Shown here piece after piece: positions 1-64,000 of a DNA stretch of 64,000 nucleotides. The position numbers were made by a program, and so were the translations under genes. The stretch is from NCBI GenBank assembly GCA_905182015.1, contig CAJIZT010000008.1:57801-121800 (forward strand), in the 5' to 3' direction. A model generated the notes under the pieces. It was not told where the DNA came from. It searched no databases and saw nothing but the letters and a program-made list of their open reading frames with translations. Origin of the DNA: an alpha proteobacterium MED-G09 (GTDB lineage: Bacteria; Pseudomonadota; Alphaproteobacteria; MED-G09). The first letter of the stretch is position 1. Each line of letters begins with the position of its first letter.

Positions 1-512
1 ATAGATTCAAAAGGATTATCTTCACCTTTTTTACTTTTTGAGTTTTTATCATTAGTCGCGGAAAATTGACCCTTAGTAAGGCCATACGTACCATTATTAT
101 CAACAACGTAGAGCATATTTAAACGTCGTCGAATAATATGACAAAATTGTCCTAATCCAATTGAGGCAGTATCTCCATCACCTGAAACACCTAAGTAAAC
201 TAAATCCCTATTAGCCAAATTAGCCCCAGTAGCAACGGAGGGCATTCGGCCATGTACTGAATTAAATCCATGAGATTTGTTCAAAAAGTAAGTGGGAGTT
301 TTTGAAGAACACCCAATACCTGATAACTTAGCTAATTTATGAGCAGGAATTGATAAATTATAACAAGCTTCAATAATTGCCGAAGAAACAGAATCATGGC
401 CACACCCAGCGCATAAGGTTGATAGCGCGCCCTCATAATCCCTTCTGTTTAAGCCTAAAGCATTCGTAGGTAACTTTGGGTGATGTACGGAAGGTTTTTT
501 TATAAAGCTCAT
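1..512 (-). CDS. korB: 2-oxoglutarate/2-oxoacid:ferredoxin oxidoreductase beta subunit (TPP-binding). Partial: the C-terminus runs off the window edge.
   Basis: Own translation of the minus strand from the ATG at 512: MSFIKKPSVHHPKLPTNALGLNRRDYEGALSTLCAGCGHDS...VYLGVSGDGDTASIGLGQFCH...YVVDNNGTYGLTKGQ. It has a CxxC motif and a GDGD TPP-binding motif, and sits 8 nt downstream of korA. Confidence 0.8.
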   Translation of the reverse strand, partial: MSFIKKPSVHHPKLPTNALGLNRRDYEGALSTLCAGCGHDSVSSAIIEACYNLSIPAHKLAKLSGIGCSSKTPTYFLNKSHGFNSVHGRMPSVATGANLANRDLVYLGVSGDGDTASIGLGQFCHIIRRRLNMLYVVDNNGTYGLTKGQFSATNDKNSKSKKGEDNPFES

Positions 513-520
513 TTAATTAC

Positions 521-2353
521 TCATGCTGCTGATTGTTTTTTCTTTAATGATTTGAAGACAACTTGATTTTTCTTTAAAAGATTTAAAAATGCCTTCACAA
601 TAAAGTTAGCTGTTACAGGACTCCCGTCAAAATTAAGGATTGAATGTATCTTGGAGCTATCTTTATTGAGTTCATTGATAAGCAACGATCTCATTTGAGC
701 GTCTCTATTTTGTTCCATGACAATTATATGATCATGATCGTCTATAAACGAAGAAATGCCTCTTCCAAAAGGAAATGATCTTATCCTGAGTAAGTCAGTG
801 GCATGCCCTTGTGATTCAAGAATATCATTTGCTTCATCTATTGCCACAGAGGTAGATCCAAAATATATTAACCCAATATTTGTATCTTTTTTTGCTTTCC
901 TTCGAACTGACTTTGGTAAATATTTTACTGACTTTTTAAATTTTTTTGTTATTCGCATCATATTATCAGCATTGATTCTTCCATCTTCAGTGTATCCTGC
1001 GAAAGCATCATGAGATGTTCCCCTTGTGAAGTAGGAGCCTTTTGTTTCATGTGTACCTGGTAAAGTTCTATACGGAATGCCATCGCCATCAACATCTAAA
1101 TACCTACCCCAGTTCATAAGTTCATCGAGGTCTTGTTTTTTTAATACCTTTCCTCTCTCATATGAAGTCTTATCATTCCACTGCAGGGGGTCTATTACCC
1201 AATCATTCATCCCTATATCAAGATCACTCATAACAATAATGGGTGTTTGAAGAATTTCCGCAAGATCAAAAGATTGTGCCGCCATTTCAAAACACTCCTT
1301 TGGATCAGAAGGAAAAAGAAGGATATGTTTTGTGTCTCCATGTGATGCATACGCACATGATAAAATATCTGATTGCTGAGTCCTTGTTGGCATTCCAGTG
1401 GAAGGACCTCCTCGTTGAATATTAAATAAAACTAAAGGTATTTCTGCAAAATAAGCTAATCCTAAAAATTCACTCATTAATGAAATGCCGGGACCAGAAG
1501 TTGCGGTAAATGCACGAGCTCCATTCCAGTTAGCCCCTATTGCCATCCCTACTGCAGCTAATTCATCCTCCGCCTGAATGATTCCTGCGCTAACTTCTCC
1601 ATTATCTTTAACTCTAAAAAGATTTACATATTTTTGAAAGGCCTCAACAAGAGAGGTAGATGGGGTAATCGGATACCAACCAACAACCGTAGCCCCCCCA
1701 TAAACACAACCCAGACCAGCTGCCTCATTACCTTGTATCAGGATTTTCTTTTTAGTTGTCCGAATCTTTTTTAAGCCAACATTCAAATCGCAATCAAGAT
1801 TTTCTAAAGCAAAATCTCGTCCAAGATAAAGCGCCTTTATGTTAGGCGGTATTAATTTAGGTTTCTTTTCAAAATCTTCTTTTATTAAACTTTCAATAAT
1901 CTTTATATCAATTTTTAATAAGGCTGCGAGAGCACCTAAACAAACAATATTTTTAAATAGCTGTCTTTGTCTCGGGTCATCATAGTTTTCAGCACAAATA
2001 CTTGCCATTGGAATCCCAATATAATTTATATCCTTACGAGAAAAATTTCTAGGCATTGTGTTATCGTAAACTAGGTATCCGCCAGGTAATATTTCCTTCA
2101 CATCAGTTTGGTATGTTTGAGGGTTTAAAGTTATAAAACAATCAATCCCCTCTCTTCTGGCCGCATAGCCATGCTTACTTATCCTAACTTCAAACCATGT
2201 AGGAAGCCCTTGAATATTCGAAGGAAAAATATTTTTAGGCGTTACGGGAATTCCCATTCGAAAAATTGACTTAGCAAACATTGCATTTGCACTTGCTGAA
2301 CCCGATCCATTTACATTCGCAAATTTTACAACAAAATCATTAATTTTACTCAT
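521..2353 (-). CDS. korA: 2-oxoglutarate/2-oxoacid:ferredoxin oxidoreductase alpha subunit. The tracked ORF extends to 2455, but the likely start is the ATG at 2353 (MSKINDFVVKF).
   Basis: A 610-644 aa product with an N-terminal KFANVNGSGSASAN segment, a pyruvate-flavodoxin/ferredoxin oxidoreductase-like core (GLGCVYGGATVVGWYPITPST) and a korB gene directly downstream. The ATG at 2351-2353 overlaps the upstream TGA. Confidence 0.8.
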   Translation of the reverse strand: MSKINDFVVKFANVNGSGSASANAMFAKSIFRMGIPVTPKNIFPSNIQGLPTWFEVRISKHGYAARREGIDCFITLNPQTYQTDVKEILPGGYLVYDNTMPRNFSRKDINYIGIPMASICAENYDDPRQRQLFKNIVCLGALAALLKIDIKIIESLIKEDFEKKPKLIPPNIKALYLGRDFALENLDCDLNVGLKKIRTTKKKILIQGNEAAGLGCVYGGATVVGWYPITPSTSLVEAFQKYVNLFRVKDNGEVSAGIIQAEDELAAVGMAIGANWNGARAFTATSGPGISLMSEFLGLAYFAEIPLVLFNIQRGGPSTGMPTRTQQSDILSCAYASHGDTKHILLFPSDPKECFEMAAQSFDLAEILQTPIIVMSDLDIGMNDWVIDPLQWNDKTSYERGKVLKKQDLDELMNWGRYLDVDGDGIPYRTLPGTHETKGSYFTRGTSHDAFAGYTEDGRINADNMMRITKKFKKSVKYLPKSVRRKAKKDTNIGLIYFGSTSVAIDEANDILESQGHATDLLRIRSFPFGRGISSFIDDHDHIIVMEQNRDAQMRSLLINELNKDSSKIHSILNFDGSPVTANFIVKAFLNLLKKNQVVFKSLKKKQSAA

Positions 2354-4140
2354 TTTGAGCAACCATCTTTTGCTTGCGCACCCATATAAAAGAATTTTTG
2401 CATATCCCACGCACCTGTTGGGCATCTTTCTGCACAGAGGCCGCAGTGTAAACAAAGATCTTCATCTTTCACCATCACTCTGGCCGTTGGAAGAATATCG
2501 GAGACATACAGATCTTCGGCAAGATTTAATGCCGGAACTCTTAGGTTTAAACGTAGAGCTTCTTCTTCATCATTTTCAATAAAATTAATACAATCCTCAG
2601 GACATATATCAACGCACGCATCACACTCGATACACCTACTTTCCTCAAAAACAGTCTGAGCATCACAATTAAGACACCTACTAGCCTCTTCAAAAGCCAT
2701 TTTTTCATCATACCCAAGCTCTACCTCAAGCTTCCTGTCTTTAAGACTTGATTTTAAATCCGCGTGAGGAACAGCTAAGCGGTTAACTTCATCATAACCG
2801 TTGTCATAAGACCATTCATGTAATCCCATTTTCGATGATTTCAAGAAGACATGGGGAGCTGGTCTCTCAATTAAATCTAGATTGTTGCAATAAAGATCAA
2901 TTGATATAGCCACCTCATGAGCGTGAGCCACCGCTGTAATAATATTTTCAGGACCCCATGCGGCATCGCCACCGAAGAATACCTTCGGCAGAGTTGATTG
3001 CATAGTTTTTTTATCAACTGTAGGCATATCCCATTCATCAAATTCAATACCAATATCTTTTTCTATCCACTCAAAAGCATTGTCTTGGCCGATAGCCATT
3101 AAAACATCATCACATTCGACCGTTACAAGAGGCTCGCCAGTAGGTATGAGTTTTCTTTTATTATTTTCATCGTATTGCGCAGTAACTTTCTCAAATAACA
3201 TACCCCATAACTTACCTTCTTTTACTAGAAACTTTTTAGGAACATGATTCTCAAAAATAGGAATATTTTCCATTTCCGCTTCTTCGATCTCCCAATCAGA
3301 AGCTTTCATATCGGCCTGAGGTGACCGAACATAAACACCAACACTTTCACCTCCCAGCCTCACTGCTGTTCGGCAGCAATCCATGGCTGTATTTCCACCC
3401 CCAAGAACAATAACTTTTTTTCCAACCTTAGATACATGCTCAAAAGCAACAGATGCAAGGAAATCAATTCCAATATGAATATTCTTAGAAGCCTCTTCTC
3501 TTCCAGGTAGATTTAAATCCTTACCTTTAGGTGCCCCAGTTCCAATAAAAACTGCATCATGATCAAGTTTCAAGAACTCTTTAAAGCTCTTTACTTCATA
3601 ATTATATTCTACATCTAAACCCATATTAATTATTTGATTACACTCTTCATCCAGAACCTCTGCTGGTAATCTAAAGGAAGGAATATTTGTTCTCATCAGT
3701 CCGCCGGGAACATGATCTCTTTCGTACGCAGTGCACTCATACCCCAAAGGAACAAGATCTCTCGCAACGGCCAATGACACGGGCCCAGCACCGAGTAATG
3801 CAATTTTCTTTCCGTTAGTTTTTTTTGGTGCTTTTGGAATTAAATCTGTAATATCATCCTTATAGTCCGCAGCGACTCTTTTTAATCGACAGATAGCAAC
3901 CGGCTCATCCTCTACGCGGACTCTCCTACAAGCTGGTTCACAAGGCCGGTCACAGGTCCTTCCCAAAATTCCCGGAAAAACATTAGACTCCCAATTAATC
4001 ATATACGCGTCAGTATATTTGCCATCCGCAATTAAACGAATGTACTCCGGGACTGGTGTATGAGCAGGACAGGCCCACTGGCAGTCAACAACTTTGTGAA
4101 AGTATTCTGGATCAGATATATCTGTTGGTCTCATAGGCAT
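2350..4140 (-). CDS. GltD/NfnB/PreT-like NAD(P)H-dependent FAD oxidoreductase fused to a C-terminal 2x[4Fe-4S] ferredoxin domain.
   Basis: N-terminal Cys cluster (CDRPCEPAC), two dinucleotide-binding motifs (KIALLGAGPVSLAVARDL; KKVIVLGGGNTAMDCC), and C-terminal CLNCDAQ...CIECDACVDICP plus CLHCGLCAERCP. Its stop codon overlaps the korA start (ATGA). Confidence 0.75.
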   Translation of the reverse strand: MPMRPTDISDPEYFHKVVDCQWACPAHTPVPEYIRLIADGKYTDAYMINWESNVFPGILGRTCDRPCEPACRRVRVEDEPVAICRLKRVAADYKDDITDLIPKAPKKTNGKKIALLGAGPVSLAVARDLVPLGYECTAYERDHVPGGLMRTNIPSFRLPAEVLDEECNQIINMGLDVEYNYEVKSFKEFLKLDHDAVFIGTGAPKGKDLNLPGREEASKNIHIGIDFLASVAFEHVSKVGKKVIVLGGGNTAMDCCRTAVRLGGESVGVYVRSPQADMKASDWEIEEAEMENIPIFENHVPKKFLVKEGKLWGMLFEKVTAQYDENNKRKLIPTGEPLVTVECDDVLMAIGQDNAFEWIEKDIGIEFDEWDMPTVDKKTMQSTLPKVFFGGDAAWGPENIITAVAHAHEVAISIDLYCNNLDLIERPAPHVFLKSSKMGLHEWSYDNGYDEVNRLAVPHADLKSSLKDRKLEVELGYDEKMAFEEASRCLNCDAQTVFEESRCIECDACVDICPEDCINFIENDEEEALRLNLRVPALNLAEDLYVSDILPTARVMVKDEDLCLHCGLCAERCPTGAWDMQKFFYMGAQAKDGCSK

Positions 4141-4286
4141 ATCAGACTAGATTCCCCCCTGCTCTGATACTCTGTAATATGAAATCAAAATTCGAATCAG
4201 TTTTCATTTAAACAATATCCAATAGTTAAGATTCACTTATTAACAAGTCAACTGAATAACAAAAAATTAGGGAAAAAAATGTCTAT

Positions 4287-4667
4287 TTAACCTAATACTC
4301 TAGATGTTTCGGCCTCATAGGCTTTCATATCAAAATAATCCCGCCAATTTGATATTAATCCATCCTGAAACTCCATCACTCCCATAACAAGAATATCCAT
4401 CCACTGACCATTTACCTCAAACCGATCAGTTCTTTCAGTTAAGACAATTCCATCAGAATTTTCAGCGATATTATGAACTATCCATTCAATATTGGATGTC
4501 ATTTGAACGAAAGGCTCTAAATAAGCTCGAATTTGTTCATGGCCTTTTTGTGGATCCATCGGTATATTATGATAGAAACAATTTTCAGAAAGTGCGCCCA
4601 TTATTCCATCAATATCACGATTATTCCAACATTCAATAAATTGTAAAGCTCTAGTTGTATTGTTCAT
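4287..4667 (-). CDS. NTF2-like superfamily protein (SnoaL / limonene-1,2-epoxide hydrolase-like), 126 aa.
   Basis: Its size and composition fit a small alpha+beta cone-fold protein. It is the last gene of a minus-strand run: ggt, acyl-CoA synthetase, then this gene. Confidence 0.5.
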   Translation of the reverse strand: MNNTTRALQFIECWNNRDIDGIMGALSENCFYHNIPMDPQKGHEQIRAYLEPFVQMTSNIEWIVHNIAENSDGIVLTERTDRFEVNGQWMDILVMGVMEFQDGLISNWRDYFDMKAYEAETSRVLG

Positions 4668-4684
4668 ATTTTCCTCTTTTTTTG

Positions 4685-6202
4685 TTAAGTTAATAAAATT
4701 TCTTCAAATTTGATACGTAAATCTTTCTTTTGTACCTTACCCATTGCATTAACAGGAAGGAATTCAACCCATATAAAAGATTTAGGAATTTTATATTTAG
4801 CCAAGAATCCATGAAGTGAAGCATTTATATCTTTTTCATCAACAAGATTATTATCATTGTCCGCAACAAGAATAGCAATTGGACATTCTCCAAAATCTAT
4901 ATGCTTAACTCCGATTACAGCACTTTCTTTAATTCCATCGATTGCATTCAACAATATTTCAATTTCTTTTGGATAAATATTAAATCCGCCTGAAATAATC
5001 ATATCGCCGGATCGCCCAGATAAACTTAATCTTCCGTCTTTGTCAATCTGACCAATATCACCTGTTATAAAAAAACCATCCTCAGTGAACTCTTGTTTAG
5101 TTTTCTCTTTCATCTTCCAATAACCCTTAAAAACATTCGGGCCCCTAACCTGAACAATACCCTTCTCATTCGTCGGCAATACCTTGCAGTCCTTTACTAT
5201 TCTTATCTCAATGTTAGGCAAAGAAAATCCTACCGTTCCCTCCACCCTATCTCCATGCAAAGGATTTGATGTAATCATCCCAGTTTCAGTCATTCCATAA
5301 CGCTCCAGTATCGAGTGTTTGGTTATATTTTTAAATTCGTTAAATGTTTTTTCCGTCAAGGGGGCCGATCCAGAAATAAAGAGTCGTATCCTCTTAAATA
5401 TCTTTTCAGTAAAACTCTTTTCATCAATTAATCGATTATAAAATGTTGGAACTCCCATCATTACACTAGATTTTTTGAGATTATAAATGACTTCAGGAAT
5501 AATAAATTTTTCTAAAAATATCACCTCTGATGCACTCAGGAAAGCAGTATGTAGGGCTACAAACAACCCATGAACATGAAATATTGGCAAAGCGTGCAAT
5601 AAAGTATCATGACTAGAAAAACTCCAAGCCTCCTTTAGGGCACGAGCATTAGATGATAAATTGCCATGTGTAATCATTGCCCCTTTTGACCTGCCTGTGG
5701 TTCCAGAGGTAAATAAAATGGCAGCTGTATCGTTGTCAGAGCAAGACTCAAAAATATGATACGGATTAAGCGATAGGATTTCTTTTATAAAAGAATCTTC
5801 ATTATTTACTCCCATTGCCCTGAGATTAGGAACACCTAACATTTTACAAACCTGATTAACCTCCTCGTAATTTTCTAAGGAGCAAACAAAAAGTTTTGGT
5901 TCTATATTATTAATAAAATATTCAACTTCTTTCATGGTATAAGATGTATTTAATGGCGTATATATCAAACCCATCCTTAGGCACCCTAAGTAGAGTCCAA
6001 CAGCAAAGACGGATTTATCATTTTGACAGATTATTCTATCACCTTTCTTCAGACCTAATCCATTCAGGTATGAGGCAAACAGAGCGGACAGATGATCAAT
6101 TTCTTTGTAGGACCATTTCTTTTGGCCTGGAATATTAATGCAAACTTTATCGGTGTCCTGATTAAAACCATCAAATAAAATTTTGTATAAATTCTTACTC
6201 AT
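4685..6202 (-). CDS. AMP-dependent synthetase/ligase (acyl-CoA synthetase, MatB-like size).
   Basis: AMP-binding signature LFTSGTTGRSKGAMITHGNL, with YGMTETG and GDIGQIDKDGRLSLSGR motifs, and the C-terminal invariant K (GKVQKK). Confidence 0.8.
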   Translation of the reverse strand: MSKNLYKILFDGFNQDTDKVCINIPGQKKWSYKEIDHLSALFASYLNGLGLKKGDRIICQNDKSVFAVGLYLGCLRMGLIYTPLNTSYTMKEVEYFINNIEPKLFVCSLENYEEVNQVCKMLGVPNLRAMGVNNEDSFIKEILSLNPYHIFESCSDNDTAAILFTSGTTGRSKGAMITHGNLSSNARALKEAWSFSSHDTLLHALPIFHVHGLFVALHTAFLSASEVIFLEKFIIPEVIYNLKKSSVMMGVPTFYNRLIDEKSFTEKIFKRIRLFISGSAPLTEKTFNEFKNITKHSILERYGMTETGMITSNPLHGDRVEGTVGFSLPNIEIRIVKDCKVLPTNEKGIVQVRGPNVFKGYWKMKEKTKQEFTEDGFFITGDIGQIDKDGRLSLSGRSGDMIISGGFNIYPKEIEILLNAIDGIKESAVIGVKHIDFGECPIAILVADNDNNLVDEKDINASLHGFLAKYKIPKSFIWVEFLPVNAMGKVQKKDLRIKFEEILLT

Positions 6203-6219
6203 GAACTAATTCCTCTTAA

Positions 6220-7914
6220 TTACTCAACATTCAACACTAAACCCTCACGCCTAGGGTCTGCTCCGCCGACGTATCCGGTAGGTTTTTTTAATGCAATATG
6301 TAGCCCGCTTCTTTTGGGCATCACCCTCACCCTATGCCCCATAGCTTCTAAATCAGACTGCAAGTCTTCCAAAATTGTATTTTCTTCTAATTCAGTCACC
6401 TTGCCCTTATTCATGTAATGGGGTAATTTTACTATATCCTTTGGATCTAGATTCCAATCAATAAGCCCTAGGACTGATTTAGTAACATAGTTTATTATAC
6501 TTGTTCCGCCTGGTGATCCTGTTAAAGCAAACAAATTACTGTCTTTAAAAATAATTGTCGGAGTCATGGATGACATGGGTCTTTTATTACCCTCAACCCT
6601 ATTTGCGATCTTTTTTCCATTTACCTCAGGTATCATTGAAAAATCTGTTAATTCATTATTTAATATAAAACCTCCTGCCATTAAATGACTGCCAAACGGC
6701 CCCTCTACCGTTGAAGTCATGGAAACCGCATTACCCTCATTGTCTACTATAACAAAGTGGCTAGTCGAGGGTTTAGAGATATCTATATTTTTTTCAAAAT
6801 CTAATGCACCTTTTGGTCGACCATGGGTAACTTCTTTTACAAGTTCTTTTTGGTTAATCAAAGACCTTCTTTGATCAATGTATTCGTCACTTAATAATCC
6901 ATCTACAGGTACTTTTACAAAATCTGGATCAGCCATATAATAACCTCGATCAGCATAGGCTAGGCGACTAGCCTCAGAAAAAAGATGCACCATTTCTTTA
7001 GATTCTGGTTTTAGTGACTTAATATCAAAATCTTCTAATATTTTTAGCATTATTAGCATTGTCAATCCCCCTGAGGATGGGGGTGGCATACTACAGATAT
7101 TATAAGACCTATACATTTGACAAAGAGGCTCGCGCCAAATAATTTCGTAATTTTTTAAATCACTCAAAGTCATTAATGCCTTACTATCAAATTCTTTTAA
7201 GGCATTTATTATTAAGTCAGCAGTTTCTCCTTCATAAAAATCTATTGCGCCCAGTGATGCTATTCTTCTGAGAGTTTTAGCGTATTCTTGATTTCTAAAA
7301 ATATGCCCTACAGGCAAAGGTTCTTTTTTTTCTCCAACACCTTCTTGATAATAAAGAGAGGCAGCAGGCTCAATTGTTTTTAAATAACTTAAATAACTCA
7401 ATGTTCGATTAAGATCTGGTGAAACAGCGAACCCATCTTCAGATAATGTAATGGCGTAATCAAATAGCTTAGCCCACTCCAATCTACCAAATTTTTTATG
7501 AGATTCTTCCAGCAACCTTATAACCCCGGGAACCCCAACTGAATTTACTCCAATCACAGCATCCGGATAAAAAGGTTTTTTATTCCCACTTTTATCCAAA
7601 AAAAGATCGTCTTTTGCTCTTGAAGGTGCAGTTTCTCTTCCGTCGAGAGAAAATAACTTTGATTGTCTTGCATCCCAATAGAGCATAAATGCTCCGCCAC
7701 CAATCCCTGTTGCCTGAGGTTCTGTAAGTGTTAAAACTAATTGTACTGCAATAGCTGCATCAATAGCATTACCACCTCTTTTTAATATTTCAGAAGCAGC
7801 TTTTGAGGCGTGTGAATTTGATGTAGCGATTATCCCCTTTCCTGGTTTTAAATCGCTTGCATTACAAGCTGTTATAAAAAAAATAGAAAACACAGAAAGA
7901 ATAAAAAGTCTCAT
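6220..7914 (-). CDS. ggt: gamma-glutamyltranspeptidase, likely a lipoprotein.
   Basis: N-terminal signal peptide with lipobox (FFITAC), and a TSHFVIVDNEGNAVSMTSTVEGPFGS segment around the catalytic Thr. The product is 564 aa. Confidence 0.85.
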   Translation of the reverse strand: MRLFILSVFSIFFITACNASDLKPGKGIIATSNSHASKAASEILKRGGNAIDAAIAVQLVLTLTEPQATGIGGGAFMLYWDARQSKLFSLDGRETAPSRAKDDLFLDKSGNKKPFYPDAVIGVNSVGVPGVIRLLEESHKKFGRLEWAKLFDYAITLSEDGFAVSPDLNRTLSYLSYLKTIEPAASLYYQEGVGEKKEPLPVGHIFRNQEYAKTLRRIASLGAIDFYEGETADLIINALKEFDSKALMTLSDLKNYEIIWREPLCQMYRSYNICSMPPPSSGGLTMLIMLKILEDFDIKSLKPESKEMVHLFSEASRLAYADRGYYMADPDFVKVPVDGLLSDEYIDQRRSLINQKELVKEVTHGRPKGALDFEKNIDISKPSTSHFVIVDNEGNAVSMTSTVEGPFGSHLMAGGFILNNELTDFSMIPEVNGKKIANRVEGNKRPMSSMTPTIIFKDSNLFALTGSPGGTSIINYVTKSVLGLIDWNLDPKDIVKLPHYMNKGKVTELEENTILEDLQSDLEAMGHRVRVMPKRSGLHIALKKPTGYVGGADPRREGLVLNVE

Positions 7915-7956
7915 AGATACTCCGCGGTTATTAATTTTAGATACTATACAATTCTA

Positions 7957-8985
7957 ATGCCTTTGTTTAGTTTCCTTATAATGATTAATTTAGGAAAAAG
8001 AAATTTAATAACAGATGTTGATGGTATCTTGGTTGGCAATGCACATGATCAAGGTATTGGCACAGGTTGTACTGTTATTACACCAATTGAAGGCACTTTA
8101 GCATCTGCAGATGTTAGGGGAGGGGCGCCCGGAACAAGGGAGGTCGGGGCATTAAATCCTTATAATCTTGTTAATTCAATCGACTCAGTTGTACTGTCCG
8201 GAGGATCAACTTGGGGTCTCGATGCAGCTAGTAGTGTAGCGAATTATATTGGGTCACAGGGAAGGGGATTCAGCGCATCTCCAGAATCCAAGCATGTTCC
8301 TATGGTACCAGGAGCAATTCTATATGACCTATCAAATGGAGGTGATAAAAAGTGGGGGGACAGTTCACCATACTACGATCTTGGGATTAAAGCGGCATCC
8401 AGTATATCCGATAACATAATATTAGGAAATGCAGGAGCGGGATATGGTGCTAAAGCCGGATCTCTTAAAGGAGGGCTCGGAAGCGCCTCCTTTGTATGTA
8501 GTGACGGAATACAAGTAGGTGGTTTATTTGCGGTTAATAGTTATGGCTCCACACTTAATAATGAGACAGGACAATTTTGGGCTTCAACAGACGAAAATAA
8601 AAATGAATTTGGCGGACGAGGCGTGCCTAACTATGCTCCGATGAATATACTGGCCGGAACAAAGGCTGGTAAACCACTTCCTGGACAAAATACAACAATA
8701 GGGGTTATAGCAACTAATGCAAAATTAGATGCAAAAGCAGCTAAGAGAATAGCTATAATGGCTCATTCGGGTATGTCGCGAGCTATTAGGCCTATTCATT
8801 CCCCAGTTGACGGTGATGTAATTTTTGTACTAAGCACTGGTACATTAAAAAAAGAAATAAAGCTCAACGATATAAATATTATAGGAGAGTTAGGGGCAAG
8901 AGTATGCTCAAGATCAATAGCCAGAGGTGTTTTCGAGGCTGAAAGTATCTTAGGAATGAAGTCTTGGAAAGAAGTATATGAATAA
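7957..8985 (+). CDS. DmpA/ArgJ-fold (S58, P1-family) aminopeptidase. An alternative start is the ATG at 7981.
   Basis: RNLITDVDGILVGNAHD...GTGCTVI...GGSTWGLDAAS...TIGVIATNAKL pattern, typical of DmpA-type Ntn-hydrolases. It is divergent from ggt with only about 42 bp between them. Confidence 0.7.
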   Translation: MPLFSFLIMINLGKRNLITDVDGILVGNAHDQGIGTGCTVITPIEGTLASADVRGGAPGTREVGALNPYNLVNSIDSVVLSGGSTWGLDAASSVANYIGSQGRGFSASPESKHVPMVPGAILYDLSNGGDKKWGDSSPYYDLGIKAASSISDNIILGNAGAGYGAKAGSLKGGLGSASFVCSDGIQVGGLFAVNSYGSTLNNETGQFWASTDENKNEFGGRGVPNYAPMNILAGTKAGKPLPGQNTTIGVIATNAKLDAKAAKRIAIMAHSGMSRAIRPIHSPVDGDVIFVLSTGTLKKEIKLNDINIIGELGARVCSRSIARGVFEAESILGMKSWKEVYE

Positions 8986-9023
8986 TTTTCTCTTAGTAGT
9001 TTTTAGTTTATACTATTTATAAT

Positions 9024-9100
9024 GCGCCGGTAGCTCAGCTGGATAGAGTACTTGACTACGAATCAAGGGGTCAGGGGTTCGAATCCCTTCCGGCGCACCA
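9024..9100 (+). tRNA. tRNA-Arg (anticodon ACG), 77 nt with an encoded CCA.
   Basis: GCGCCGGTAGCTCAGCTGGATAGAGTACTTGACTACGAATCAAGGGGTCAGGGGTTCGAATCCCTTCCGGCGCACCA. The acceptor stem pairs GCGCCGG with CCGGCGC; the anticodon loop is CTACGAA; the T-loop is GGTTCGAATCC. Confidence 0.9.
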
Positions 9101-9128
9101 CCGTTTACTAAACTAATAATGGAAATAT

Positions 9129-10049
9129 ATGGATTATTTACTTTTATTCTTACTAATAATAATTCTGGCCGTTGCATCAATTATTCTAATTAATATTAGA
9201 AAAGATGATAAATCCGATTCAGACACAAAAGGTATTTTTCAGAAATACGACAAAACACAACAAAGTCAAAGTGAATCCTTAACTCGTCAGGAACAGGCTC
9301 TTTCAAACCTTAGGATAACTATTCAAGATTTTCAGGAACCTCTTCAAAAATTACGAAATTACCTTTCGGGAGGGACAAGAGCGGGGCAATTTGGTGAATG
9401 GTCGCTTCAGGCGATCATGCAAGATATTTTTTCAGAAAATCGTTACAAAGAAAATGCAGAAATTATAGAGGGATCAGGCCAGAGAGTTGAGTATGCTTTA
9501 ATTCTTCCCGATGGCTTATTGCAGCCAATTGATGCAAAATTTCCATCTGGTTTATTTGATAATTACCTTAATGCCTCGGCATCGGGGAACAGAGATAACG
9601 TCAACACGTCAAAAAAAGAAATTGCAAGGCACATTAGAAATGACGCTCAAGACATTCATAAAAAATATACCTTGGTAGGTAAGACGTCTGATCTTGGCAT
9701 AATGTATATTCCTAGTGAAAATCTTCTTCAGCTTATCGATTCAATGAATCTTCGTGAAGAACTATTTAGAGACCACAGAGTGCTGATTTTAGGACCAAAC
9801 TCTCTTGCGGCATACCTAATAAGCGTCTCAATGAACTTCCGGGTCGAATCTTTTAATGATAGCGCTTCTGAAATAATGAATGAATTTGGAAAATTAAAAA
9901 AGGAATTTGAAAAATTTAGTAATTCTACCAATGATTTAAGAAAAAAAGCAGAAGAAGTTTCAAATAAAATTGACGAATACAGCACCAGAGAAAGGCAAAT
10001 GGCAAAAGTTATTGGGAATATGGATAATCTCAATACTAAGAAAAAGTAA
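9129..10049 (+). CDS. rmuC: DNA recombination protein RmuC (compact form).
   Basis: N-terminal transmembrane segment, then GEWSLQAIMQDIF...LPDGLLQPIDAKFP...ILGPNSLAAYL, matching the RmuC domain pattern. Confidence 0.7.
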   Translation: MDYLLLFLLIIILAVASIILINIRKDDKSDSDTKGIFQKYDKTQQSQSESLTRQEQALSNLRITIQDFQEPLQKLRNYLSGGTRAGQFGEWSLQAIMQDIFSENRYKENAEIIEGSGQRVEYALILPDGLLQPIDAKFPSGLFDNYLNASASGNRDNVNTSKKEIARHIRNDAQDIHKKYTLVGKTSDLGIMYIPSENLLQLIDSMNLREELFRDHRVLILGPNSLAAYLISVSMNFRVESFNDSASEIMNEFGKLKKEFEKFSNSTNDLRKKAEEVSNKIDEYSTRERQMAKVIGNMDNLNTKKK

Positions 10050-10067
10050 TATTATTTAATGATGAAT

Positions 10068-10096
10068 TTGACTTAATAATCCTTAGGTTCTATAAA
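10068..10096 (+). promoter_or_regulatory. Putative sigma70-type promoter for rpmH-rnpA-yidC.
   Basis: TTGACT, a 17-nt spacer, then TATAAA, ending about 30 nt upstream of the rpmH ATG. Pattern match only. Confidence 0.3.
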
Positions 10097-10127
10097 CCCC
10101 AAGAGTATCAATAATAAAGGTAGTAAG

Positions 10128-10262
10128 ATGAAAAGAACATTCCAACCTAGCAACTTAGTTAGAAAAAGGCGCCACGGTTTCCGCTCGAGATTACAAACCG
10201 TTGGTGGAAGAAATATCTTGTCCAATAGAAGATCTAAAGGTAGAAAATCTCTATCAGCTTAA
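10128..10262 (+). CDS. rpmH: 50S ribosomal protein L34 (44 aa; absent from the ORF track because it is under 60 aa).
   Basis: Translation [44 protein letters not shown]. It lies immediately upstream of rnpA. Confidence 0.9.
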
Positions 10263-10265
10263 GCT

Positions 10266-10628
10266 ATGAAATCTGAAAGAAATCAAAATGACTCAAATAA
10301 AGAAGAGTGCATTTATGATAAAATAACAAAGCGTCCAGACTATATCCGAGCATCAACTGGATCTAACGTAAGGACATCAAGCTTGTTTTTACAAAAATTT
10401 AATAGAAAAGATAATGAAATTCCCCGTTACGGTATCACCGCAACAAAAAAAGTTGGTATTGCCGTGGATAGGAATAAAGCAAAAAGAAGATTGCGCCATG
10501 CAGTTAAGAAGGTGCTTCCCAAGTGGGGGGAAAGTGGTTACGACTATGTTGTTGTTGCGACAAAAAAAACTAATATTCTTCCATGGGATGTAATTATATC
10601 TGATTTGGAAAGAGCATTTAAGGAGTAG
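10266..10628 (+). CDS. rnpA: Ribonuclease P protein component.
   Basis: NKAKRRLRHAVKKVL and DYVVVATKK align with the RnpA NRIKRLxRExFR and DFVVVAKK motifs. It follows rpmH. Confidence 0.8.
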   Translation: MKSERNQNDSNKEECIYDKITKRPDYIRASTGSNVRTSSLFLQKFNRKDNEIPRYGITATKKVGIAVDRNKAKRRLRHAVKKVLPKWGESGYDYVVVATKKTNILPWDVIISDLERAFKE

Positions 10629-10633
10629 TATGG

Positions 10634-12346
10634 ATGAATGATAGCTCAAGATATATAGTCGCAATAGTTTTAGCTATGGTTATTCTTTTTAGCTGGCAAA
10701 TACTGTTTCCTGTTGAAGAACCTTTGACTGAAATTAATACCGCTAGTGTAGAATCAAATTTTTCTTCTACAGAACTCAGTCAAACTAATATCAGTAAATT
10801 AACTACAAAAGAATCATGCTCGTCAAGTCGTATTATTATCGAAAATGACAGATTGGAAGGTTCCATAGATCTTTGTGGTGCAAAAATTAATGAAATTTTT
10901 CTAAAGAAATTCAATAAAACTACTGATCCCAACAGTGATTACGTTCAGTTGTTTAGTGAATCATCTTATTGGGTCGATGCAGGTTGGTTGGCCCCAAGGG
11001 GTGCAGAATTTAAACTTCCAGATGATAAATCTTTATGGAAATTAGAATCTCAAAATAGCACTCTATCTCCAAGTTCACCGATAGAAATATCTTGGAATAA
11101 TGGTGAAGGATTAAAGTTTATTCAAACCTATTCAGTTGATAACGATTATCTTTTTTCATTCAAACAAGAGGTCGAGAATAGTTCGCCGGGCTTAATTACG
11201 TTGTTTCCTTTCAGTAAACTCTCTCGCCAAGAATTGCCGACTGATAGAGCTCTTGGGTTGCTTCACGAAGGACCAACAGGTTGGTTTGATGATAAGCTAG
11301 AAGAGCAAGATTATGATGATATTGAGAAAAATGATTTCCGTAGAGAATTTCAATCTGGCTGGATTGGGATCACGGATAAATACTGGGCTACAGCAATAAG
11401 CTCATCGGACGAAGGTGCTAAAAAAGCACATTTTAAAATTTCTAAGGACAGCGAAAGTGATATTTATCGAATTGGATATACTGGCGAGGCAATTAGTGCT
11501 TCTTCAGGGTCAACACTTTCATCGAATGGCCTAATATTCATAGGCGCCAAAGAAGTCGATATTATTCAAAATTACTCTAAAAATAAAAATCTACCAAAAT
11601 TTGACTTGATTATCGATTGGGGTTGGTTCTATTTTATCTCCAAACCCTTGTTTTATATTCTTGATTTTCTTTTTTCCTACACTGGTAACTTTGGCGTAGC
11701 AATTCTTCTCTTAACAGTCTTGATAAAATTAGTATTCTTCCCGGTTGTTAATAGATCTTATGTTCAAATGGCAAAAATGAGAAAAGTCCAGCCAGAAATT
11801 GCAAAAATGAAAGAGCTCTATGGCGATGATCGTCAACGTATGGCACAAGAAATGCAATCTCTGTACAAAAAAGAAGAGTTAAAGCCCTTATCAGGATGCC
11901 TTCCAGTGTTTATCCAAATTCCTGTATTTTTTGCCTTATATAACGTTCTTTTGGTAACAATTGAAATGCGTCACGCTCCATTTATTGGTTGGATTAGAGA
12001 CCTTTCCGCGCCAGACCCGCTGTCTGTTTTTAATTTATTTGGCCTCATAAGCTGGACACCCCCACAAATACTAATGATTGGTGTTTTTCACCTTCTGTTT
12101 GGATTAACCTTCATGCTGCAAACTAAACTGAACCCTGCTCCAACTGATCCAATTCAAAAAACTCTTTTCACATGGATGCCAATATTTATGATCTTTATAG
12201 CTGCTAATTTTCCAATAGGCCTTGTGATTTACTGGGCGTGGAATGGTCTCTTATCAATAATGCAACAAGCGTATATTATGAGACAACAAGGAATGGAAAT
12301 TGCACTTTTTGCAAGCTTTGGAAAAAAAGAAAATCCTAACGATTAG
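10634..12346 (+). CDS. yidC: Membrane protein insertase YidC.
   Basis: 570 aa with a large periplasmic domain and a C-terminal five-TM core (PIGLVIYWAWNGLLSIMQQ). It sits in the conserved rnpA-yidC-engB position. Confidence 0.9.
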   Translation: MNDSSRYIVAIVLAMVILFSWQILFPVEEPLTEINTASVESNFSSTELSQTNISKLTTKESCSSSRIIIENDRLEGSIDLCGAKINEIFLKKFNKTTDPNSDYVQLFSESSYWVDAGWLAPRGAEFKLPDDKSLWKLESQNSTLSPSSPIEISWNNGEGLKFIQTYSVDNDYLFSFKQEVENSSPGLITLFPFSKLSRQELPTDRALGLLHEGPTGWFDDKLEEQDYDDIEKNDFRREFQSGWIGITDKYWATAISSSDEGAKKAHFKISKDSESDIYRIGYTGEAISASSGSTLSSNGLIFIGAKEVDIIQNYSKNKNLPKFDLIIDWGWFYFISKPLFYILDFLFSYTGNFGVAILLLTVLIKLVFFPVVNRSYVQMAKMRKVQPEIAKMKELYGDDRQRMAQEMQSLYKKEELKPLSGCLPVFIQIPVFFALYNVLLVTIEMRHAPFIGWIRDLSAPDPLSVFNLFGLISWTPPQILMIGVFHLLFGLTFMLQTKLNPAPTDPIQKTLFTWMPIFMIFIAANFPIGLVIYWAWNGLLSIMQQAYIMRQQGMEIALFASFGKKENPND

Positions 12347-12353
12347 TTGAAGC

Positions 12354-12995
12354 ATGGAAACTATTAATAAAAAAAACAGCACTTTAAAAAATAAAAAAAA
12401 CCTTTTTTCAAACCAATGTCGTTTTATTAAAGGGGTTGCGTCCGTTGAGGGTTTGGAAAATTCAATAATACCAGAGGTTGCATTCCTAGGAAGATCGAAT
12501 GTTGGAAAATCAAGTCTGTTGAATGCCATAACAAAAAGAGCTAAATTAGCCCACACTTCAAAGACTCCTGGAAGAACACAAGAACTAAACTTTTTTTCTT
12601 TTGGAGAAGAAAAACCTATACTTACTATTGTTGATATGCCTGGATATGGCTTTGCCAAGGCATCAAAATCTAAAATAGCCGAATGGACTGAACTTTCAAA
12701 ATTCTACCTATCGAATAGATCGAACCTGCGGCGGGTATTCCTTTTAATTGATTCAAGGCATGACATAAAAGTCTCGGATGAGGAGATAATGTCTATGCTT
12801 GATAATTGCGCAGTTTCTTATCAGATAGTTTTAACAAAAATTGATAAAATAAAAGATAGGAATAAAAAAATTCTTGAAATTCAGGATTCAATAAAAAAAT
12901 ATATTGCAGTACACCCGGAAATACTTTCCACGTCATCACATAAAGATTTGGGTCTTGGAGACCTAAGGAATGAAATATCAACTATGGTAGATTAA
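12354..12995 (+). CDS. engB: Ribosome biogenesis GTP-binding protein EngB/YihA.
   Basis: G1 motif VAFLGRSNVGKSSLLNAI, DMPGYGFA and TKIDK motifs. Confidence 0.85.
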   Translation: METINKKNSTLKNKKNLFSNQCRFIKGVASVEGLENSIIPEVAFLGRSNVGKSSLLNAITKRAKLAHTSKTPGRTQELNFFSFGEEKPILTIVDMPGYGFAKASKSKIAEWTELSKFYLSNRSNLRRVFLLIDSRHDIKVSDEEIMSMLDNCAVSYQIVLTKIDKIKDRNKKILEIQDSIKKYIAVHPEILSTSSHKDLGLGDLRNEISTMVD

Positions 12996-13037
12996 GCTAT
13001 ACTAGACTATAAGAAATAAAATTTATGAGGAAATACT

Positions 13038-13937
13038 ATGAGTAAAGATAAGAGAGTAGTTAAGGATTGGTTGAATAATGCCGATATATTAACAGGGGCA
13101 CTCCCTTATATGCAGAAATATAATGGCTCAATAATTGTTATTAAATATGGCGGAAACGCAATGGCGGATATTGCTTTAGTGGAATCTTTTTGTAACGATA
13201 TAGTCTTTCTTAAACAAAGCGGTTTAAAGCCAGTTATTGTTCATGGTGGTGGCCCACAAATTGGATCGATGCTTGAGAGGTTAGGAATAAAAACTAAATT
13301 TGAGTCTGGTATTAGAATTACAGATGAAAGCACTTTAGAAGTTGTTGAAATGGTTCTTGCAGGCAGAATCAATAAAAATATAGCATCAAAAATAAACTCC
13401 GCAGGAGGAAAGGCAGTCGGAATATCAGGTAAGGACGGCTCCATGATCATTGCAGAAAAATTAACAAATCGAAAAAGTGACAATGAATCTAATATAGAAA
13501 AAATTATTGATTTAGGCTATGTGGGCTTTCCCAAAAAAATTAATAATGGAATTATTGAAACTCTTATAAATAATGACTTTATTCCAATAATAGCTCCGCT
13601 AGGGATAGGTGTGGATGGGAAAACATACAACATAAATGCTGATACAGCCGCTGGAGCAATAGCATCATCTTTAAAATCTAAAAGATTGCTTATCTTAACG
13701 GATGTAGAGGGCGTTCTGGACTCAGAGAAAAATCTTGTTGAGGAAATCAATGAAGAGAAAATTAAAGAAATGATTGATTCCGGAGAAGTTTCCGGAGGAA
13801 TGATACCAAAATTAAATACGTGCTTGGATAGCACCTCAAATGGTGTTGAGGCAGCTGTTATAGTTGATGGAAGAGTTAAGCATGCAGTTTTGCTTGAGCT
13901 ATTTACCGATCATGGCGCCGGCACACTGGTTCGTTAG
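13038..13937 (+). CDS. argB: Acetylglutamate kinase.
   Basis: IVIKYGGNAM, VHGGGPQIG, ILTDVEGV and a C-terminal GAGTLV motif. Confidence 0.9.
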   Translation: MSKDKRVVKDWLNNADILTGALPYMQKYNGSIIVIKYGGNAMADIALVESFCNDIVFLKQSGLKPVIVHGGGPQIGSMLERLGIKTKFESGIRITDESTLEVVEMVLAGRINKNIASKINSAGGKAVGISGKDGSMIIAEKLTNRKSDNESNIEKIIDLGYVGFPKKINNGIIETLINNDFIPIIAPLGIGVDGKTYNINADTAAGAIASSLKSKRLLILTDVEGVLDSEKNLVEEINEEKIKEMIDSGEVSGGMIPKLNTCLDSTSNGVEAAVIVDGRVKHAVLLELFTDHGAGTLVR

Positions 13938-13946
13938 GGTATATAA

Positions 13947-14633
13947 ATGGATTTATCATCAATTGAAAGCTGGGTATTTGATTTAGACAACACATTATAT
14001 CCTCCAGAAGAGAAAATATTTGATCAAATAGATAGGAAAATGACATCCTTTATCTCAGAACACTTAAAGATAGATAAGAATGAGGCTTTTAATATTCAAA
14101 AAAATTACTTTTTAGAGTACGGAACAACGCTTGCCGGCTTAATGCATGATAGAGAAAATAATGTAGATCCCGACGAGTTCTTAAAATTTGTTCATGATAT
14201 TGAATTGCAATCCTTGAATTCGGATCCAGAGCTTAGAAATACAATTCTTGGTCTTCCGGGAACAAAATTTATCTTCACAAATGGTACCACCGCTCATGCA
14301 GAAAGCGTATTAAAAAAACTAGAACTCGAAAATATTTTTGAATCTATATTTGATATAAGGGCAGCAAATTATATTCCAAAGCCAAATCTTGAAGCATATA
14401 ATTTATTTATTAAATCAACCAATATTAACCCGCACTCTTCAATTATGTTTGAGGATATGGGAAGAAATCTTCCGCCAGCTAAATCTCTAGGGATGACAAC
14501 CGTGTTGATTAAGAGAAATATACCCAATAGTAGGAATGTACTTCAAGAAAAAAAATATGCTAATCTTTGGAGCCAGGATGTTGACGCTGATTATATTATT
14601 GACGACTTAGTAAAGTTCCTCAATAACAGGTAG
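13947..14633 (+). CDS. HAD-superfamily hydrolase, pyrimidine 5'-nucleotidase-like.
   Basis: HAD motif I WVFDLDNTLY, then FIFTNGT and a FEDMGRNL tail. It sits between argB and dapD, as in other alphaproteobacteria. Confidence 0.65.
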   Translation: MDLSSIESWVFDLDNTLYPPEEKIFDQIDRKMTSFISEHLKIDKNEAFNIQKNYFLEYGTTLAGLMHDRENNVDPDEFLKFVHDIELQSLNSDPELRNTILGLPGTKFIFTNGTTAHAESVLKKLELENIFESIFDIRAANYIPKPNLEAYNLFIKSTNINPHSSIMFEDMGRNLPPAKSLGMTTVLIKRNIPNSRNVLQEKKYANLWSQDVDADYIIDDLVKFLNNR

Positions 14634-14663
14634 ATAAATAAATTAAAATCTAAAGAGTGAATT

Positions 14664-15494
14664 ATGAGTAATGAAAGAATTAAAACGATAGAAAAAGCAT
14701 TTGATGACATAGAAAATATCAATTCCAGCTCTTCAGTTGGTATAATTAATGCAATAGAATCTACGATAGAAGATATCGATAAAGGAAAAATACGAGTCGC
14801 AGAAAAAATTAGTGGCGAATGGACCATTAACCAGTGGATAAAAAAGTCGATACTTTTATATTTTCGTATAAATGATATGAAGTTAATTTCCGGAAGTTCT
14901 GGAAATACGTACTGGTGGGATAAAATAGAATCAAAATTTCATCAATGGGATAAAAAACAATTTATCGAGGCTGGTTTTAGGGCCGTCCCCGGATCAATTG
15001 TCAGAAAAGGCTCCTATGTTGCAAAAGGAAGTGTCTTGATGCCTAGCTTTATTAATATAGGTGCTTATGTGGGCTCAGGAACAATGGTAGATACTTGGGC
15101 AACAATAGGATCTTGCGCACAGATAGGGTCCAATTGTCATATATCAGGGGGTGCCGGTATAGGCGGCGTTCTTGAACCTCTTCAAGCAAACCCAGTAATT
15201 ATTGAAGATAATTGCTTTATAGGGGCAAGGGCAGAAGTCGCAGAAGGAGTAATTGTCAAAGAAGGATCGGTTCTCTCGATGGGTGTATTTCTTTCATCCT
15301 CAACCCCTATTGTTGATAGGGAGACAGGAAAAATAATTCGGGGAGAGGTTCCACCTTACTCAGTTATTATTCCCGGAACTTTTTCTCCAAACGGCGATTC
15401 CTCAAAACCATCATTGTATTGCGCAGTGATAGTGAAAACAGTTGACGAAAGAACGCGATCCAAAACTTCAATTAATGAGCTTCTTAGAGATTAA
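14664..15494 (+). CDS. dapD: 2,3,4,5-tetrahydropyridine-2,6-dicarboxylate N-succinyltransferase.
   Basis: Left-handed beta-helix hexapeptide repeats ([38 protein letters not shown]). The product is 276 aa and lies adjacent to dapE. Confidence 0.85.
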
Positions 15495-15498
15495 AGAA

Positions 15499-16656
15499 AT
15501 GATAAATATAGGCACAGGCGATCCAATTAAACTAACTAAAAATCTAATTAGACATCGCTCTATTACGCCCGTAAACGATGGGGCAATAGAACAATTATCT
15601 CATTGGCTAGAAGAGCTAGGATTTAGCTGTAATATCCTTAGTTTTGATCAAGAAGGAACTGATACAGTTAAAAATCTTTGGGCTAAAGTAGGAAGTGAAG
15701 GACCAACTATCTGTTTCGCAGGTCACACAGATGTTGTTCCTACAGGAAATATTGATGAATGGTCATCTAATCCCTTCGAAGCAGTTGAAATAGATAACAA
15801 AATAATTGGACGTGGTGCGGCAGATATGAAGGGTGCAATAGCATCATTCATTGCTGCAACAAAGAAATTTATTGAAGAAAATCCAGATTTTCCTGGGTCA
15901 ATAGGGTTTATAATAACTGGAGACGAAGAAGGGTGTGCAGTTAACGGCACAAAAAAAATCCTACGGTGGATGGAGAAAAAGAATTTAACATTTGATGACT
16001 GTATAGTTGGTGAACCAACTAATCCAAGTTATCTGGGTGAGATGATTAAAATTGGAAGGCGTGGTAGTGTAAATGGAATCATTACAGTCGAAGGAATTCA
16101 AGGACATGTCGCTTACCCGCATTTAGCTGATAACCCTATACCAAAGCTATTAAGAATATTAGAAAATTTAATCAAAGATAATCTAGACAATGGAACCGAC
16201 CACTTCCAACCATCAAATATTGAAATCACATCAATTGATATTGGTAATGAGGCTACCAATGTTATTCCTCACAAAGCCTCTGCTAATTTTAATATTCGAT
16301 ATAATGATATTTTTGATAATAAAAAAATAGAAGAGGAAGTGCATAAAAGAGTAAGAGTTCTAAATTATAATTATTCTATAAACTTTGAGCACTCCGGTGA
16401 TGCTTTTCTAACTCACCCAGGGCAGTTTACGAAGAACCTGTCTAATATTATTGAAAACCAAACAGGGAGGAGGCCTGAGCTATCGACTTCTGGAGGAACA
16501 TCAGACGCCAGATTCATTAAAGATTATGGAAATGTCGTTGAGTTTGGTTTAGTCGGCGCCACTATGCACAAAATAGATGAATCAGCCTCAATAGAAGATA
16601 TTAGAAATCTTACAGAGATATACTATCAAACTTTAAAGAAGTATTTTTACTCATAA
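15499..16656 (+). CDS. dapE: Succinyl-diaminopimelate desuccinylase. The tracked ORF begins at 15442 and overlaps dapD; 15499 (MINIGTG...) or 15475 is the more likely start.
   Basis: M20 peptidase motifs (FAGHTDVVP, GRGAADMKG, ITGDEEG). The N-terminus aligns with the DapE IELTQQLI region (IKLTKNLI). Confidence 0.8.
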   Translation: MINIGTGDPIKLTKNLIRHRSITPVNDGAIEQLSHWLEELGFSCNILSFDQEGTDTVKNLWAKVGSEGPTICFAGHTDVVPTGNIDEWSSNPFEAVEIDNKIIGRGAADMKGAIASFIAATKKFIEENPDFPGSIGFIITGDEEGCAVNGTKKILRWMEKKNLTFDDCIVGEPTNPSYLGEMIKIGRRGSVNGIITVEGIQGHVAYPHLADNPIPKLLRILENLIKDNLDNGTDHFQPSNIEITSIDIGNEATNVIPHKASANFNIRYNDIFDNKKIEEEVHKRVRVLNYNYSINFEHSGDAFLTHPGQFTKNLSNIIENQTGRRPELSTSGGTSDARFIKDYGNVVEFGLVGATMHKIDESASIEDIRNLTEIYYQTLKKYFYS

Positions 16657-17390
16657 TCTACCTTTATTAACGACAGTCCCTCGGATGGAGCAACTGGACC
16701 GCATAAAGTCCTATCCCTACCCTCTAAAATCTCTTTAATTTTTCTTTCGTCCCACTTTCCTTCGCCAACCAACTTGAGTGATCCAACAATTGATCGGACT
16801 TGATTGTGAAGGAAGGACCTCGCAGAAACTATTATCTTTATCTCTAATCTTTCTTTCTGAATTTTAATAATATCAATTGTTTTAATTGGCGACCTAGATT
16901 GGCAGTGAGTTGAACGAAACGTTGTAAAATCATGATTACCCAATAAATATTTTGATGCTTTAATCATAGGTTCAATATCTAGATTTTTTCCTACTCGCCA
17001 ATATTTCCCCTTATCTAGTGTTAGCGGAGCTCGTCTATTAATTATTCCATACTGATAGTGTCTTTTTATAGCAGAGAATCTTGCATGAAATTTATCTGTT
17101 ACCTCTTCAGCATTCAAGATTGCAATTGGGTGAGGTTTTAGATGGCTATTTAATGCCTCCCTTAACTCATTGCAATCTGTTACTCTCTCTAAGTCAAAAT
17201 GTGCAACTTGACCGTGAGCATGAACGCCTGAATCCGTCCTGCCGGCTGCAAAAATCTTAACATCCTCACCGCAAAAACCTTTAATGGCTTGAGAGAGAAA
17301 ATCCTGAACCCCACTAATATCTCTTTGACTCTGCCACCCGTTAAAGGGAAGGCCATTATATTCTATTATTAATTTCCAGCGGGAAGTCAT
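16647..17390 (-). CDS. truA: tRNA pseudouridine(38-40) synthase.
   Basis: FAAGRTDSGVHAHGQVAHFD contains the catalytic Asp. The product is 247 aa, downstream of fmt. Confidence 0.85.
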   Translation of the reverse strand: MTSRWKLIIEYNGLPFNGWQSQRDISGVQDFLSQAIKGFCGEDVKIFAAGRTDSGVHAHGQVAHFDLERVTDCNELREALNSHLKPHPIAILNAEEVTDKFHARFSAIKRHYQYGIINRRAPLTLDKGKYWRVGKNLDIEPMIKASKYLLGNHDFTTFRSTHCQSRSPIKTIDIIKIQKERLEIKIIVSARSFLHNQVRSIVGSLKLVGEGKWDERKIKEILEGRDRTLCGPVAPSEGLSLIKVDYE

Positions 17391-18334
17391 TAATTTAAAA
17401 TAGAACCAATCTCGATTGGATTCCCCCTTAAATAATCTTTTGCATCCATCTTTTTACCACCTTCCGGCTGTACCTTAAGAACCCTTAAGGATTTTTCACC
17501 ACACCCAACTGTTAGAGAATCCATGACCTCACCTGACTTGCTTTCCAAGGGATCAATGGCGGCCTCCAAAACTTTTATCCTTTTGCCTCCAGGGGATAAA
17601 AACCATGGGCTTGGAGATGGATTTAGTGCCCTTATTAGTAAAAAAATATCTTCAGCCCTATTGTTCCAATCTATCCTACTTTCACTTTTTAAGATCTTAG
17701 AAGCATATGTAGCTCCAATGGTTTCTTGAGGAACCTCGGAAATACTCCCACTCACATACCCTTCAATAGTATGAATTAGCTCGGAGGAAGCCTTATCTGA
17801 CAATTCATTATGAAGTAAGCCTCCATTATACTTATAGTTAATAGGAATCTTAAATTTAGCAATCACCCCTCCAGTATCCAGCCCTTCATCCATAACCATG
17901 AAGGAAATTCCGGTTTCCTTATCTCCCTCCATCATGCATCGTTGAATAGGCGCCGCCCCCCTCCACCTAGGCAAGAGGGATGCGTGGATATTGAGACATC
18001 CGAAACGGGGCAAAGATAGAATCTTCTTTGGTAAAATTATACCGTAGGCAGATACTATAATTATATCAGGAGATATTTCTTTTAAACTTATAACATCTTC
18101 ATGCTGAGTAAAGTTAGGCGGGGTTAAAACAGGAATATTATTACTTAAAGCTAAATCATGAACTGGAGAATTATTACTCTTCATTCCTCTCCCTGATCTC
18201 CTGGGGGGCTGGGTGTAAACAGCCTCAACACTATGTTCACTTTTTATTAATATCTTTAAGGGGTTAACTGAAAAATCAGGCGTTCCCATAAAAACTATCC
18301 TAAGCGGTGAATTATAACCAGATACATTAATCAT
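17390..18334 (-). CDS. fmt: Methionyl-tRNA formyltransferase.
   Basis: RIVFMGTPDFSV N-terminus, then NIHASLLPRWRGAAPIQR (formyl-transferase SLLP motif). Confidence 0.85.
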   Translation of the reverse strand: MINVSGYNSPLRIVFMGTPDFSVNPLKILIKSEHSVEAVYTQPPRRSGRGMKSNNSPVHDLALSNNIPVLTPPNFTQHEDVISLKEISPDIIIVSAYGIILPKKILSLPRFGCLNIHASLLPRWRGAAPIQRCMMEGDKETGISFMVMDEGLDTGGVIAKFKIPINYKYNGGLLHNELSDKASSELIHTIEGYVSGSISEVPQETIGATYASKILKSESRIDWNNRAEDIFLLIRALNPSPSPWFLSPGGKRIKVLEAAIDPLESKSGEVMDSLTVGCGEKSLRVLKVQPEGGKKMDAKDYLRGNPIEIGSILN

Positions 18335-18851
18335 TTTCGATAAAATCTTCTGAACGACTTTTTATGGACCTCTTAATAGCCCTATCTTTCTTTAATCTTG
18401 ATAAGTGATCAACAAAAACAATTCCATTTAAGTGATCCATTTCATGCTGTATGACAGTTGCGAGCATCCCTGAGCAGCGCATACTTTTTTCCACTCCCTT
18501 AACGTCCATGAAGCGAACAGTACACTCGTCTGGTCTTTCAATTTCTTCCCAAACACCGGGTACTGATAAGCACCCTTCCTCAAAAGAACTAAGGTTTTCA
18601 GTGGGATCAATAATTTCAGGGTTAATAAAAAAATATGGATCACGATTCTCTTCATCACGAGAAATATCTATCACTAGCATTCTTTTAGATATACCAATTT
18701 GTATGGCAGCCAATCCTATACCTGGTGCTGCATACATTGTTTCAAGCATATCCTCTAGTATAGCTAAAACTTCATCATTAATATTATCTACTGTCTCAGA
18801 TACCTTTTTCAATAAAGGATTAGGAACTGTTATAATTTCTCTTATTGCCAT
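18327..18851 (-). CDS. def: Peptide deformylase.
   Basis: Motifs GIGLAAIQIG, EGCLSVPG and QHEMDHLNG. Confidence 0.9.
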   Translation of the reverse strand: MAIREIITVPNPLLKKVSETVDNINDEVLAILEDMLETMYAAPGIGLAAIQIGISKRMLVIDISRDEENRDPYFFINPEIIDPTENLSSFEEGCLSVPGVWEEIERPDECTVRFMDVKGVEKSMRCSGMLATVIQHEMDHLNGIVFVDHLSRLKKDRAIKRSIKSRSEDFIEND

Positions 18852-18902
18852 TCCCTTTGATAAACCTCCTACAAAAAGAGTTCAAGTCACATGTAAAGGT
18901 TT

Positions 18903-19496
18903 TTAAAATGGTTGACGAGATTTTAAGGCTGTTTGCAATGTTCCATCGTCCATATAATCTAGTTCTCCACCTACCGGAACACCATGAGCCAATCGAGAAA
19001 CTTTAACACTAAAGTCCTTTAATTGATCTGTAATATAGTAGGCTGTGGTTTGCCCATCGATTGTTGCATTCATCGCCAGAATAATTTCATGAACCTCAGA
19101 GCCCTGAGCCCTTTCAACTAAGCTATTAATTCCTAGATCCTCTGGGCCGACCCCATCGATTGCCGATAATGTCCCGCCCAAGACATGATACATGCCATTA
19201 TGAACTGATGCTCTTTCTAAAGCCCACAGATCTGCAATCTCTTCAATCACGACAATTATTGATACATCTCTTCGCTTATCATTACAGACTGAACATATTT
19301 CAGATGTATCTAGGTTACCGCAAATTTTGCAATTAACGATTGAATTAGCAGTGGTTATTAATGATTCAGCTAAAGGCTTCATTAATGATTCTGGTTTCTT
19401 TAAAAGATTAAGAGCCATCCTTCTTGCTGACCTTGGTCCAATGCCAGGAAGACGTGATAAAAGTGATATTAAGTTATCTATTTCGGAATTATTCAT
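18903..19496 (-). CDS. recR: Recombination protein RecR.
   Basis: [13 protein letters not shown] helix-hairpin-helix, C4 zinc finger [16 protein letters not shown], and a Toprim region. Confidence 0.9.
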
Positions 19497-19507
19497 ATTT
19501 ACCTCAA

Positions 19508-21310
19508 CTAGGAATCATCATTTTCACGGACTATTGATAGCTTTGGAATCTCTTCGATTAAGGCAATTGATGCCTTTGGAAATTCCTCAATAGTTTCTTT
19601 AAAAATCGGATGCTCTTCAATTTTCTTCCTTAATAATAAGTTAGAATCATCTTTTTCTTGATTGATAGTTTTCCTTCCCTCGGAAGAAGAAATTAAAATT
19701 ATCCACTTTCTCTCTGTCCATTCAAAAAGCTTTTTTGCAAGGTCAGCTGCTGTTGATTGAACGCCATTAAGAATATTAATCTCAATTCTTCCATTCTCGA
19801 ATGAAACAAGACTAACGTTATGCTCAAGCTCATATTGAAGCCTGGCACTTTTATTAACCCTAACTAGCTCAATAACATCATCAAAACTTTCAGGATAATT
19901 TTTTTTTATTTTATCCTCAACTATAGCTTCTTGAGGTTTTACCTGGAGTGAAGATCTTGATATCATGTTTAATGAGGGTGCTGATGATGATAGTGATGAT
20001 TCAGGAGTTTTTTTTTCAGTAATGAGTATTTCTTTATTATCAAATTTTTTTATTATTTCATCTGGCGTTGGTAAGTCAGAAATATAGCACATCCTAATTA
20101 CAGCCATCTCGAGAGCTGAGAGAGGTTTTGAAAAATTCTTTATCTCATTAGCTGCCTTTAAGACCATCTGCCAATGCCTAGATAGATTTTTAACTGTTTC
20201 TTCCTTAAGGATATTTTTAACTCTAGCCATATTTTCTGGTCCTAAAGAAAGATTATCTTCACTTTGACTAGACACTTTGTGTCGCGTTAATTCATGGATA
20301 AAATCCCCAAGACTTCCAATCAAATTTGATGGATCAATTCCCATAACTGTTTGATCTTTGATCTCCATTAGTGCTTTTTCAACATTACCAGATGAAATAT
20401 ATTCAAATAAATCAATAATTCTTCCTTGGTCAGATAATCCGAGCATTTGACGAATCAAATTTTCCGACAAAGCTTCTTCATTTTCAGACAGTGCTATTGC
20501 TTGGTCCAGCAAGGAGAGGCTGTCTCTTGCGGAGCCCCCTGATGCTCTTGATATTAATCCTATGACCGAATCATCAATTTTAACATTTTCCTTATCGCAA
20601 ACCTTGAGGAGGAGCGATTTAATCAATTCATTGTCAAACCTTTTAAGGTCAAACCTCTGACACCTAGATAGGATTGTTAAAGGTACTTTTTGGACCTCTG
20701 TAGTTGCAAATATAAATTTTACATGAGCTGGTGGTTCTTCAAGAGTTTTAAGTAAGCCATTAAAGGCTGCTTTTGATAGCATATGAACTTCATCAATAAT
20801 GTATATTTTATAGCGAGCGGATGCAGGTGAGTAATTAATAGAATCTATTATTTCTCTTATATCTGCTATTCCAGTCCGTGATGCAGCATCCATTTCGATA
20901 ACATCAATATGTCTTGATTCCATAATCTCAGAGCAGTGTTGACCCATTTCTAACATTTCAATATTTGGTTGATCAACTGTATCAGTTTTATAATTTAAAG
21001 CACGAGCGATTAAACGTGCAGTTGTTGTCTTTCCTATACCCCTAACGCCAGTAAGCATATAGGCATGAGCAATCCTATCAATCTTGAATGCATTTTTTAA
21101 AGTCTGCACCATTATTTCTTGACCCATAAGGTCATCAAAACTTTGAGGTCTATATTTACGAGCTAAGACTTTATAGCCTTTTTCTGAATTTGATTCATTT
21201 TTCTCTAATGAAGGTGAAGATAAAAAATCATTTTGATTTTTATCAGGCATCGTCGAAGTTGACTCTCTGGTAGTTTCCTCGGGTTGTTCTGATTTATCTA
21301 TAGTATCCAA
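19508..21310 (-). CDS. dnaX: DNA polymerase III subunit tau (the gamma/tau gene).
   Basis: Walker [16 protein letters not shown], zinc module CSEIM, SRC motif [10 protein letters not shown]. The product is 600 aa and the gene ends 11 nt before recR. Confidence 0.85.
19730..19736 (-). other. Candidate -1 programmed frameshift heptamer A-AAA-AAG inside dnaX (codons Lys526-Lys527). The -1 frame reads KKAF then stop.
   Basis: Minus-strand GCA AAA AAG CUU UUU GAA is confirmed against the protein ...LAKKLFEW. The -1 frame gives AAA AAA GCU UUU UGA. Confidence 0.3.
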
Positions 21311-21429
21311 AATATCCTCATTAACTACTTATATACGAATCTTTATTAATTCTAAACTTTTATAGAAAAAACCTAATAGCTTATTAGACTAATAAAGTTT
21401 AGTAGCATAGAATACTGAAGGAGTTTGTA

Positions 21430-22383
21430 ATGAAGGTCTACCCAAATATATTTAGCAACAATCCATTAGATAGGGTTTCATATTTAAGATCTGACCCAGA
21501 ATGGGTAAATAATATAATGCTTGATGATAAGTCAATCTTTGTTCCTTTCTTTAAAGGTCAACCATTTGTATCAAAAATTTCAGGTCTTACCTCCAAAAAT
21601 GCTTTAGAAAATCAGTTAAATCCTGCTTGGTTTCCTTACAAGTTTTTTGAAAAAAATATTGTAGACAGTTCTATAATAATTTTCTTAGGGCTATTATATG
21701 ATAGGGCCTATTTTGCAATTGATTTATCTAAAATCAATAACCCTGAAGATCAAGTGAATATTAAAAATATGGGTAGTTTTGAAGATCTAATGGGACTTTC
21801 ATCTCAGCCCATTGAATCAGGTGAATTAGCAATGCTAGGCCAAGCAAAAGCAATATTTGAATGGCATAAAAGTCATGAATTTTGTTCTAGGTGTGGTGAG
21901 AAGAGTAATATGGTTGAGGCTGGCTATAAGAGAATTTGTGGTAGCTGTAAGTCTGAACATTTTCCCAGAACTGATCCAGTTGTTATAATGCTAGCAACAT
22001 ATAATAATCATGCTTTTCTTGGAAGACAAAAAAGATTCCCCACTGGAATGTACTCAGCTCTAGCAGGCTTTGTTGAGCCTGGGGAGTCGATAGAGGAAGC
22101 TGTAGCAAGAGAGCTTAATGAAGAAGCCGGTATAATAATTAATAACGCCACATATCACTCTAGCCAGCCCTGGGCATTTCCAAATTCATTAATGATTGGC
22201 TGCATAGCTGAATCAGCCTCAGAGGAATTCAAACTTGATGAAATTGAGATTGATGAAGGCAGGTGGTTCACTAGAGATGAACTAAAAAATGCTATAAACG
22301 GGAGTGAAAGTTCAAAGTTCTTTGTGCCACCAAAAATGGCAATAGCACATCACCTTATAAAAGCATTCGTTGATAATAAATAA
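21430..22383 (+). CDS. nudC: NAD-capped RNA hydrolase / NADH pyrophosphatase.
   Basis: Zinc ribbon CSRCGEKSN...CGSCKSEHFPRTDPVVIM, then the Nudix box GFVEPGESIEEAVARELNEEAGI. Confidence 0.8.
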   Translation: MKVYPNIFSNNPLDRVSYLRSDPEWVNNIMLDDKSIFVPFFKGQPFVSKISGLTSKNALENQLNPAWFPYKFFEKNIVDSSIIIFLGLLYDRAYFAIDLSKINNPEDQVNIKNMGSFEDLMGLSSQPIESGELAMLGQAKAIFEWHKSHEFCSRCGEKSNMVEAGYKRICGSCKSEHFPRTDPVVIMLATYNNHAFLGRQKRFPTGMYSALAGFVEPGESIEEAVARELNEEAGIIINNATYHSSQPWAFPNSLMIGCIAESASEEFKLDEIEIDEGRWFTRDELKNAINGSESSKFFVPPKMAIAHHLIKAFVDNK

Positions 22384-22544
22384 AAAAAAATTAAAATAGA
22401 AATTACTTTTACAACAGGTCTATTATTATTCCTCTAATAATGAATGACCTTGAGCTAATGACTTTTGGAAGAAAGCAAATTAATTTATGAAAAATTTGTA
22501 GCTTTGTTGTCTATAAATGGCATGATAATTGTAATTTTAGATAA

Positions 22545-23837
22545 TTAAGATTTATCACTATCCACTAAATAAGGACTTTTATTATTCATTAAGCCTTTAT
22601 ACATTAAACCATCCTTCATAACCATATCAATGCGGCCATGGTCTTGAAGAATCGTAATATCCTCCAAAGGATTTCCATCCACAATAACTAAATCTGCTAA
22701 TTTTCCTTCCTCAATAGTTCCCAATGAGCCTTCTGGATCCATAGCTTGACCGCCAAAGCGGGTTGCTGAATGAAGAGCTTCAGCATTAGTAAAACCAAAC
22801 AAATTTACATAATGCTCTAAATCTTTTGCATATGTTCCATGCGGCGCTATATCCAGACCATAATCTCCACCAACAAGAATTCTTATACCTTCTTTTTTCA
22901 TTCTTTTATATGATACAATCGTTGACTCAACTTCTGCTTTGTAAGCATCCACTTCTCTACTATCTTTTGAATATCCCATCTTTTCAGCATTTTCTAAAAA
23001 TGCTATTTCCCAAGCAATCCCAGGACCAACAAAAACTCTATCTTTATTCTCTATCAAAAGATCCAAGGCTTCATTATCTATATAATTTGCGTGACCGATA
23101 AAATCTATACCACTTTTAACTGCCTGTTTAACAGCTTCTGCTGAACGAGCATGACATGCAACTTTCATTTTTTTTCTATGTGCCTCATCTACAAGCGCCT
23201 CAACCTCTTCGTCTTTATAGCCAAGGTCTCCAGGTCTTCCTTGGAGGGAAATTAATTCTCCATCAATCATAACCTTTACAACATCTACTCCATTTTTCCA
23301 TAGCGTTCTAACGGCCTTCCTTATTTCCCAAGGACCATCTGTTATCATAGCTAAACCTTCAGTTTGTGGTTTAGCATAATCAGGATAAGTATCGGCATTT
23401 CCTCCTATTGCACATATATCCCTTCCTCCAGCGAGAAGTCGCGGGCCAAGGATTCTTCCACTATTTATTGCATCCCTTAAAAATACATCAATTCTATGAA
23501 TTGATCCAAAGCTAATAGCTGAGGTGAAGCCAGAGCCAAGCATAATACGAGCATTATCAACTGTTTTGATCATAGCCTCCTCAACTGGCGTCTTATCTAG
23601 CTCCAAAGGGCCATTATTAGTATAAGAGATATGTGCATGTGATTCTGTCATGCCCGGTATTACAGTTTTTCCCTTAAGGTCAAAAACTTCAAAATTATTT
23701 AATGAGCCATTGAAGTCCTTGGAAGGTCCGGAATAACAAATTATATTTTCATCAATCACAATTGTTGCATCACTGATTAATTTATCGTCATTGCCTGAAA
23801 AAAGATTTAAATTGGTTAGAATTTTTTTTTTATTCAT
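22545..23837 (-). CDS. Amidohydrolase-family metal-dependent hydrolase.
   Basis: HxH metal-binding motif (MTESHAHISY) and a TIM-barrel amidohydrolase pattern. The product is 430 aa and is the last gene of a five-gene minus-strand operon. Confidence 0.65.
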   Translation of the reverse strand: MNKKKILTNLNLFSGNDDKLISDATIVIDENIICYSGPSKDFNGSLNNFEVFDLKGKTVIPGMTESHAHISYTNNGPLELDKTPVEEAMIKTVDNARIMLGSGFTSAISFGSIHRIDVFLRDAINSGRILGPRLLAGGRDICAIGGNADTYPDYAKPQTEGLAMITDGPWEIRKAVRTLWKNGVDVVKVMIDGELISLQGRPGDLGYKDEEVEALVDEAHRKKMKVACHARSAEAVKQAVKSGIDFIGHANYIDNEALDLLIENKDRVFVGPGIAWEIAFLENAEKMGYSKDSREVDAYKAEVESTIVSYKRMKKEGIRILVGGDYGLDIAPHGTYAKDLEHYVNLFGFTNAEALHSATRFGGQAMDPEGSLGTIEEGKLADLVIVDGNPLEDITILQDHGRIDMVMKDGLMYKGLMNNKSPYLVDSDKS

Positions 23838-23852
23838 TTTATTAACCGCTAA

Positions 23853-24827
23853 CTATAATCTGAGAAGTTTTATTGCATTTTTAGTAAGGCTTGGTGCAAA
23901 ACTTTCTAATTCCTTCGGCGTATCCCAGCCACCAAGATTTGTTCCATACACTAGGCGTTCAGAGCCAACTAGATCAAAAAGCATTTTTTGAGAATTTTCT
24001 CCATGAACATGAGCATCGAACCATAATTTTTTTAACTCGTTTTTAAAACCATTTTTTTTCACACCCTCAGGTGCCCAGTCTCTAAATGACGACATTTCAG
24101 AGAACCTTTCAACAAGATATGGCATTGCGCCTGCCCCATGAGAAATACAAACATCAAGATTTGGGTGACGGTCCATCACTCCTCCAATAATCAAAGTGCC
24201 CGCAGCAAGTGTTTCTTCATAAGCGTATCCCAGGATTATACTGAGATCAAACCTTCCCAACCTCCAATCATCAGGCCCTTTCGACCCACCTGTTGAGGCG
24301 GGATGAAGAAACAATGGTATATCAAGTTCAACAACTGTTTTATAAAAGTCATCTAACCTTGAGTCATCCAAGCCAAAAGGATAATCAGTTCCCGTTGATA
24401 CAGCCTTTAATCCAAGAGTTTTTACTGCTCTCTCCATCTCTAAGCATGCAGCATCAACATCTTGCATCGGTAGTGCGGCAGAACCAATCAATCTATCAGG
24501 AAATTCTGCAACAGATTCCGCCATAGCATCATTGTGGATTTTACAAAATTCTATAGCGATATCATTTTCAATTCTATGAAACATTGTTAATGGATTGGGA
24601 GATAAAAGCTGAAGATCAATTCCTAACTTATCCATAAGCTCAATACGAAGATGGTTTTCCATAAAAACAGTATCTTCATATTTCATTGGTTGCATTTTAT
24701 AGTCACCAATTCGAAAAAAATGAGTTCCATTTTTATCAACACCTGACTCCGGACCATATTTCCCGGCCATTCCAAATACTTTTTTTAGAATAATATGAGC
24801 GTGTGTATCAATTACTCTTGGAGCCAT
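23853..24827 (-). CDS. Amidohydrolase-2 (ACMSD/LigW-like) family protein, probably a decarboxylase or hydratase.
   Basis: N-terminal VIDTHAHII, with internal HxxxH and D residues typical of PF04909. The product is 324 aa. Confidence 0.65.
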   Translation of the reverse strand: MAPRVIDTHAHIILKKVFGMAGKYGPESGVDKNGTHFFRIGDYKMQPMKYEDTVFMENHLRIELMDKLGIDLQLLSPNPLTMFHRIENDIAIEFCKIHNDAMAESVAEFPDRLIGSAALPMQDVDAACLEMERAVKTLGLKAVSTGTDYPFGLDDSRLDDFYKTVVELDIPLFLHPASTGGSKGPDDWRLGRFDLSIILGYAYEETLAAGTLIIGGVMDRHPNLDVCISHGAGAMPYLVERFSEMSSFRDWAPEGVKKNGFKNELKKLWFDAHVHGENSQKMLFDLVGSERLVYGTNLGGWDTPKELESFAPSLTKNAIKLLRL

Positions 24828-24853
24828 TTTTATTATCCCTTACTGATTTTAAT

Positions 24854-25204
24854 TTAATTAAAAAAGGTTTCTCTTGTATTCCCTTCCGCAGAATATACGG
24901 GCTCATGCTTGTCAATTAAATACATTTGGTTTTCTGTATTTGTCACGCCAACAGAATGAATAAAATTCTTCATATCGTTATAATATTTATGTTTAAAATG
25001 ATCAGCGAGACTTTTTTCATCTTCCCATAATTCATAAACCTGAATTCTATTGAATACAGCAGGGTCTGGTGCAAAGCAGTAACTTATGCAGCCAGGTTCC
25101 TCTAGACGGGTTGCTAGCTGAGTTTCTGTAGTAAGGTCAATAACCTTATCTCTATCAACCTCATTCGCAAATTCTAAAATAGCTGAAATTATGATCATTT
25201 GCAT
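24854..25204 (-). CDS. ABM (antibiotic-biosynthesis-monooxygenase / Dabb) domain protein.
   Basis: 116 aa. The core GCISYCFAPDP...IQVYELWEDEKSLADHFKHKYYNDM matches the ferredoxin-like ABM fold. It is a paralog of the 54510..54809 gene. Confidence 0.5.
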   Translation of the reverse strand: MQMIIISAILEFANEVDRDKVIDLTTETQLATRLEEPGCISYCFAPDPAVFNRIQVYELWEDEKSLADHFKHKYYNDMKNFIHSVGVTNTENQMYLIDKHEPVYSAEGNTRETFFN

Positions 25205-25216
25205 TCTCCTATAAAA

Positions 25217-25762
25217 TTAATCTCTTTCATATGCGGGGTCAGAGTGTCCGCCACGGCCTGGGGCTGGTCCAGGGCCTTCTCGCCAGCCTTTATCGGTGGC
25301 GGGCTCAAATCTTACCCAGTCATGCACACCTTGCCTTTTAATAATTCTCCATTCGCCGTTTCGTTTTTCAAGTTTATCAATATACCTTCCTGAAACAAAA
25401 ACATCCTCATCAATCTCTGGATTATGATCAGCTACAAAACCTCCCGCATCTTTAAAATCCTTTCCTTTGGCTATCCGATGGTAAGCTTGCCAGTAAGATT
25501 CGGACCAAGCAATATTTCCCTCAACTTCAATAAGAATATTTCCTACAAGATGCTGTGTATGTTCCATTTTTGATAATATATCGAAAGCAAAATCACAGAA
25601 TTGAGCAGAAGGGCCTTTGTACTCTCCGTGATGGTGAATCGAATCTTCATGAAAAACTGATTCAAGAAGCTCTCGATCAAGTCTATCAATGGCCCTGCAG
25701 TATTTATAAACAACATCCATTACAGCTATTTTATCAGCCATTAATTCTAACGAATTACTCAT
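25217..25762 (-). CDS. SnoaL_4/NTF2-like protein, a putative beta-like partner of the adjacent Rieske oxygenase.
   Basis: IAVMDVVYKYCRAIDRLDRELLESVFHEDS...GRYIDKLEKRNGEWRIIKR is the SnoaL_4 signature. It has a Gly/Pro-rich tail and is paralogous to the 32753 and 49547 genes. Confidence 0.6.
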   Translation of the reverse strand: MSNSLELMADKIAVMDVVYKYCRAIDRLDRELLESVFHEDSIHHHGEYKGPSAQFCDFAFDILSKMEHTQHLVGNILIEVEGNIAWSESYWQAYHRIAKGKDFKDAGGFVADHNPEIDEDVFVSGRYIDKLEKRNGEWRIIKRQGVHDWVRFEPATDKGWREGPGPAPGRGGHSDPAYERD

Positions 25763-25795
25763 AGTAAACCCCCTTTATTTTATTAAGACCACTCC

Positions 25796-27145
25796 CTAAT
25801 TATTCTTGGAAAGATATTTATCAATATTTTCATGGAAATAACGAATTCTATTTTCTTGAGACGGCATATAATCACCAAGATATCCTCGAGAACTGAGGCC
25901 TTTTTGTTGGCTTGTCCATATTGCCACATCTTCACTTATGCCAGGTCCAACATCCACCTCTGAGTGATGACCTTCAAGATGAGGAACCTTAGTATTTATA
26001 TCTGTTTCCATACCAAGGCTTGGTGAGTGATACTTATCAACACCTTTAGGAAATAAAGTTAGATACCAATAATCAAAATAGCACTTGGTAGGGTCGGTAG
26101 GGTGAGGCGACGCCCTTAGCCACTGCATACCATCAGGTTTAACGCTGAAAGACATGTTTGGGAAAATCGTATAATGATAATGATCCGTTAACTGAGTGTC
26201 TTTAAACTTACTAAAGTCATAACCCTTTTCTTTATCTAATTTACGTTTTTGTTTTTGAAGGTCTCCTCTTATATCAAGGAGCTTTCCCTTATAGTCTTTG
26301 GGGTCCATATCCCAATATTCAATATGCGGGCCAATCATTTCTAAAATTTTTTCTTCTTCGCTATATACGCTCTCACTAGGAATGAAGCCAGGCATAAGCA
26401 TTCTAGAATGCATGCTCTCGTACATATCAAATTGACAGGATTGGTATTTTTCTTCGGCCACATATTTTAGATTTGGATGCACATAGGGCGTATGGTAAGA
26501 TTCATTAAAGTTATCCTGAACACATTTCCAATTCCAATCCCCTTCAATTGTTACCCAGTGAGTTCGTATCATGTCAGAGATTGGATACGCCTCCAAATGC
26601 TCCATTATAGGGTTAAGATACTCTTTAAGTGGCTTACAATCAGGGTCTAAGTTAAAAAAGATAAAACCCGCCCAGACTGTAGATTTTATTTCAACAAGAT
26701 TCCTTCTTCCGCAAGGTGATCCCTGGAGAAAGTCTTCTTCGTCCGGAACCCATTTGAGTGTTCCGTCCAAACCAAACTTCCAGGCATGGTAGGCACAATC
26801 AAAACTCTCTAGATTTCCTTCCTTAACTTGGACAAGTTGATTCCCTCTATGCTGGCAAACATTATAAAAACACCTAATCTTTGAATCTTCACCTTTGGCG
26901 CATAAAATAGATTCTGAACCAAATTCAAATGTAAAAAAATCACCAGGGTTTGATAATTGCTGCTCAAGGCCGGCCACTTGCCAAACCTTAGTCCATAACT
27001 TATCCCATTCAAGCTTCATAAATTCTTTTGAAGTATATCGGTCTCCAAGGATAGGTTGGTTGCCAAGCTTGGGTTCAGGATCTTTACTCCAATCTTCGCT
27101 AAAAAATTTCTCTGCTAAAGGTTTTTTTTCTGCTTGTTTTACCAT
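25796..27145 (-). CDS. Rieske [2Fe-2S] non-heme-iron oxygenase alpha subunit (paralog A).
   Basis: Rieske motifs CFYNVCQHRGNQL...CAYHAWKF, and a mononuclear iron motif NFNESYHTPYVH (H-x4-H). The N-terminus is the canonical RYTSKEFMKLEWDKLWTKVWQ. Confidence 0.85.
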   Translation of the reverse strand: MVKQAEKKPLAEKFFSEDWSKDPEPKLGNQPILGDRYTSKEFMKLEWDKLWTKVWQVAGLEQQLSNPGDFFTFEFGSESILCAKGEDSKIRCFYNVCQHRGNQLVQVKEGNLESFDCAYHAWKFGLDGTLKWVPDEEDFLQGSPCGRRNLVEIKSTVWAGFIFFNLDPDCKPLKEYLNPIMEHLEAYPISDMIRTHWVTIEGDWNWKCVQDNFNESYHTPYVHPNLKYVAEEKYQSCQFDMYESMHSRMLMPGFIPSESVYSEEEKILEMIGPHIEYWDMDPKDYKGKLLDIRGDLQKQKRKLDKEKGYDFSKFKDTQLTDHYHYTIFPNMSFSVKPDGMQWLRASPHPTDPTKCYFDYWYLTLFPKGVDKYHSPSLGMETDINTKVPHLEGHHSEVDVGPGISEDVAIWTSQQKGLSSRGYLGDYMPSQENRIRYFHENIDKYLSKNN

Positions 27146-27266
27146 TTTCTCGCTCTATTTAAGTTACCGAATTCAACAATATATTAACATTAAAATTACA
27201 TATGATACAAATCAGCAAAAATATAACTAATAGTCAATAATTAATGAATGATGTAAGATTGTTGTA

Positions 27267-28199
27267 TTAATTTAAGCCATTATTTAGCAACGGCTTGTCG
27301 GAAATAGAATTTAGAAAAGCTACCATATTCGCACGATCTTTTGTTTTTCTTAAGCCGGCAAATGACATTGCATTCCCTGGGGCGTACTTCTTAGGACTTT
27401 TTAACCACAGATTTAGATCTTGAACAGTCCAATTACCTCCCAAGGCAATAAGGGAATCTGAATAAGAAAATCCTGTTACTTTAGCTTTCGGCGCATTAAC
27501 TATATTCCACAAACCTGGGCCAACTCTATTTGTCCCCCCGCTATTAAGGCTGTGACATGCTGTACATTTTTTTGATAACTTGGCTCCTGCGTCAATCGAA
27601 GCTAATTTTAACTCTTCTTCAAATGTTAATTTTGGTGCCTGATCTATAACCTTTTTTTCTTCTAAGGAGTCCACTACTATTTCTTCTAGAGGCATACCAA
27701 CACTTAAATCTAAATTATCATTAAGGTCTGACGAAGGCATAATTTTTTTAAAAGAAATAATATCTTCTTTTTGTTCATCAATTTTTTTGATTAATTTATC
27801 CCTTCCCAATACAGAATGAGATAAAGCAATTTCAGTATTTCTTAGAGTATACCCTAGCTTTACCAAATGCTGCCTTGCGCCATCAATTGAGGCTACATGG
27901 ACCAAAGAATCAATAACCTTCCTTTGCTCTTCCATTTTTTGAATTAACCGTTCTCTTCCAAGTACCGTGTGAGGAATTTTTTTCTCATTGTAGTTCAATG
28001 ATTTTTTTGTGCTGACTAGTTCACTTCTAATTTGATCAATTTTGTTATTACTCAGAACATCTGGAGCTTTATTAATAAAAATTGAATTACTAATGGATGT
28101 TAGCGAACTAATTACAAATAACGTAAATATCGATGCTATCAATACCTTCATTGTGTCGTTAAAATTCATACGTTCAGTTCCATTAAGTTCTTGCGGCAT
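27267..28199 (-). CDS. cycM: Membrane-anchored mono-heme class-I cytochrome c (CycM-like).
   Basis: N-terminal TM anchor, a linker with two copies of a roughly 25-aa repeat, and a C-terminal cytochrome c domain (KCTACHSL, GPGLWNIV, KYAPGNAMSFAGL). Confidence 0.7.
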   Translation of the reverse strand: MPQELNGTERMNFNDTMKVLIASIFTLFVISSLTSISNSIFINKAPDVLSNNKIDQIRSELVSTKKSLNYNEKKIPHTVLGRERLIQKMEEQRKVIDSLVHVASIDGARQHLVKLGYTLRNTEIALSHSVLGRDKLIKKIDEQKEDIISFKKIMPSSDLNDNLDLSVGMPLEEIVVDSLEEKKVIDQAPKLTFEEELKLASIDAGAKLSKKCTACHSLNSGGTNRVGPGLWNIVNAPKAKVTGFSYSDSLIALGGNWTVQDLNLWLKSPKKYAPGNAMSFAGLRKTKDRANMVAFLNSISDKPLLNNGLN

Positions 28200-28288
28200 C
28201 TATATAGCATTTATAAAAGTTTTTACTAGGTAAAATTTGTATTTTATATATGTAATGATAAATAAAATTAATAGATTAGAGTAGATAC

Positions 28289-29023
28289 ATGAATAATTTA
28301 ATAATTATACCGGCCAGACTGGAATCTTCGAGGCTGCCCAATAAACCTTTGGCAGATATTTCTGGTATACCTATGATTATCCATGTGATGAATCGTGGAC
28401 TAGAAGCGGATTGCGGGAACGTAATTGTTGCAACGTCCAATATTGAGATATTAGATGTTGTGGAATCTCATGGCGGTACCGCCATTATGACAGACCCCCT
28501 TCATCCGTCAGGCTCTGATAGGATATTTGAAGCCTTAAGTATTTTTGATAAAGAGAAACGATATAAGAATATTGTAAATTTGCAAGGCGACCTCCCCACG
28601 ATTGATCCCTCCCTAATTAAGCTCACCTTTGAATTAATAGAAAATAATAATAATGCCGATATCTCAACCTTAGGAGGAATAATAACTAGTGAAGATGAAT
28701 TGAAGGATCCAAATGTTGTAAAGGCATATATTGAAAATAAAAACTACCCTTTGTACGCAAATGATTTCATCAGATCTAATAAAGATTATGATCCAAAAAA
28801 ACTTTACCATCACCTTGGAATCTATGGGTATAAAAGAAGAGCATTAGAAAAGTTCATTAAAACAGAGCCGTCTAATAGAGAGAAAAATCTAAAGTTAGAG
28901 CAATTAAGAGCACTAGATAATGGTATGGTAATAGCAATAGATTTAATTAATAAAATTCCAATTGGTGTTGATACCGAAGATGATTTATATAATGTAAGAA
29001 GGGAATTGAGTGAAAAAAAATGA
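28289..29023 (+). CDS. kdsB: 3-deoxy-manno-octulosonate cytidylyltransferase.
   Basis: MNNLIIIPARLESSRLPNKPLADISGIPMIIHV N-terminus. The product is 244 aa. Confidence 0.85.
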   Translation: MNNLIIIPARLESSRLPNKPLADISGIPMIIHVMNRGLEADCGNVIVATSNIEILDVVESHGGTAIMTDPLHPSGSDRIFEALSIFDKEKRYKNIVNLQGDLPTIDPSLIKLTFELIENNNNADISTLGGIITSEDELKDPNVVKAYIENKNYPLYANDFIRSNKDYDPKKLYHHLGIYGYKRRALEKFIKTEPSNREKNLKLEQLRALDNGMVIAIDLINKIPIGVDTEDDLYNVRRELSEKK

Positions 29024-29850
29024 CCAAAACAATAGTTTACCAAGGTGAGCCTGGAGCAAATTCACATATAGCATGCAAACTTTTCGATCCAGACTTAGAG
29101 CCAATTGCTTGTTCAACATTTGACCAAGCCTTCAACGAGGTGATAAGCGGTAATCATGATTTAGGTATGATTCCTATAGAAAATTCTATTGCGGGGCGCG
29201 TTGCAGATATTCATAGACTCATGCCAACTTCAGGACTTAAAATAATTGGTGAATTTTTTTTAGAAATTCAGCATACATTAATGGGAACAAAAGAATCGAA
29301 TCTAGATTCACTTATGACTGTTAGAAGTCATGAAATGGCTCTAAGTCAGTGCAGGGATTCTATTGAAAAGTTAAAATTGGTGCCCTACGTTGCAGCTGAT
29401 ACAGCTGGGTCGGCTAGAGAGGTTTCTGAATTAAATAATAAAACTATCGGAGCCATTGCATCACCCCTAGCTGCTGAAATTTATAACCTAAAAATTTTAA
29501 AAGAAAATATGGAAGATAAAGGATTTAACACAACTCGCTTTTTGATCCTAAGTCGAGACGAGATAAAGCCTAGTATCAACGATAAAAATTCTGTAACTAC
29601 ATTAGTCTTTAAAGTTCGTAACGTACCTTCAGCCCTGTATAAAGCGCTTGGAGGTTTTGCTACAAATGGAGTAAATATGCTTAAGTTAGAAAGTTATCAG
29701 GTCGATGGTAGCTTTTTAGCAACACAATTCTATGTTGATATTAAGGGCCATTGTGATGAGGATTCTGTTAAGAGGGCTTTACACGAATTATCGCATTATT
29801 CTGAAGAAATTAAAATCTTAGGCGTTTATTCAGCATCAAGGGAAAGATAA
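29020..29850 (+). CDS. pheA: Prephenate dehydratase (PDT plus ACT domains).
   Basis: PDT domain (YQGEPGANSH, TRF) and a C-terminal ACT domain. Its start overlaps the kdsB stop (ATGA). Confidence 0.85.
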   Translation: MTKTIVYQGEPGANSHIACKLFDPDLEPIACSTFDQAFNEVISGNHDLGMIPIENSIAGRVADIHRLMPTSGLKIIGEFFLEIQHTLMGTKESNLDSLMTVRSHEMALSQCRDSIEKLKLVPYVAADTAGSAREVSELNNKTIGAIASPLAAEIYNLKILKENMEDKGFNTTRFLILSRDEIKPSINDKNSVTTLVFKVRNVPSALYKALGGFATNGVNMLKLESYQVDGSFLATQFYVDIKGHCDEDSVKRALHELSHYSEEIKILGVYSASRER

Positions 29851-29996
29851 AAAAAGGTGTGTAAGTTGTGTTAATGTATCCTTAAAAACCATATAATACC
29901 TCAAAAAAAATTATATTCATCTATTATTTTTTTTAATTATATGTATATATATATAAAATTAAAAAAATTTATAAAAACCCTTAATGAGGATTAACA

Positions 29997-31208
29997 ATGC
30001 TAGATACAGGAAATACCGCGTGGATTTTAACTTCTACAGCCCTAATTCTTTTTATGACTTTGCCTGGTTTAGCGCTCTTTTATGCAGGATTAGTTAAATC
30101 AAAAAATATTTTGTCTGTGCTCATGCAATGTATAGCAATTGCATGTTTAGCTTCCTTAATCTGGCTCAGCATTGGGTATAGTATGGCATTTTCTGAGGGT
30201 AATCAGTGGGTTGGAGGGCTCCAGAAAGTATTCCTTTCAGGTGTTGAGAGAAACTCGTTGACTGGAGATATTCCAGAAACAGTATTCTTTATGTTTCAGA
30301 TGACTTTTGCTATAATTACTCCCGCACTTATGGTTGGTGCTTATGTAGAGAGGATTAAATTTAGTGCGGTATTGCTGTTTAGTGGTCTTTGGCTAATTGC
30401 TGTTTACGCGCCAGTAACTCATTGGATTTGGGGCGGTGGATGGTTGGCTGAAAAAGGAATACTTGATTATGCCGGAGGTCTTGTAGTTCATTTAACAGCT
30501 GGAATATCGGCTCTTGTTTTGGCAGCCGCATTAGGTCCAAGGAAAGGTTTCCCAGATCAGGTTGATCCCCCACATAATCCTGCTTTAGTTATGATTGGAG
30601 CGTCTATGCTCTGGGTTGGGTGGTTTGGATTCAATGCTGGTAGCGCCCTTGCGGCAAATGAAGATGCTGGAATGGCAATGTTAGTTACACATATTTCGGC
30701 GGCAACTGCTTCATTAGTTTGGATGGCTATTGATTGGATAAAATTTGGTAAGCCAACACTTATAGGGCTGGTGACAGGTACAATTGCCGGACTTGCATCA
30801 ATTACTCCAGCATCAGGATTTGTCGGCCCGATTGGAGGTCTTGTTATTGGATTCTCAGCAGGCATAGTTTGTTATATCCTAGTTTCTTTTGTTAAAAGTA
30901 GTCTTAGGGTTGATGATTCATTAGACGTTTTTGCTGTTCACGGAGCTGGAGGGGTTCTTGGAATTATTCTTGTCTCTTTTCTTGCGGACACAAGGTTCGG
31001 AGGAGTTGGTTATGCCGAGGGTATGGACTCTATAAGTCAATTAGGTGTTCAAGGATTGGGTATTGCAGCTGTATTGACTTGGTCAGTCATAGCATCATTA
31101 ATAATAATTTTAATTGTTAAGGCCGTCACAGGCCTTAGAGTAGATCCTAGCTTTGAAGAAGAAGGTCTCGATATATCTTCTCATGGCGAGACAAATTATC
31201 GGCAATAA
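29997..31208 (+). CDS. amt: Ammonium transporter.
   Basis: 11-TM Amt/MEP signature with DYAGGLVVHLTAG and GAVAERIKF-like motifs. The product is 403 aa. Confidence 0.9.
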   Translation: MLDTGNTAWILTSTALILFMTLPGLALFYAGLVKSKNILSVLMQCIAIACLASLIWLSIGYSMAFSEGNQWVGGLQKVFLSGVERNSLTGDIPETVFFMFQMTFAIITPALMVGAYVERIKFSAVLLFSGLWLIAVYAPVTHWIWGGGWLAEKGILDYAGGLVVHLTAGISALVLAAALGPRKGFPDQVDPPHNPALVMIGASMLWVGWFGFNAGSALAANEDAGMAMLVTHISAATASLVWMAIDWIKFGKPTLIGLVTGTIAGLASITPASGFVGPIGGLVIGFSAGIVCYILVSFVKSSLRVDDSLDVFAVHGAGGVLGIILVSFLADTRFGGVGYAEGMDSISQLGVQGLGIAAVLTWSVIASLIIILIVKAVTGLRVDPSFEEEGLDISSHGETNYRQ

Positions 31209-31269
31209 AATATTTACTTATTTTAATCTATTACTATAGTATATTCCTATTGGCCAGTAAGGGGATATT

Positions 31270-32703
31270 ATGGGAAAAATCGACATACATAGTCTAGCGA
31301 TTGATGGAAAAGATCAAAAAAATCTAAGAGGCGATCCGATAACAAATGATCGCTACTTTTCTAAAGATTTTATGACAAAAGAATGGGACAATATGTGGAC
31401 TAAGGTCTGGCTAATAGCTGGCAGAGAAGTTCAAATTAAAGAGCCCGGTGACTATATTGTTCATGACCTTATAACAGAATCTGTAATTATTGTTAGACAA
31501 GACGATGGATCAATAAAAGGCTTCTATAATAGCTGTGCCCACAGAGGTCAGAGACTTGTTAATTTTGATAGCTCACAAGATTCTTTTAGATGTCCCTATC
31601 ATGATTGGCAATTTGGATTAAACGGAGATGTAATTGGCTGCCCAGATCCCGATGACTTTCCTGAAGGAAGTCCAATCGGAAAAAGAAAATTAGTAGAGGT
31701 TCGGGTAGATAGCTGGGATGGTTTTATTTTTTATACTATGAGTGACGAGGCGCCTGAGCTTTTAGAGTATCTAGATCCTTTGCCTGAAATTTATAAAAAT
31801 CATAATTTTAAAGATCAGATTAGAGCTCAATGGGTAAGAGTAGAGCTAGATGTTAATTGGAAATATTTTTGTGATAATTTTAACGAGTCATACCACACAA
31901 GATTTGTGCACCCTCAAGTTCCTTCAGTAATAGATCAAGATCATTTTACTTCAAGATATGAAATGTTTCCTAAAGGTCATGCAAGAATTGTCCAAATGGG
32001 TCGGCCTTCTTTGCGTGATAGAATTCCTGAAGGTGAAGATCATCCCTTTAAAATGCTTCTGGAGGACTGGGGGATAGATATAACCAAATATCCTGATTAT
32101 GAAACACTTTCTGAGCAAGGGTGGGTAGACCTAAAGGAAGCCAAAAGAAAAAATTATAAAGAAAAAGGTTATCATCATTATGAAAATCTCTCAGATGAAG
32201 AGTTAACTGAAAGTCCTTTTCAATTTATTTTTCCAAATATTGCCATGGGTGTTCAAGCAGACGGCTGCATTCTTTTAAATTGGTTCCCTCATCCGACAGA
32301 TCCTGAAAAATGTTTTTTTGATCTTTGGGACATGGGTTATCCAATCGGTGGTGCAGCGAAAGGAATAGGTAAAACAGGTAGAGAGAACGATCAAGAATTT
32401 ACTTCAACATCAGCAGGTATAGGTAAAAAAGATAGTTACGTTGGGGAATTTGTTAGTCGTACTAAAGTAAATCCAGTTAAACTTCAAGAAGTTGAATTAG
32501 ATTTTCGTGATTATGATGGAGGGAAAGGTGTTGAAGATCTATGGGATCATGTTGTTTATCAAGACTGGCAGCTTACAGATGGTTTAAGGCGCGGCGTTAG
32601 ATCTAGAGGGTATCAAGAACCTTATCTTGCGTCTCAAGAGACAAGAGTAAGATTTTTTCATGAAAAACTTCATGATTATTTAAACGGAAAACCACCGAAA
32701 TAA
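31270..32703 (+). CDS. Rieske non-heme-iron oxygenase alpha subunit (paralog B).
   Basis: FYNSCAHRGQRL...CPYHDWQF, and NFNESYHTRFVH. Confidence 0.85.
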   Translation: MGKIDIHSLAIDGKDQKNLRGDPITNDRYFSKDFMTKEWDNMWTKVWLIAGREVQIKEPGDYIVHDLITESVIIVRQDDGSIKGFYNSCAHRGQRLVNFDSSQDSFRCPYHDWQFGLNGDVIGCPDPDDFPEGSPIGKRKLVEVRVDSWDGFIFYTMSDEAPELLEYLDPLPEIYKNHNFKDQIRAQWVRVELDVNWKYFCDNFNESYHTRFVHPQVPSVIDQDHFTSRYEMFPKGHARIVQMGRPSLRDRIPEGEDHPFKMLLEDWGIDITKYPDYETLSEQGWVDLKEAKRKNYKEKGYHHYENLSDEELTESPFQFIFPNIAMGVQADGCILLNWFPHPTDPEKCFFDLWDMGYPIGGAAKGIGKTGRENDQEFTSTSAGIGKKDSYVGEFVSRTKVNPVKLQEVELDFRDYDGGKGVEDLWDHVVYQDWQLTDGLRRGVRSRGYQEPYLASQETRVRFFHEKLHDYLNGKPPK

Positions 32704-32752
32704 AATTTTTATTCAAAATATAATAAATTCTTAATTTGTAGGAGGGTAAAGA

Positions 32753-33268
32753 ATGACTAAAATAGCAAATATAGATACATTATTAGCTGAGCAGGCAATA
32801 AGGCAAGCTGTAACAGCGTATTCCAGAGGATGTGACCGTTGTGATTTGGATATCTTTAAGTCCGCGTTTCATAATGACGCCGAAGTAAAATATGGAACTT
32901 ACGATGGCCATTATGAAAAATTTTGTGAAGATATTGTAGAAGGAAATTTAACTCTCCAAGATACCTCTCACACAATTATTAATGAGCATTATACTATTGA
33001 TACCGCCTCCAATAAAGCGTCGGGAGAAGTTTATGTTTTAGCATTTTGGGCTGTAGGCGGACATAACTATACATGCTCTGGGCGTTATATCGATAAGTAT
33101 GAATCCAGAAATGACGATTGGAGAATTACATTTCGTCAATACGTCTATGACTGGAGTAGGACTACAGAATATTGCGGAGATGATCCAAACAAGCTATTTG
33201 AGGGGTTAATCTACCGAGGCACACAAAACAAAAATGATCTTTCTTATAAAATATTAAATGAAAAATAA
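32753..33268 (+). CDS. SnoaL_4/NTF2-like protein (partner of paralog B).
   Basis: QAVTAYSRGCDRCDLDIFKSAFHNDA...GRYIDKYESRNDDWRITFRQ. Confidence 0.6.
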   Translation: MTKIANIDTLLAEQAIRQAVTAYSRGCDRCDLDIFKSAFHNDAEVKYGTYDGHYEKFCEDIVEGNLTLQDTSHTIINEHYTIDTASNKASGEVYVLAFWAVGGHNYTCSGRYIDKYESRNDDWRITFRQYVYDWSRTTEYCGDDPNKLFEGLIYRGTQNKNDLSYKILNEK

Positions 33269-33272
33269 GATA

Positions 33273-34532
33273 TTATTTTTTTAAGAATTTAATTGGTAAC
33301 TCTTTCATCTGATGAATATATAAACTTGAATGATGAGGAATCTCGGGTAGCGGTCTAGCAAGCTCTATATTTTTTAATCTTTCAAATAAGTGTATGAATG
33401 CAGTTTTCATCTCTGCTCGCGCAAGCATTGCTCCAACACAATGATGGGGGCCCGATCCAAAAGCTAAATGTTTACCAACATCCTTACGTTCAACATTAAA
33501 CTCTTCAGGATTTGTAAATATTTCTTCATCCCTATTAAATGACGCATACCTTACTAGCAAAACGCTTCCCTTCTTAATACTCTCTCCATCAATCTCAGTG
33601 TCTTCTGTTACAGTTCGAAAAAGGCCCTGAACAGGTGTTTCAAATCTGATAACCTCCTCAACAAAGTTAGGTATAAGGTCTATATCTTCAATGATTTTAT
33701 TCATTTGTTTGGGATGTTTCAATAAAAGCCAAAGTCCGTGCGCTATTGAACTTGTGGTTGTCTCATTGCCTCCGGCTAATAATTGAGCAACCAGCCCTTG
33801 AAGCTCATCATTAGTTAGGTTCTCACCTCCATCAAGCTTAAGGTTTACTAATTCAGATATAATGTCATCTGTTGGATTTTTTCTCTTATCATTGAATATT
33901 TTATCAAAATAATGTTGGGACTCTGCCTCCAGGTGAGCAGCTTTCTTCATTTCTTCTACGTTTGCAACCCCGAACGAAACAATCATTGCATCTGACCATA
34001 ACTTTAGTTTCGGGAGCATTGATCTTGGTACACCCAGCTGGTCGGCAATAATTGTAGATGGAATTGGAACCGCATAATCATTAACAAACTCACACTCGCC
34101 TTTCTCTATAAAGGAATCAATTAAGTCATTCACGACTTTTGAAATATAAGGCTGCATCTCTTTAACTCTACTAGATGTAAACGCTTTGTTTAATAATTTT
34201 CTATATTTACTGTGTAGAGGTGGGTCTGTTCTTTGAAGTGTCTCCACAAAAGACCCCACACCATAATTCTTAATAATCTCCGCATGTGCCTTAATGCCTT
34301 CGTCTTCATAGCTATCGTGCTGGGTAGGTTTATTAGAAAACTTTTTTGTATCAAGAAGAATTTGTCTTCCATCTTTATATTTTGTGATCATATAAAAGCC
34401 TAAATCAGGCATTTTATAGACTGGGCATTCTGCTCGAAGATTCTTATAGCTCTCATATGGGCAACTTTGAATCTTGGGATCCATAAAATTTATATTTTTT
34501 ATTAAAGAGCTCTGCTGATTTTTTTCTTTCAT
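33273..34532 (-). CDS. Cytochrome P450 (paralog 1).
   Basis: Heme-thiolate loop FGSGPHHCVGAMLA, an ExxR motif (EEVIRFETP), and an I-helix AGGNETT. Confidence 0.85.
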   Translation of the reverse strand: MKEKNQQSSLIKNINFMDPKIQSCPYESYKNLRAECPVYKMPDLGFYMITKYKDGRQILLDTKKFSNKPTQHDSYEDEGIKAHAEIIKNYGVGSFVETLQRTDPPLHSKYRKLLNKAFTSSRVKEMQPYISKVVNDLIDSFIEKGECEFVNDYAVPIPSTIIADQLGVPRSMLPKLKLWSDAMIVSFGVANVEEMKKAAHLEAESQHYFDKIFNDKRKNPTDDIISELVNLKLDGGENLTNDELQGLVAQLLAGGNETTTSSIAHGLWLLLKHPKQMNKIIEDIDLIPNFVEEVIRFETPVQGLFRTVTEDTEIDGESIKKGSVLLVRYASFNRDEEIFTNPEEFNVERKDVGKHLAFGSGPHHCVGAMLARAEMKTAFIHLFERLKNIELARPLPEIPHHSSLYIHQMKELPIKFLKK

Positions 34533-34724
34533 TTTTTTTATTCTTTTTAAGTTATCTATTAATTTACTCTAATTAATTGAAATAAAAATTAAATAGAAAA
34601 AATCAATTAATCGGGGTTTCATACTCAAGCATGAGCATAAAAAGTAAAATCCTTATAGAAATTTTATTACTTTCTCCTAGAATATTAAGTCTTAGTATCA
34701 ATAAAATAATGGAGGCCTTGAACT

Positions 34725-37013
34725 ATGCTAGATATCAAAAATATTCTTTTAATTACTAGTGCAATTTTTTTAATTGCCCCAGTTAACACTTTATTCTCTC
34801 AAGAATCACCGATTGAAAACACTTATGGCTTAGAAGAAATAGTTGTTACAGCTCAAAAAAGAGAGGACTCTATTCAGACAGTCCCTATAGCTATAACAGC
34901 AGTCAGCGGAGATATTTTAGATCAACGAGCTGTTGTTAATCTTGAAAGCTTACAAGGTTTAGTCCCGGGTGCCCAGATTGGACAATTCGCAAATACTCCT
35001 CATGGCGCAGTATTTAATATTAGGGGTATGGGAGCTATTGAGCCAGATCCATATGCAGGTAGTGCTGTTTTGGTTACAATCGATGGTGTTCCGCAATATT
35101 TTAATATGACCTCATTAGTTGACCTATTTGACGTTGAACGTGTTGAGGTTTTAAGGGGACCACAAGGAACTCTATTTGGTGCTAATTCCACTGGAGGCGT
35201 TGTAAATATTATAACAAAAGCTCCTTCAGGTGAATATAATGGGAAGGTCCAAGTTACTGCTGGGGATTGGAACAGATTAGATGTCAAGGCTGCTGCAGAT
35301 TTACCAATAAACGAAAAATTATCTCTTAGGCTTTCAGGCTTTCATCACGGACGTGATGGATGGATTATAAATGCTTATGACGGTTCTGACATGGGAAGTG
35401 TTAATGTAAACTCTATCCGTGCAACTTTAAGATATGATGCAGGATCCGGTTTTGAAGCAACATGGCGTAATGAAATTTTAAGATCAAAAAATGGAGGCCC
35501 GTATATAGGTATGGGCGCTTATCCAGGTGAGGCAGAATATACGGCACCGGGAACGATAGGTGCGGGACAGCATGGCGGAGTACAGTATGCCAGTTATTGC
35601 ATGCCTGAAGGTACCCCTTGTAAAGCTCGTGATACATATTATTCTGCCAATAGCTCAGAAAAAGATATGTCAGATATGAATGTAGATTCCTCAACTCTAG
35701 AAATGGTCTGGAATGATACATCATTTGGAACAATCACCTCAATTACAAGTTATAAAAAGTTTGATCTTCATGAGTACACTGATCAAGATGGTACTGTTGT
35801 ATATCATTCTGGAACAGATCGTAGGACTGACGGCGACCAAATGACTCAAGAAATAAGAATTAATTCTGAAGTTTCAGATAACATAGATGTAGTTTACGGT
35901 TTATATCTTAGTGAAGACTCGTATTATCACACACAAAACTTTAATGCTCAATTCGCTTCCCCCGGCTTTAGTCAGCTATCGTCCCAAGATCAAGAAAGAA
36001 GCTCACAAGCATTATTTGCTCATAGCTTTATTGATTTATCAGACAAACTGAGACTCCAGGTTGGTGGTCGATATTCAAAAGAAGAAGCTGATATGAAAGT
36101 TGAAGTAGTAAATTTCATAAGCTTAGATGGTATATCAAGATACTTTGGGGACGATCGTCTGGCTGATTTTGGTATAGACTTTGGTGCATCAGGTAAGGAT
36201 GAGTGGACTGATTGGTCTGCAAAAGCTGGTCTTGACTACCAAATTTCAGAGAACACTTTGGCATACGGACATATATCACGTGGCTTTAAATCTGGAGGCT
36301 TCGTTGGAAGAATTACAGTTCCTGAAGATATTGGTCCATATGATCCAGAAATAGTTGAAACCATCGAAATTGGTGTAAAAAGTGATCTATTGGATAATAA
36401 ATTAAGATTGAATATAAATATTTTTAAAAATGACTATCAAGATCTTCAATTAGCATTAATTTATTTTACAAAAAATGCAGCGGGCTTTGATGTAAATGGT
36501 AATTCAATACTTAATGCTGCCGATGCAACTACTCAAGGTATTGAAGTAGAGTTTTTCGCTGCACCATCTGCTGCCCTTAGAGTTAATGGATCAGTAACTT
36601 ATCTTGACGCAGAGTATGATGATTTTCCATACTTAAATACTGATGGTTCTACCACCAACTTAAGGGGGTATAGATTACAAAATTCTCCAGAAATTACAGC
36701 CAGCTTTGGTTTTGATTATACTTGGAGAATGGGTGATGGAGATATGAGCTTATCTGCATTATATAAATATAATGATGAAAAGTTTAATACCAGTCTATTA
36801 AACACACCTCGATCAACTATTCAGGAAACAGACTTGGTTGATGCTAATCTTATGTGGAGTCCTGACAGTGATGACTGGTCAGTAAATTTTTGGGTTAAAA
36901 ATATTGCTGACGAAAGATATATTTCTAGTGTTTTTGAGGCACCTGGAGTTTTAGCAATCGTAAACTTTTTACCCCCAAGGGAGTTCGGAGTGTCTTTTGA
37001 TTTTAATTGGTAA
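34725..37013 (+). CDS. TonB-dependent outer-membrane receptor (TBDR-1).
   Basis: Signal peptide; plug domain with EEIVVTAQKRE and VLRGPQGTLFG; a long beta-barrel ending in an aromatic residue (FDFNW). Confidence 0.85.
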   Translation: MLDIKNILLITSAIFLIAPVNTLFSQESPIENTYGLEEIVVTAQKREDSIQTVPIAITAVSGDILDQRAVVNLESLQGLVPGAQIGQFANTPHGAVFNIRGMGAIEPDPYAGSAVLVTIDGVPQYFNMTSLVDLFDVERVEVLRGPQGTLFGANSTGGVVNIITKAPSGEYNGKVQVTAGDWNRLDVKAAADLPINEKLSLRLSGFHHGRDGWIINAYDGSDMGSVNVNSIRATLRYDAGSGFEATWRNEILRSKNGGPYIGMGAYPGEAEYTAPGTIGAGQHGGVQYASYCMPEGTPCKARDTYYSANSSEKDMSDMNVDSSTLEMVWNDTSFGTITSITSYKKFDLHEYTDQDGTVVYHSGTDRRTDGDQMTQEIRINSEVSDNIDVVYGLYLSEDSYYHTQNFNAQFASPGFSQLSSQDQERSSQALFAHSFIDLSDKLRLQVGGRYSKEEADMKVEVVNFISLDGISRYFGDDRLADFGIDFGASGKDEWTDWSAKAGLDYQISENTLAYGHISRGFKSGGFVGRITVPEDIGPYDPEIVETIEIGVKSDLLDNKLRLNINIFKNDYQDLQLALIYFTKNAAGFDVNGNSILNAADATTQGIEVEFFAAPSAALRVNGSVTYLDAEYDDFPYLNTDGSTTNLRGYRLQNSPEITASFGFDYTWRMGDGDMSLSALYKYNDEKFNTSLLNTPRSTIQETDLVDANLMWSPDSDDWSVNFWVKNIADERYISSVFEAPGVLAIVNFLPPREFGVSFDFNW

Positions 37014-37039
37014 AAATATATAATATATAAGATAAATCT

Positions 37040-37100
37040 GCCTTTACGTTTTTCATCAAAATATTCTTTAATTAAGAATATTGAAGAAACGTAAGGGCAT
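37040..37100. terminator. Long AT-rich imperfect hairpin between the convergent TBDR-1 and GFA genes; a candidate bidirectional terminator.
   Basis: CCTTTACGTTTTTCATCAAAATATTCTTTA, an 8-nt spacer, then AAGAATATTGAAGAAACGTAAGGG as imperfect inverted arms. T-runs follow on both strands. Confidence 0.35.
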
Positions 37101-37117
37101 TTTTATTTCTTTAAAGC

Positions 37118-37525
37118 CTAAGATATAGGATTCCTTTTAAAGCTTGGAAGATCATCATTTACTGGGTCCCATTTATTTGCAGAGATACTCCAGTAACTTG
37201 ATTCCGCTTTAACCCAAGAGGAATTATCTAGACTGCCAGCCTTTATGAATCTCAGATCAGGCTGCTCTGTTACATAGCTTATAACTGGAGAACCACAATC
37301 TGGACAAAAACCTCTATTTACATTAGTTCCGTCTGTGCCAATAACAGAATATATTTTGAAATCCATACTAATTTCTAAATCCTCAGTTGGAACAAATATA
37401 ATCGTTGCCTTTCCTGACCCTGTTGCTCGCTGACAGTCAGCACAATGACAATGACCCGAAGAAAGAACTCTTTCTCTATTAAATTTATAACGAATTTTAC
37501 CGCATAAACATCCACCTGTTTCCAT
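37118..37525 (-). CDS. GFA (glutathione-dependent formaldehyde-activating / CENP-V-like) family zinc protein.
   Basis: CLCGKIRY, then GHCHCADCQRATGS, then GFCPDCGSPV: the characteristic Cys pattern of PF04828. Confidence 0.7.
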   Translation of the reverse strand: METGGCLCGKIRYKFNRERVLSSGHCHCADCQRATGSGKATIIFVPTEDLEISMDFKIYSVIGTDGTNVNRGFCPDCGSPVISYVTEQPDLRFIKAGSLDNSSWVKAESSYWSISANKWDPVNDDLPSFKRNPIS

Positions 37526-37547
37526 TATTATTCTCCTTCCTTTATTG

Positions 37548-38558
37548 CTATTCCATTTCCTTTATCCATTCATAGATAACAGGCAAAGCTTCTTTATGAC
37601 TCAGACTTCTACTGAGTTCTGGCATCATGACACCTGGATCTGTTGAAGCCATTCTGAACAAAAGAATGGATTCCTCTGGCTTACCAGGATTAATAACGTA
37701 TTCCATATTGCCGCTTCCTCTTCCGGCCGCCACAGGTTTTTTCATAACACCAATCGCCATCCTACCAACCTCTTCTAAGGAAAGATAAAGTCCAGAATTA
37801 CCTGCTGAACCTCCTTTTCTGTGACAGTGAGCACAATTAGAATCTAAATAAGACCTTGCTCTTTCAGGAATTAAAAAGGTTTCATCATTCCAAATAGCTG
37901 GCTTTATCATTTTTTTCTTAGGAACGTCCTTGAGTAACTTATTTTCTTCCCAATAGTCTATTTGATTTTCTTTACCACTTTGATAGAAAAAATCTAAATC
38001 CATATTTCTACCTTTAGGACCGATTGGCATTATTGCTTTATTGAGTTGGTGACAAGACTTACACTGATTAATATTTGGAACTCTATATCGAGCATTCCTT
38101 ACATTTCCATTCTTATCTATCCAATTAGCTTCTATGGTTTTACCAATAAATTTTAATTTTGCATCTGTTTGATTTTCATTCCATACATAAGAAACAGGTG
38201 TCCATCCTTCTTTTTTATGAATCAAAAGTCTTGTCTCAAGCAATTGAAACCCTTTCTTTAAATCCCTATCATCAACTGGGTAAGCGAAAGTCTTGATTAT
38301 TGTTGTTCCAAGAGGAAAATTAAAGATATTTTCGTAGTTATAGGACGCTACCTTATTGTCTGGCATTGAAATAAAACGAAATTTATAGGTATAGTCTGAA
38401 AATAAAGGATTAGCTATATGATAAGGTATCACCCCCTCTTTTGGAATCTGCTCTCTAATATTTTTAAAAAAATTATACTCTGATAAAAATAAAGGCTCTG
38501 CTTTTAGCGAACTTATTAGAAAAAACGTCACAAGGATAATTATAAAATATTTTATCAA
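37548..38558 (-). CDS. Secreted diheme c-type cytochrome (SO_2930-like family).
   Basis: Signal peptide, two CxxCH motifs (CKSCH, CAHCH), and a Met-rich C-terminus (DPGVMMPELS). Confidence 0.65.
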   Translation of the reverse strand: MIKYFIIILVTFFLISSLKAEPLFLSEYNFFKNIREQIPKEGVIPYHIANPLFSDYTYKFRFISMPDNKVASYNYENIFNFPLGTTIIKTFAYPVDDRDLKKGFQLLETRLLIHKKEGWTPVSYVWNENQTDAKLKFIGKTIEANWIDKNGNVRNARYRVPNINQCKSCHQLNKAIMPIGPKGRNMDLDFFYQSGKENQIDYWEENKLLKDVPKKKMIKPAIWNDETFLIPERARSYLDSNCAHCHRKGGSAGNSGLYLSLEEVGRMAIGVMKKPVAAGRGSGNMEYVINPGKPEESILLFRMASTDPGVMMPELSRSLSHKEALPVIYEWIKEME

Positions 38559-38563
38559 ATGAG

Positions 38564-39799
38564 CTAATCCTGTAAAAAGACTACAGGCTTAATAGACTCT
38601 AACTCGCCCATATAATTACTGTAATTGTTATCAATCTTATGAATTATTGGTACTAAAAATTTTGTCATTAATTTTAAATTAACAAAATCTGCTTTGCCAG
38701 ATTCTGTAAAATTACTTCCCAGGGTTACTCTACTGGAGGGACTAATACCTATCCATTCAATAAACGGGACAACGCCATCCCAAACGATTTCAGGAATCTT
38801 GCCATTTATAGCATCGGATATAGGCTTAGCCCTTACCTTATCAACATCAAATCCATTATTATTTAAAGTATTGCCATGAATATAAATATGATTTCCTATT
38901 GGATCATAGTTTTTATCTTCTGCCTCATCCTGATAGCTTGCAATTAAAATGCCAGTTGTTGCATTATTCTTGATTACATTATCTCTTATCTCAACAAATT
39001 GATTGGCCATAATCATTATACCAGTGCCATTTGGTGTGTTCCCAACAATATTTCCTTCGGGTGCAAAATTCTTAGTGTCATTATTAATAACAAGATTATT
39101 TGCCACTAAAATATCATGACCACCTTGCTGAGGAAGGTCGGGCAAATCAAAAATCAGAATACCTCCTGTATTATGTTCTGCAGTATTACCTATAACTTCT
39201 GCAAAATAACTGTTTTCGATCTCAATACCTGCGACATTATATTTTGCTAAACTATTTAAAACTTTTATTCTTTCAGATTGGCCAACATAAATTCCAGCAT
39301 CTGATGCACCTATCGCTATACAGCTATCTATTAAGACATCACTGCTTTGAACGGGATAAAGACCATAGGCTCCATTTGATTCTTTTGGACCACCCGTCCA
39401 CTCAACCCGAATCCTAATAAAACTAATGCCATTGGCTCCTTTAACAACAATTGCATCTCCAATCGTATCCTCGATAGCAAAATCTTTTAAAACAACACCG
39501 CTTGAAGTTACTAATAAACCCTCTGCACCTGATTTCTGATTCTTAAAAGATAAAATTGTTTTATCTTCACCTTCACCTGCAACAGTTACGTTGTCTATAT
39601 CTAAAGATAGGCCATCCTCAAATTCGAAAATTCCTTCTGATAATTGGATTAGATCACCTGGTTTTGAAAAAATTAATGCTTTTTGTATTTCGTCATAAGC
39701 ACGAGGGCCAGGCTGGATCGTATTAGAAAAAAGAGAACTGATTAAACCTATAAAAACAAAAATATTTAAAATAATAATATTTAAGAATTTTTTTTTCAT
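38564..39799 (-). CDS. Secreted parallel beta-helix repeat protein.
   Basis: Signal peptide, then repeated Asn/Gly-rich rungs (NNLVINNDTKNF, GNTPNGTGIMIMANQFVEIRDNVIKNNATTGILIAS). Confidence 0.65.
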   Translation of the reverse strand: MKKKFLNIIILNIFVFIGLISSLFSNTIQPGPRAYDEIQKALIFSKPGDLIQLSEGIFEFEDGLSLDIDNVTVAGEGEDKTILSFKNQKSGAEGLLVTSSGVVLKDFAIEDTIGDAIVVKGANGISFIRIRVEWTGGPKESNGAYGLYPVQSSDVLIDSCIAIGASDAGIYVGQSERIKVLNSLAKYNVAGIEIENSYFAEVIGNTAEHNTGGILIFDLPDLPQQGGHDILVANNLVINNDTKNFAPEGNIVGNTPNGTGIMIMANQFVEIRDNVIKNNATTGILIASYQDEAEDKNYDPIGNHIYIHGNTLNNNGFDVDKVRAKPISDAINGKIPEIVWDGVVPFIEWIGISPSSRVTLGSNFTESGKADFVNLKLMTKFLVPIIHKIDNNYSNYMGELESIKPVVFLQD

Positions 39800-39803
39800 A
39801 GAA

Positions 39804-41051
39804 TTATCTTTTTCTAAATTTAATATGAAGCTCTTTTAGCTGATGTAAAAAAATACTCGGTTGATGAGGAATATCTGGTAGGTCTTTAGCTAGCTCGATA
39901 CCATCAATACGATCGAAGAAATGTTTAAAGGCTGCTAGCATTTCCGCCCTAGCCAAACTTGCCCCGATACAATGATGAGCGCCTGATCCAAAAGCAAGAT
40001 GTTTTCCAACATCTTTTCGTTCCACATTAAATATCTCAGGATCCTCGAATATATCTTCATCTCTATTTAATGCAGCATATCTGACCAGAAGAGTACTTCC
40101 TTTTGGGATCTTTACACCTCTCATCTCAGTATCGACTGTTGCCGTTCTAAAAAGGCCTTGAACAGGGGTCTCATAACGAATAGTTTCCTCAATAAATTTT
40201 GAAATAAGATCGTTATTTTCCATAACTTTTTTCATTTGCTCTGGGTGTCTTAATAATAACCACATTCCGTGCGCTATTGAACTTGTTGTTGTCTCATTTC
40301 CACCTGTTAATAATTGATTGATCAGATCTTGAAGCTCATCTTCTGTTAACTTTCTTTCTCCATTAAAGTCAGCATTAACTAACTCTGATATAATATCGTC
40401 TGTAGGTTTTATTCTTTTTTCCTCAAAAATACCTTTAAAATAATGTTGGGACTCAACCTCAAGACGAGCCGCATTTTCCATCTCCTCCACACTCGCCATC
40501 CCGCTAGCCGGAATTAACATTGCATCTGACCAGGATTTAAATTTACCTAAGTACTCTCTTGGAACACCTAACTGATCAGCAATAATTGTACACGGAATAG
40601 GCACGGCATATTCTGAAACAAAATCACATTCGCCGTTATCAATAAACCCATCAATTAAGTCATTGACGACACCAGAAATGTAAGGATTCATTTCCTTAAC
40701 CCTGCTTAAGCCAAAGGCTTTATTTAAAAGTTTACGATATTTTGTATGAATTGGCGGATCTGTTCTTTGGAGTGTCTCTGGTCTTTTACCAAAACCCTCG
40801 GTATTCATTATTTCATGATGGCGTTTTACGCCTTCACTTTCATAGCCTTGTTGATGTGAGTATGTATTAGAAAAAGTAACGGTATCTTTCATAACCATCC
40901 TAGCATCATCATACTTCGTGATCATATAAAATCCTACCTCTGGCATCTTATAGACAGGACACTCGGATCTAAGGGTTTTATAAGCTTCATAAGGACAGCT
41001 TTGTGTTGCCGGGTCCATAAAGCTTATCGATTCTAAGTCTAATTTACTCAT
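39804..41051 (-). CDS. Cytochrome P450 (paralog 2).
   Basis: FGSGAHHCIGASLA, an ExxR motif (EETIRYETP), and TGGNETT. It shares about 60% identity with paralog 1 by eye. Confidence 0.85.
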   Translation of the reverse strand: MSKLDLESISFMDPATQSCPYEAYKTLRSECPVYKMPEVGFYMITKYDDARMVMKDTVTFSNTYSHQQGYESEGVKRHHEIMNTEGFGKRPETLQRTDPPIHTKYRKLLNKAFGLSRVKEMNPYISGVVNDLIDGFIDNGECDFVSEYAVPIPCTIIADQLGVPREYLGKFKSWSDAMLIPASGMASVEEMENAARLEVESQHYFKGIFEEKRIKPTDDIISELVNADFNGERKLTEDELQDLINQLLTGGNETTTSSIAHGMWLLLRHPEQMKKVMENNDLISKFIEETIRYETPVQGLFRTATVDTEMRGVKIPKGSTLLVRYAALNRDEDIFEDPEIFNVERKDVGKHLAFGSGAHHCIGASLARAEMLAAFKHFFDRIDGIELAKDLPDIPHQPSIFLHQLKELHIKFRKR

Positions 41052-41075
41052 AAAAATCCCCCCCGAGATAATTTT

Positions 41076-41984
41076 TTATACTCTATCCCAATTATGTTTT
41101 TTTATCCAATCTTCAAAATACGTTGGCTTAACGCCTAGCATTTTATAAACTGGATCCATATCAACCGCCAGAGGTGACGGGTTTTGTTCATTATACCAGC
41201 TATAAAAAGCAGCCATCCCCCCATAAATAGATTGGTCCTCATATACTTCTGATCCGGTCACCAATTTACTCATTGATCCAGCAAAATTTTCCGGCTTCAG
41301 GCTTGAGAAAGTAATTTCACGACCAAGTACTTTTGTAAATTTTTTAGCTACCTCATCTCCAAGAAGAACCTCGGGACCCCCGACTAGAATCTTATCTCTT
41401 TTAAAGTTATTATTAGATAACGCTGCAACCATAAAAGCCGCCACATCATCAAGACATATCCATGATATTTTTAACTCTGGTGAGCATGGGTAGGCAAAGG
41501 TATTATTATTTGTAATAGATGGTTTAGACCAAAAACGAGTAAGGTTATCCATAAAGACTACTGACCGAATAACAACATACTCCATGCCGCTTTCTTCCAT
41601 ACACCTTTCAATCTCTCTTCTTCCATCATGAGCCTCTAAACCATTATCCTTGGGCGCAACATAACAACTGGTATTAAAAACAATTTTCTTTACTCCCATT
41701 TTTGCACCGGCTTTTGTAATATTTTCCCCCCATTGTTTTGCGGTTGCTTTATCAAAAACAAATGGCAAATTCATTGCGATAGCATCAACTCCATCGGATG
41801 CAACCATTAGGGATTCTAAGTCAAAAAGATCGGCTCGAATTGTTTCAATATTTTTAGAAAAGTCATCATTATATTCTGAAGGATTCCGAGTTACTGCTCG
41901 AACCTTATATCCTTTTTCCAATAATACATTCACAAGTGGTACGCCCTGATCTCCACTAGCTCCATAAACAAGGATTTTATTCAT
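41076..41984 (-). CDS. NmrA-like NAD(P)-binding protein. The tracked ORF extends to 42005; the likely start is MNKILVYGASGDQG.
   Basis: N-terminal Rossmann motif LVYGASGDQG. The size fits the NmrA/PCBER family. Confidence 0.65.
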   Translation of the reverse strand: MNKILVYGASGDQGVPLVNVLLEKGYKVRAVTRNPSEYNDDFSKNIETIRADLFDLESLMVASDGVDAIAMNLPFVFDKATAKQWGENITKAGAKMGVKKIVFNTSCYVAPKDNGLEAHDGRREIERCMEESGMEYVVIRSVVFMDNLTRFWSKPSITNNNTFAYPCSPELKISWICLDDVAAFMVAALSNNNFKRDKILVGGPEVLLGDEVAKKFTKVLGREITFSSLKPENFAGSMSKLVTGSEVYEDQSIYGGMAAFYSWYNEQNPSPLAVDMDPVYKMLGVKPTYFEDWIKKHNWDRV

Positions 41985-43623
41985 TATAGCTCTCCTTACT
42001 AACATAATTATTACCAGCGGCGTGTCTACCTGCTAAATATCCGTAAGTTAAGGCTGGTCCTAATGTTCCTCCAGCACCTGCATAAACAGACCCGGTACTT
42101 CCTGACATAGCGTTCCCGACTGTATAAAGGCCCTCGATAACACTTCCTGATGCTGAAATAACTCTCCCAAGCTCGTCTGTCCTTGCGCCACCATTTGTTC
42201 CTAATGCTCCAATATTAATTTCAGCAGCAAAGTATGGAGCTTTTTCAAGTTTGCCTAAAGTTGAATAGACGCCAGCCTTAGATCGATCGCCATAGAATGA
42301 ATCGTACTCACTTTTACCCCTAGAAAACTCTATATCATCCCCGTTCTCAACATAAGAATTAAAAAAATTTACTGTTTCAATTAAATTTTCAGAATTGATA
42401 TCCAGTTCCTCGGCCAAGCCTTCTAAAGTACCCGAATGCTTTAGCCAGTCTGGGTTTTCAGATCCAGGCATTACATTAGCAAAAGGGTATTTATCTCTAT
42501 AATTAGAATCAAAGATTATCCATGATGGTAAATTTGGATACCCGTATTCATTTGGATCAAAAAAATGAAATGCACCTGCTAGTGCAGAATAATTAGTTGC
42601 TTCGTTACAAAATCTTTTTCCAAACTTATTGACCATAAGAGAGTGCGGAAGAGTTCTTTCAATTAAAATAGGCGATGATTTTTGCCCTCCCTCAGGCCAA
42701 TTATCGCCAGGTATGGATAGAACGGGAGACCACCAAGCGCTTGTCATATTTCCAAGAGATGCTCCGATTTCTTGTACCATTTTCAATCCGTCACCATCAT
42801 TTCCTGGAGGAGAAGCTGGAGCATTTAAAGGGCCACGTAAAAAAGTAGAAACAAAATCTTTATTCCACTCAAAACCGCCAGTTGCAATAATTACTCCTCG
42901 CCGAGCAATAATAGTTTCCAAAACACCATCCTGTTCAATTTCAATACCAATAATTCTTTCACCTTCCTTAATTAACTTTTTAGTTTTTATTTCTAATTGT
43001 GGTTCAATACCTCTATCAAGGCAGCCCTTCAAAAGAGCTCCAACCAATGCTTGTCCAAACCCTCTTGAATCCTTTTTAACCCGCTTAGACATTATTTCGT
43101 TTGAAATAATCCCTGTCCCACCTCCTAGTGGGGTTTCGGCTAAGGTCATAGGAATAGGCATACCATTGTTTCTGACCTTTGAGGCCCAGTCACCCAGGAT
43201 AGAAAAATCAAACAGTTTGTTATCTAATGCACGGCCGCCATCCTTAAGGGCGCCAGGCCTATCAAGATAGTAATCGGGATATCCCTCTAGAATGGAAAAC
43301 TCTGCATCAGTTTTTTCTTCTAAAAAGTCTAAAGCTTCACCGCAATTATCAATAAATGCTTCTAGTAGGGATTGATTTATTTCTCCCTGCGAGAGAGACA
43401 TGAAATAATCAATAGATTTAGTTCTATCATCTTGTATGCCTTTTTTCTTCATGTGGCTATTCATCGGAGCCCAAATTATACCTCCAGAAATACCTGCCGT
43501 TCCTCCCACTAAAGATTGTTTTTCAAAAATCTTTACTGATGAACCACTTTCATGGGCACTAAGTGCAGCCATCATGCCGCTAGCGCCTGCACCTAAGATC
43601 ACTACATCAACTTCTTTTTTCAT
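41977..43623 (-). CDS. FAD-dependent oxidoreductase of the fumarate-reductase flavoprotein / 3-ketosteroid-delta1-dehydrogenase (KstD)-like family.
   Basis: N-terminal VDVVILGAGASGMMAAL, a C-terminal GLYTVGNAMSGSTGSVYAGAGGTLG, and an FAD_binding_2 architecture. The product is 548 aa. Confidence 0.75.
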   Translation of the reverse strand: MKKEVDVVILGAGASGMMAALSAHESGSSVKIFEKQSLVGGTAGISGGIIWAPMNSHMKKKGIQDDRTKSIDYFMSLSQGEINQSLLEAFIDNCGEALDFLEEKTDAEFSILEGYPDYYLDRPGALKDGGRALDNKLFDFSILGDWASKVRNNGMPIPMTLAETPLGGGTGIISNEIMSKRVKKDSRGFGQALVGALLKGCLDRGIEPQLEIKTKKLIKEGERIIGIEIEQDGVLETIIARRGVIIATGGFEWNKDFVSTFLRGPLNAPASPPGNDGDGLKMVQEIGASLGNMTSAWWSPVLSIPGDNWPEGGQKSSPILIERTLPHSLMVNKFGKRFCNEATNYSALAGAFHFFDPNEYGYPNLPSWIIFDSNYRDKYPFANVMPGSENPDWLKHSGTLEGLAEELDINSENLIETVNFFNSYVENGDDIEFSRGKSEYDSFYGDRSKAGVYSTLGKLEKAPYFAAEINIGALGTNGGARTDELGRVISASGSVIEGLYTVGNAMSGSTGSVYAGAGGTLGPALTYGYLAGRHAAGNNYVSKESYNE

Positions 43624-43685
43624 TTAACTTTTCCTTTTGAGAAACATTAATCAAAAAATTAGAATTTATCTAGATAAAAAAAAGG

Positions 43686-43701
43686 GCTCCGCGGAGCCCT
43701 A
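43686..43701 (-). terminator. Intrinsic terminator just downstream of TBDR-2 (GC-rich palindrome with a U-run on the minus strand).
   Basis: GGGCTCCGCGGAGCCC is a perfect palindrome. It is flanked by AAAAAAAA on the plus strand, which is an 8-U tail on the minus strand. Confidence 0.6.
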
Positions 43702-43725
43702 ATTTAATCAATTAAGAACAATAAG

Positions 43726-46116
43726 TTAGAATTTACCAGTTAGGCGAACACCGTAAGTTCTATTTGCTATAGTATTAGCAAAAAACCAGTTACCAACATC
43801 AACAGCACGTCCTAACCTAGCGCCTTGATGACCAAGATCATTTACGAATGCAGAAATTTCTACTTCAGGACCTCCAGCCATTAACTCACCCTCATAGGTT
43901 ACAGAAACATCAAGCATTCCCCAAGCAGCATATTTAGAAAATTTATCGCCTAAATCATCAATACCAACGTAAGAATACGGTGAAGAGTAATTTTCAGCTG
44001 TATAGCTATAGTTAATATTGAAAGCAATTTCTCCTAAGCCAGCCGCAAAAAAGAACTCAGTTCCAACAGACCATGTTTCCTCAGGAGCACCACGGAAATT
44101 TCTTGTTGATTTGACATCATTTCCAAATTGGTCAAGAAAGGAATCATATCCAGCATCCAAATATCCATAAGTCATAGTTGAAATCCAATTGCTATTAATT
44201 AGATATTGAGCATCAATTTCAAAACCCTGCATTGTCGCTGAGGCTGCATTATCAACAATAGTTTCAACAGTATCAGAAAAAGGAGAGTCCCTTAGAATTT
44301 CCTCTTGTTTGTCGGAATATTCCATATCAAAAATTGCCATATTTAATCTAAGGCTACCATCCATAAGAATAGACTTCAAACCAACTTCGATATTCGTAAC
44401 TTCTTCAGGGTCGTATGGTCCAACAGTTGATGGAGTTAATCCACGACCATTCCAACCACCACTTCTAAAGCCTTCAGACCATGTTGCATAAAGATTAACA
44501 TTATCAGTTGCTGCGAAAGTTAAACTTACTCTGGGAGTAAAGGCGTCATAAGTAGCTGTACCAGTTCTGCAGCCCTCAATTGTAGAGGTAGGATCTGGAC
44601 AGGATGATATTAAAGGTAAAGGTGACCCATCTGCCTGTTTGCCAAATTCCTTTGAACTTAATGGCATAGGTACTGCTAGTGAAGTATCATAAACATCACT
44701 TTGGAAATCTTTTGTTTCTTCCGTATAACGACCACCTACAGCCAGCTGAACTCTGTCATTAATTTCATAGGTAAATTCACCAAAAACAGCTTGCGCCTCT
44801 GCTTGTTGCCTTGCAGAAAATTGCTGAACTAAGCCACCAAAGAAAAAGAATTTTTGTGGACTAAGGGCATATTCACTTTCAAAATAATATGCACCCGCAA
44901 CAAAGTTAAAAGGACCATCATAATTACTTCTAATTTGAAATTCTTGACTCTTTTGTTCGTATGTTTGAGGTCTGTTTGGAACAAAATTGTAAACGCCAGG
45001 TCCAAATAGATTAACCATTCCGCCATTTTCTTCATAAAGCCAATCGTCTGATTCCCAACCAGCAGTAATTGATTTAAAGCTAAAATCGCCTATATCCCAG
45101 CTCATATTCAAAGACCATGAGTCCGCTTCAACTGTTGATATAAAAGGATGATCAGATAATTGTACTGTAAAATCATTAGCCTTTTGAACATCATAACCAG
45201 TTGTGTAGCAGGCATTAGCTCCAAAAGCATCGCACAGTGTGCCTGGATGAGGTGTTCTGGAACCTGGTAATGTTACATTTACAGGTAATGGGTATTCTGA
45301 TTGATCATCCATTGTTTCGATTGTTAGTAATGCTTCAAAATTGTAATCATTTTGTGGGGTAAACAAGAAAGTTCCGTACATACTAGTAATGTCAGCACCT
45401 TTAACCTGGTCTCCATCATTATAAAAATCTCCGCCTGCGCCAGGTCCAATTTTTGCCCAGCTATCACCTTCAGTTTTATAAGCAGCCAATTTAAGAGCTA
45501 ATACATCTTTAATAATTGGGAAATTCAAAACAGCCTTAAACTCTGTTTTATCATAATTAGAAAGGCCTACGGACACTTTTCCGCCAAATTCTCCTGTAGG
45601 ACGACTTCTGGTGATATTAATAACACCACCAACGGTATTTCTTCCAAAAAGAGTACCTTGTGGACCTCTAAGCATTTCTACAGATTCAATATCAAACATC
45701 TCAATATTGGCACCAGTTGTTGTTCCAAAGAAAACTCCATCTAATGAAATGCCAACTGCAGGTTCAAATGATTTTTCTAAATCACTAAAGCTTATTCCTC
45801 TAATAGAAGCATTAATTCCACCACCTGTATAATTATTTCGATCCAAAACAACATTTGGAGCAAATCTCTGTAAATCATCAAGATCTGTTAAAAATGATCT
45901 TTCAATTGTTCTTGCGTCAATTGCTGTTATCGCAATTGGAACATCTTGAGTAGATTCTTCTCTTTTACGAGCAGTAACAATAATCTCCTCTATTGAATAA
46001 CCAGTTTCTTCTGGTAATGATGTACTTTCATCGGCAGAGATATTTGTGTTAAGAAATAAAAAAGGTAGTGAAAGCGCTATTACGCTTTTATAAAAAAATT
46101 TCATATTTTTCCCCAT
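43726..46116 (-). CDS. TonB-dependent outer-membrane receptor (TBDR-2).
   Basis: Signal peptide; plug domain with EEIIVTARKRE and MLRGPQGTLFG; a beta-barrel ending in a terminal F. Confidence 0.85.
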   Translation of the reverse strand: MGKNMKFFYKSVIALSLPFLFLNTNISADESTSLPEETGYSIEEIIVTARKREESTQDVPIAITAIDARTIERSFLTDLDDLQRFAPNVVLDRNNYTGGGINASIRGISFSDLEKSFEPAVGISLDGVFFGTTTGANIEMFDIESVEMLRGPQGTLFGRNTVGGVINITRSRPTGEFGGKVSVGLSNYDKTEFKAVLNFPIIKDVLALKLAAYKTEGDSWAKIGPGAGGDFYNDGDQVKGADITSMYGTFLFTPQNDYNFEALLTIETMDDQSEYPLPVNVTLPGSRTPHPGTLCDAFGANACYTTGYDVQKANDFTVQLSDHPFISTVEADSWSLNMSWDIGDFSFKSITAGWESDDWLYEENGGMVNLFGPGVYNFVPNRPQTYEQKSQEFQIRSNYDGPFNFVAGAYYFESEYALSPQKFFFFGGLVQQFSARQQAEAQAVFGEFTYEINDRVQLAVGGRYTEETKDFQSDVYDTSLAVPMPLSSKEFGKQADGSPLPLISSCPDPTSTIEGCRTGTATYDAFTPRVSLTFAATDNVNLYATWSEGFRSGGWNGRGLTPSTVGPYDPEEVTNIEVGLKSILMDGSLRLNMAIFDMEYSDKQEEILRDSPFSDTVETIVDNAASATMQGFEIDAQYLINSNWISTMTYGYLDAGYDSFLDQFGNDVKSTRNFRGAPEETWSVGTEFFFAAGLGEIAFNINYSYTAENYSSPYSYVGIDDLGDKFSKYAAWGMLDVSVTYEGELMAGGPEVEISAFVNDLGHQGARLGRAVDVGNWFFANTIANRTYGVRLTGKF

Positions 46117-46285
46117 AGTAATAAAATATTATTTTCGATAAGCATGATTATAGTGTTTTTTATTAATTACAAGTGCATACGCATCTAAGAGTATCGATTT
46201 CTAAATTAATGACTTATTCAAGGATATTGGGTCACAGATAAATAAAATATTTAGGCAAATATTACAATTGGATAGTCAAGAAAAA

Positions 46286-46304
46286 GGCTCCGGGGAGCGG
46301 AGCC
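46286..46304. terminator. Orphan GC-rich hairpin with flanking A5 and T4 runs inside a 457-bp intergenic region.
   Basis: AAAAA GGCTCCG GGGAG CGGAGCC TTTT. The stem sequence matches the 43686 hairpin. No gene lies upstream on either strand for it to terminate. Confidence 0.4.
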
Positions 46305-46573
46305 TTTTAGCTTAAAGACTATTTTTAAGACTTATACTTATACTTATATTTATACTTGTACTAGTTTACACATTATGGTGATGCCCTAATAAATACCACG
46401 CCAAACATCAGGGTAGAGTGATTTAAATAATCATAGCTGCGTACGTAATACTGCGTATCAATTTAATGGAAACCAATTATAGTAATTTTACAAAATTTTT
46501 TTTGTAAATTACAACAGATACTGGTTCAATGAATAAAGAATAATTTAAATAATCATATAGAGGAAAAATAGTT

Positions 46574-47362
46574 ATGGATTTAGGAATTCGCGGCAAAAAA
46601 GCTATTATAAATGGCGGTAGTGCAGGCATGGGTAAGGGTAGTGCCATAGCCCTTGCCAGAGAAGGTGTTGACCTAGTCATATCATCTCGAGGAGAGGAGA
46701 GGCTTGAAAATACTTGTGAAGAAATAAGAAAAGAAACTGGTGTAAATGTTGTTGCAGTAGCTACAGACCACAGTACTGATGAAGGAAGGGAAAAAATAAT
46801 AAAAGCATGTCCTGACCCAGATATTTTAGTTGGAACATCTTCGCCTCCAATGCATACCCCTGACTATGAGAGTATCTCTCCAGATGACTGGAGGGAAACT
46901 CTAGAGGTATCCCTTCTTAGCCCAGTTTCATTTATGAAAGAATTAATTCCAGGTATGGTAAAGAGAAAATGGGGAAGAATTGTTAATATTGGAACTGGTG
47001 CTGCAAAAACACCTGCTGAAGTAAGAATTTTGTCAGGTGGTCCAAGGGCAGCATTAGTAAATTATTCTGTCGCAGTTTCTAAAAAAGTTGCAAGGCATAA
47101 TGTTGCAATAAATAATATTTTGCCTGGAATGCATCATACAGCTGCAACAGGGGAAAGATATTTGAAGCTCGCTGAAGAAAATGGTACTTCGTATGATGAG
47201 GAAATTTTTGAGTTCGCAAAAAAATGGAGGATACCAGCTAGAAAATTTGGTACCTCACAGGATTTTGGAGATTTTGTGGCAATGTTTTGTAGTGAACAAG
47301 CAACGTATATCATTGGTCAAAGTTTAGTGATTGACGGTGGTATCGATAATACAACATTTTAG
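46574..47362 (+). CDS. SDR-family oxidoreductase (atypical).
   Basis: N-terminal AIINGGSAGMGKGSAIALA glycine-rich motif and an NIGTGAA segment. The classical YxxxK motif is not obvious. Confidence 0.6.
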   Translation: MDLGIRGKKAIINGGSAGMGKGSAIALAREGVDLVISSRGEERLENTCEEIRKETGVNVVAVATDHSTDEGREKIIKACPDPDILVGTSSPPMHTPDYESISPDDWRETLEVSLLSPVSFMKELIPGMVKRKWGRIVNIGTGAAKTPAEVRILSGGPRAALVNYSVAVSKKVARHNVAINNILPGMHHTAATGERYLKLAEENGTSYDEEIFEFAKKWRIPARKFGTSQDFGDFVAMFCSEQATYIIGQSLVIDGGIDNTTF

Positions 47363-47373
47363 GGATAAAAATT

Positions 47374-48165
47374 ATGTCAGACAAAACAATACTTCTAGAT
47401 ATTCAAGATAAGATTGGGACGATTACACTAAATAGACCAGAAAGAAAAAATGCAATTAATTCAACCATGGTGAATGAATGGGTAGAAATTTTGGATGAGT
47501 GTAGAGATAATCCAGAAATTTCAGCCATTATATTAACTGGTGCCGGTGAAGCCTTTTGTGCCGGAGGAGATAAAGCAAATCTTGGAGCAAATAATAAAAT
47601 AGATCCTCTCGAGACAAAAAATCATTTTTGGGATCATTTCCAAAGAGTTGCCAAAAGAACTGCATTAATAGAAAAGCCTATAGTGGCGGCTGTTAATGGA
47701 ATGGCTACAGGTGCAGGTATGGATATGAGTCTTCATTGTGATATTCGTTTTGCTGCAAAGAGTGCTATATTTAGAGCCTCTTATGCTGCATTTGGTTTAG
47801 TCCCGGGTAATGGAGGAACTTATTTTCTTCCTCGAATAGTAGGAACCTCCAAAGCATTAGAACTTTTTTGGTCTACTGATGTGATAGATGCTGAGGAAGC
47901 CCTAAGAATTGGTCTTATTAACAAAGTTTTTTCTGCAGATGATTTGATGGAAAAAACAAGAGAATGGGTGAGTAATGTTCTTAACCAAGCGCCAATTCCA
48001 GTAAGAGTAATTAAAAGGCTTATATATCAAAACGTAAATATGGACTTAAATACAAGTTTAGATTTAATTTCATCCCATATGGCGTTTGCCAGAACAAGTG
48101 AAGATCACGCAGAGGCTATTGCGGCTTCCGAAGAAAAAAGAACTCCAAAATTCAAAGGCAAATGA
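47374..48165 (+). CDS. Enoyl-CoA hydratase/isomerase (crotonase fold).
   Basis: FCAGGD oxyanion-hole motif and VAAVNGMATGAGMDM. The product is 263 aa. Confidence 0.8.
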   Translation: MSDKTILLDIQDKIGTITLNRPERKNAINSTMVNEWVEILDECRDNPEISAIILTGAGEAFCAGGDKANLGANNKIDPLETKNHFWDHFQRVAKRTALIEKPIVAAVNGMATGAGMDMSLHCDIRFAAKSAIFRASYAAFGLVPGNGGTYFLPRIVGTSKALELFWSTDVIDAEEALRIGLINKVFSADDLMEKTREWVSNVLNQAPIPVRVIKRLIYQNVNMDLNTSLDLISSHMAFARTSEDHAEAIAASEEKRTPKFKGK

Positions 48166-48190
48166 TTATCTTAATAATAAAGGATTTAAA

Positions 48191-49543
48191 ATGAATATTA
48201 CAGATATTGATTGGAAAAAAAGAAACGCCGAAAACTGGAAGCAGCAAAACCTTAGCAATACTCTTGTGGATGGAAGCCGTTACAATTCTCAGGAATTTAT
48301 GAATAAGGAATGGCAGTATATGTGGCCGAAAGTTTGGCTATTGCTTGGACGAGAGGAAGAGGTACCCAATCCAGGTGATTATCAAATGGAAGAATTTGGA
48401 AAAGAAAGCTTCTTGATGATACGACAAGACGACGGTTCCATAAAATCATTTTACAATGTTTGTCAGCATAGAGGTGCAAGACTGACGTTTAATGACCAGG
48501 GAACTGCCGAAACATTCAAATGTCCTTATCACGGTTGGAAATGGAGAAAGGATGGAAAACTTATCGAAGCTCAAGATGCTGAGGATTTTCCTCAAGGAAA
48601 TCCTTGCGATAATTTAACTCTAGAGGAAGTAAAAACAGAAACATTTGCAGGTTTTATTTGGATTAATATGGATAAGAATGCCTGTACATTAAAAGAATGG
48701 CTCGGACCTGTATGGGAGGACTGGGAGGCTTATGAAATTCATAAGTGGAAAAGATATGTAGCGCAAACAGTAAATATGCCATGTAATTGGAAGATCGTAT
48801 TAGATAATTTTAATGAATCTTATCACCTAAACACCGTTCATGCGCCAGAAAAAGCAGTAACAAAAAAGAGAATGCCTAGTGGCGTTGATACAAGTTACCG
48901 TAATACACAATTTGATCTAGCAACTGAAGGTCATAATAGGATGATTATGAAGGCCGGTTATGGACCAGCTGGATCATTTGAAGATGGAGGAATAATTGAG
49001 GATCCACTTGCATCTGTAATGAAAGACTGGGGCCTTAATCCAGAAAAATATTCAGGAAAAGGTTTTGATACTAGGGAGGCAATTCAAACTGCTAAAAGAA
49101 AATTAGGCCCGGAAAGAGGTTACACACATTATAAAAATTTACGTGATGAACAACTCACTGATGCATTTCATTATACTCTATTTCCAAATTTTGCTGTTTC
49201 ATTGTGGGCGGATGGATTTCATTTTTTAAGGGCAAGGCCGCATGCAACAGACCCTGAAAAATGTATCTTTGATAACTGGTGGTATTCAAGTAATCCAGAA
49301 AATGAAACATCACCTATTCGAAGTACTGTTGGAGTTCACGAAAGAGGAAAATTTGCTGATTTTCCTGATGCCTTTGAACACGGAGAAAAAAGTCTTGGTC
49401 AAACAATTGATCAGGATGCAGTTGTCTTTATTTTCCAAAAATTTGGTTTAAGGTCTAGGGGTTTCAATGGTGCATATTTCGCTGGCCAAGAAAAAAGAGT
49501 GCATCGTTTTCATCAGATGATTGAATCATATTTTGAGGAATAA
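48191..49543 (+). CDS. Rieske non-heme-iron oxygenase alpha subunit (paralog C). The tracked ORF starts at 48086, inside the crotonase gene; the ATG at 48191 has an AAGGA ribosome-binding site.
   Basis: FYNVCQHRGARL...CPYHGWKW and NFNESYHLNTVH. Confidence 0.85.
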   Translation: MNITDIDWKKRNAENWKQQNLSNTLVDGSRYNSQEFMNKEWQYMWPKVWLLLGREEEVPNPGDYQMEEFGKESFLMIRQDDGSIKSFYNVCQHRGARLTFNDQGTAETFKCPYHGWKWRKDGKLIEAQDAEDFPQGNPCDNLTLEEVKTETFAGFIWINMDKNACTLKEWLGPVWEDWEAYEIHKWKRYVAQTVNMPCNWKIVLDNFNESYHLNTVHAPEKAVTKKRMPSGVDTSYRNTQFDLATEGHNRMIMKAGYGPAGSFEDGGIIEDPLASVMKDWGLNPEKYSGKGFDTREAIQTAKRKLGPERGYTHYKNLRDEQLTDAFHYTLFPNFAVSLWADGFHFLRARPHATDPEKCIFDNWWYSSNPENETSPIRSTVGVHERGKFADFPDAFEHGEKSLGQTIDQDAVVFIFQKFGLRSRGFNGAYFAGQEKRVHRFHQMIESYFEE

Positions 49544-49546
49544 AGA

Positions 49547-50065
49547 ATGAATGATAAAAAATTAGAACGTCATATAGCTAAATCAGAAATTTATGAATTA
49601 GTTTGTATGTATATGAGGGGTCTTGATCGTCTTGATGGGCCGCTTTTAAAATCAGTTTTTCATGAAGATGCTTATTGTGACTACGGATTCGTTAAAACTG
49701 ATCCTGATACATTTTCTAAATTTTGTATGGATGCACTTAAAGAACATATTGCAAATCACCATATGATTGGAAATTCATTAATTGAATTTGATGAAAGTGA
49801 GGATATGGCATTTGGAGAAATCTACTTTAATGCCTATCACAAAACTATAGTTGAAGGAGTTAATACTGATGTAATTATAGCAGGTAGGTATCTTGATCGT
49901 TATGAAAGAAGAAATGGAATATGGAAAATCGCGTATAGATCAGAAGTTAATGACTGGTCAAAAACTGAACCTACAAACGATCCCTACTTCAATGATTCTG
50001 ATTGTCACAGGGGTGGTCGTCAAGATGATCCTGTATATAAAAGAAATAAGATGTATCGGCCTTAA
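49547..50065 (+). CDS. SnoaL_4/NTF2-like protein (partner of paralog C).
   Basis: YELVCMYMRGLDRLDGPLLKSVFHEDA...GRYLDRYERRNGIWKIAYR. Its tail HRGGRQDDPVYKR resembles that of the 25217 gene. Confidence 0.6.
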   Translation: MNDKKLERHIAKSEIYELVCMYMRGLDRLDGPLLKSVFHEDAYCDYGFVKTDPDTFSKFCMDALKEHIANHHMIGNSLIEFDESEDMAFGEIYFNAYHKTIVEGVNTDVIIAGRYLDRYERRNGIWKIAYRSEVNDWSKTEPTNDPYFNDSDCHRGGRQDDPVYKRNKMYRP

Positions 50066-51402
50066 GTATTCATATTGTTTCTTAATTCCTCTCTAAGCTC
50101 TTCGTGTTTTTCTTTTGTTAGAGGGTACTTATAAAGAACTAAGATAGTTGAAATAAAAAATATTGTTGCACTAAAGGAGTACACAACCTTTAATCCAAAA
50201 ATATTATTACCTTCATTAATAACTCCAGGACTTGGATCAAATCCAATATAAGAAAGCATCATAAAGGCAAACCAAGGTCCAAATGAATAAGAAATTTTAG
50301 TAACAAAAGACCATACTGCAAAAAAGGAACCTGCCCTATCTTCATGTGAATATAATTTATCCAAATCAATTACATCGGCCTTCATGGATGGAGGAATAAC
50401 ATAACTTGTAGCACCACCAAAACCAGTGATTACTAAACCAAGCATCATCCAATAAATATCACCTGGGCCCAGCAACATATAAAATGGATTTGTAATAACG
50501 AAACATAGCAGACCAAAGATCCATGCTCGATGTTTTCCAATTTTTTTACTAATCGCAACCCAAAGCGGTATCGCGCAAAGATTGACTATATAATAGCACA
50601 AGAGAAGAGCTATCCCTGCTTTCTCTTCCTGAATTACACCCCTAATAAAAAAAATAAAAGTTGCGCTTGTTATTGAAACTCCTGTTGTGTGAAGAAAAAA
50701 TGCTAAAACTAACCTTTTGAAAGGACCATTTCTCCACATAATTTGAAGGCCTTCAAAAACAGATAGCTTAGGTGGCACATAATCCATTCGCTCCTCGACA
50801 TTGGAAACAGTAAGAAGAATTGTAATTGGTATAAGAATTAACATAGCAATACCAATCATCTGAACTACCTCTCTTGTTCCTCCGTAAGCAAAAAAGAATA
50901 AGGCGAGAGTTGGAATTAATTTACTCAAAACATTACCAACCATTCCTATCCATGTGCGCCATGCTGTTATGGTTGTTCTTTCGTTGTATTCAGGAGAAAG
51001 TTCTGCAGCCCAGGCATAATAGGGAATTAAGAGCATAGTCCAGCCCACCCAAAACATTGCTAGCCAAAATAATAAATACAGACCTGTCACTGTTTCTTCA
51101 TTTGGAAAAAATAAAAAATAAACTGCAGGCATTAAAATAGGTATTGAAGCAACCATCCAAACTCTGCGCCTTCCCCATCGTGTATTTGTCTTATCACCCA
51201 GATAGCCAATTAACGGATCAGTAAAAGCATCAAATATTCTTGCTATTAGCCATATCCAGCCTATAGCTGCCAAACTGATACCGACTTCAGATCCATAATA
51301 ATTAGGCAAGTATGTTAAGAGCGGAAGCCCTGCTATAGAAATTGGCATTTCTGAAAGACCATAAAAAAATAGTTTTCTTTTTTTTAATTTACTGTCTGTC
51401 AT
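50062..51402 (-). CDS. GPH-family (MelB-like, MFS_2) cation symporter.
   Basis: DPLIGYLGDKTNTRWGRRRVW is the GPH signature; 12 predicted TM segments. It is a tandem paralog of the upstream gene. Confidence 0.75.
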   Translation of the reverse strand: MTDSKLKKRKLFFYGLSEMPISIAGLPLLTYLPNYYGSEVGISLAAIGWIWLIARIFDAFTDPLIGYLGDKTNTRWGRRRVWMVASIPILMPAVYFLFFPNEETVTGLYLLFWLAMFWVGWTMLLIPYYAWAAELSPEYNERTTITAWRTWIGMVGNVLSKLIPTLALFFFAYGGTREVVQMIGIAMLILIPITILLTVSNVEERMDYVPPKLSVFEGLQIMWRNGPFKRLVLAFFLHTTGVSITSATFIFFIRGVIQEEKAGIALLLCYYIVNLCAIPLWVAISKKIGKHRAWIFGLLCFVITNPFYMLLGPGDIYWMMLGLVITGFGGATSYVIPPSMKADVIDLDKLYSHEDRAGSFFAVWSFVTKISYSFGPWFAFMMLSYIGFDPSPGVINEGNNIFGLKVVYSFSATIFFISTILVLYKYPLTKEKHEELREELRNNMNT

Positions 51403-51417
51403 AAGACCTCTTTTTAT

Positions 51418-52797
51418 TTAAATTAATCTTTCTTTTTTTTGGTTTTCTAACTTTTTTCTTATATCTAACTGAACATCCTCTGTGATCGGATATTTACGAA
51501 CGATCAATAATACTATTATAAAACAAACGGGGCATGCAAATGAGAAGAGTAGTTTAAGTCCTAAAATTTGATTAGAACTGTTAATAGCGCCAGGTGTTGA
51601 ATCAAAGCCAATCAAAGAAAGGATCATGAGCCCTAAAAAGGGTCCGAAAGATAAGGCTATTTTTGAAGCAAATGACCATACCGCAAAAAATTGTCCTGCC
51701 CTATCTTCTCCAGAATTTAAAGTATCTAAGTCTATAACATCGGCCTTCATAGAATTAGGCATTACATAAAAACTTGCTCCGGCAAAACCTGTTATTGTTG
51801 TAATGGGAAGCATCCAATAAAAATCCCCTTGTCCTAGAAGCATATAAAATGGGCTCATAATAATAAAAAAACTCAACCCCAACATCCAAGCACGGTGCTT
51901 ACCTGCTATACCAGAAAACCATGCCCAAAAAGGTATTCCACAAAGATTTGATACGTAGTAAAAAAGTAAAAATATAATCCCCGCCTCTTCTTCACCCGTT
52001 ACACCTCTTATATAAAATAAAACAACAGCCGTAGATAAAGCTGTTCCCATGCTGCTAAAGAAAAAAGCAAAAACTAGTCTTTTAAAAGGCCCATTTTTCC
52101 ACATAATTTTTAAGCCCTTTATGATAGGAATTTTTGTTGGAATATAGTCTCTTTTTTCAGGAACATTGAGTGTAGTTAGAGAAATCGTTACAGGAATAAG
52201 GAACAATAACCCCCACCCAATCATTTCTACTACCTCTTGTGTTCCTCCATAAGAAAAAAGTAATAATGCAACGACCGGGAGTACTTTTGTTGCAACATTA
52301 GCAACCATTCCAATAAACATACGCCAAGCAGCAATTGTTGTTCTTTCATTATACTCGGGGGATAATTCGGCCGCCCATGCATAGTAGGGAATAAAAAGCA
52401 TTGTCCAGCCTAGCCAAAATATTACAAGCCAAAACAGTAGGTAGTTTGCGTCTACACCGAGAGCTGGACTTGCGTCTACACCGAGAGCTGGAAGAAATAT
52501 CTTATAAACTGATATCATTAAAAAAGGTATTGAGGCTAACATCCATATACGTCTCCTACCCCAGCGAGTATCTGTCTTATCACCAAGATAGCCAATTAAA
52601 GGGTCTGTTATAGCATCAAACATTCGAGCGAACATCCAAACCGCCGCAATCGCTGCTAAACTCACACCTAGATCAGCTCCATAATAATTAGGTATATAGG
52701 CAGCCAAGGGAACATTGGCTACGGATAAAGGCATGTCCGAAAGACCAAAAAAAAATAAGATTCTCTTTGAGAGTGGTTTTTTAGACATATAGACCAA
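51418..52797 (-). CDS. GPH-family cation symporter (tandem paralog). The start is probably the ATG at 52788 (MSKKPL...).
   Basis: DPLIGYLGDKTDTRWGRRRIW, about 55% identical to the downstream copy by eye. It contains an in-frame 8-aa duplication (SPALGVDA twice). Confidence 0.75.
   Translation of the reverse strand: MVYMSKKPLSKRILFFFGLSDMPLSVANVPLAAYIPNYYGADLGVSLAAIAAVWMFARMFDAITDPLIGYLGDKTDTRWGRRRIWMLASIPFLMISVYKIFLPALGVDASPALGVDANYLLFWLVIFWLGWTMLFIPYYAWAAELSPEYNERTTIAAWRMFIGMVANVATKVLPVVALLLFSYGGTQEVVEMIGWGLLFLIPVTISLTTLNVPEKRDYIPTKIPIIKGLKIMWKNGPFKRLVFAFFFSSMGTALSTAVVLFYIRGVTGEEEAGIIFLLFYYVSNLCGIPFWAWFSGIAGKHRAWMLGLSFFIIMSPFYMLLGQGDFYWMLPITTITGFAGASFYVMPNSMKADVIDLDTLNSGEDRAGQFFAVWSFASKIALSFGPFLGLMILSLIGFDSTPGAINSSNQILGLKLLFSFACPVCFIIVLLIVRKYPITEDVQLDIRKKLENQKKERLI
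52446..52493. repeat. Perfect-frame tandem duplication of 2 x 24 bp (23 of 24 identical) inside the GPH transporter gene.
   Basis: TTGCGTCTACACCGAGAGCTGGAC followed directly by TTGCGTCTACACCGAGAGCTGGAA. Confidence 0.8.
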
Positions 52798-52957
52798 TAA
52801 AGATATTTAGTTACTCTAAAAAAATATGCACATCAAAGTACAACTAAATATAATTCCCCCTCTAATCTTTAGAACAGATTCAATAAAAATAAGGAGAAAA
52901 AGAATAAGGATAAAAGCTAAGAATTATTCTAATTTATTATTGACCCTTACTTATCAT

Positions 52958-54343
52958 TTATTTCCCTGCACTCACCTTTGACCACAAAGAATCTTCACTC
53001 ATCCAGTTATCAACCCAATTATGGAAATGTTGTAACCTTCCTTCATCATTGCTTAAAACTGCCTTATTAAATCCACGAGAATGCATCCCTGCCTGCATAT
53101 CGTTCAAATAATGTATGTCTTGATCGATTGTGGCCGTCAAAGAATTTCTTCCCTCGACAACATCCTCTCGAGTAAAGACCTCATGTTCGACTCTCGAAGA
53201 AGAGTATTGGTACTCATATGAACCCGGGAGTAATTCCAAACCCTTATCTTTATCGCGGATCTTACTTTCTGGGATCATTAAGCTAAATTTAGTAAATATA
53301 CATTTATTGGGATCTGAAGGGTGAGGTCTTGGACCATAAAACCAAACCCTTTCTGCATGAATCGTCATAAAAAGGTTGGGAAAAATATCATACTGAAAGA
53401 CATCAGAAATCTGTTCATCTGTTAACTCAGAATAATCAAATCCAAGTTTTTTTCCAATTTTTCTTTTTTGTTTTTGAATTGCAGCCCTTATATCTGGGAC
53501 TTTACCAATATAATCATCGCTATTTATCTCTAAGCCCTTGAGGTATTGCGCCATATATTCGGGTGGTTCATCTGGCATTGGATATCTCGGATTCATAACT
53601 GGGCTCTCAACACATGTGTGTGTGTGACCAAACGGCCAAAGATAGTTTTGCGCATCACAACAATCGACAAAACTAGCATGTTGAGGATGTATAAAATCAA
53701 CGTGATATTGTTCCAAAAAATTATCCCTAACAGTTTTCCAATTAGCGCCTAAGGTAACGCTTTGGTGTTTGACCAATTCCATATTTTCAAAGTGATAAGG
53801 ATCAAGCTGATTCATGATTTCACCTAGAAAAGTTTTTAAAGGAGCAGGATTAGGACTCATATTTATAAAAACCATACCTGCCCAGGATTCAGCATGAACT
53901 GGCTTTAAAGAACTTTCCTTGCAAGAAACGCCTCCAGAAAATAGATCTTCGTCAGGAACCTTTTTTAATTCACCATCCAATCCATAGGTCCATCCATGAT
54001 AAGGGCATGTTACTTGCTTAACCCAGCCCAGATCTAAGGTTAGAATCTTATTTCCTCGGTGCTGACAAGCATTATAGAAGGCAGAAATATTATTATTTTC
54101 GTTGCGTGTGATAATTATGGATTCCCTTCCTACATCGTAAATGAAAAAGTCACCTGTTTCTTTTAAGTCGGATTCTAAGCCGGCAAAAATCCAACATTTA
54201 GTCCATATTTTTTCCCATTCCATTTTCATAAAATCAGGACACGTATATCTATCACTAGAAAGTGAGGCGTTATATTCTGGGTCAGCAGTAATATCTTCAG
54301 AAAAATTTATAGAATCAAAACGTTGTGGCAATATTTTCTCCAT
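52958..54343 (-). CDS. Rieske non-heme-iron oxygenase alpha subunit (paralog D; no NTF2 partner).
   Basis: FYNACQHRGNKIL...CPYHGWTY and NFLEQYHVDFIH. Confidence 0.85.
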   Translation of the reverse strand: MEKILPQRFDSINFSEDITADPEYNASLSSDRYTCPDFMKMEWEKIWTKCWIFAGLESDLKETGDFFIYDVGRESIIITRNENNNISAFYNACQHRGNKILTLDLGWVKQVTCPYHGWTYGLDGELKKVPDEDLFSGGVSCKESSLKPVHAESWAGMVFINMSPNPAPLKTFLGEIMNQLDPYHFENMELVKHQSVTLGANWKTVRDNFLEQYHVDFIHPQHASFVDCCDAQNYLWPFGHTHTCVESPVMNPRYPMPDEPPEYMAQYLKGLEINSDDYIGKVPDIRAAIQKQKRKIGKKLGFDYSELTDEQISDVFQYDIFPNLFMTIHAERVWFYGPRPHPSDPNKCIFTKFSLMIPESKIRDKDKGLELLPGSYEYQYSSSRVEHEVFTREDVVEGRNSLTATIDQDIHYLNDMQAGMHSRGFNKAVLSNDEGRLQHFHNWVDNWMSEDSLWSKVSAGK

Positions 54344-54509
54344 AGTAAATAATATCTAAATATTAGCTAAAAAATAAAATAGTACAAATTAAAAAGAATA
54401 ACAAAGATTGATCTATGATACTTGTTACGTATCAATTAAAAATTCTAACTTGACCAATTAGTATTTGAGGTTTTGAATACCAATTCAATTAAGAGGGGAG
54501 ACAGATATA

Positions 54510-54809
54510 ATGATTGTGGTTAATGCAAGAGCAAGGGCAAGCACTGAATCTATTTTAGTATTAAAAAATGTTATTAATACTCTAGAGATAGAAACAAAGA
54601 AGGAAAAGGGATGCATTGATTATGCTTTCAGTGTTGATATCAATAACCCAAATATGCTTAGAATTTCTGAATTATGGGAAGATCTCAAATCATTACAGGA
54701 TCACCTTGAAACCAAACATGTAGAAGATTTTAGGGCGGCAATGGCTCAAAATCCAATAGATGTAGAGGCTCATTTTTATGAAGCCAAAGAAATTTCTTAT
54801 CCAGGATAG
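54510..54809 (+). CDS. ABM/Dabb domain protein (paralog of the 24854 gene).
   Basis: GCIDYAFSVD...LRISELWEDLKSLQDHLETKHVEDF parallels the 24854 protein. Confidence 0.5.
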   Translation: MIVVNARARASTESILVLKNVINTLEIETKKEKGCIDYAFSVDINNPNMLRISELWEDLKSLQDHLETKHVEDFRAAMAQNPIDVEAHFYEAKEISYPG

Positions 54810-54814
54810 ATTTT

Positions 54815-55687
54815 ATGAAAAATAAAATAAGTACCTGGCAGGTTGGTAAAGTTAAAGTCACAAGAATAATCGAAGGTGAAAGAGCTGGCCCTATGTTTGT
54901 TGTACCTGATGCTATTCCAGAAAATATTATAAAAATGCCATGGTTACAGCCATATTTTTCTGATAGCGAGGGCAACACAATTGTAAGTGTCCACGCCCTT
55001 ATCCTAGAAACACCAGATAAATGCATAATTGTCGATACGTGCTTAGGAAATGATAAAGAAAGACATATTCCATCATGGAACAAGTTACAAACAAGATTTC
55101 TAGAAGATCTAGAAATAGCAGGCTATCAAACTAAAGATATTGATACTGTGTTATGTACCCACCTTCATACTGATCATGTGGGCTGGAATACTGTTCTTGT
55201 AAATGATAAATGGGAACCAACATTTAAGCATGCTGATTATTTATTCGGAAAAGAAGAGTGGAATTATACAGAAAAACAACTAGGCAATCCTTTATATGCA
55301 GAATTCATAAATGACTCAATAATTCCTATAATTGACTCAGGTCTTGTTAGATTTGTGGAACTTGATGAAAGAATTTGTGAAGAAATAATATTGGAGCCTA
55401 CACTGGGGCACACCCCTGGACATGTGAGTATAAAAATAAATTCAGAAGGCCAACGAGCTGCTATAACAGGAGATTTCCTTCACCACCCCTGTCAGATGGA
55501 GAAACTTGACTGGATATCTTCTGCAGACTGGGATCCTGAGCTAGCAAAAGAAACTAGGAGGCGAAAGCTATCGGATTACGCCAATGAAAGGACTCTAGTT
55601 TTTGGAACGCACTTTGCTTCTCCGTCAGCTGGATATGTAATTAAAAAAGACGATCATTTTGTTTTTGAAGTGCAACATCCGCTATAA
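54815..55687 (+). CDS. MBL-fold metallo-hydrolase (lactonase-like).
   Basis: HxHxDH motif CTHLHTDHVGW, and downstream H and D ligands (GHTPGH, TGDFLHH). Confidence 0.75.
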   Translation: MKNKISTWQVGKVKVTRIIEGERAGPMFVVPDAIPENIIKMPWLQPYFSDSEGNTIVSVHALILETPDKCIIVDTCLGNDKERHIPSWNKLQTRFLEDLEIAGYQTKDIDTVLCTHLHTDHVGWNTVLVNDKWEPTFKHADYLFGKEEWNYTEKQLGNPLYAEFINDSIIPIIDSGLVRFVELDERICEEIILEPTLGHTPGHVSIKINSEGQRAAITGDFLHHPCQMEKLDWISSADWDPELAKETRRRKLSDYANERTLVFGTHFASPSAGYVIKKDDHFVFEVQHPL

Positions 55688-55723
55688 AAATAAACTAATA
55701 CTTAAAATTAAAGGAGTAAGCCA

Positions 55724-57109
55724 ATGAGTCTATCTGATAATATGAAGCCTGGAGAAGCCAGATGCCCCGGGCATCCAACTACTAAGGAATTAATAGGAAA
55801 TGATAGGGGCGGCGCACCAAAACCGTTGCTTGAAGATTCTTATGAGTTCCTAGGTGATGATGATATTCCGTATGAGAGATATACATCAGAAAAATTTGCA
55901 AAAGCAGAGGATGAGAGGCTCTGGTCAAGGGTTTGGCAATGGGCTTGCAGGGAGGAACACATTCCAGAACCAGGGGATTATTATGTATATGATATTGGCG
56001 ACCGATCAGTGTTAATTGTAAGAACAGAAGACAGTGAAATCAAAGCATACTATAATTCCTGCCTACATAGAGGCACCCAATTAAAGCCTGCAAATAGCTC
56101 TGGTTTTTGTAATGAGCTTAAATGTCCCTTTCATGGATGGACATGGTCCCTTAAAGGTAAATTAGAATCCTTGCCTTGTGATTGGGATTTTCCTCATGTA
56201 AAAAAAGAGGAATTTTCTCTTCCTGAAGTTAAGCATGCTGTTTGGGGTGGTTTCATTTTTATTAATTTTGATTCTGACGCAAAACCACTTGATGAATACT
56301 TGGGAGTCCTTCCGAATCATTTTAAAAATTGGAAATTAGAAGACCGCTACATTGAAACACATGTAGTAAAAAAACTTCCAGCAAACTGGAAGGTTTCCTC
56401 AGAAGCATTTTTAGAGGCCTACCATGTTTTGGAGACTCATTCTGAAGGCGTCTATACCGCTGGAGATGCAAATGCTGACTATGATATATTTGGCGATCAT
56501 ATTTCAAGATTTATCCATACTATCGGATATACCAGCCCTCACATAACTGAAAACCGTCCAAGTGAACAAGAAATACTTGATATGCTTCTGGGTAAAAGAA
56601 CAGACGAGGGGTCTGGCAGAGTTTTGCCAGAGGGGTCAACTGCCAGAGAGATTTATGCTGAGCATGTTCAGGGGGCAATGAAAGAAAAATATAAACAAGA
56701 TTTCTCTAACCTAACTGTAACCGAAACAATTGACTCAATAGAATACTTTACATTCCCGAATGCTTTCTTCTTTCCTGGTCTTCAACTGTCAATGGTTTAT
56801 AGGTTTAGACCAAACGGTGTCGATGGAGCTTTGTTCGATCTTCTTTTTTTAAGACCTAAGCCAATTGATGGACCATGTCCCCCACCACCAGAACCTTTTC
56901 ATCTGGAAGTAGACGATAGCTATACAAAATGCCCTGGAACAGAATTTTTAGGTGCTGTTTATGACCAAGATACAAATAACTTGCTATCACAAACGAAGGG
57001 ATTTAAATCAGGCTTTAAAAAGGGACAGTCACTTGGTAACTACCAAGAGGCTAGAACAAGGCATTTCCATCAAACTGTAGATAAATACTTGGAGGAAAAT
57101 AATGGGTAA
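55724..57109 (+). CDS. Rieske non-heme-iron oxygenase alpha subunit (paralog E).
   Basis: YYNSCLHRGTQL...CPFHGWTW and EAYHVLETH. Confidence 0.85.
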   Translation: MSLSDNMKPGEARCPGHPTTKELIGNDRGGAPKPLLEDSYEFLGDDDIPYERYTSEKFAKAEDERLWSRVWQWACREEHIPEPGDYYVYDIGDRSVLIVRTEDSEIKAYYNSCLHRGTQLKPANSSGFCNELKCPFHGWTWSLKGKLESLPCDWDFPHVKKEEFSLPEVKHAVWGGFIFINFDSDAKPLDEYLGVLPNHFKNWKLEDRYIETHVVKKLPANWKVSSEAFLEAYHVLETHSEGVYTAGDANADYDIFGDHISRFIHTIGYTSPHITENRPSEQEILDMLLGKRTDEGSGRVLPEGSTAREIYAEHVQGAMKEKYKQDFSNLTVTETIDSIEYFTFPNAFFFPGLQLSMVYRFRPNGVDGALFDLLFLRPKPIDGPCPPPPEPFHLEVDDSYTKCPGTEFLGAVYDQDTNNLLSQTKGFKSGFKKGQSLGNYQEARTRHFHQTVDKYLEENNG

Positions 57110-57866
57110 ATTAGATGGCAAGGTTGCGGTAATACTAGGAGCGTCATCAATTGAAGGTTTGGGCGGAGTTATTGCAAGGTCATACGCTCATGAAGGTGCA
57201 AAAGTAGTTATAAGTGGACGCCGTCAAGAGCCCTTAGATCAATTGGCTGGCGAACTTAATGGAACAGCTCAGACTTGCGATATTACTGTAGATGGAGACA
57301 TAGAGAATCTATTTAAGGTGGCAAAAGATACTTATGGCAAGGTTGATATTGCAATAAATACTTCAGGGATGTATGAGCCAGGTAATCTAAGTGACCTAAC
57401 AAGGGATCACTTAAGAAAATATTCAGAAGTAAGCTTTGTAGGGCCAACAATCTTTATAAGAGAGGCTGGGAATATAATGGAGAATGGCGGCTCAATTATA
57501 ACAACGACATCAGTTACAGTGGAGCTATCAGCTGTTGGTTTAGCTGGATATGTTGGAACTAAAGCAGGGGCCGATAAGATCGTCCAAATTGCTGCAAAAG
57601 AATACCAGCATAAAAGTTTGAAGATTAACTCTCTATCGCCTGGGTTGGTTGATACACCAATGACAGGAGCGTTATTTGATATGGACGGACCAATTAAGGC
57701 GATGACAAAAGAATCACCCCTGGGCAGACTCGCGAATGTACAAGATGTTGCAAATACTGCAGTATGGATGGCTTCTGATGATTGTTTTACTACTGGTGAT
57801 TTAATCCGAGTAAGCGGAGGAATCCAGCTTAACCGTCTGCCAACGGCAGAAGAAATGTATGAATAA
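57102..57866 (+). CDS. SDR-family oxidoreductase.
   Basis: N-terminal AVILGASSIEGLGGVIA. The size and pattern fit an SDR; its start overlaps the Rieske stop. Confidence 0.75.
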   Translation: MGKLDGKVAVILGASSIEGLGGVIARSYAHEGAKVVISGRRQEPLDQLAGELNGTAQTCDITVDGDIENLFKVAKDTYGKVDIAINTSGMYEPGNLSDLTRDHLRKYSEVSFVGPTIFIREAGNIMENGGSIITTTSVTVELSAVGLAGYVGTKAGADKIVQIAAKEYQHKSLKINSLSPGLVDTPMTGALFDMDGPIKAMTKESPLGRLANVQDVANTAVWMASDDCFTTGDLIRVSGGIQLNRLPTAEEMYE

Positions 57867-57900
57867 AATTTTATAAACTATAACAAAAGGGAGACAAGTT

Positions 57901-58677
57901 ATGACAGGAAGATTAGAAGGAAAAGTTGCAATTATAACTGGGGCAGCTATGGGCTTAGGGGCTGCTGATGCAGAGCTTTTTGCTTCAGAGGGTGCGAAGG
58001 TTGTAATAACAGATATCGCAGAAACTGAGGGTCAGGTTCTAGCAGAAAAACTAGGCGGTATATTTTTCAAACAAGATGTAACTGATGAAGATAGATGGAT
58101 AGAAATTATATCTGAAACAGAAAAAAAATATGGTCGTATTGATATACTTGTTAATAATGCAGGAATTGTTCACGTAGGGGATCCAGAAAATCAAACAACA
58201 GAGGAATATAGAAGGACAATGGCCGTTCATATGGACAGCACCTTTTTTGGTTGCAAGTATGTTATTCCCGTCATGGCAAAAACTGGTGGGGGATCGATTG
58301 TCAACATGTGTTCAATAGCTTCAATCCAAGGTGAGTCTTATGTGGCTGCATATTGCGCTGCAAAAGGCGCCATTGAAGCATACAGTAGAGCTGTTGCAGT
58401 TCACTGTGGTCTCGCAAAAAATGGTGTGAGATGTAATACAATTCATCCTGCTGGAATTGCCACACCTATGGTAGCCGGAGTCCCCGCACAGATGGCAGCA
58501 AAATTTGGTGCATCTCCTGTTCAGGACGCACCAGTTGATATAAACAAGGTTGGTGAGCCTCTTGATATTGCAAATGCTGCTTTATATCTTGCCTCAGATG
58601 AATCAAAATTTGTAAATGGCGCACAGCTTCGTGTCGATAATGCAATGTCAGTTGTTTCTGGTAATATGCCTGAATAA
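57901..58677 (+). CDS. Classical SDR-family oxidoreductase.
   Basis: TGAAMGLGAA, NNAG, and catalytic YCAAKGA (YxxxK). Confidence 0.85.
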   Translation: MTGRLEGKVAIITGAAMGLGAADAELFASEGAKVVITDIAETEGQVLAEKLGGIFFKQDVTDEDRWIEIISETEKKYGRIDILVNNAGIVHVGDPENQTTEEYRRTMAVHMDSTFFGCKYVIPVMAKTGGGSIVNMCSIASIQGESYVAAYCAAKGAIEAYSRAVAVHCGLAKNGVRCNTIHPAGIATPMVAGVPAQMAAKFGASPVQDAPVDINKVGEPLDIANAALYLASDESKFVNGAQLRVDNAMSVVSGNMPE

Positions 58678-58695
58678 ATTGGATTTGAAACTTTA

Positions 58696-59403
58696 ATGAC
58701 AAATATTATTAATTATTTTGATGATGATGTTCGACTTGAGGGTATGTTCTTTCCTTTGGCAGGACAAGAAGATGCCCCAGTCGTATTAGTTGTACCAACT
58801 TATGCTGGAAGAGATCAATTTACCTTAGATAAAGCAAAAGCAATGAATAATCTTGGTTATGCTGGATTTGCTGTCGATATGTATGGTGAAGCAAAGACCG
58901 GTGACTCTCCAGAGGAAAGTATGGAGTTAATGAGTCGTATCATGACTAATCGACCCAAACTTCAAAAAAGAATGTTACTGGCAATAGAGGCTGCAAAATC
59001 AGCTTCTGGCGTTGATAACTCAAAAATTGCAAGTATAGGGTTTTGTTTTGGAGGACTTTGCGTTTTAGATATTGCCAGGACTGGGTTGGATATTTCTGGT
59101 GTTGTATCTTTTCATGGTATTTTTAATCAACCGGGAAACACTGAGGGTAATAAGATTAGAGCCAAGATTCTTGTTCTTCATGGAAATGATGATCCAATGG
59201 TGCCCCATAAGGATGTTAATGGACTCGCAAATGAATTGACTGCAGCTAAAGCAGATTGGCAAATTCATGCTTATGGCTCTACATCTCATGCATTTACCAA
59301 TAAAGAGGCAAATTCTCCGGAAATGGGAATGGCCTATAATGTAAATTCCGATAACCGCTCATGGAAATCAATGAAAGATTTTTTAAAAGAAGTAATTGGC
59401 TAA
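58696..59403 (+). CDS. Dienelactone hydrolase family protein (carboxymethylenebutenolidase-like).
   Basis: Nucleophile elbow IGFCFGG (Cys), and downstream D and H residues (LHGNDDP, TSHAF). The product is 235 aa. Confidence 0.8.
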   Translation: MTNIINYFDDDVRLEGMFFPLAGQEDAPVVLVVPTYAGRDQFTLDKAKAMNNLGYAGFAVDMYGEAKTGDSPEESMELMSRIMTNRPKLQKRMLLAIEAAKSASGVDNSKIASIGFCFGGLCVLDIARTGLDISGVVSFHGIFNQPGNTEGNKIRAKILVLHGNDDPMVPHKDVNGLANELTAAKADWQIHAYGSTSHAFTNKEANSPEMGMAYNVNSDNRSWKSMKDFLKEVIG

Positions 59404-59432
59404 ATAACTATCTAGGGATATACAATATAAAA

Positions 59433-60152
59433 ATGAGTGAAGAAGAAAAACTTTCTATACAAGCTTTTGTGATACCGGTCACACCCTTTCAGCAAAATTG
59501 CTCTATACTATGGTGCACTGAGACTAAGCTAGGGGCAGTGATTGATCCGGGGGGGGATATAGATCAGATTCTTTACGCCATCAATAAGTATGATGTAAAA
59601 ATTGAAAAAATCCTTATTACTCATGCACACTTAGACCACGCTGGAGCGACAGCTGAACTTTCGCGACAACTTGATGTCCCTATAGAAGGCCCCCACAAAG
59701 ATGATATGTTTTTAATCGAAAGTCTCGAAGAGCAAGGTAAAAAATATAATTTTTCTCCCGCTGAATCATTTCAAACATCTAGATTTCTGGAAGGTGGTGA
59801 TGAGGTGAGTGTTGGAAATCAAATATTTGGAGTAAGGCATTGCCCAGGTCATACCCCTGGTCATGTGATATTCTTCAATAAAGAATCTAAGATAGCGGCT
59901 GTTGGAGATGTATTATTTCAAGGATCAATCGGAAGGTCTGATCTTCCGCGAGGTGATCACGAACAGCTAGTTAAATCAATAGTAAATGAACTCTGGCCCT
60001 TAGGTGACGAAATTAGATTTATACCAGGACACGGTCCAATGTCTACTTTTGGAAATGAAAGACTAACAAATCCGTATGTATCAGATTTTGCTCTAGGAAT
60101 AGATCGAGAGGTATCTGATTTGGCTAAAAAACAAGAAATATCCACGGAGTAG
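59433..60152 (+). CDS. MBL-fold hydrolase, hydroxyacylglutathione-hydrolase (GloB)-like. The tracked ORF starts at 59361; the likely start is MSEEEK.
   Basis: THAHLDHAG (HxHxDH) and GHTPGH. Confidence 0.75.
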   Translation: MSEEEKLSIQAFVIPVTPFQQNCSILWCTETKLGAVIDPGGDIDQILYAINKYDVKIEKILITHAHLDHAGATAELSRQLDVPIEGPHKDDMFLIESLEEQGKKYNFSPAESFQTSRFLEGGDEVSVGNQIFGVRHCPGHTPGHVIFFNKESKIAAVGDVLFQGSIGRSDLPRGDHEQLVKSIVNELWPLGDEIRFIPGHGPMSTFGNERLTNPYVSDFALGIDREVSDLAKKQEISTE

Positions 60153-60156
60153 ATCT

Positions 60157-61410
60157 TTGATTCTTTCAAGCAGCCGTCTCAATAGACGAGTTGGACTTTC
60201 TTTTCTGTACTTCATCCAAGGTATTCCTCAGGGTTTAATTTATTTTGCTTTATTAGATTGGCTCGCTTCTATTAAATTCTCTATCAGTGATATAGCTATA
60301 ATAACATCTATAGCTTCACTGCCCTGGGTCCTAAAATTTATCATAGGGCCTTTTGTTGATTCCTATCAAACCTCAGGTATGGGGAAGAGAAAACCGTGGA
60401 TAATGGGATCTTTGATGTTTCTATCTATAGCCTTCTTTTTATCGGCTAAGATTGTTTCAGTTTATGGGGTGCCGTCACCTTTGATATTGGGGTCAATTTT
60501 ATTCCTTGTTATGCTCTCTACGTCAGTCTTAGATGTAGCCACAGATGGTTTGGCAATTGATGTTCTTGATCAAAAAGAAAGGGGTTTGAGTAATGGTCTT
60601 ATGTGGGGATTTAGAACTCTAGGTGTTAGCTTAGCTGCAATACTAGGATCTTATTTAATAAAAACCCATGGATTAGATCATGCACTTTTAAAGTTTGGAT
60701 TATTAAATGTAATATTTTTACTTTTAATTGTTCCCTTAAGAGAAATTAAAGATGATAAATATTTTTCTTTTATACGTTCCGGTAAAAAAAAGGAGCTAAA
60801 ATTAAAACAAACTATAAAAACTCTATATAAGAATTCAATCACACCATCCATGCTTTTATTAATAATTTTTTGCCTCACATCTAATATTACCTCAGGAATG
60901 CATTATGTAAGCGTTTCCAATCTCTATATTAATTCATCAGGCTGGGATCATGAAGCCTTAACAAAAATACGCTCAATGGGGTTATATATTGGTATTTTTT
61001 CAGCTCTAGCAGGCGGCTATCTGTCCGACAAGCACAGCCCTTATAGAATTATACTAATATCACAAATCCTTATAGCTACGACAATCTTATCCTTTGTTAT
61101 TGCGGGAAATAGTATCTCAGTCTTCTACGTAGGATCAATATTACTTGTATTATTATCCGCTCTTGGCTCTTTTATTATGTCTGCCAGTTTATCGCTTTGC
61201 ATGGGGCTAACATTTAAAGCTATAGCTGCAACACAATTTGCTTTTTTAATGAGCATTAGGCACTTGTCACGCATATCGGGGGAATGGCTAGCTGGTCTTT
61301 TAGATTACCTAAGGGTGTCCACTTTTGATATTTACTTAATAATGTTTTTTCTTTCATTTTTACCTATTATTGTAATACATAAAATGAGAGTTTTAGAAAA
61401 AACTAGATAA
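60157..61410 (+). CDS. MFS-superfamily transporter.
   Basis: 12 predicted TM segments, RVGLSFLYFIQGIPQG near the N-terminus, and an internal GKRKPWI loop motif. Confidence 0.7.
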   Translation: MILSSSRLNRRVGLSFLYFIQGIPQGLIYFALLDWLASIKFSISDIAIITSIASLPWVLKFIIGPFVDSYQTSGMGKRKPWIMGSLMFLSIAFFLSAKIVSVYGVPSPLILGSILFLVMLSTSVLDVATDGLAIDVLDQKERGLSNGLMWGFRTLGVSLAAILGSYLIKTHGLDHALLKFGLLNVIFLLLIVPLREIKDDKYFSFIRSGKKKELKLKQTIKTLYKNSITPSMLLLIIFCLTSNITSGMHYVSVSNLYINSSGWDHEALTKIRSMGLYIGIFSALAGGYLSDKHSPYRIILISQILIATTILSFVIAGNSISVFYVGSILLVLLSALGSFIMSASLSLCMGLTFKAIAATQFAFLMSIRHLSRISGEWLAGLLDYLRVSTFDIYLIMFFLSFLPIIVIHKMRVLEKTR

Positions 61411-61433
61411 AATATTTTTTACTTATTATAAAC

Positions 61434-61476
61434 TTGACACCTACTCACTCAACGTTATATTTGCGCCCCTAGGGGG
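61434..61476 (+). promoter_or_regulatory. Putative sigma70 promoter plus a 5'-leader palindrome upstream of rplU-rpmA.
   Basis: TTGACA, a 16-nt spacer, then TATATT. The palindrome CCCCTAGGGGG follows at 61466..61476. Confidence 0.3.
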
Positions 61477-61512
61477 AATTTTACTTCCTTTATTTATAAG
61501 TGGATATTTAAA

Positions 61513-61968
61513 ATGTACGCAGTAATTCGTAGCGGCGGAAAACAGTATAAAGTTTCAAAAGATGACGTCATCTCAGTTGAAAAATTAGCTGGTGAAGCAG
61601 GTGATAAAATTGATATTAACGAAGTTCTTATGATTGCTGGCCATGGAGATCCTATTGTTGGAAATCCAGTTATTAAAGGGGCAGTTGTTAACGTAGAAGT
61701 TGTTAAACAAACTCGTGCAGAAAAAATAATTGTCTTTAAGAAGAAAAGAAGAAAAAATTATAGAAGAAAGAACGGACACCAACAGCATTTAACTATGTTA
61801 AAAATTGTTGATATTAAAGAGAAAGAAACTAAAAAATCATCTACAGTAAAGACAGCGGCTTCTCCTAAAAAAGATGAAGCTCCAAAGAAAAAGACTGCAG
61901 CTAAAAAGACTGTACAGAAAAAAGTAGCAAAAACTGCTGCTAAAGCTAAGTCTGTAAAGAAAGATTAG
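61513..61968 (+). CDS. rplU: 50S ribosomal protein L21 with a Lys/Ala-rich C-terminal extension of about 50 aa.
   Basis: [15 protein letters not shown]-terminus. The tail is [33 protein letters not shown]. Confidence 0.9.
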
Positions 61969-61984
61969 GGCTAGGGAGTAAAAA

Positions 61985-62254
61985 ATGGCACATAAAAAAG
62001 CAGGTGGTTCATCAAGAAACGGCAGAGATTCCGCAGGAAGAAGACTTGGCGTAAAGAAGTTTGGTGGTGAGAGTGTTATTCCAGGGAACATTATTGTTCG
62101 TCAAAGAGGGACTAAGTGGCAGCCAGGTAAAAATGTTGGCCTTGGAAGAGATCATACAATATTTGCTCTGATAGAAGGAACAGTTAGTTTTAAAAAACTA
62201 AGAACAGGTGGTCCAGTTATTTCTGTTGACCCTATTGCTGAAAAAACTAATTAA
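61985..62254 (+). CDS. rpmA: 50S ribosomal protein L27.
   Basis: [29 protein letters not shown]. Confidence 0.9.
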
Positions 62255-62319
62255 ATATTAATTCAGCCAGTTCATAGTTACATTTAATTTTTAAAAATTT
62301 ATTAATTATGAGATAGGTT

Positions 62320-63342
62320 ATGAAATTTCTTGACCAAGCAAAACTTTTTATCGGCTCCGGAAAAGGTGGAAATGGATGCGTAAGCTTTCGCCGTGAAAAA
62401 TATATTGAATTTGGTGGCCCAAATGGTGGTGGCGGTGGAAAAGGTGGAAATGCCATCATTGAATGTGTTGATGGACTAAATACATTAATCGATTTTAGAT
62501 TCAGACAGCATTTTGCAGCTAATAATGGAGAGGATGGGAAAGGTAGTGAGAAAACCGGCGGAAATGGTCAAGATATTATAATTAAAGTTCCCAAGGGTAC
62601 TATTATACTAGAAGAAGACAACAAAACAGTTATTGCAGATTTAAGAAGGGTAGGACAAAGAATTTTACTTCTTGAGGGAGGAAATGGTGGATTTGGCAAT
62701 AGCCACTTCAAAGGTCCTAATAATCAAGCTCCAAGAAAGGCAAACTCGGGGTTGTGGGGTGAAGAAAAGTGGATATGGCTAAGATTAAAGTTAATAGCTG
62801 ATGTTGGGTTAATAGGGTTACCAAATGCTGGAAAATCTACACTAATTTCATCGGTAAGCGCCGCAAAACCAAAAGTTGCTGACTATCCTTTTACAACACT
62901 AAATCCAGTCCTCGGTATTGCAAGTCACAAGTCAAAGGAAATAACAATTGCAGACATACCTGGATTAATTGAAGGAGCCCACGATGGTAAGGGGCTTGGA
63001 GATAGATTTCTGGGTCATGTAGAGAGATGTAGCATCTTAATACACTTAATAGATTCTTTTTCTGAAAACCCTTTCGAGGACTGGGAGGTAATAAGAAACG
63101 AAATTGAGTCATATTCAAGTGATCTAGGTGAAAAAAAAGAAATAATAGCTCTATCCAAAGTGGACGGTATGAACGAAAGTGATATTAAGAAAAAAGTTAA
63201 ATTATTGCAAAATAAGACAGGTAAGGAAGTTTTTCCCATATCATCCGTTGCAAATAAAGGGATAGAAGAAATTTTAAATAAGGTATTAAGTGTTATACAA
63301 GAAAAAGAAACAAAAGAAGATTCAAAAAAATGGTCGCCATAA
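62320..63342 (+). CDS. obg: GTPase Obg/CgtA.
   Basis: Gly-rich Obg fold (GGPNGGGGGKGGN), G1 motif GLPNAGKSTL, and DIPGLIEGA. Confidence 0.9.
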   Translation: MKFLDQAKLFIGSGKGGNGCVSFRREKYIEFGGPNGGGGGKGGNAIIECVDGLNTLIDFRFRQHFAANNGEDGKGSEKTGGNGQDIIIKVPKGTIILEEDNKTVIADLRRVGQRILLLEGGNGGFGNSHFKGPNNQAPRKANSGLWGEEKWIWLRLKLIADVGLIGLPNAGKSTLISSVSAAKPKVADYPFTTLNPVLGIASHKSKEITIADIPGLIEGAHDGKGLGDRFLGHVERCSILIHLIDSFSENPFEDWEVIRNEIESYSSDLGEKKEIIALSKVDGMNESDIKKKVKLLQNKTGKEVFPISSVANKGIEEILNKVLSVIQEKETKEDSKKWSP

Positions 63343-64000
63343 ATAACATATCGGAAGCATCTAGGATTGTGGTCAAAGTCGGATCAGCGCTTGTTACTAG
63401 AAATGACGGCAGTATAAATGAAGAATTTTTAGATTCTATTGCATCTGACCTCCTTCTGTTGCACAAAAATAACAAAGAAATTATTATTGTTTCATCTGGC
63501 GCAATTTCTCTTGGAAATAAAATTAATAAAAAAAATAAAGAGAATCTATCCCTATCCGAAAGCCAGGCAGCCTCAGCAATTGGACAAATAGAATTAATCA
63601 ATGGATGGAAAAAATCTCTTGAAAGGAAGAATTTAAATATAGCTCAAATTCTAATAACCGCAGATGATACTGAAAATAGAAAGCGTTATTTAAATGCTCG
63701 TTCTACTTTTGAAGAATTATTAAAAAATAATTACATACCAATAATCAATGAAAATGACACTGTGGCAACATCAGAAATTCGTTACGGTGATAACGATCGT
63801 CTTGCTGCTAGGGTGGCTGGTATGCTCTCTGCTGACTGTCTCGTGTTGCTATCCAATATCGAGGGATTGTTCCCTAAAGACCCTAGGCACGGAAAAAGTG
63901 CTCTCATTAAGGAAATAAATGAGATAAATGAAGATATAATTTCAATGGCTGGCGAGGCTAATGGATTAGGTAGCGGCGGAATGATAACAAAGCTCGAAGC
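63330..64000 (+). CDS. proB: Glutamate 5-kinase. Partial: the C-terminus runs off the window edge. Its start overlaps the obg stop.
   Basis: Own translation: MVAINNISEASRIVVKVGSALVT...IIVSSGAI...NDTVATSEIRYGDNDRLAARVA. Confidence 0.8.
   Translation, partial: MVAINNISEASRIVVKVGSALVTRNDGSINEEFLDSIASDLLLLHKNNKEIIIVSSGAISLGNKINKKNKENLSLSESQAASAIGQIELINGWKKSLERKNLNIAQILITADDTENRKRYLNARSTFEELLKNNYIPIINENDTVATSEIRYGDNDRLAARVAGMLSADCLVLLSNIEGLFPKDPRHGKSALIKEINEINEDIISMAGEANGLGSGGMITKLE

Follow-up and report, generated by a model that had tools for sequence, protein, structure and literature searches.

A run of eight co-directional genes surrounds a Rieske oxygenase gene in an abundant, uncultured marine alphaproteobacterium of the PS1/OCS116 group, and raises the question of whether these genes serve a single catabolic pathway. 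The first-pass annotation had described them as an operon resembling fragments of aromatic or chloroaromatic catabolism, with a dienelactone hydrolase (DLH)-family enzyme and with two MBL-fold hydrolases that might act on lactone or thioester intermediates. We analysed the string within its window (the whole 64-kb stretch of DNA); the placement of the organism rests on identities of 84% to a PS1-clade SAG and 73% to OCS116 genomes. On balance, we lean towards the view that three blocks lie side by side in a gene-dense genome, in an arrangement specific to the lineage, and that the string is not one conserved catabolic operon.

Gene content and spacing of the string

All eight plus-strand ORFs were recovered in the order originally described, with the expected domain families and intact catalytic motifs (Pfam and motif check). 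The string is headed by an ABM-fold protein (54510..54809, 99 aa; Pfam ABM, E=5.5e-10), followed by MBL-fold hydrolase 1 (MBL1; 54815..55687, 290 aa; Lactamase_B, E=3.6e-23), which is lactonase- or organophosphate-hydrolase-like, and by the Rieske non-haem iron oxygenase alpha subunit E (55724..57109, 461 aa; Rieske and Ring_hydroxyl_A). SDR1 (57102..57866, 254 aa; adh_short_C2, E=5.5e-48) and the classical SDR2 (57901..58677, 258 aa; adh_short_C2, E=2.5e-55) precede a DLH-family Cys hydrolase (58696..59403, 235 aa; DLH, E=6e-42), a YcbL-like MBL-fold hydrolase 2 (MBL2; 59433..60152, 239 aa) and an MFS transporter with a TTG start (60157..61410, 417 aa; MFS_1, BT1 and Acatn). A further Rieske gene, D, lies on the minus strand (52958-54343), divergent from the ABM gene. 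The 8-nt overlap between Rieske E and SDR1 is real in these coordinates, and the Cys nucleophile motif of DLH (SIGFCFGG) is present.

Gene content, motifs and overlap were therefore borne out, but two structural claims were not. The first is that MBL2 starts inside the 3' end of DLH, which is probably an artefact of taking the longest ORF (from 59361). YcbL similarity begins at residue 37 of that ORF; an in-frame ATG at 59433 yields a 239-aa protein, and an 85%-identical homolog is also 239 aa. The OCS116 orthologs are 240 aa and start past the DLH stop, and in L009, the PS1 SAG locus (an 84% relative), the stop-to-stop ORF of MBL2 starts 78 nt past the end of DLH. The second is operon status. 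Intergenic gaps in the string (-8 to 36 nt) are the same as the norm for the window, where 95% of the sequence is coding and same-strand neighbours are a median of 17.5 nt apart, runs of unrelated housekeeping genes included; kdsB, pheA-like, amt and rplU are interspersed among the Rieske modules. Since tight spacing is usual in this genome, it is uninformative about function. Promoter and terminator scans of the region gave matches at chance level. At that level, we detected no plus-strand terminator or strong promoter between the blocks, which counts against the three-block view, and the best sigma-70-like match (61434-61461) falls inside the 102-nt gap between the MFS gene and rplU.

The Rieske oxygenase and its partners

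Rieske E is the functional core of the string. Its Rieske [2Fe-2S] and 2-His mononuclear iron motifs (C113-x-H115...C134-x2-H137 and E231-x2-H234-x4-H239) are invariant in 31 homologs and resemble those of the classical bph, nah, tod and hca systems, which comprise an alpha3beta3 oxygenase, a ferredoxin, a reductase, a cis-diol dehydrogenase and an extradiol dioxygenase. Alignment with BphA1, NahAc and HcaE spans its N-terminal ~200-230 residues, and, as in those systems, an SDR gene lies 3' of the alpha gene. Rieske E might be a conventional arene cis-dihydroxylating dioxygenase, with SDR1 or SDR2 as cis-dihydrodiol dehydrogenase, the beta subunit, ferredoxin, reductase and ring-cleavage dioxygenase encoded elsewhere in the genome and perhaps one of three SnoaL_4 proteins in the window as a beta-like subunit; we regard this as unlikely, although it is the alternative that survives best. 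The hca- and bph-like gene order, the Ring_hydroxyl_A domain, best NCBIfam matches that include HcaE, BenA and AndAc, and the occurrence of homologs on sphingomonad catabolic megaplasmids are all consistent with it. However, the NCBIfam matches cover the N-terminal half only and miss all equivalog cut-offs by a wide margin, solved aromatic dioxygenases align only to ~residues 43-272, and the C-terminal substrate domain aligns with no solved aromatic dioxygenase. By Pfam and NCBIfam, the families nearest to Rieske E are nevertheless aromatic ring-hydroxylating, an observation that speaks against the three-block view.

Across the entire 64 kb we found no ring-cleavage dioxygenase, extradiol enzymes included, no Rieske- or plant-type ferredoxin, no reductase and no Ring_hydroxyl_B beta subunit, all of which set the locus apart from bph, nah, tod and hca. 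The reported lack of a ring-cleavage dioxygenase and a reductase hence extends to the whole window, and the first-pass annotation was correct in that Rieske E stands without its canonical partners and that the genes do not make up a canonical aromatic pathway. The reported lack of a beta subunit holds for the string but requires qualification, since NTF2-like SnoaL_4 genes lie directly 3' of three of the four other Rieske paralogs in the window (A-C). These genes, together with a Rieske-SnoaL_4 fusion in Pseudomonas jinjuensis, would suit an arene dioxygenase; however, the SnoaL_4 model is a closer match to LinA, BaiE and scytalone dehydratases than to dioxygenase beta subunits, and SnoaL_4 retains the positions aligned with the catalytic Tyr/Asp/His of LinA, BaiE and the scytalone dehydratases.

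When mupirocin and thiomarinol are synthesised, MupW/MupZ and TmlW/TmlZ make the tetrahydropyran ring. Residues 21-456 of Rieske E, nearly the full protein, share 37% identity with TmlW (289 bits), with Rieske and Ring_hydroxyl_A architecture in both, and Rieske E is thus nearer to TmlW than to the four Rieske paralogs A-D of its own window (29-33%, 138-174 bits). As with MupW/TmlW, no beta subunit gene adjoins it. MupW and TmlW oxidise a non-activated alkane with a small partner, MupZ or TmlZ, and share >55% identity with each other (PMC8827043); at 37%, Rieske E is not their ortholog. The closest characterised relative of Rieske E therefore acts on an alkane, not an arene; the proposed aromatic or chloroaromatic-like route is unsupported. 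The systems also differ: MupW and TmlW are biosynthetic, whereas the context of Rieske E has no PKS or NRPS; a MupT-like ferredoxin was not found in the window; and the N-terminal PGEARCPG motif conserved in Rieske E was not seen in TmlW within its first 60 residues. The setting of Rieske E, which includes TonB receptors and symporters, is more likely catabolic. That the MupW link rests on 37% identity to a biosynthetic enzyme also counts against the three-block view.

The comparison extends to the ABM gene, which, like mupZ, is a small ABM-fold gene near the oxygenase. Orthologs occur in all PS1/OCS116 loci, directly before Rieske E in L009 and one gene away in the window, and ABM genes adjoin Rieske alpha genes in several other taxa. 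Eight residues (E32, G34, C35, Y38, E54, W56, L62 and H65) are invariant in 13 Rieske-adjacent ABM proteins. TmlZ matches Pfam ABM and the window protein weakly, with Tyr/Glu positions that align; similarity of the window protein to TmlZ/MupZ is correspondingly low (blastp E=9e-5 over 40 residues; ABM profile to 6fxd, E=0.0077), and generic ABM proteins (4dpo, YgiN) match it far better than MupZ does. This weak similarity, and the presence of ABM within 5 kb of a Rieske E relative in only 13% of non-clade loci, are further points against the three-block view.

SDR1 has an atypical glycine motif (GASSIEGLG), retains Y150-x3-K154 and matched no NCBIfam model at cut-off. SDR2 carries TGAAMGLG, NNAG and Y151-x3-K155, and is the best-conserved protein of the string inside the clade (78-89%). 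Among solved structures it lies nearest to L. brevis R-specific alcohol dehydrogenase, 3alpha/20beta-HSDH and 3beta/17beta-HSDH. Its solved matches at E<=1e-40 include no cis-diol dehydrogenase of the biphenyl type, and SDR2 is not BphB-like. Of the first-pass reading, a Rieske E-SDR association that recurs across phyla is retained. SDR2 itself is closer to alcohol and hydroxysteroid dehydrogenases, which also argues against an arene dioxygenase.

Neighbours of Rieske E relatives and conservation of the array

Relatives of Rieske E at 52-64% identity occur in Acidimicrobiia, Halieaceae, Pseudomonas, sphingomonads and one Dehalococcoidia MAG, and we surveyed the neighbours of such relatives at 76 loci from other lineages. 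An SDR lies within 5 kb in 59% of these loci, compared with 4 of 33 DLH loci (12%) used as the comparison set. In Pseudomonas jinjuensis, Geopseudomonas, Aromatoleum, Zoogloea and one uncultured gammaproteobacterial MAG, the gene for the Rieske E relative is immediately followed by an SDR gene whose product is 39-42% identical to SDR2. SnoaL_4 (NTF2) genes are found near 45% of the relatives and another Rieske alpha gene near 42%. Small VOC proteins are encoded at 41 of the 76 loci (54%), directly 3' of the Rieske gene in about 20 other lineages. The VOC superfamily includes extradiol dioxygenases; such a partner could be an extradiol enzyme of the one-domain type, in which case aromatic substrates would again be indicated, a point against the three-block view. 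However, the models that fit these VOC proteins best are those for glyoxalase I, FosA and methylmalonyl-CoA epimerase and not those for catechol dioxygenases, and no such VOC partner is present in PS1/OCS116.

Multi-Rieske catabolic islands elsewhere (Novosphingobium aromaticivorans pNL2 SARO_RS18525-18595, whose Rieske protein shares 46% identity with Rieske E, as well as clusters in Parahaliea and P. jinjuensis) are similar in combining a TonB receptor and a P450 with several Rieske alpha genes, each of them paired with an NTF2-family gene, and with an FAD_binding_2 oxidoreductase and numerous SDRs. They differ in encoding small VOC proteins and, in pNL2 and Parahaliea, TetR regulators, both absent here, and in having no DLH, MBL1, MBL2 or MFS gene. 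A literature search on the pNL2 genes returned nothing.

Within PS1/OCS116, and only there, the order Rieske E-SDR2-DLH-MBL2-MFS-rplU is kept, in genomes whose housekeeping protein Obg is only 63-66% identical between PS1 and OCS116. OCS116 has lost SDR1, which L009 shares (81%); L009 has lost MBL1, which is present in OCS116 at 76-78% identity, with a TonB receptor inserted between it and Rieske E. That DLH, MBL2 and MFS remain joined to Rieske E-SDR2 despite this turnover could reflect selection for co-expression, which speaks against the three-block view. It is also among the arguments for reading all eight genes as one dedicated non-canonical operon for an aromatic or chloroaromatic-like compound, in which Rieske E would attack the substrate, the SDRs re-aromatise or oxidise the diol, DLH and the two MBL hydrolases hydrolyse lactone or thioester intermediates and MFS move substrate or product; the others are co-direction, tight spacing with no internal plus-strand terminator (in a scan at chance level), the lactonase-like character of MBL1 and the intact Cys-Asp-His triad of DLH. 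We consider this reading very unlikely. Short gaps are genome-wide, MBL1 and SDR1 are dispensable inside the clade, and within 10 kb of the 76 non-clade Rieske E relatives we found DLH twice, MBL2 once, and MBL1 and MFS not at all, so that comparative genomics does not bear out the cluster outside PS1/OCS116.

The individual genes tell a similar story. The classical home of dienelactone hydrolase is the chlorocatechol (modified ortho-cleavage) pathway, tfdCDEF/clcABDE. The string shares with it a DLH whose nucleophile is Cys (GFCFGG), in a triad with Asp and His (C117, D165/D166 and H198, invariant in 27 homologs), but lacks chlorocatechol 1,2-dioxygenase, chloromuconate cycloisomerase and maleylacetate reductase; indeed, no catechol-forming enzyme, cycloisomerase or maleylacetate reductase was found in the 64 kb. 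The best solved relatives of DLH are 8vb3, 7jiz and P91 (4zi5). Relatives at 47-56% identity occur in Methylobacter, Porticoccaceae and about 50 metagenome loci (at least 4 kb), none of which has MBL2, MFS, Rieske E or MBL1 as a neighbour. The closest are stand-alone genes of methanotrophs and other Gammaproteobacteria, beside kdsB, gyrA or accA, and DLH is probably an independent, widely conserved gene. MBL2 (motif HAHLDH) aligns ungapped with Salmonella YcbL (2xf4, deposited as hydroxyacylglutathione hydrolase; E=6e-74, 103/206 identical, 50%) and shares its HxHxDH motif; it is apparently stand-alone, as are its relatives in other Proteobacteria, which reach 60-68% identity and lie in unrelated contexts in both cases examined. 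MBL2 is longer than YcbL by about 12 residues at the N terminus and about 21 at the C terminus, and differs further in its position between DLH and MFS genes. A shared pathway of DLH and the two MBL hydrolases is hence unsupported, the relatives of DLH and MBL2 standing alone, including in non-degraders such as Methylobacter. MBL1 (motif HLHTDH) best matches the NCBIfam models for YtnP, AidB and 4-pyridoxolactonase, all far below cut-off; its best solved relatives are 4xuk, OPHC2 (4le6) and AidC. The transporter is AmpG/BT1/Acatn-like (NCBIfam AmpG subfamily, 87.7 bits against a cut-off of 350) and is the least conserved protein of the string (43-57% inside the clade), although its gene is present in all clade loci. 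For the most part, then, the genes have separate assignments and the cluster is unconserved beyond the clade.

The least probable alternative, that the string has no pathway meaning beyond its single genes and that even Rieske E and the SDRs are unrelated neighbours, is in keeping with the gene-dense, uniformly short-gapped genome, the mixing of housekeeping and catabolic genes across the window and the commonness of SDRs, but is at odds with the SDR enrichment across several phyla, the SDRs directly downstream of Rieske genes in beta- and gammaproteobacteria, the SDR1-Rieske E overlap and the high conservation of SDR2.

A three-block reading of the locus

Under the three-block reading that we favour, Rieske E, SDR1 and SDR2 would form the working module (block 2). 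Rieske E would most likely hydroxylate or desaturate an imported organic compound, probably aliphatic or alicyclic, at a C-H or C-C position, drawing electrons from a ferredoxin and a reductase whose genes would lie outside the window, and the adjacent SDR(s) would then turn the new secondary alcohol into a ketone. Hints of a non-aromatic substrate come from the resemblance of SDR2 to secondary-alcohol and hydroxysteroid dehydrogenases, and from Acidimicrobiia, where relatives of Rieske E adjoin acyl-CoA dehydrogenases and enoyl-CoA hydratases. Block 1 would consist of ABM, with or without the lactonase-like MBL1: ABM as an accessory, encountered repeatedly next to Rieske genes, that may handle what the oxygenase produces in the manner of MupZ with MupW, and MBL1 as an optional, clade-specific add-on. 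Block 3 (DLH, MBL2 and MFS) may simply be positioned between the catabolic genes and rplU-rpmA-obg, DLH and MBL2 being broadly conserved stand-alone genes with probable general esterase/thioesterase or detoxification roles. We infer the substrate class, the order of reactions and the independence of block 3 from these comparisons. In our best reading, the string is a Rieske plus SDR (± ABM) oxidation module, probably for a non-aromatic substrate, beside unrelated conserved genes, and Rieske E, judged by its sequence, is a member of a widespread, uncharacterised Rieske oxygenase family whose closest characterised relative is MupW/TmlW.

Gene string and its genomic setting

ORF calling and Pfam assignment bore out eight co-directional plus-strand genes: ABM (54510-54809), MBL1 (MBL fold; 54815-55687), Rieske E (Rieske and Ring_hydroxyl_A domains; 55724-57109), SDR1 (57102-57866), SDR2 (57901-58677), DLH (58696-59403), MBL2 (MBL fold; longest ORF 59361-60152) and MFS (60157-61410). 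The 8-nt overlap between Rieske E and SDR1 is real. A first-pass annotation had proposed that all eight genes form one non-canonical, aromatic-like pathway; we found its description of the string to be essentially correct and its pathway interpretation to be mostly unsupported. It also placed the start of MBL2 inside the 3' end of DLH, which is probably wrong: an in-frame ATG at 59433 gives a protein of 239 aa, as in an 85% identical homologue, and similarity to Salmonella YcbL begins at residue 37 of the long ORF. Orthologues in OCS116 have 240 aa and start past the DLH stop, and in a PS1 single-cell-genome locus (L009, 84% relative) the stop-to-stop ORF of this frame begins 78 nt past the end of DLH.

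Intergenic gaps within the string range from -8 to 36 nt. Coding sequence makes up 95% of the whole window, the median gap between same-strand genes is 17.5 nt, and the short-gap runs include unrelated housekeeping genes, e.g. rnpA-yidC-engB-argB-HAD-dapD-dapE. Since tight packing is window-wide, spacing in this genome is uninformative on function. A promoter and terminator scan of 54300-61600 gave counts equal to the shuffled expectation, with the best plus-strand promoter-like site between the MFS gene and rplU (61434-61461). At this chance level the scan does not delimit transcription units, and co-transcription of the string is possible but unproven. The string is followed by rplU, rpmA and obg. 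Ribosomal protein L21 (61513-61968, +) has 151 aa, and its Pfam domain spans residues 1-101 only, leaving a C-terminal extension of about 50 aa; its orthologues in OCS116 have 173 aa. An antisense ORF of 117 aa with a TTG start (54730-55083, -), lying across the ABM/MBL1 junction, was not called by metagenome gene callers and is probably spurious.

The nearest genomes are those of marine Alphaproteobacteria, namely an uncultured PS1-clade single-cell genome (Rieske E 84% identical) and then members of the OCS116 cluster/Rhodobiaceae (73%). Ocean metagenomes commonly contain the source organism; 71 blocks of the metagenome collection have a sequence identical to Rieske E, and close Rieske E clusters comprise hundreds of member sequences. 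Much of the window is given over to ancient Rieske paralogs, TonB-dependent receptors, P450s and SDRs. Besides Rieske E there are four Rieske alpha genes, in the modules of paralogs A (22545-27145, -), B (31270-33268, +) and C (48191-50065, +) and as paralog D (52958-54343, -). The mutual identity of the five is only 29-40%, indicating that they are ancient paralogs and not recent duplicates. Their accessory genes differ; paralog A is followed by SnoaL_4, the window's second ABM gene, Amidohydro_2 and Amidohydro_1. The window also encodes two P450s, three TonB-dependent receptors, two GPH symporters, two amidohydrolases, a FAD_binding_2 oxidoreductase, an enoyl-CoA hydratase and one further SDR, and kdsB, prephenate dehydratase and amt are interspersed among the Rieske and accessory genes. 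We rejected a horizontally acquired island, because GC content is uniform (0.33-0.40) and housekeeping genes are interspersed.

The two P450 genes (33273-34532, - and 39804-41051, -) are 67% identical to each other and flank a TonB receptor, a GFA-domain protein, a protein with a cytochrome c-like motif and a NosD/beta-helix protein; the FAD_binding_2 oxidoreductase and an NmrA-like protein adjoin them. No transcription-factor domain was found in the annotations of the 64-kb window. As the first-pass annotation had stated of a reductase, no ferredoxin or reductase of the kinds that serve Rieske oxygenases or P450s was found in the annotated window, despite five Rieske and two P450 genes. A POR/POR_N protein resembling 2-oxoacid:ferredoxin oxidoreductases (521-2455, -) neighbours a protein with Fer4_20, Pyr_redox_2 and two [4Fe-4S] domains (2350-4140, -), a pair that is unusual in an aerobic marine alphaproteobacterium; the 106-nt overlap of their longest ORFs suggests a mis-set start.

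Conservation within PS1/OCS116 and beyond

The order Rieske E-SDR2-DLH-MBL2-MFS-rplU-rpmA-obg is retained in all loci of PS1/OCS116, the clade of the source organism, and only the edges of the string vary. SDR1 is missing from the OCS116 loci; MBL1 is missing from the PS1 single-cell genome, where ABM lies directly before Rieske E; and in OCS116 a TonB receptor in the opposite orientation separates ABM-MBL1 from Rieske E. The least conserved protein of the string within the clade is MFS (43-57%).

To look beyond the clade, we surveyed 76 loci with Rieske E relatives of 52-64% identity, mainly from Ilumatobacteraceae and other Acidimicrobiia, Halieaceae, Cellvibrionaceae, Pseudomonas, Aromatoleum, Zoogloea, sphingomonads and Candidatus Microthrix, together with one Dehalococcoidia MAG. 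The array is not kept in these loci: within 10 kb of the Rieske gene, DLH was found in 2 of the 76, MBL2 in one, and MBL1 and MFS in none, leaving a single Rieske-DLH-MBL pathway mostly unsupported. An SDR lies within 5 kb in 45/76 (59%), compared with 4 of the 33 DLH loci that span at least 8 kb; SnoaL_4 genes (34/76, 45%) and other Rieske alpha genes (32/76, 42%) are found within the same distance.

Small VOC proteins are encoded within 10 kb in 41 of the 76 loci (54%). In about 20 loci, from Halieaceae, Cellvibrionaceae, Ilumatobacteraceae and others, a VOC gene for about 150 aa lies directly downstream of the Rieske gene (L007 11395-11856; L015, L019-L021, L024-L030, L037, L038, L042, L044, L045, L049, L062, L081). 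Best matches of these VOC partners, all weak, are to glyoxalase I, FosA and methylmalonyl-CoA epimerase models. Neither the window nor any PS1/OCS116 locus has such a VOC gene, and tblastn with three VOC partners gave no match in the window. In Acidimicrobiia, the neighbourhoods of Rieske E relatives include acyl-CoA dehydrogenases and enoyl-CoA hydratases, contexts into which acyl-CoA-activated aliphatic or alicyclic catabolism fits better than arene dihydroxylation.

An island with the same kit as the window is present on plasmid pNL2 of Novosphingobium aromaticivorans (142589-161929; L176). It carries TetR, a TonB receptor, NTF2 proteins, SDRs, a P450, three Rieske alpha genes, a VOC gene and a FAD oxidoreductase, and the first of its Rieske proteins shares 46% identity with Rieske E. 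This species is cultivable and could be used as a model. A literature search on the pNL2 island proteins returned no paper mentioning them, and searches on PS1-clade Rieske genes, OCS116 dioxygenases, Rieske-SnoaL pairings (marine paralogs, beta subunit) and Rieske with DUF1329 returned nothing usable.

Rieske E and possible small partners

Rieske E has both metal sites of its family. The [2Fe-2S] ligands C113-L-H115...C134-P-F-H137 are present and invariant in 31 homologues (Pfam Rieske, E=2e-16), as is, among homologues, the iron-site motif E231-x2-H234-x4-H239 (Ring_hydroxyl_A, E=6.7e-20); D414 and D416, also invariant, are candidates for the distal carboxylate of the iron site. NCBIfam models (GbcA, HcaE, AndAc, BenA) and all solved structures align only over about residues 43-272, from the Rieske domain through the two-His motif and slightly past it, and the NCBIfam scores are far under the family cut-offs. 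None of the eight string proteins reaches an NCBIfam equivalog cut-off. Thus, HMM classification assigned Pfam families to the string, and specific enzyme names cannot be given.

A plasmid protein search identified full-length homologues of Rieske E on sphingomonad megaplasmids (up to 48% identity) and a 36-37% identical Rieske gene on pTML1 of Pseudoalteromonas sp. SANK 73390. We take the latter to be TmlW from its position before the NRPS gene and from the organisation of the cluster; the record itself carries no tml names. It is followed by a gene for 127 aa, presumably TmlZ, that matches Pfam ABM weakly (E=0.01). The putative TmlW scores 289 bits against Rieske E, as compared with 138-174 bits for window paralogs A-D. 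SANK 73390 produces thiomarinol, and MupW/TmlW are Rieske non-haem oxygenases that epoxidise a non-activated C8-C16 alkane bond, presumably with an alkene as intermediate, acting with a small partner, MupZ/TmlZ, that has catalytic Tyr41 and Glu54 (PMC8827043). Such alkane-oxidising activity is known for MupW/TmlW only, and these two are >55% identical (PMC8827043). Rieske E, at 37% identity to TmlW, falls below that level, and hence represents a related subfamily and not an orthologue. The trans-AT PKS location of MupW/TmlW is likewise unmatched, since the 64-kb window has no PKS, NRPS or ACP genes.

The ABM protein offers a second point of comparison with MupW/TmlW. The presumed TmlZ matches it with E=9e-5 over 40 residues, and in this weak match Y38 and E54 of the window protein align with Y45 and E58 of TmlZ. 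Across 13 ABM proteins encoded next to Rieske genes, Y38 and E54 do not vary. The profile built from this set matches MupZ (6fxd) with E=0.0077, far behind generic ABM proteins, so that the analogy is one of architecture and not of orthology.

The first-pass annotation noted that there is no beta subunit. This holds for the string; elsewhere in the window, SnoaL_4/NTF2-like genes directly follow paralogs A (25217-25762, -), B (32753-33268, +) and C (49547-50065, +). Only one of the three matches Ring_hydroxyl_B, at a negligible E=0.0066. The best structural matches of a SnoaL_4 AlphaFold model (pLDDT 77) are LinA, the bile-acid 7alpha-dehydratase BaiE and scytalone dehydratase, and putative dioxygenase beta subunits first appear at ranks 27 and 44. 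In profile alignments, SnoaL_4 Y22, D27 and H72 pair with a Tyr, an Asp and a His of BaiE, and the latter two also pair with an Asp and a His of LinA; we take these BaiE and LinA residues to be catalytic. We did not adopt a beta-subunit role, given the negligible similarity to Ring_hydroxyl_B and the precedence of dehydratases among the model matches; judged from modelled structure, the SnoaL_4 proteins may act as dehydratase enzymes and not as structural beta subunits. In Pseudomonas jinjuensis (L008 1-320), a 529-aa protein fuses Rieske, Ring_hydroxyl_A and SnoaL_4 domains. The fusion fits either role of SnoaL_4, and it shows an oxygenase and an NTF2-like partner that would physically cooperate in at least one lineage.

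Both SDRs contain YxxxK, and SDR1 has an atypical glycine motif, GASSIEGLG. Among solved structures, SDR2 is nearest to the Lactobacillus R-specific alcohol dehydrogenase and to 3alpha/20beta- and 3beta/17beta-hydroxysteroid dehydrogenases. No cis-diol dehydrogenase was present among the solved matches of SDR2 at E<=1e-40 or among the top 25 NCBIfam models of either SDR.

Downstream genes and readings of the string

DLH has the GFCFGG motif with C117, D165/D166 and H198 invariant (Pfam DLH, E=6e-42). The Cys-His-Asp triad of the chlorocatechol-pathway DLH is thus also found here, but the tfd/clc partners of that pathway (chlorocatechol 1,2-dioxygenase, chloromuconate cycloisomerase, maleylacetate reductase) have no counterparts in the 64-kb window, nor in the DLH-relative loci inspected with domain annotation. 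Methylobacter, Methylococcaceae, Porticoccaceae and numerous metagenome contigs have relatives of 47-56% identity; in three annotated contexts their neighbours are kdsB/phosphatase/gyrA, kdsB/accA/tilS and a mixed set. About 50 metagenome DLH loci of at least 4 kb have no MBL2, MFS, Rieske E or MBL1 nearby, and only three OCS116-like metagenome DLH loci retain the array.

MBL1 and MBL2 both contain HxHxDH. MBL2, with HAHLDH, aligns without gaps to Salmonella YcbL (2xf4, deposited as a hydroxyacylglutathione hydrolase), at 103/206 identical residues (50%; E=6e-74), and scores 88 bits against NCBIfam GloB, under the cut-off of 200.8. We take YcbL to be a subfamily distinct from GloB. By motif and full-length similarity, MBL2 is predicted to be a YcbL-type, glyoxalase II-like MBL hydrolase. 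Its relatives at 60-68% identity occur across Proteobacteria, and both contexts inspected are unrelated to the string; we therefore rejected a dedicated pathway thioesterase as the default assignment. MBL1 reaches no lactonase equivalog cut-off, scoring 69 bits for YtnP (cut-off 425), 64 for AidB (360) and 44 for 4-pyridoxolactonase (325), and belongs, at low similarity, only to the wider lactonase/methyl-parathion-hydrolase (MPH)/OPHC2-like group. The MFS protein is AmpG/BT1/Acatn-like but falls far below every cut-off for AmpG muropeptide permeases (TIGR00901, 87.7 bits against 350; equivalogs, 51-56 bits against 656-756).

The most economical reading of the string is a composite of three blocks. 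The first would be ABM, with MBL1 in some genomes. The second, Rieske E with one or two SDRs, would be a functional module that oxygenates an sp3 or other non-classical position and then oxidises the resulting alcohol. The third would comprise DLH, the YcbL-like MBL2 and MFS ahead of the rplU operon, with DLH and MBL2 as conserved stand-alone genes.

The Rieske E family could instead act on arenes, as the occurrence of homologues on sphingomonad catabolic plasmids would allow, and the VOC partners seen elsewhere could be one-domain extradiol enzymes. However, Rieske E has no adjacent Ring_hydroxyl_B gene in the string, neither SDR resembles a BphB/TodD-type cis-dihydrodiol dehydrogenase within the match ranges searched, and, in agreement with the first-pass annotation, the annotated ORFs of the 64-kb window include no extradiol or intradiol dioxygenase (no VOC, LigB, cupin or intradiol dioxygenase domain). 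The only form left for a single pathway through all eight genes is a recruitment specific to this clade, and the retained gene order is its sole positive support.

A wider reading that includes such a recruitment we consider rather unlikely. In it, a MupW-like Rieske family may functionalise non-activated C-H or C-C positions in PS1/OCS116 and, in parallel, in marine Acidimicrobiia, in Halieaceae and in at least one Dehalococcoidia lineage. Its partners would be ABM-fold proteins, BaiE/LinA-like NTF2 dehydratases or FosA/glyoxalase-I-like VOC proteins in place of classical beta subunits, and its targets aliphatic or alicyclic dissolved organic matter, e.g. terpenoid, sterol or carboxyl-rich alicyclic compounds. 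Recruitment of DLH, the YcbL-like MBL and MFS in PS1 would have served to hydrolyse ester or thioester products and to export or import them. If this were true, the string would be a genuine clade-specific pathway for recalcitrant marine carbon.

Genes packed tightly in one direction are, in a compact genome, no evidence for a pathway, and neither the DLH gene nor the glyoxalase-II-like genes here are to be taken as signs of chloroaromatic catabolism. The remaining interest lies in a MupW-like Rieske family with small partners in abundant marine bacteria. The same family is testable in cultivable hosts, namely Novosphingobium aromaticivorans (pNL2), Parahaliea and Pseudomonas jinjuensis. Should these MupW-like oxygenases act on aliphatic or alicyclic carbon that is not activated, they would be candidates for the first step in breaking down recalcitrant marine dissolved organic matter.
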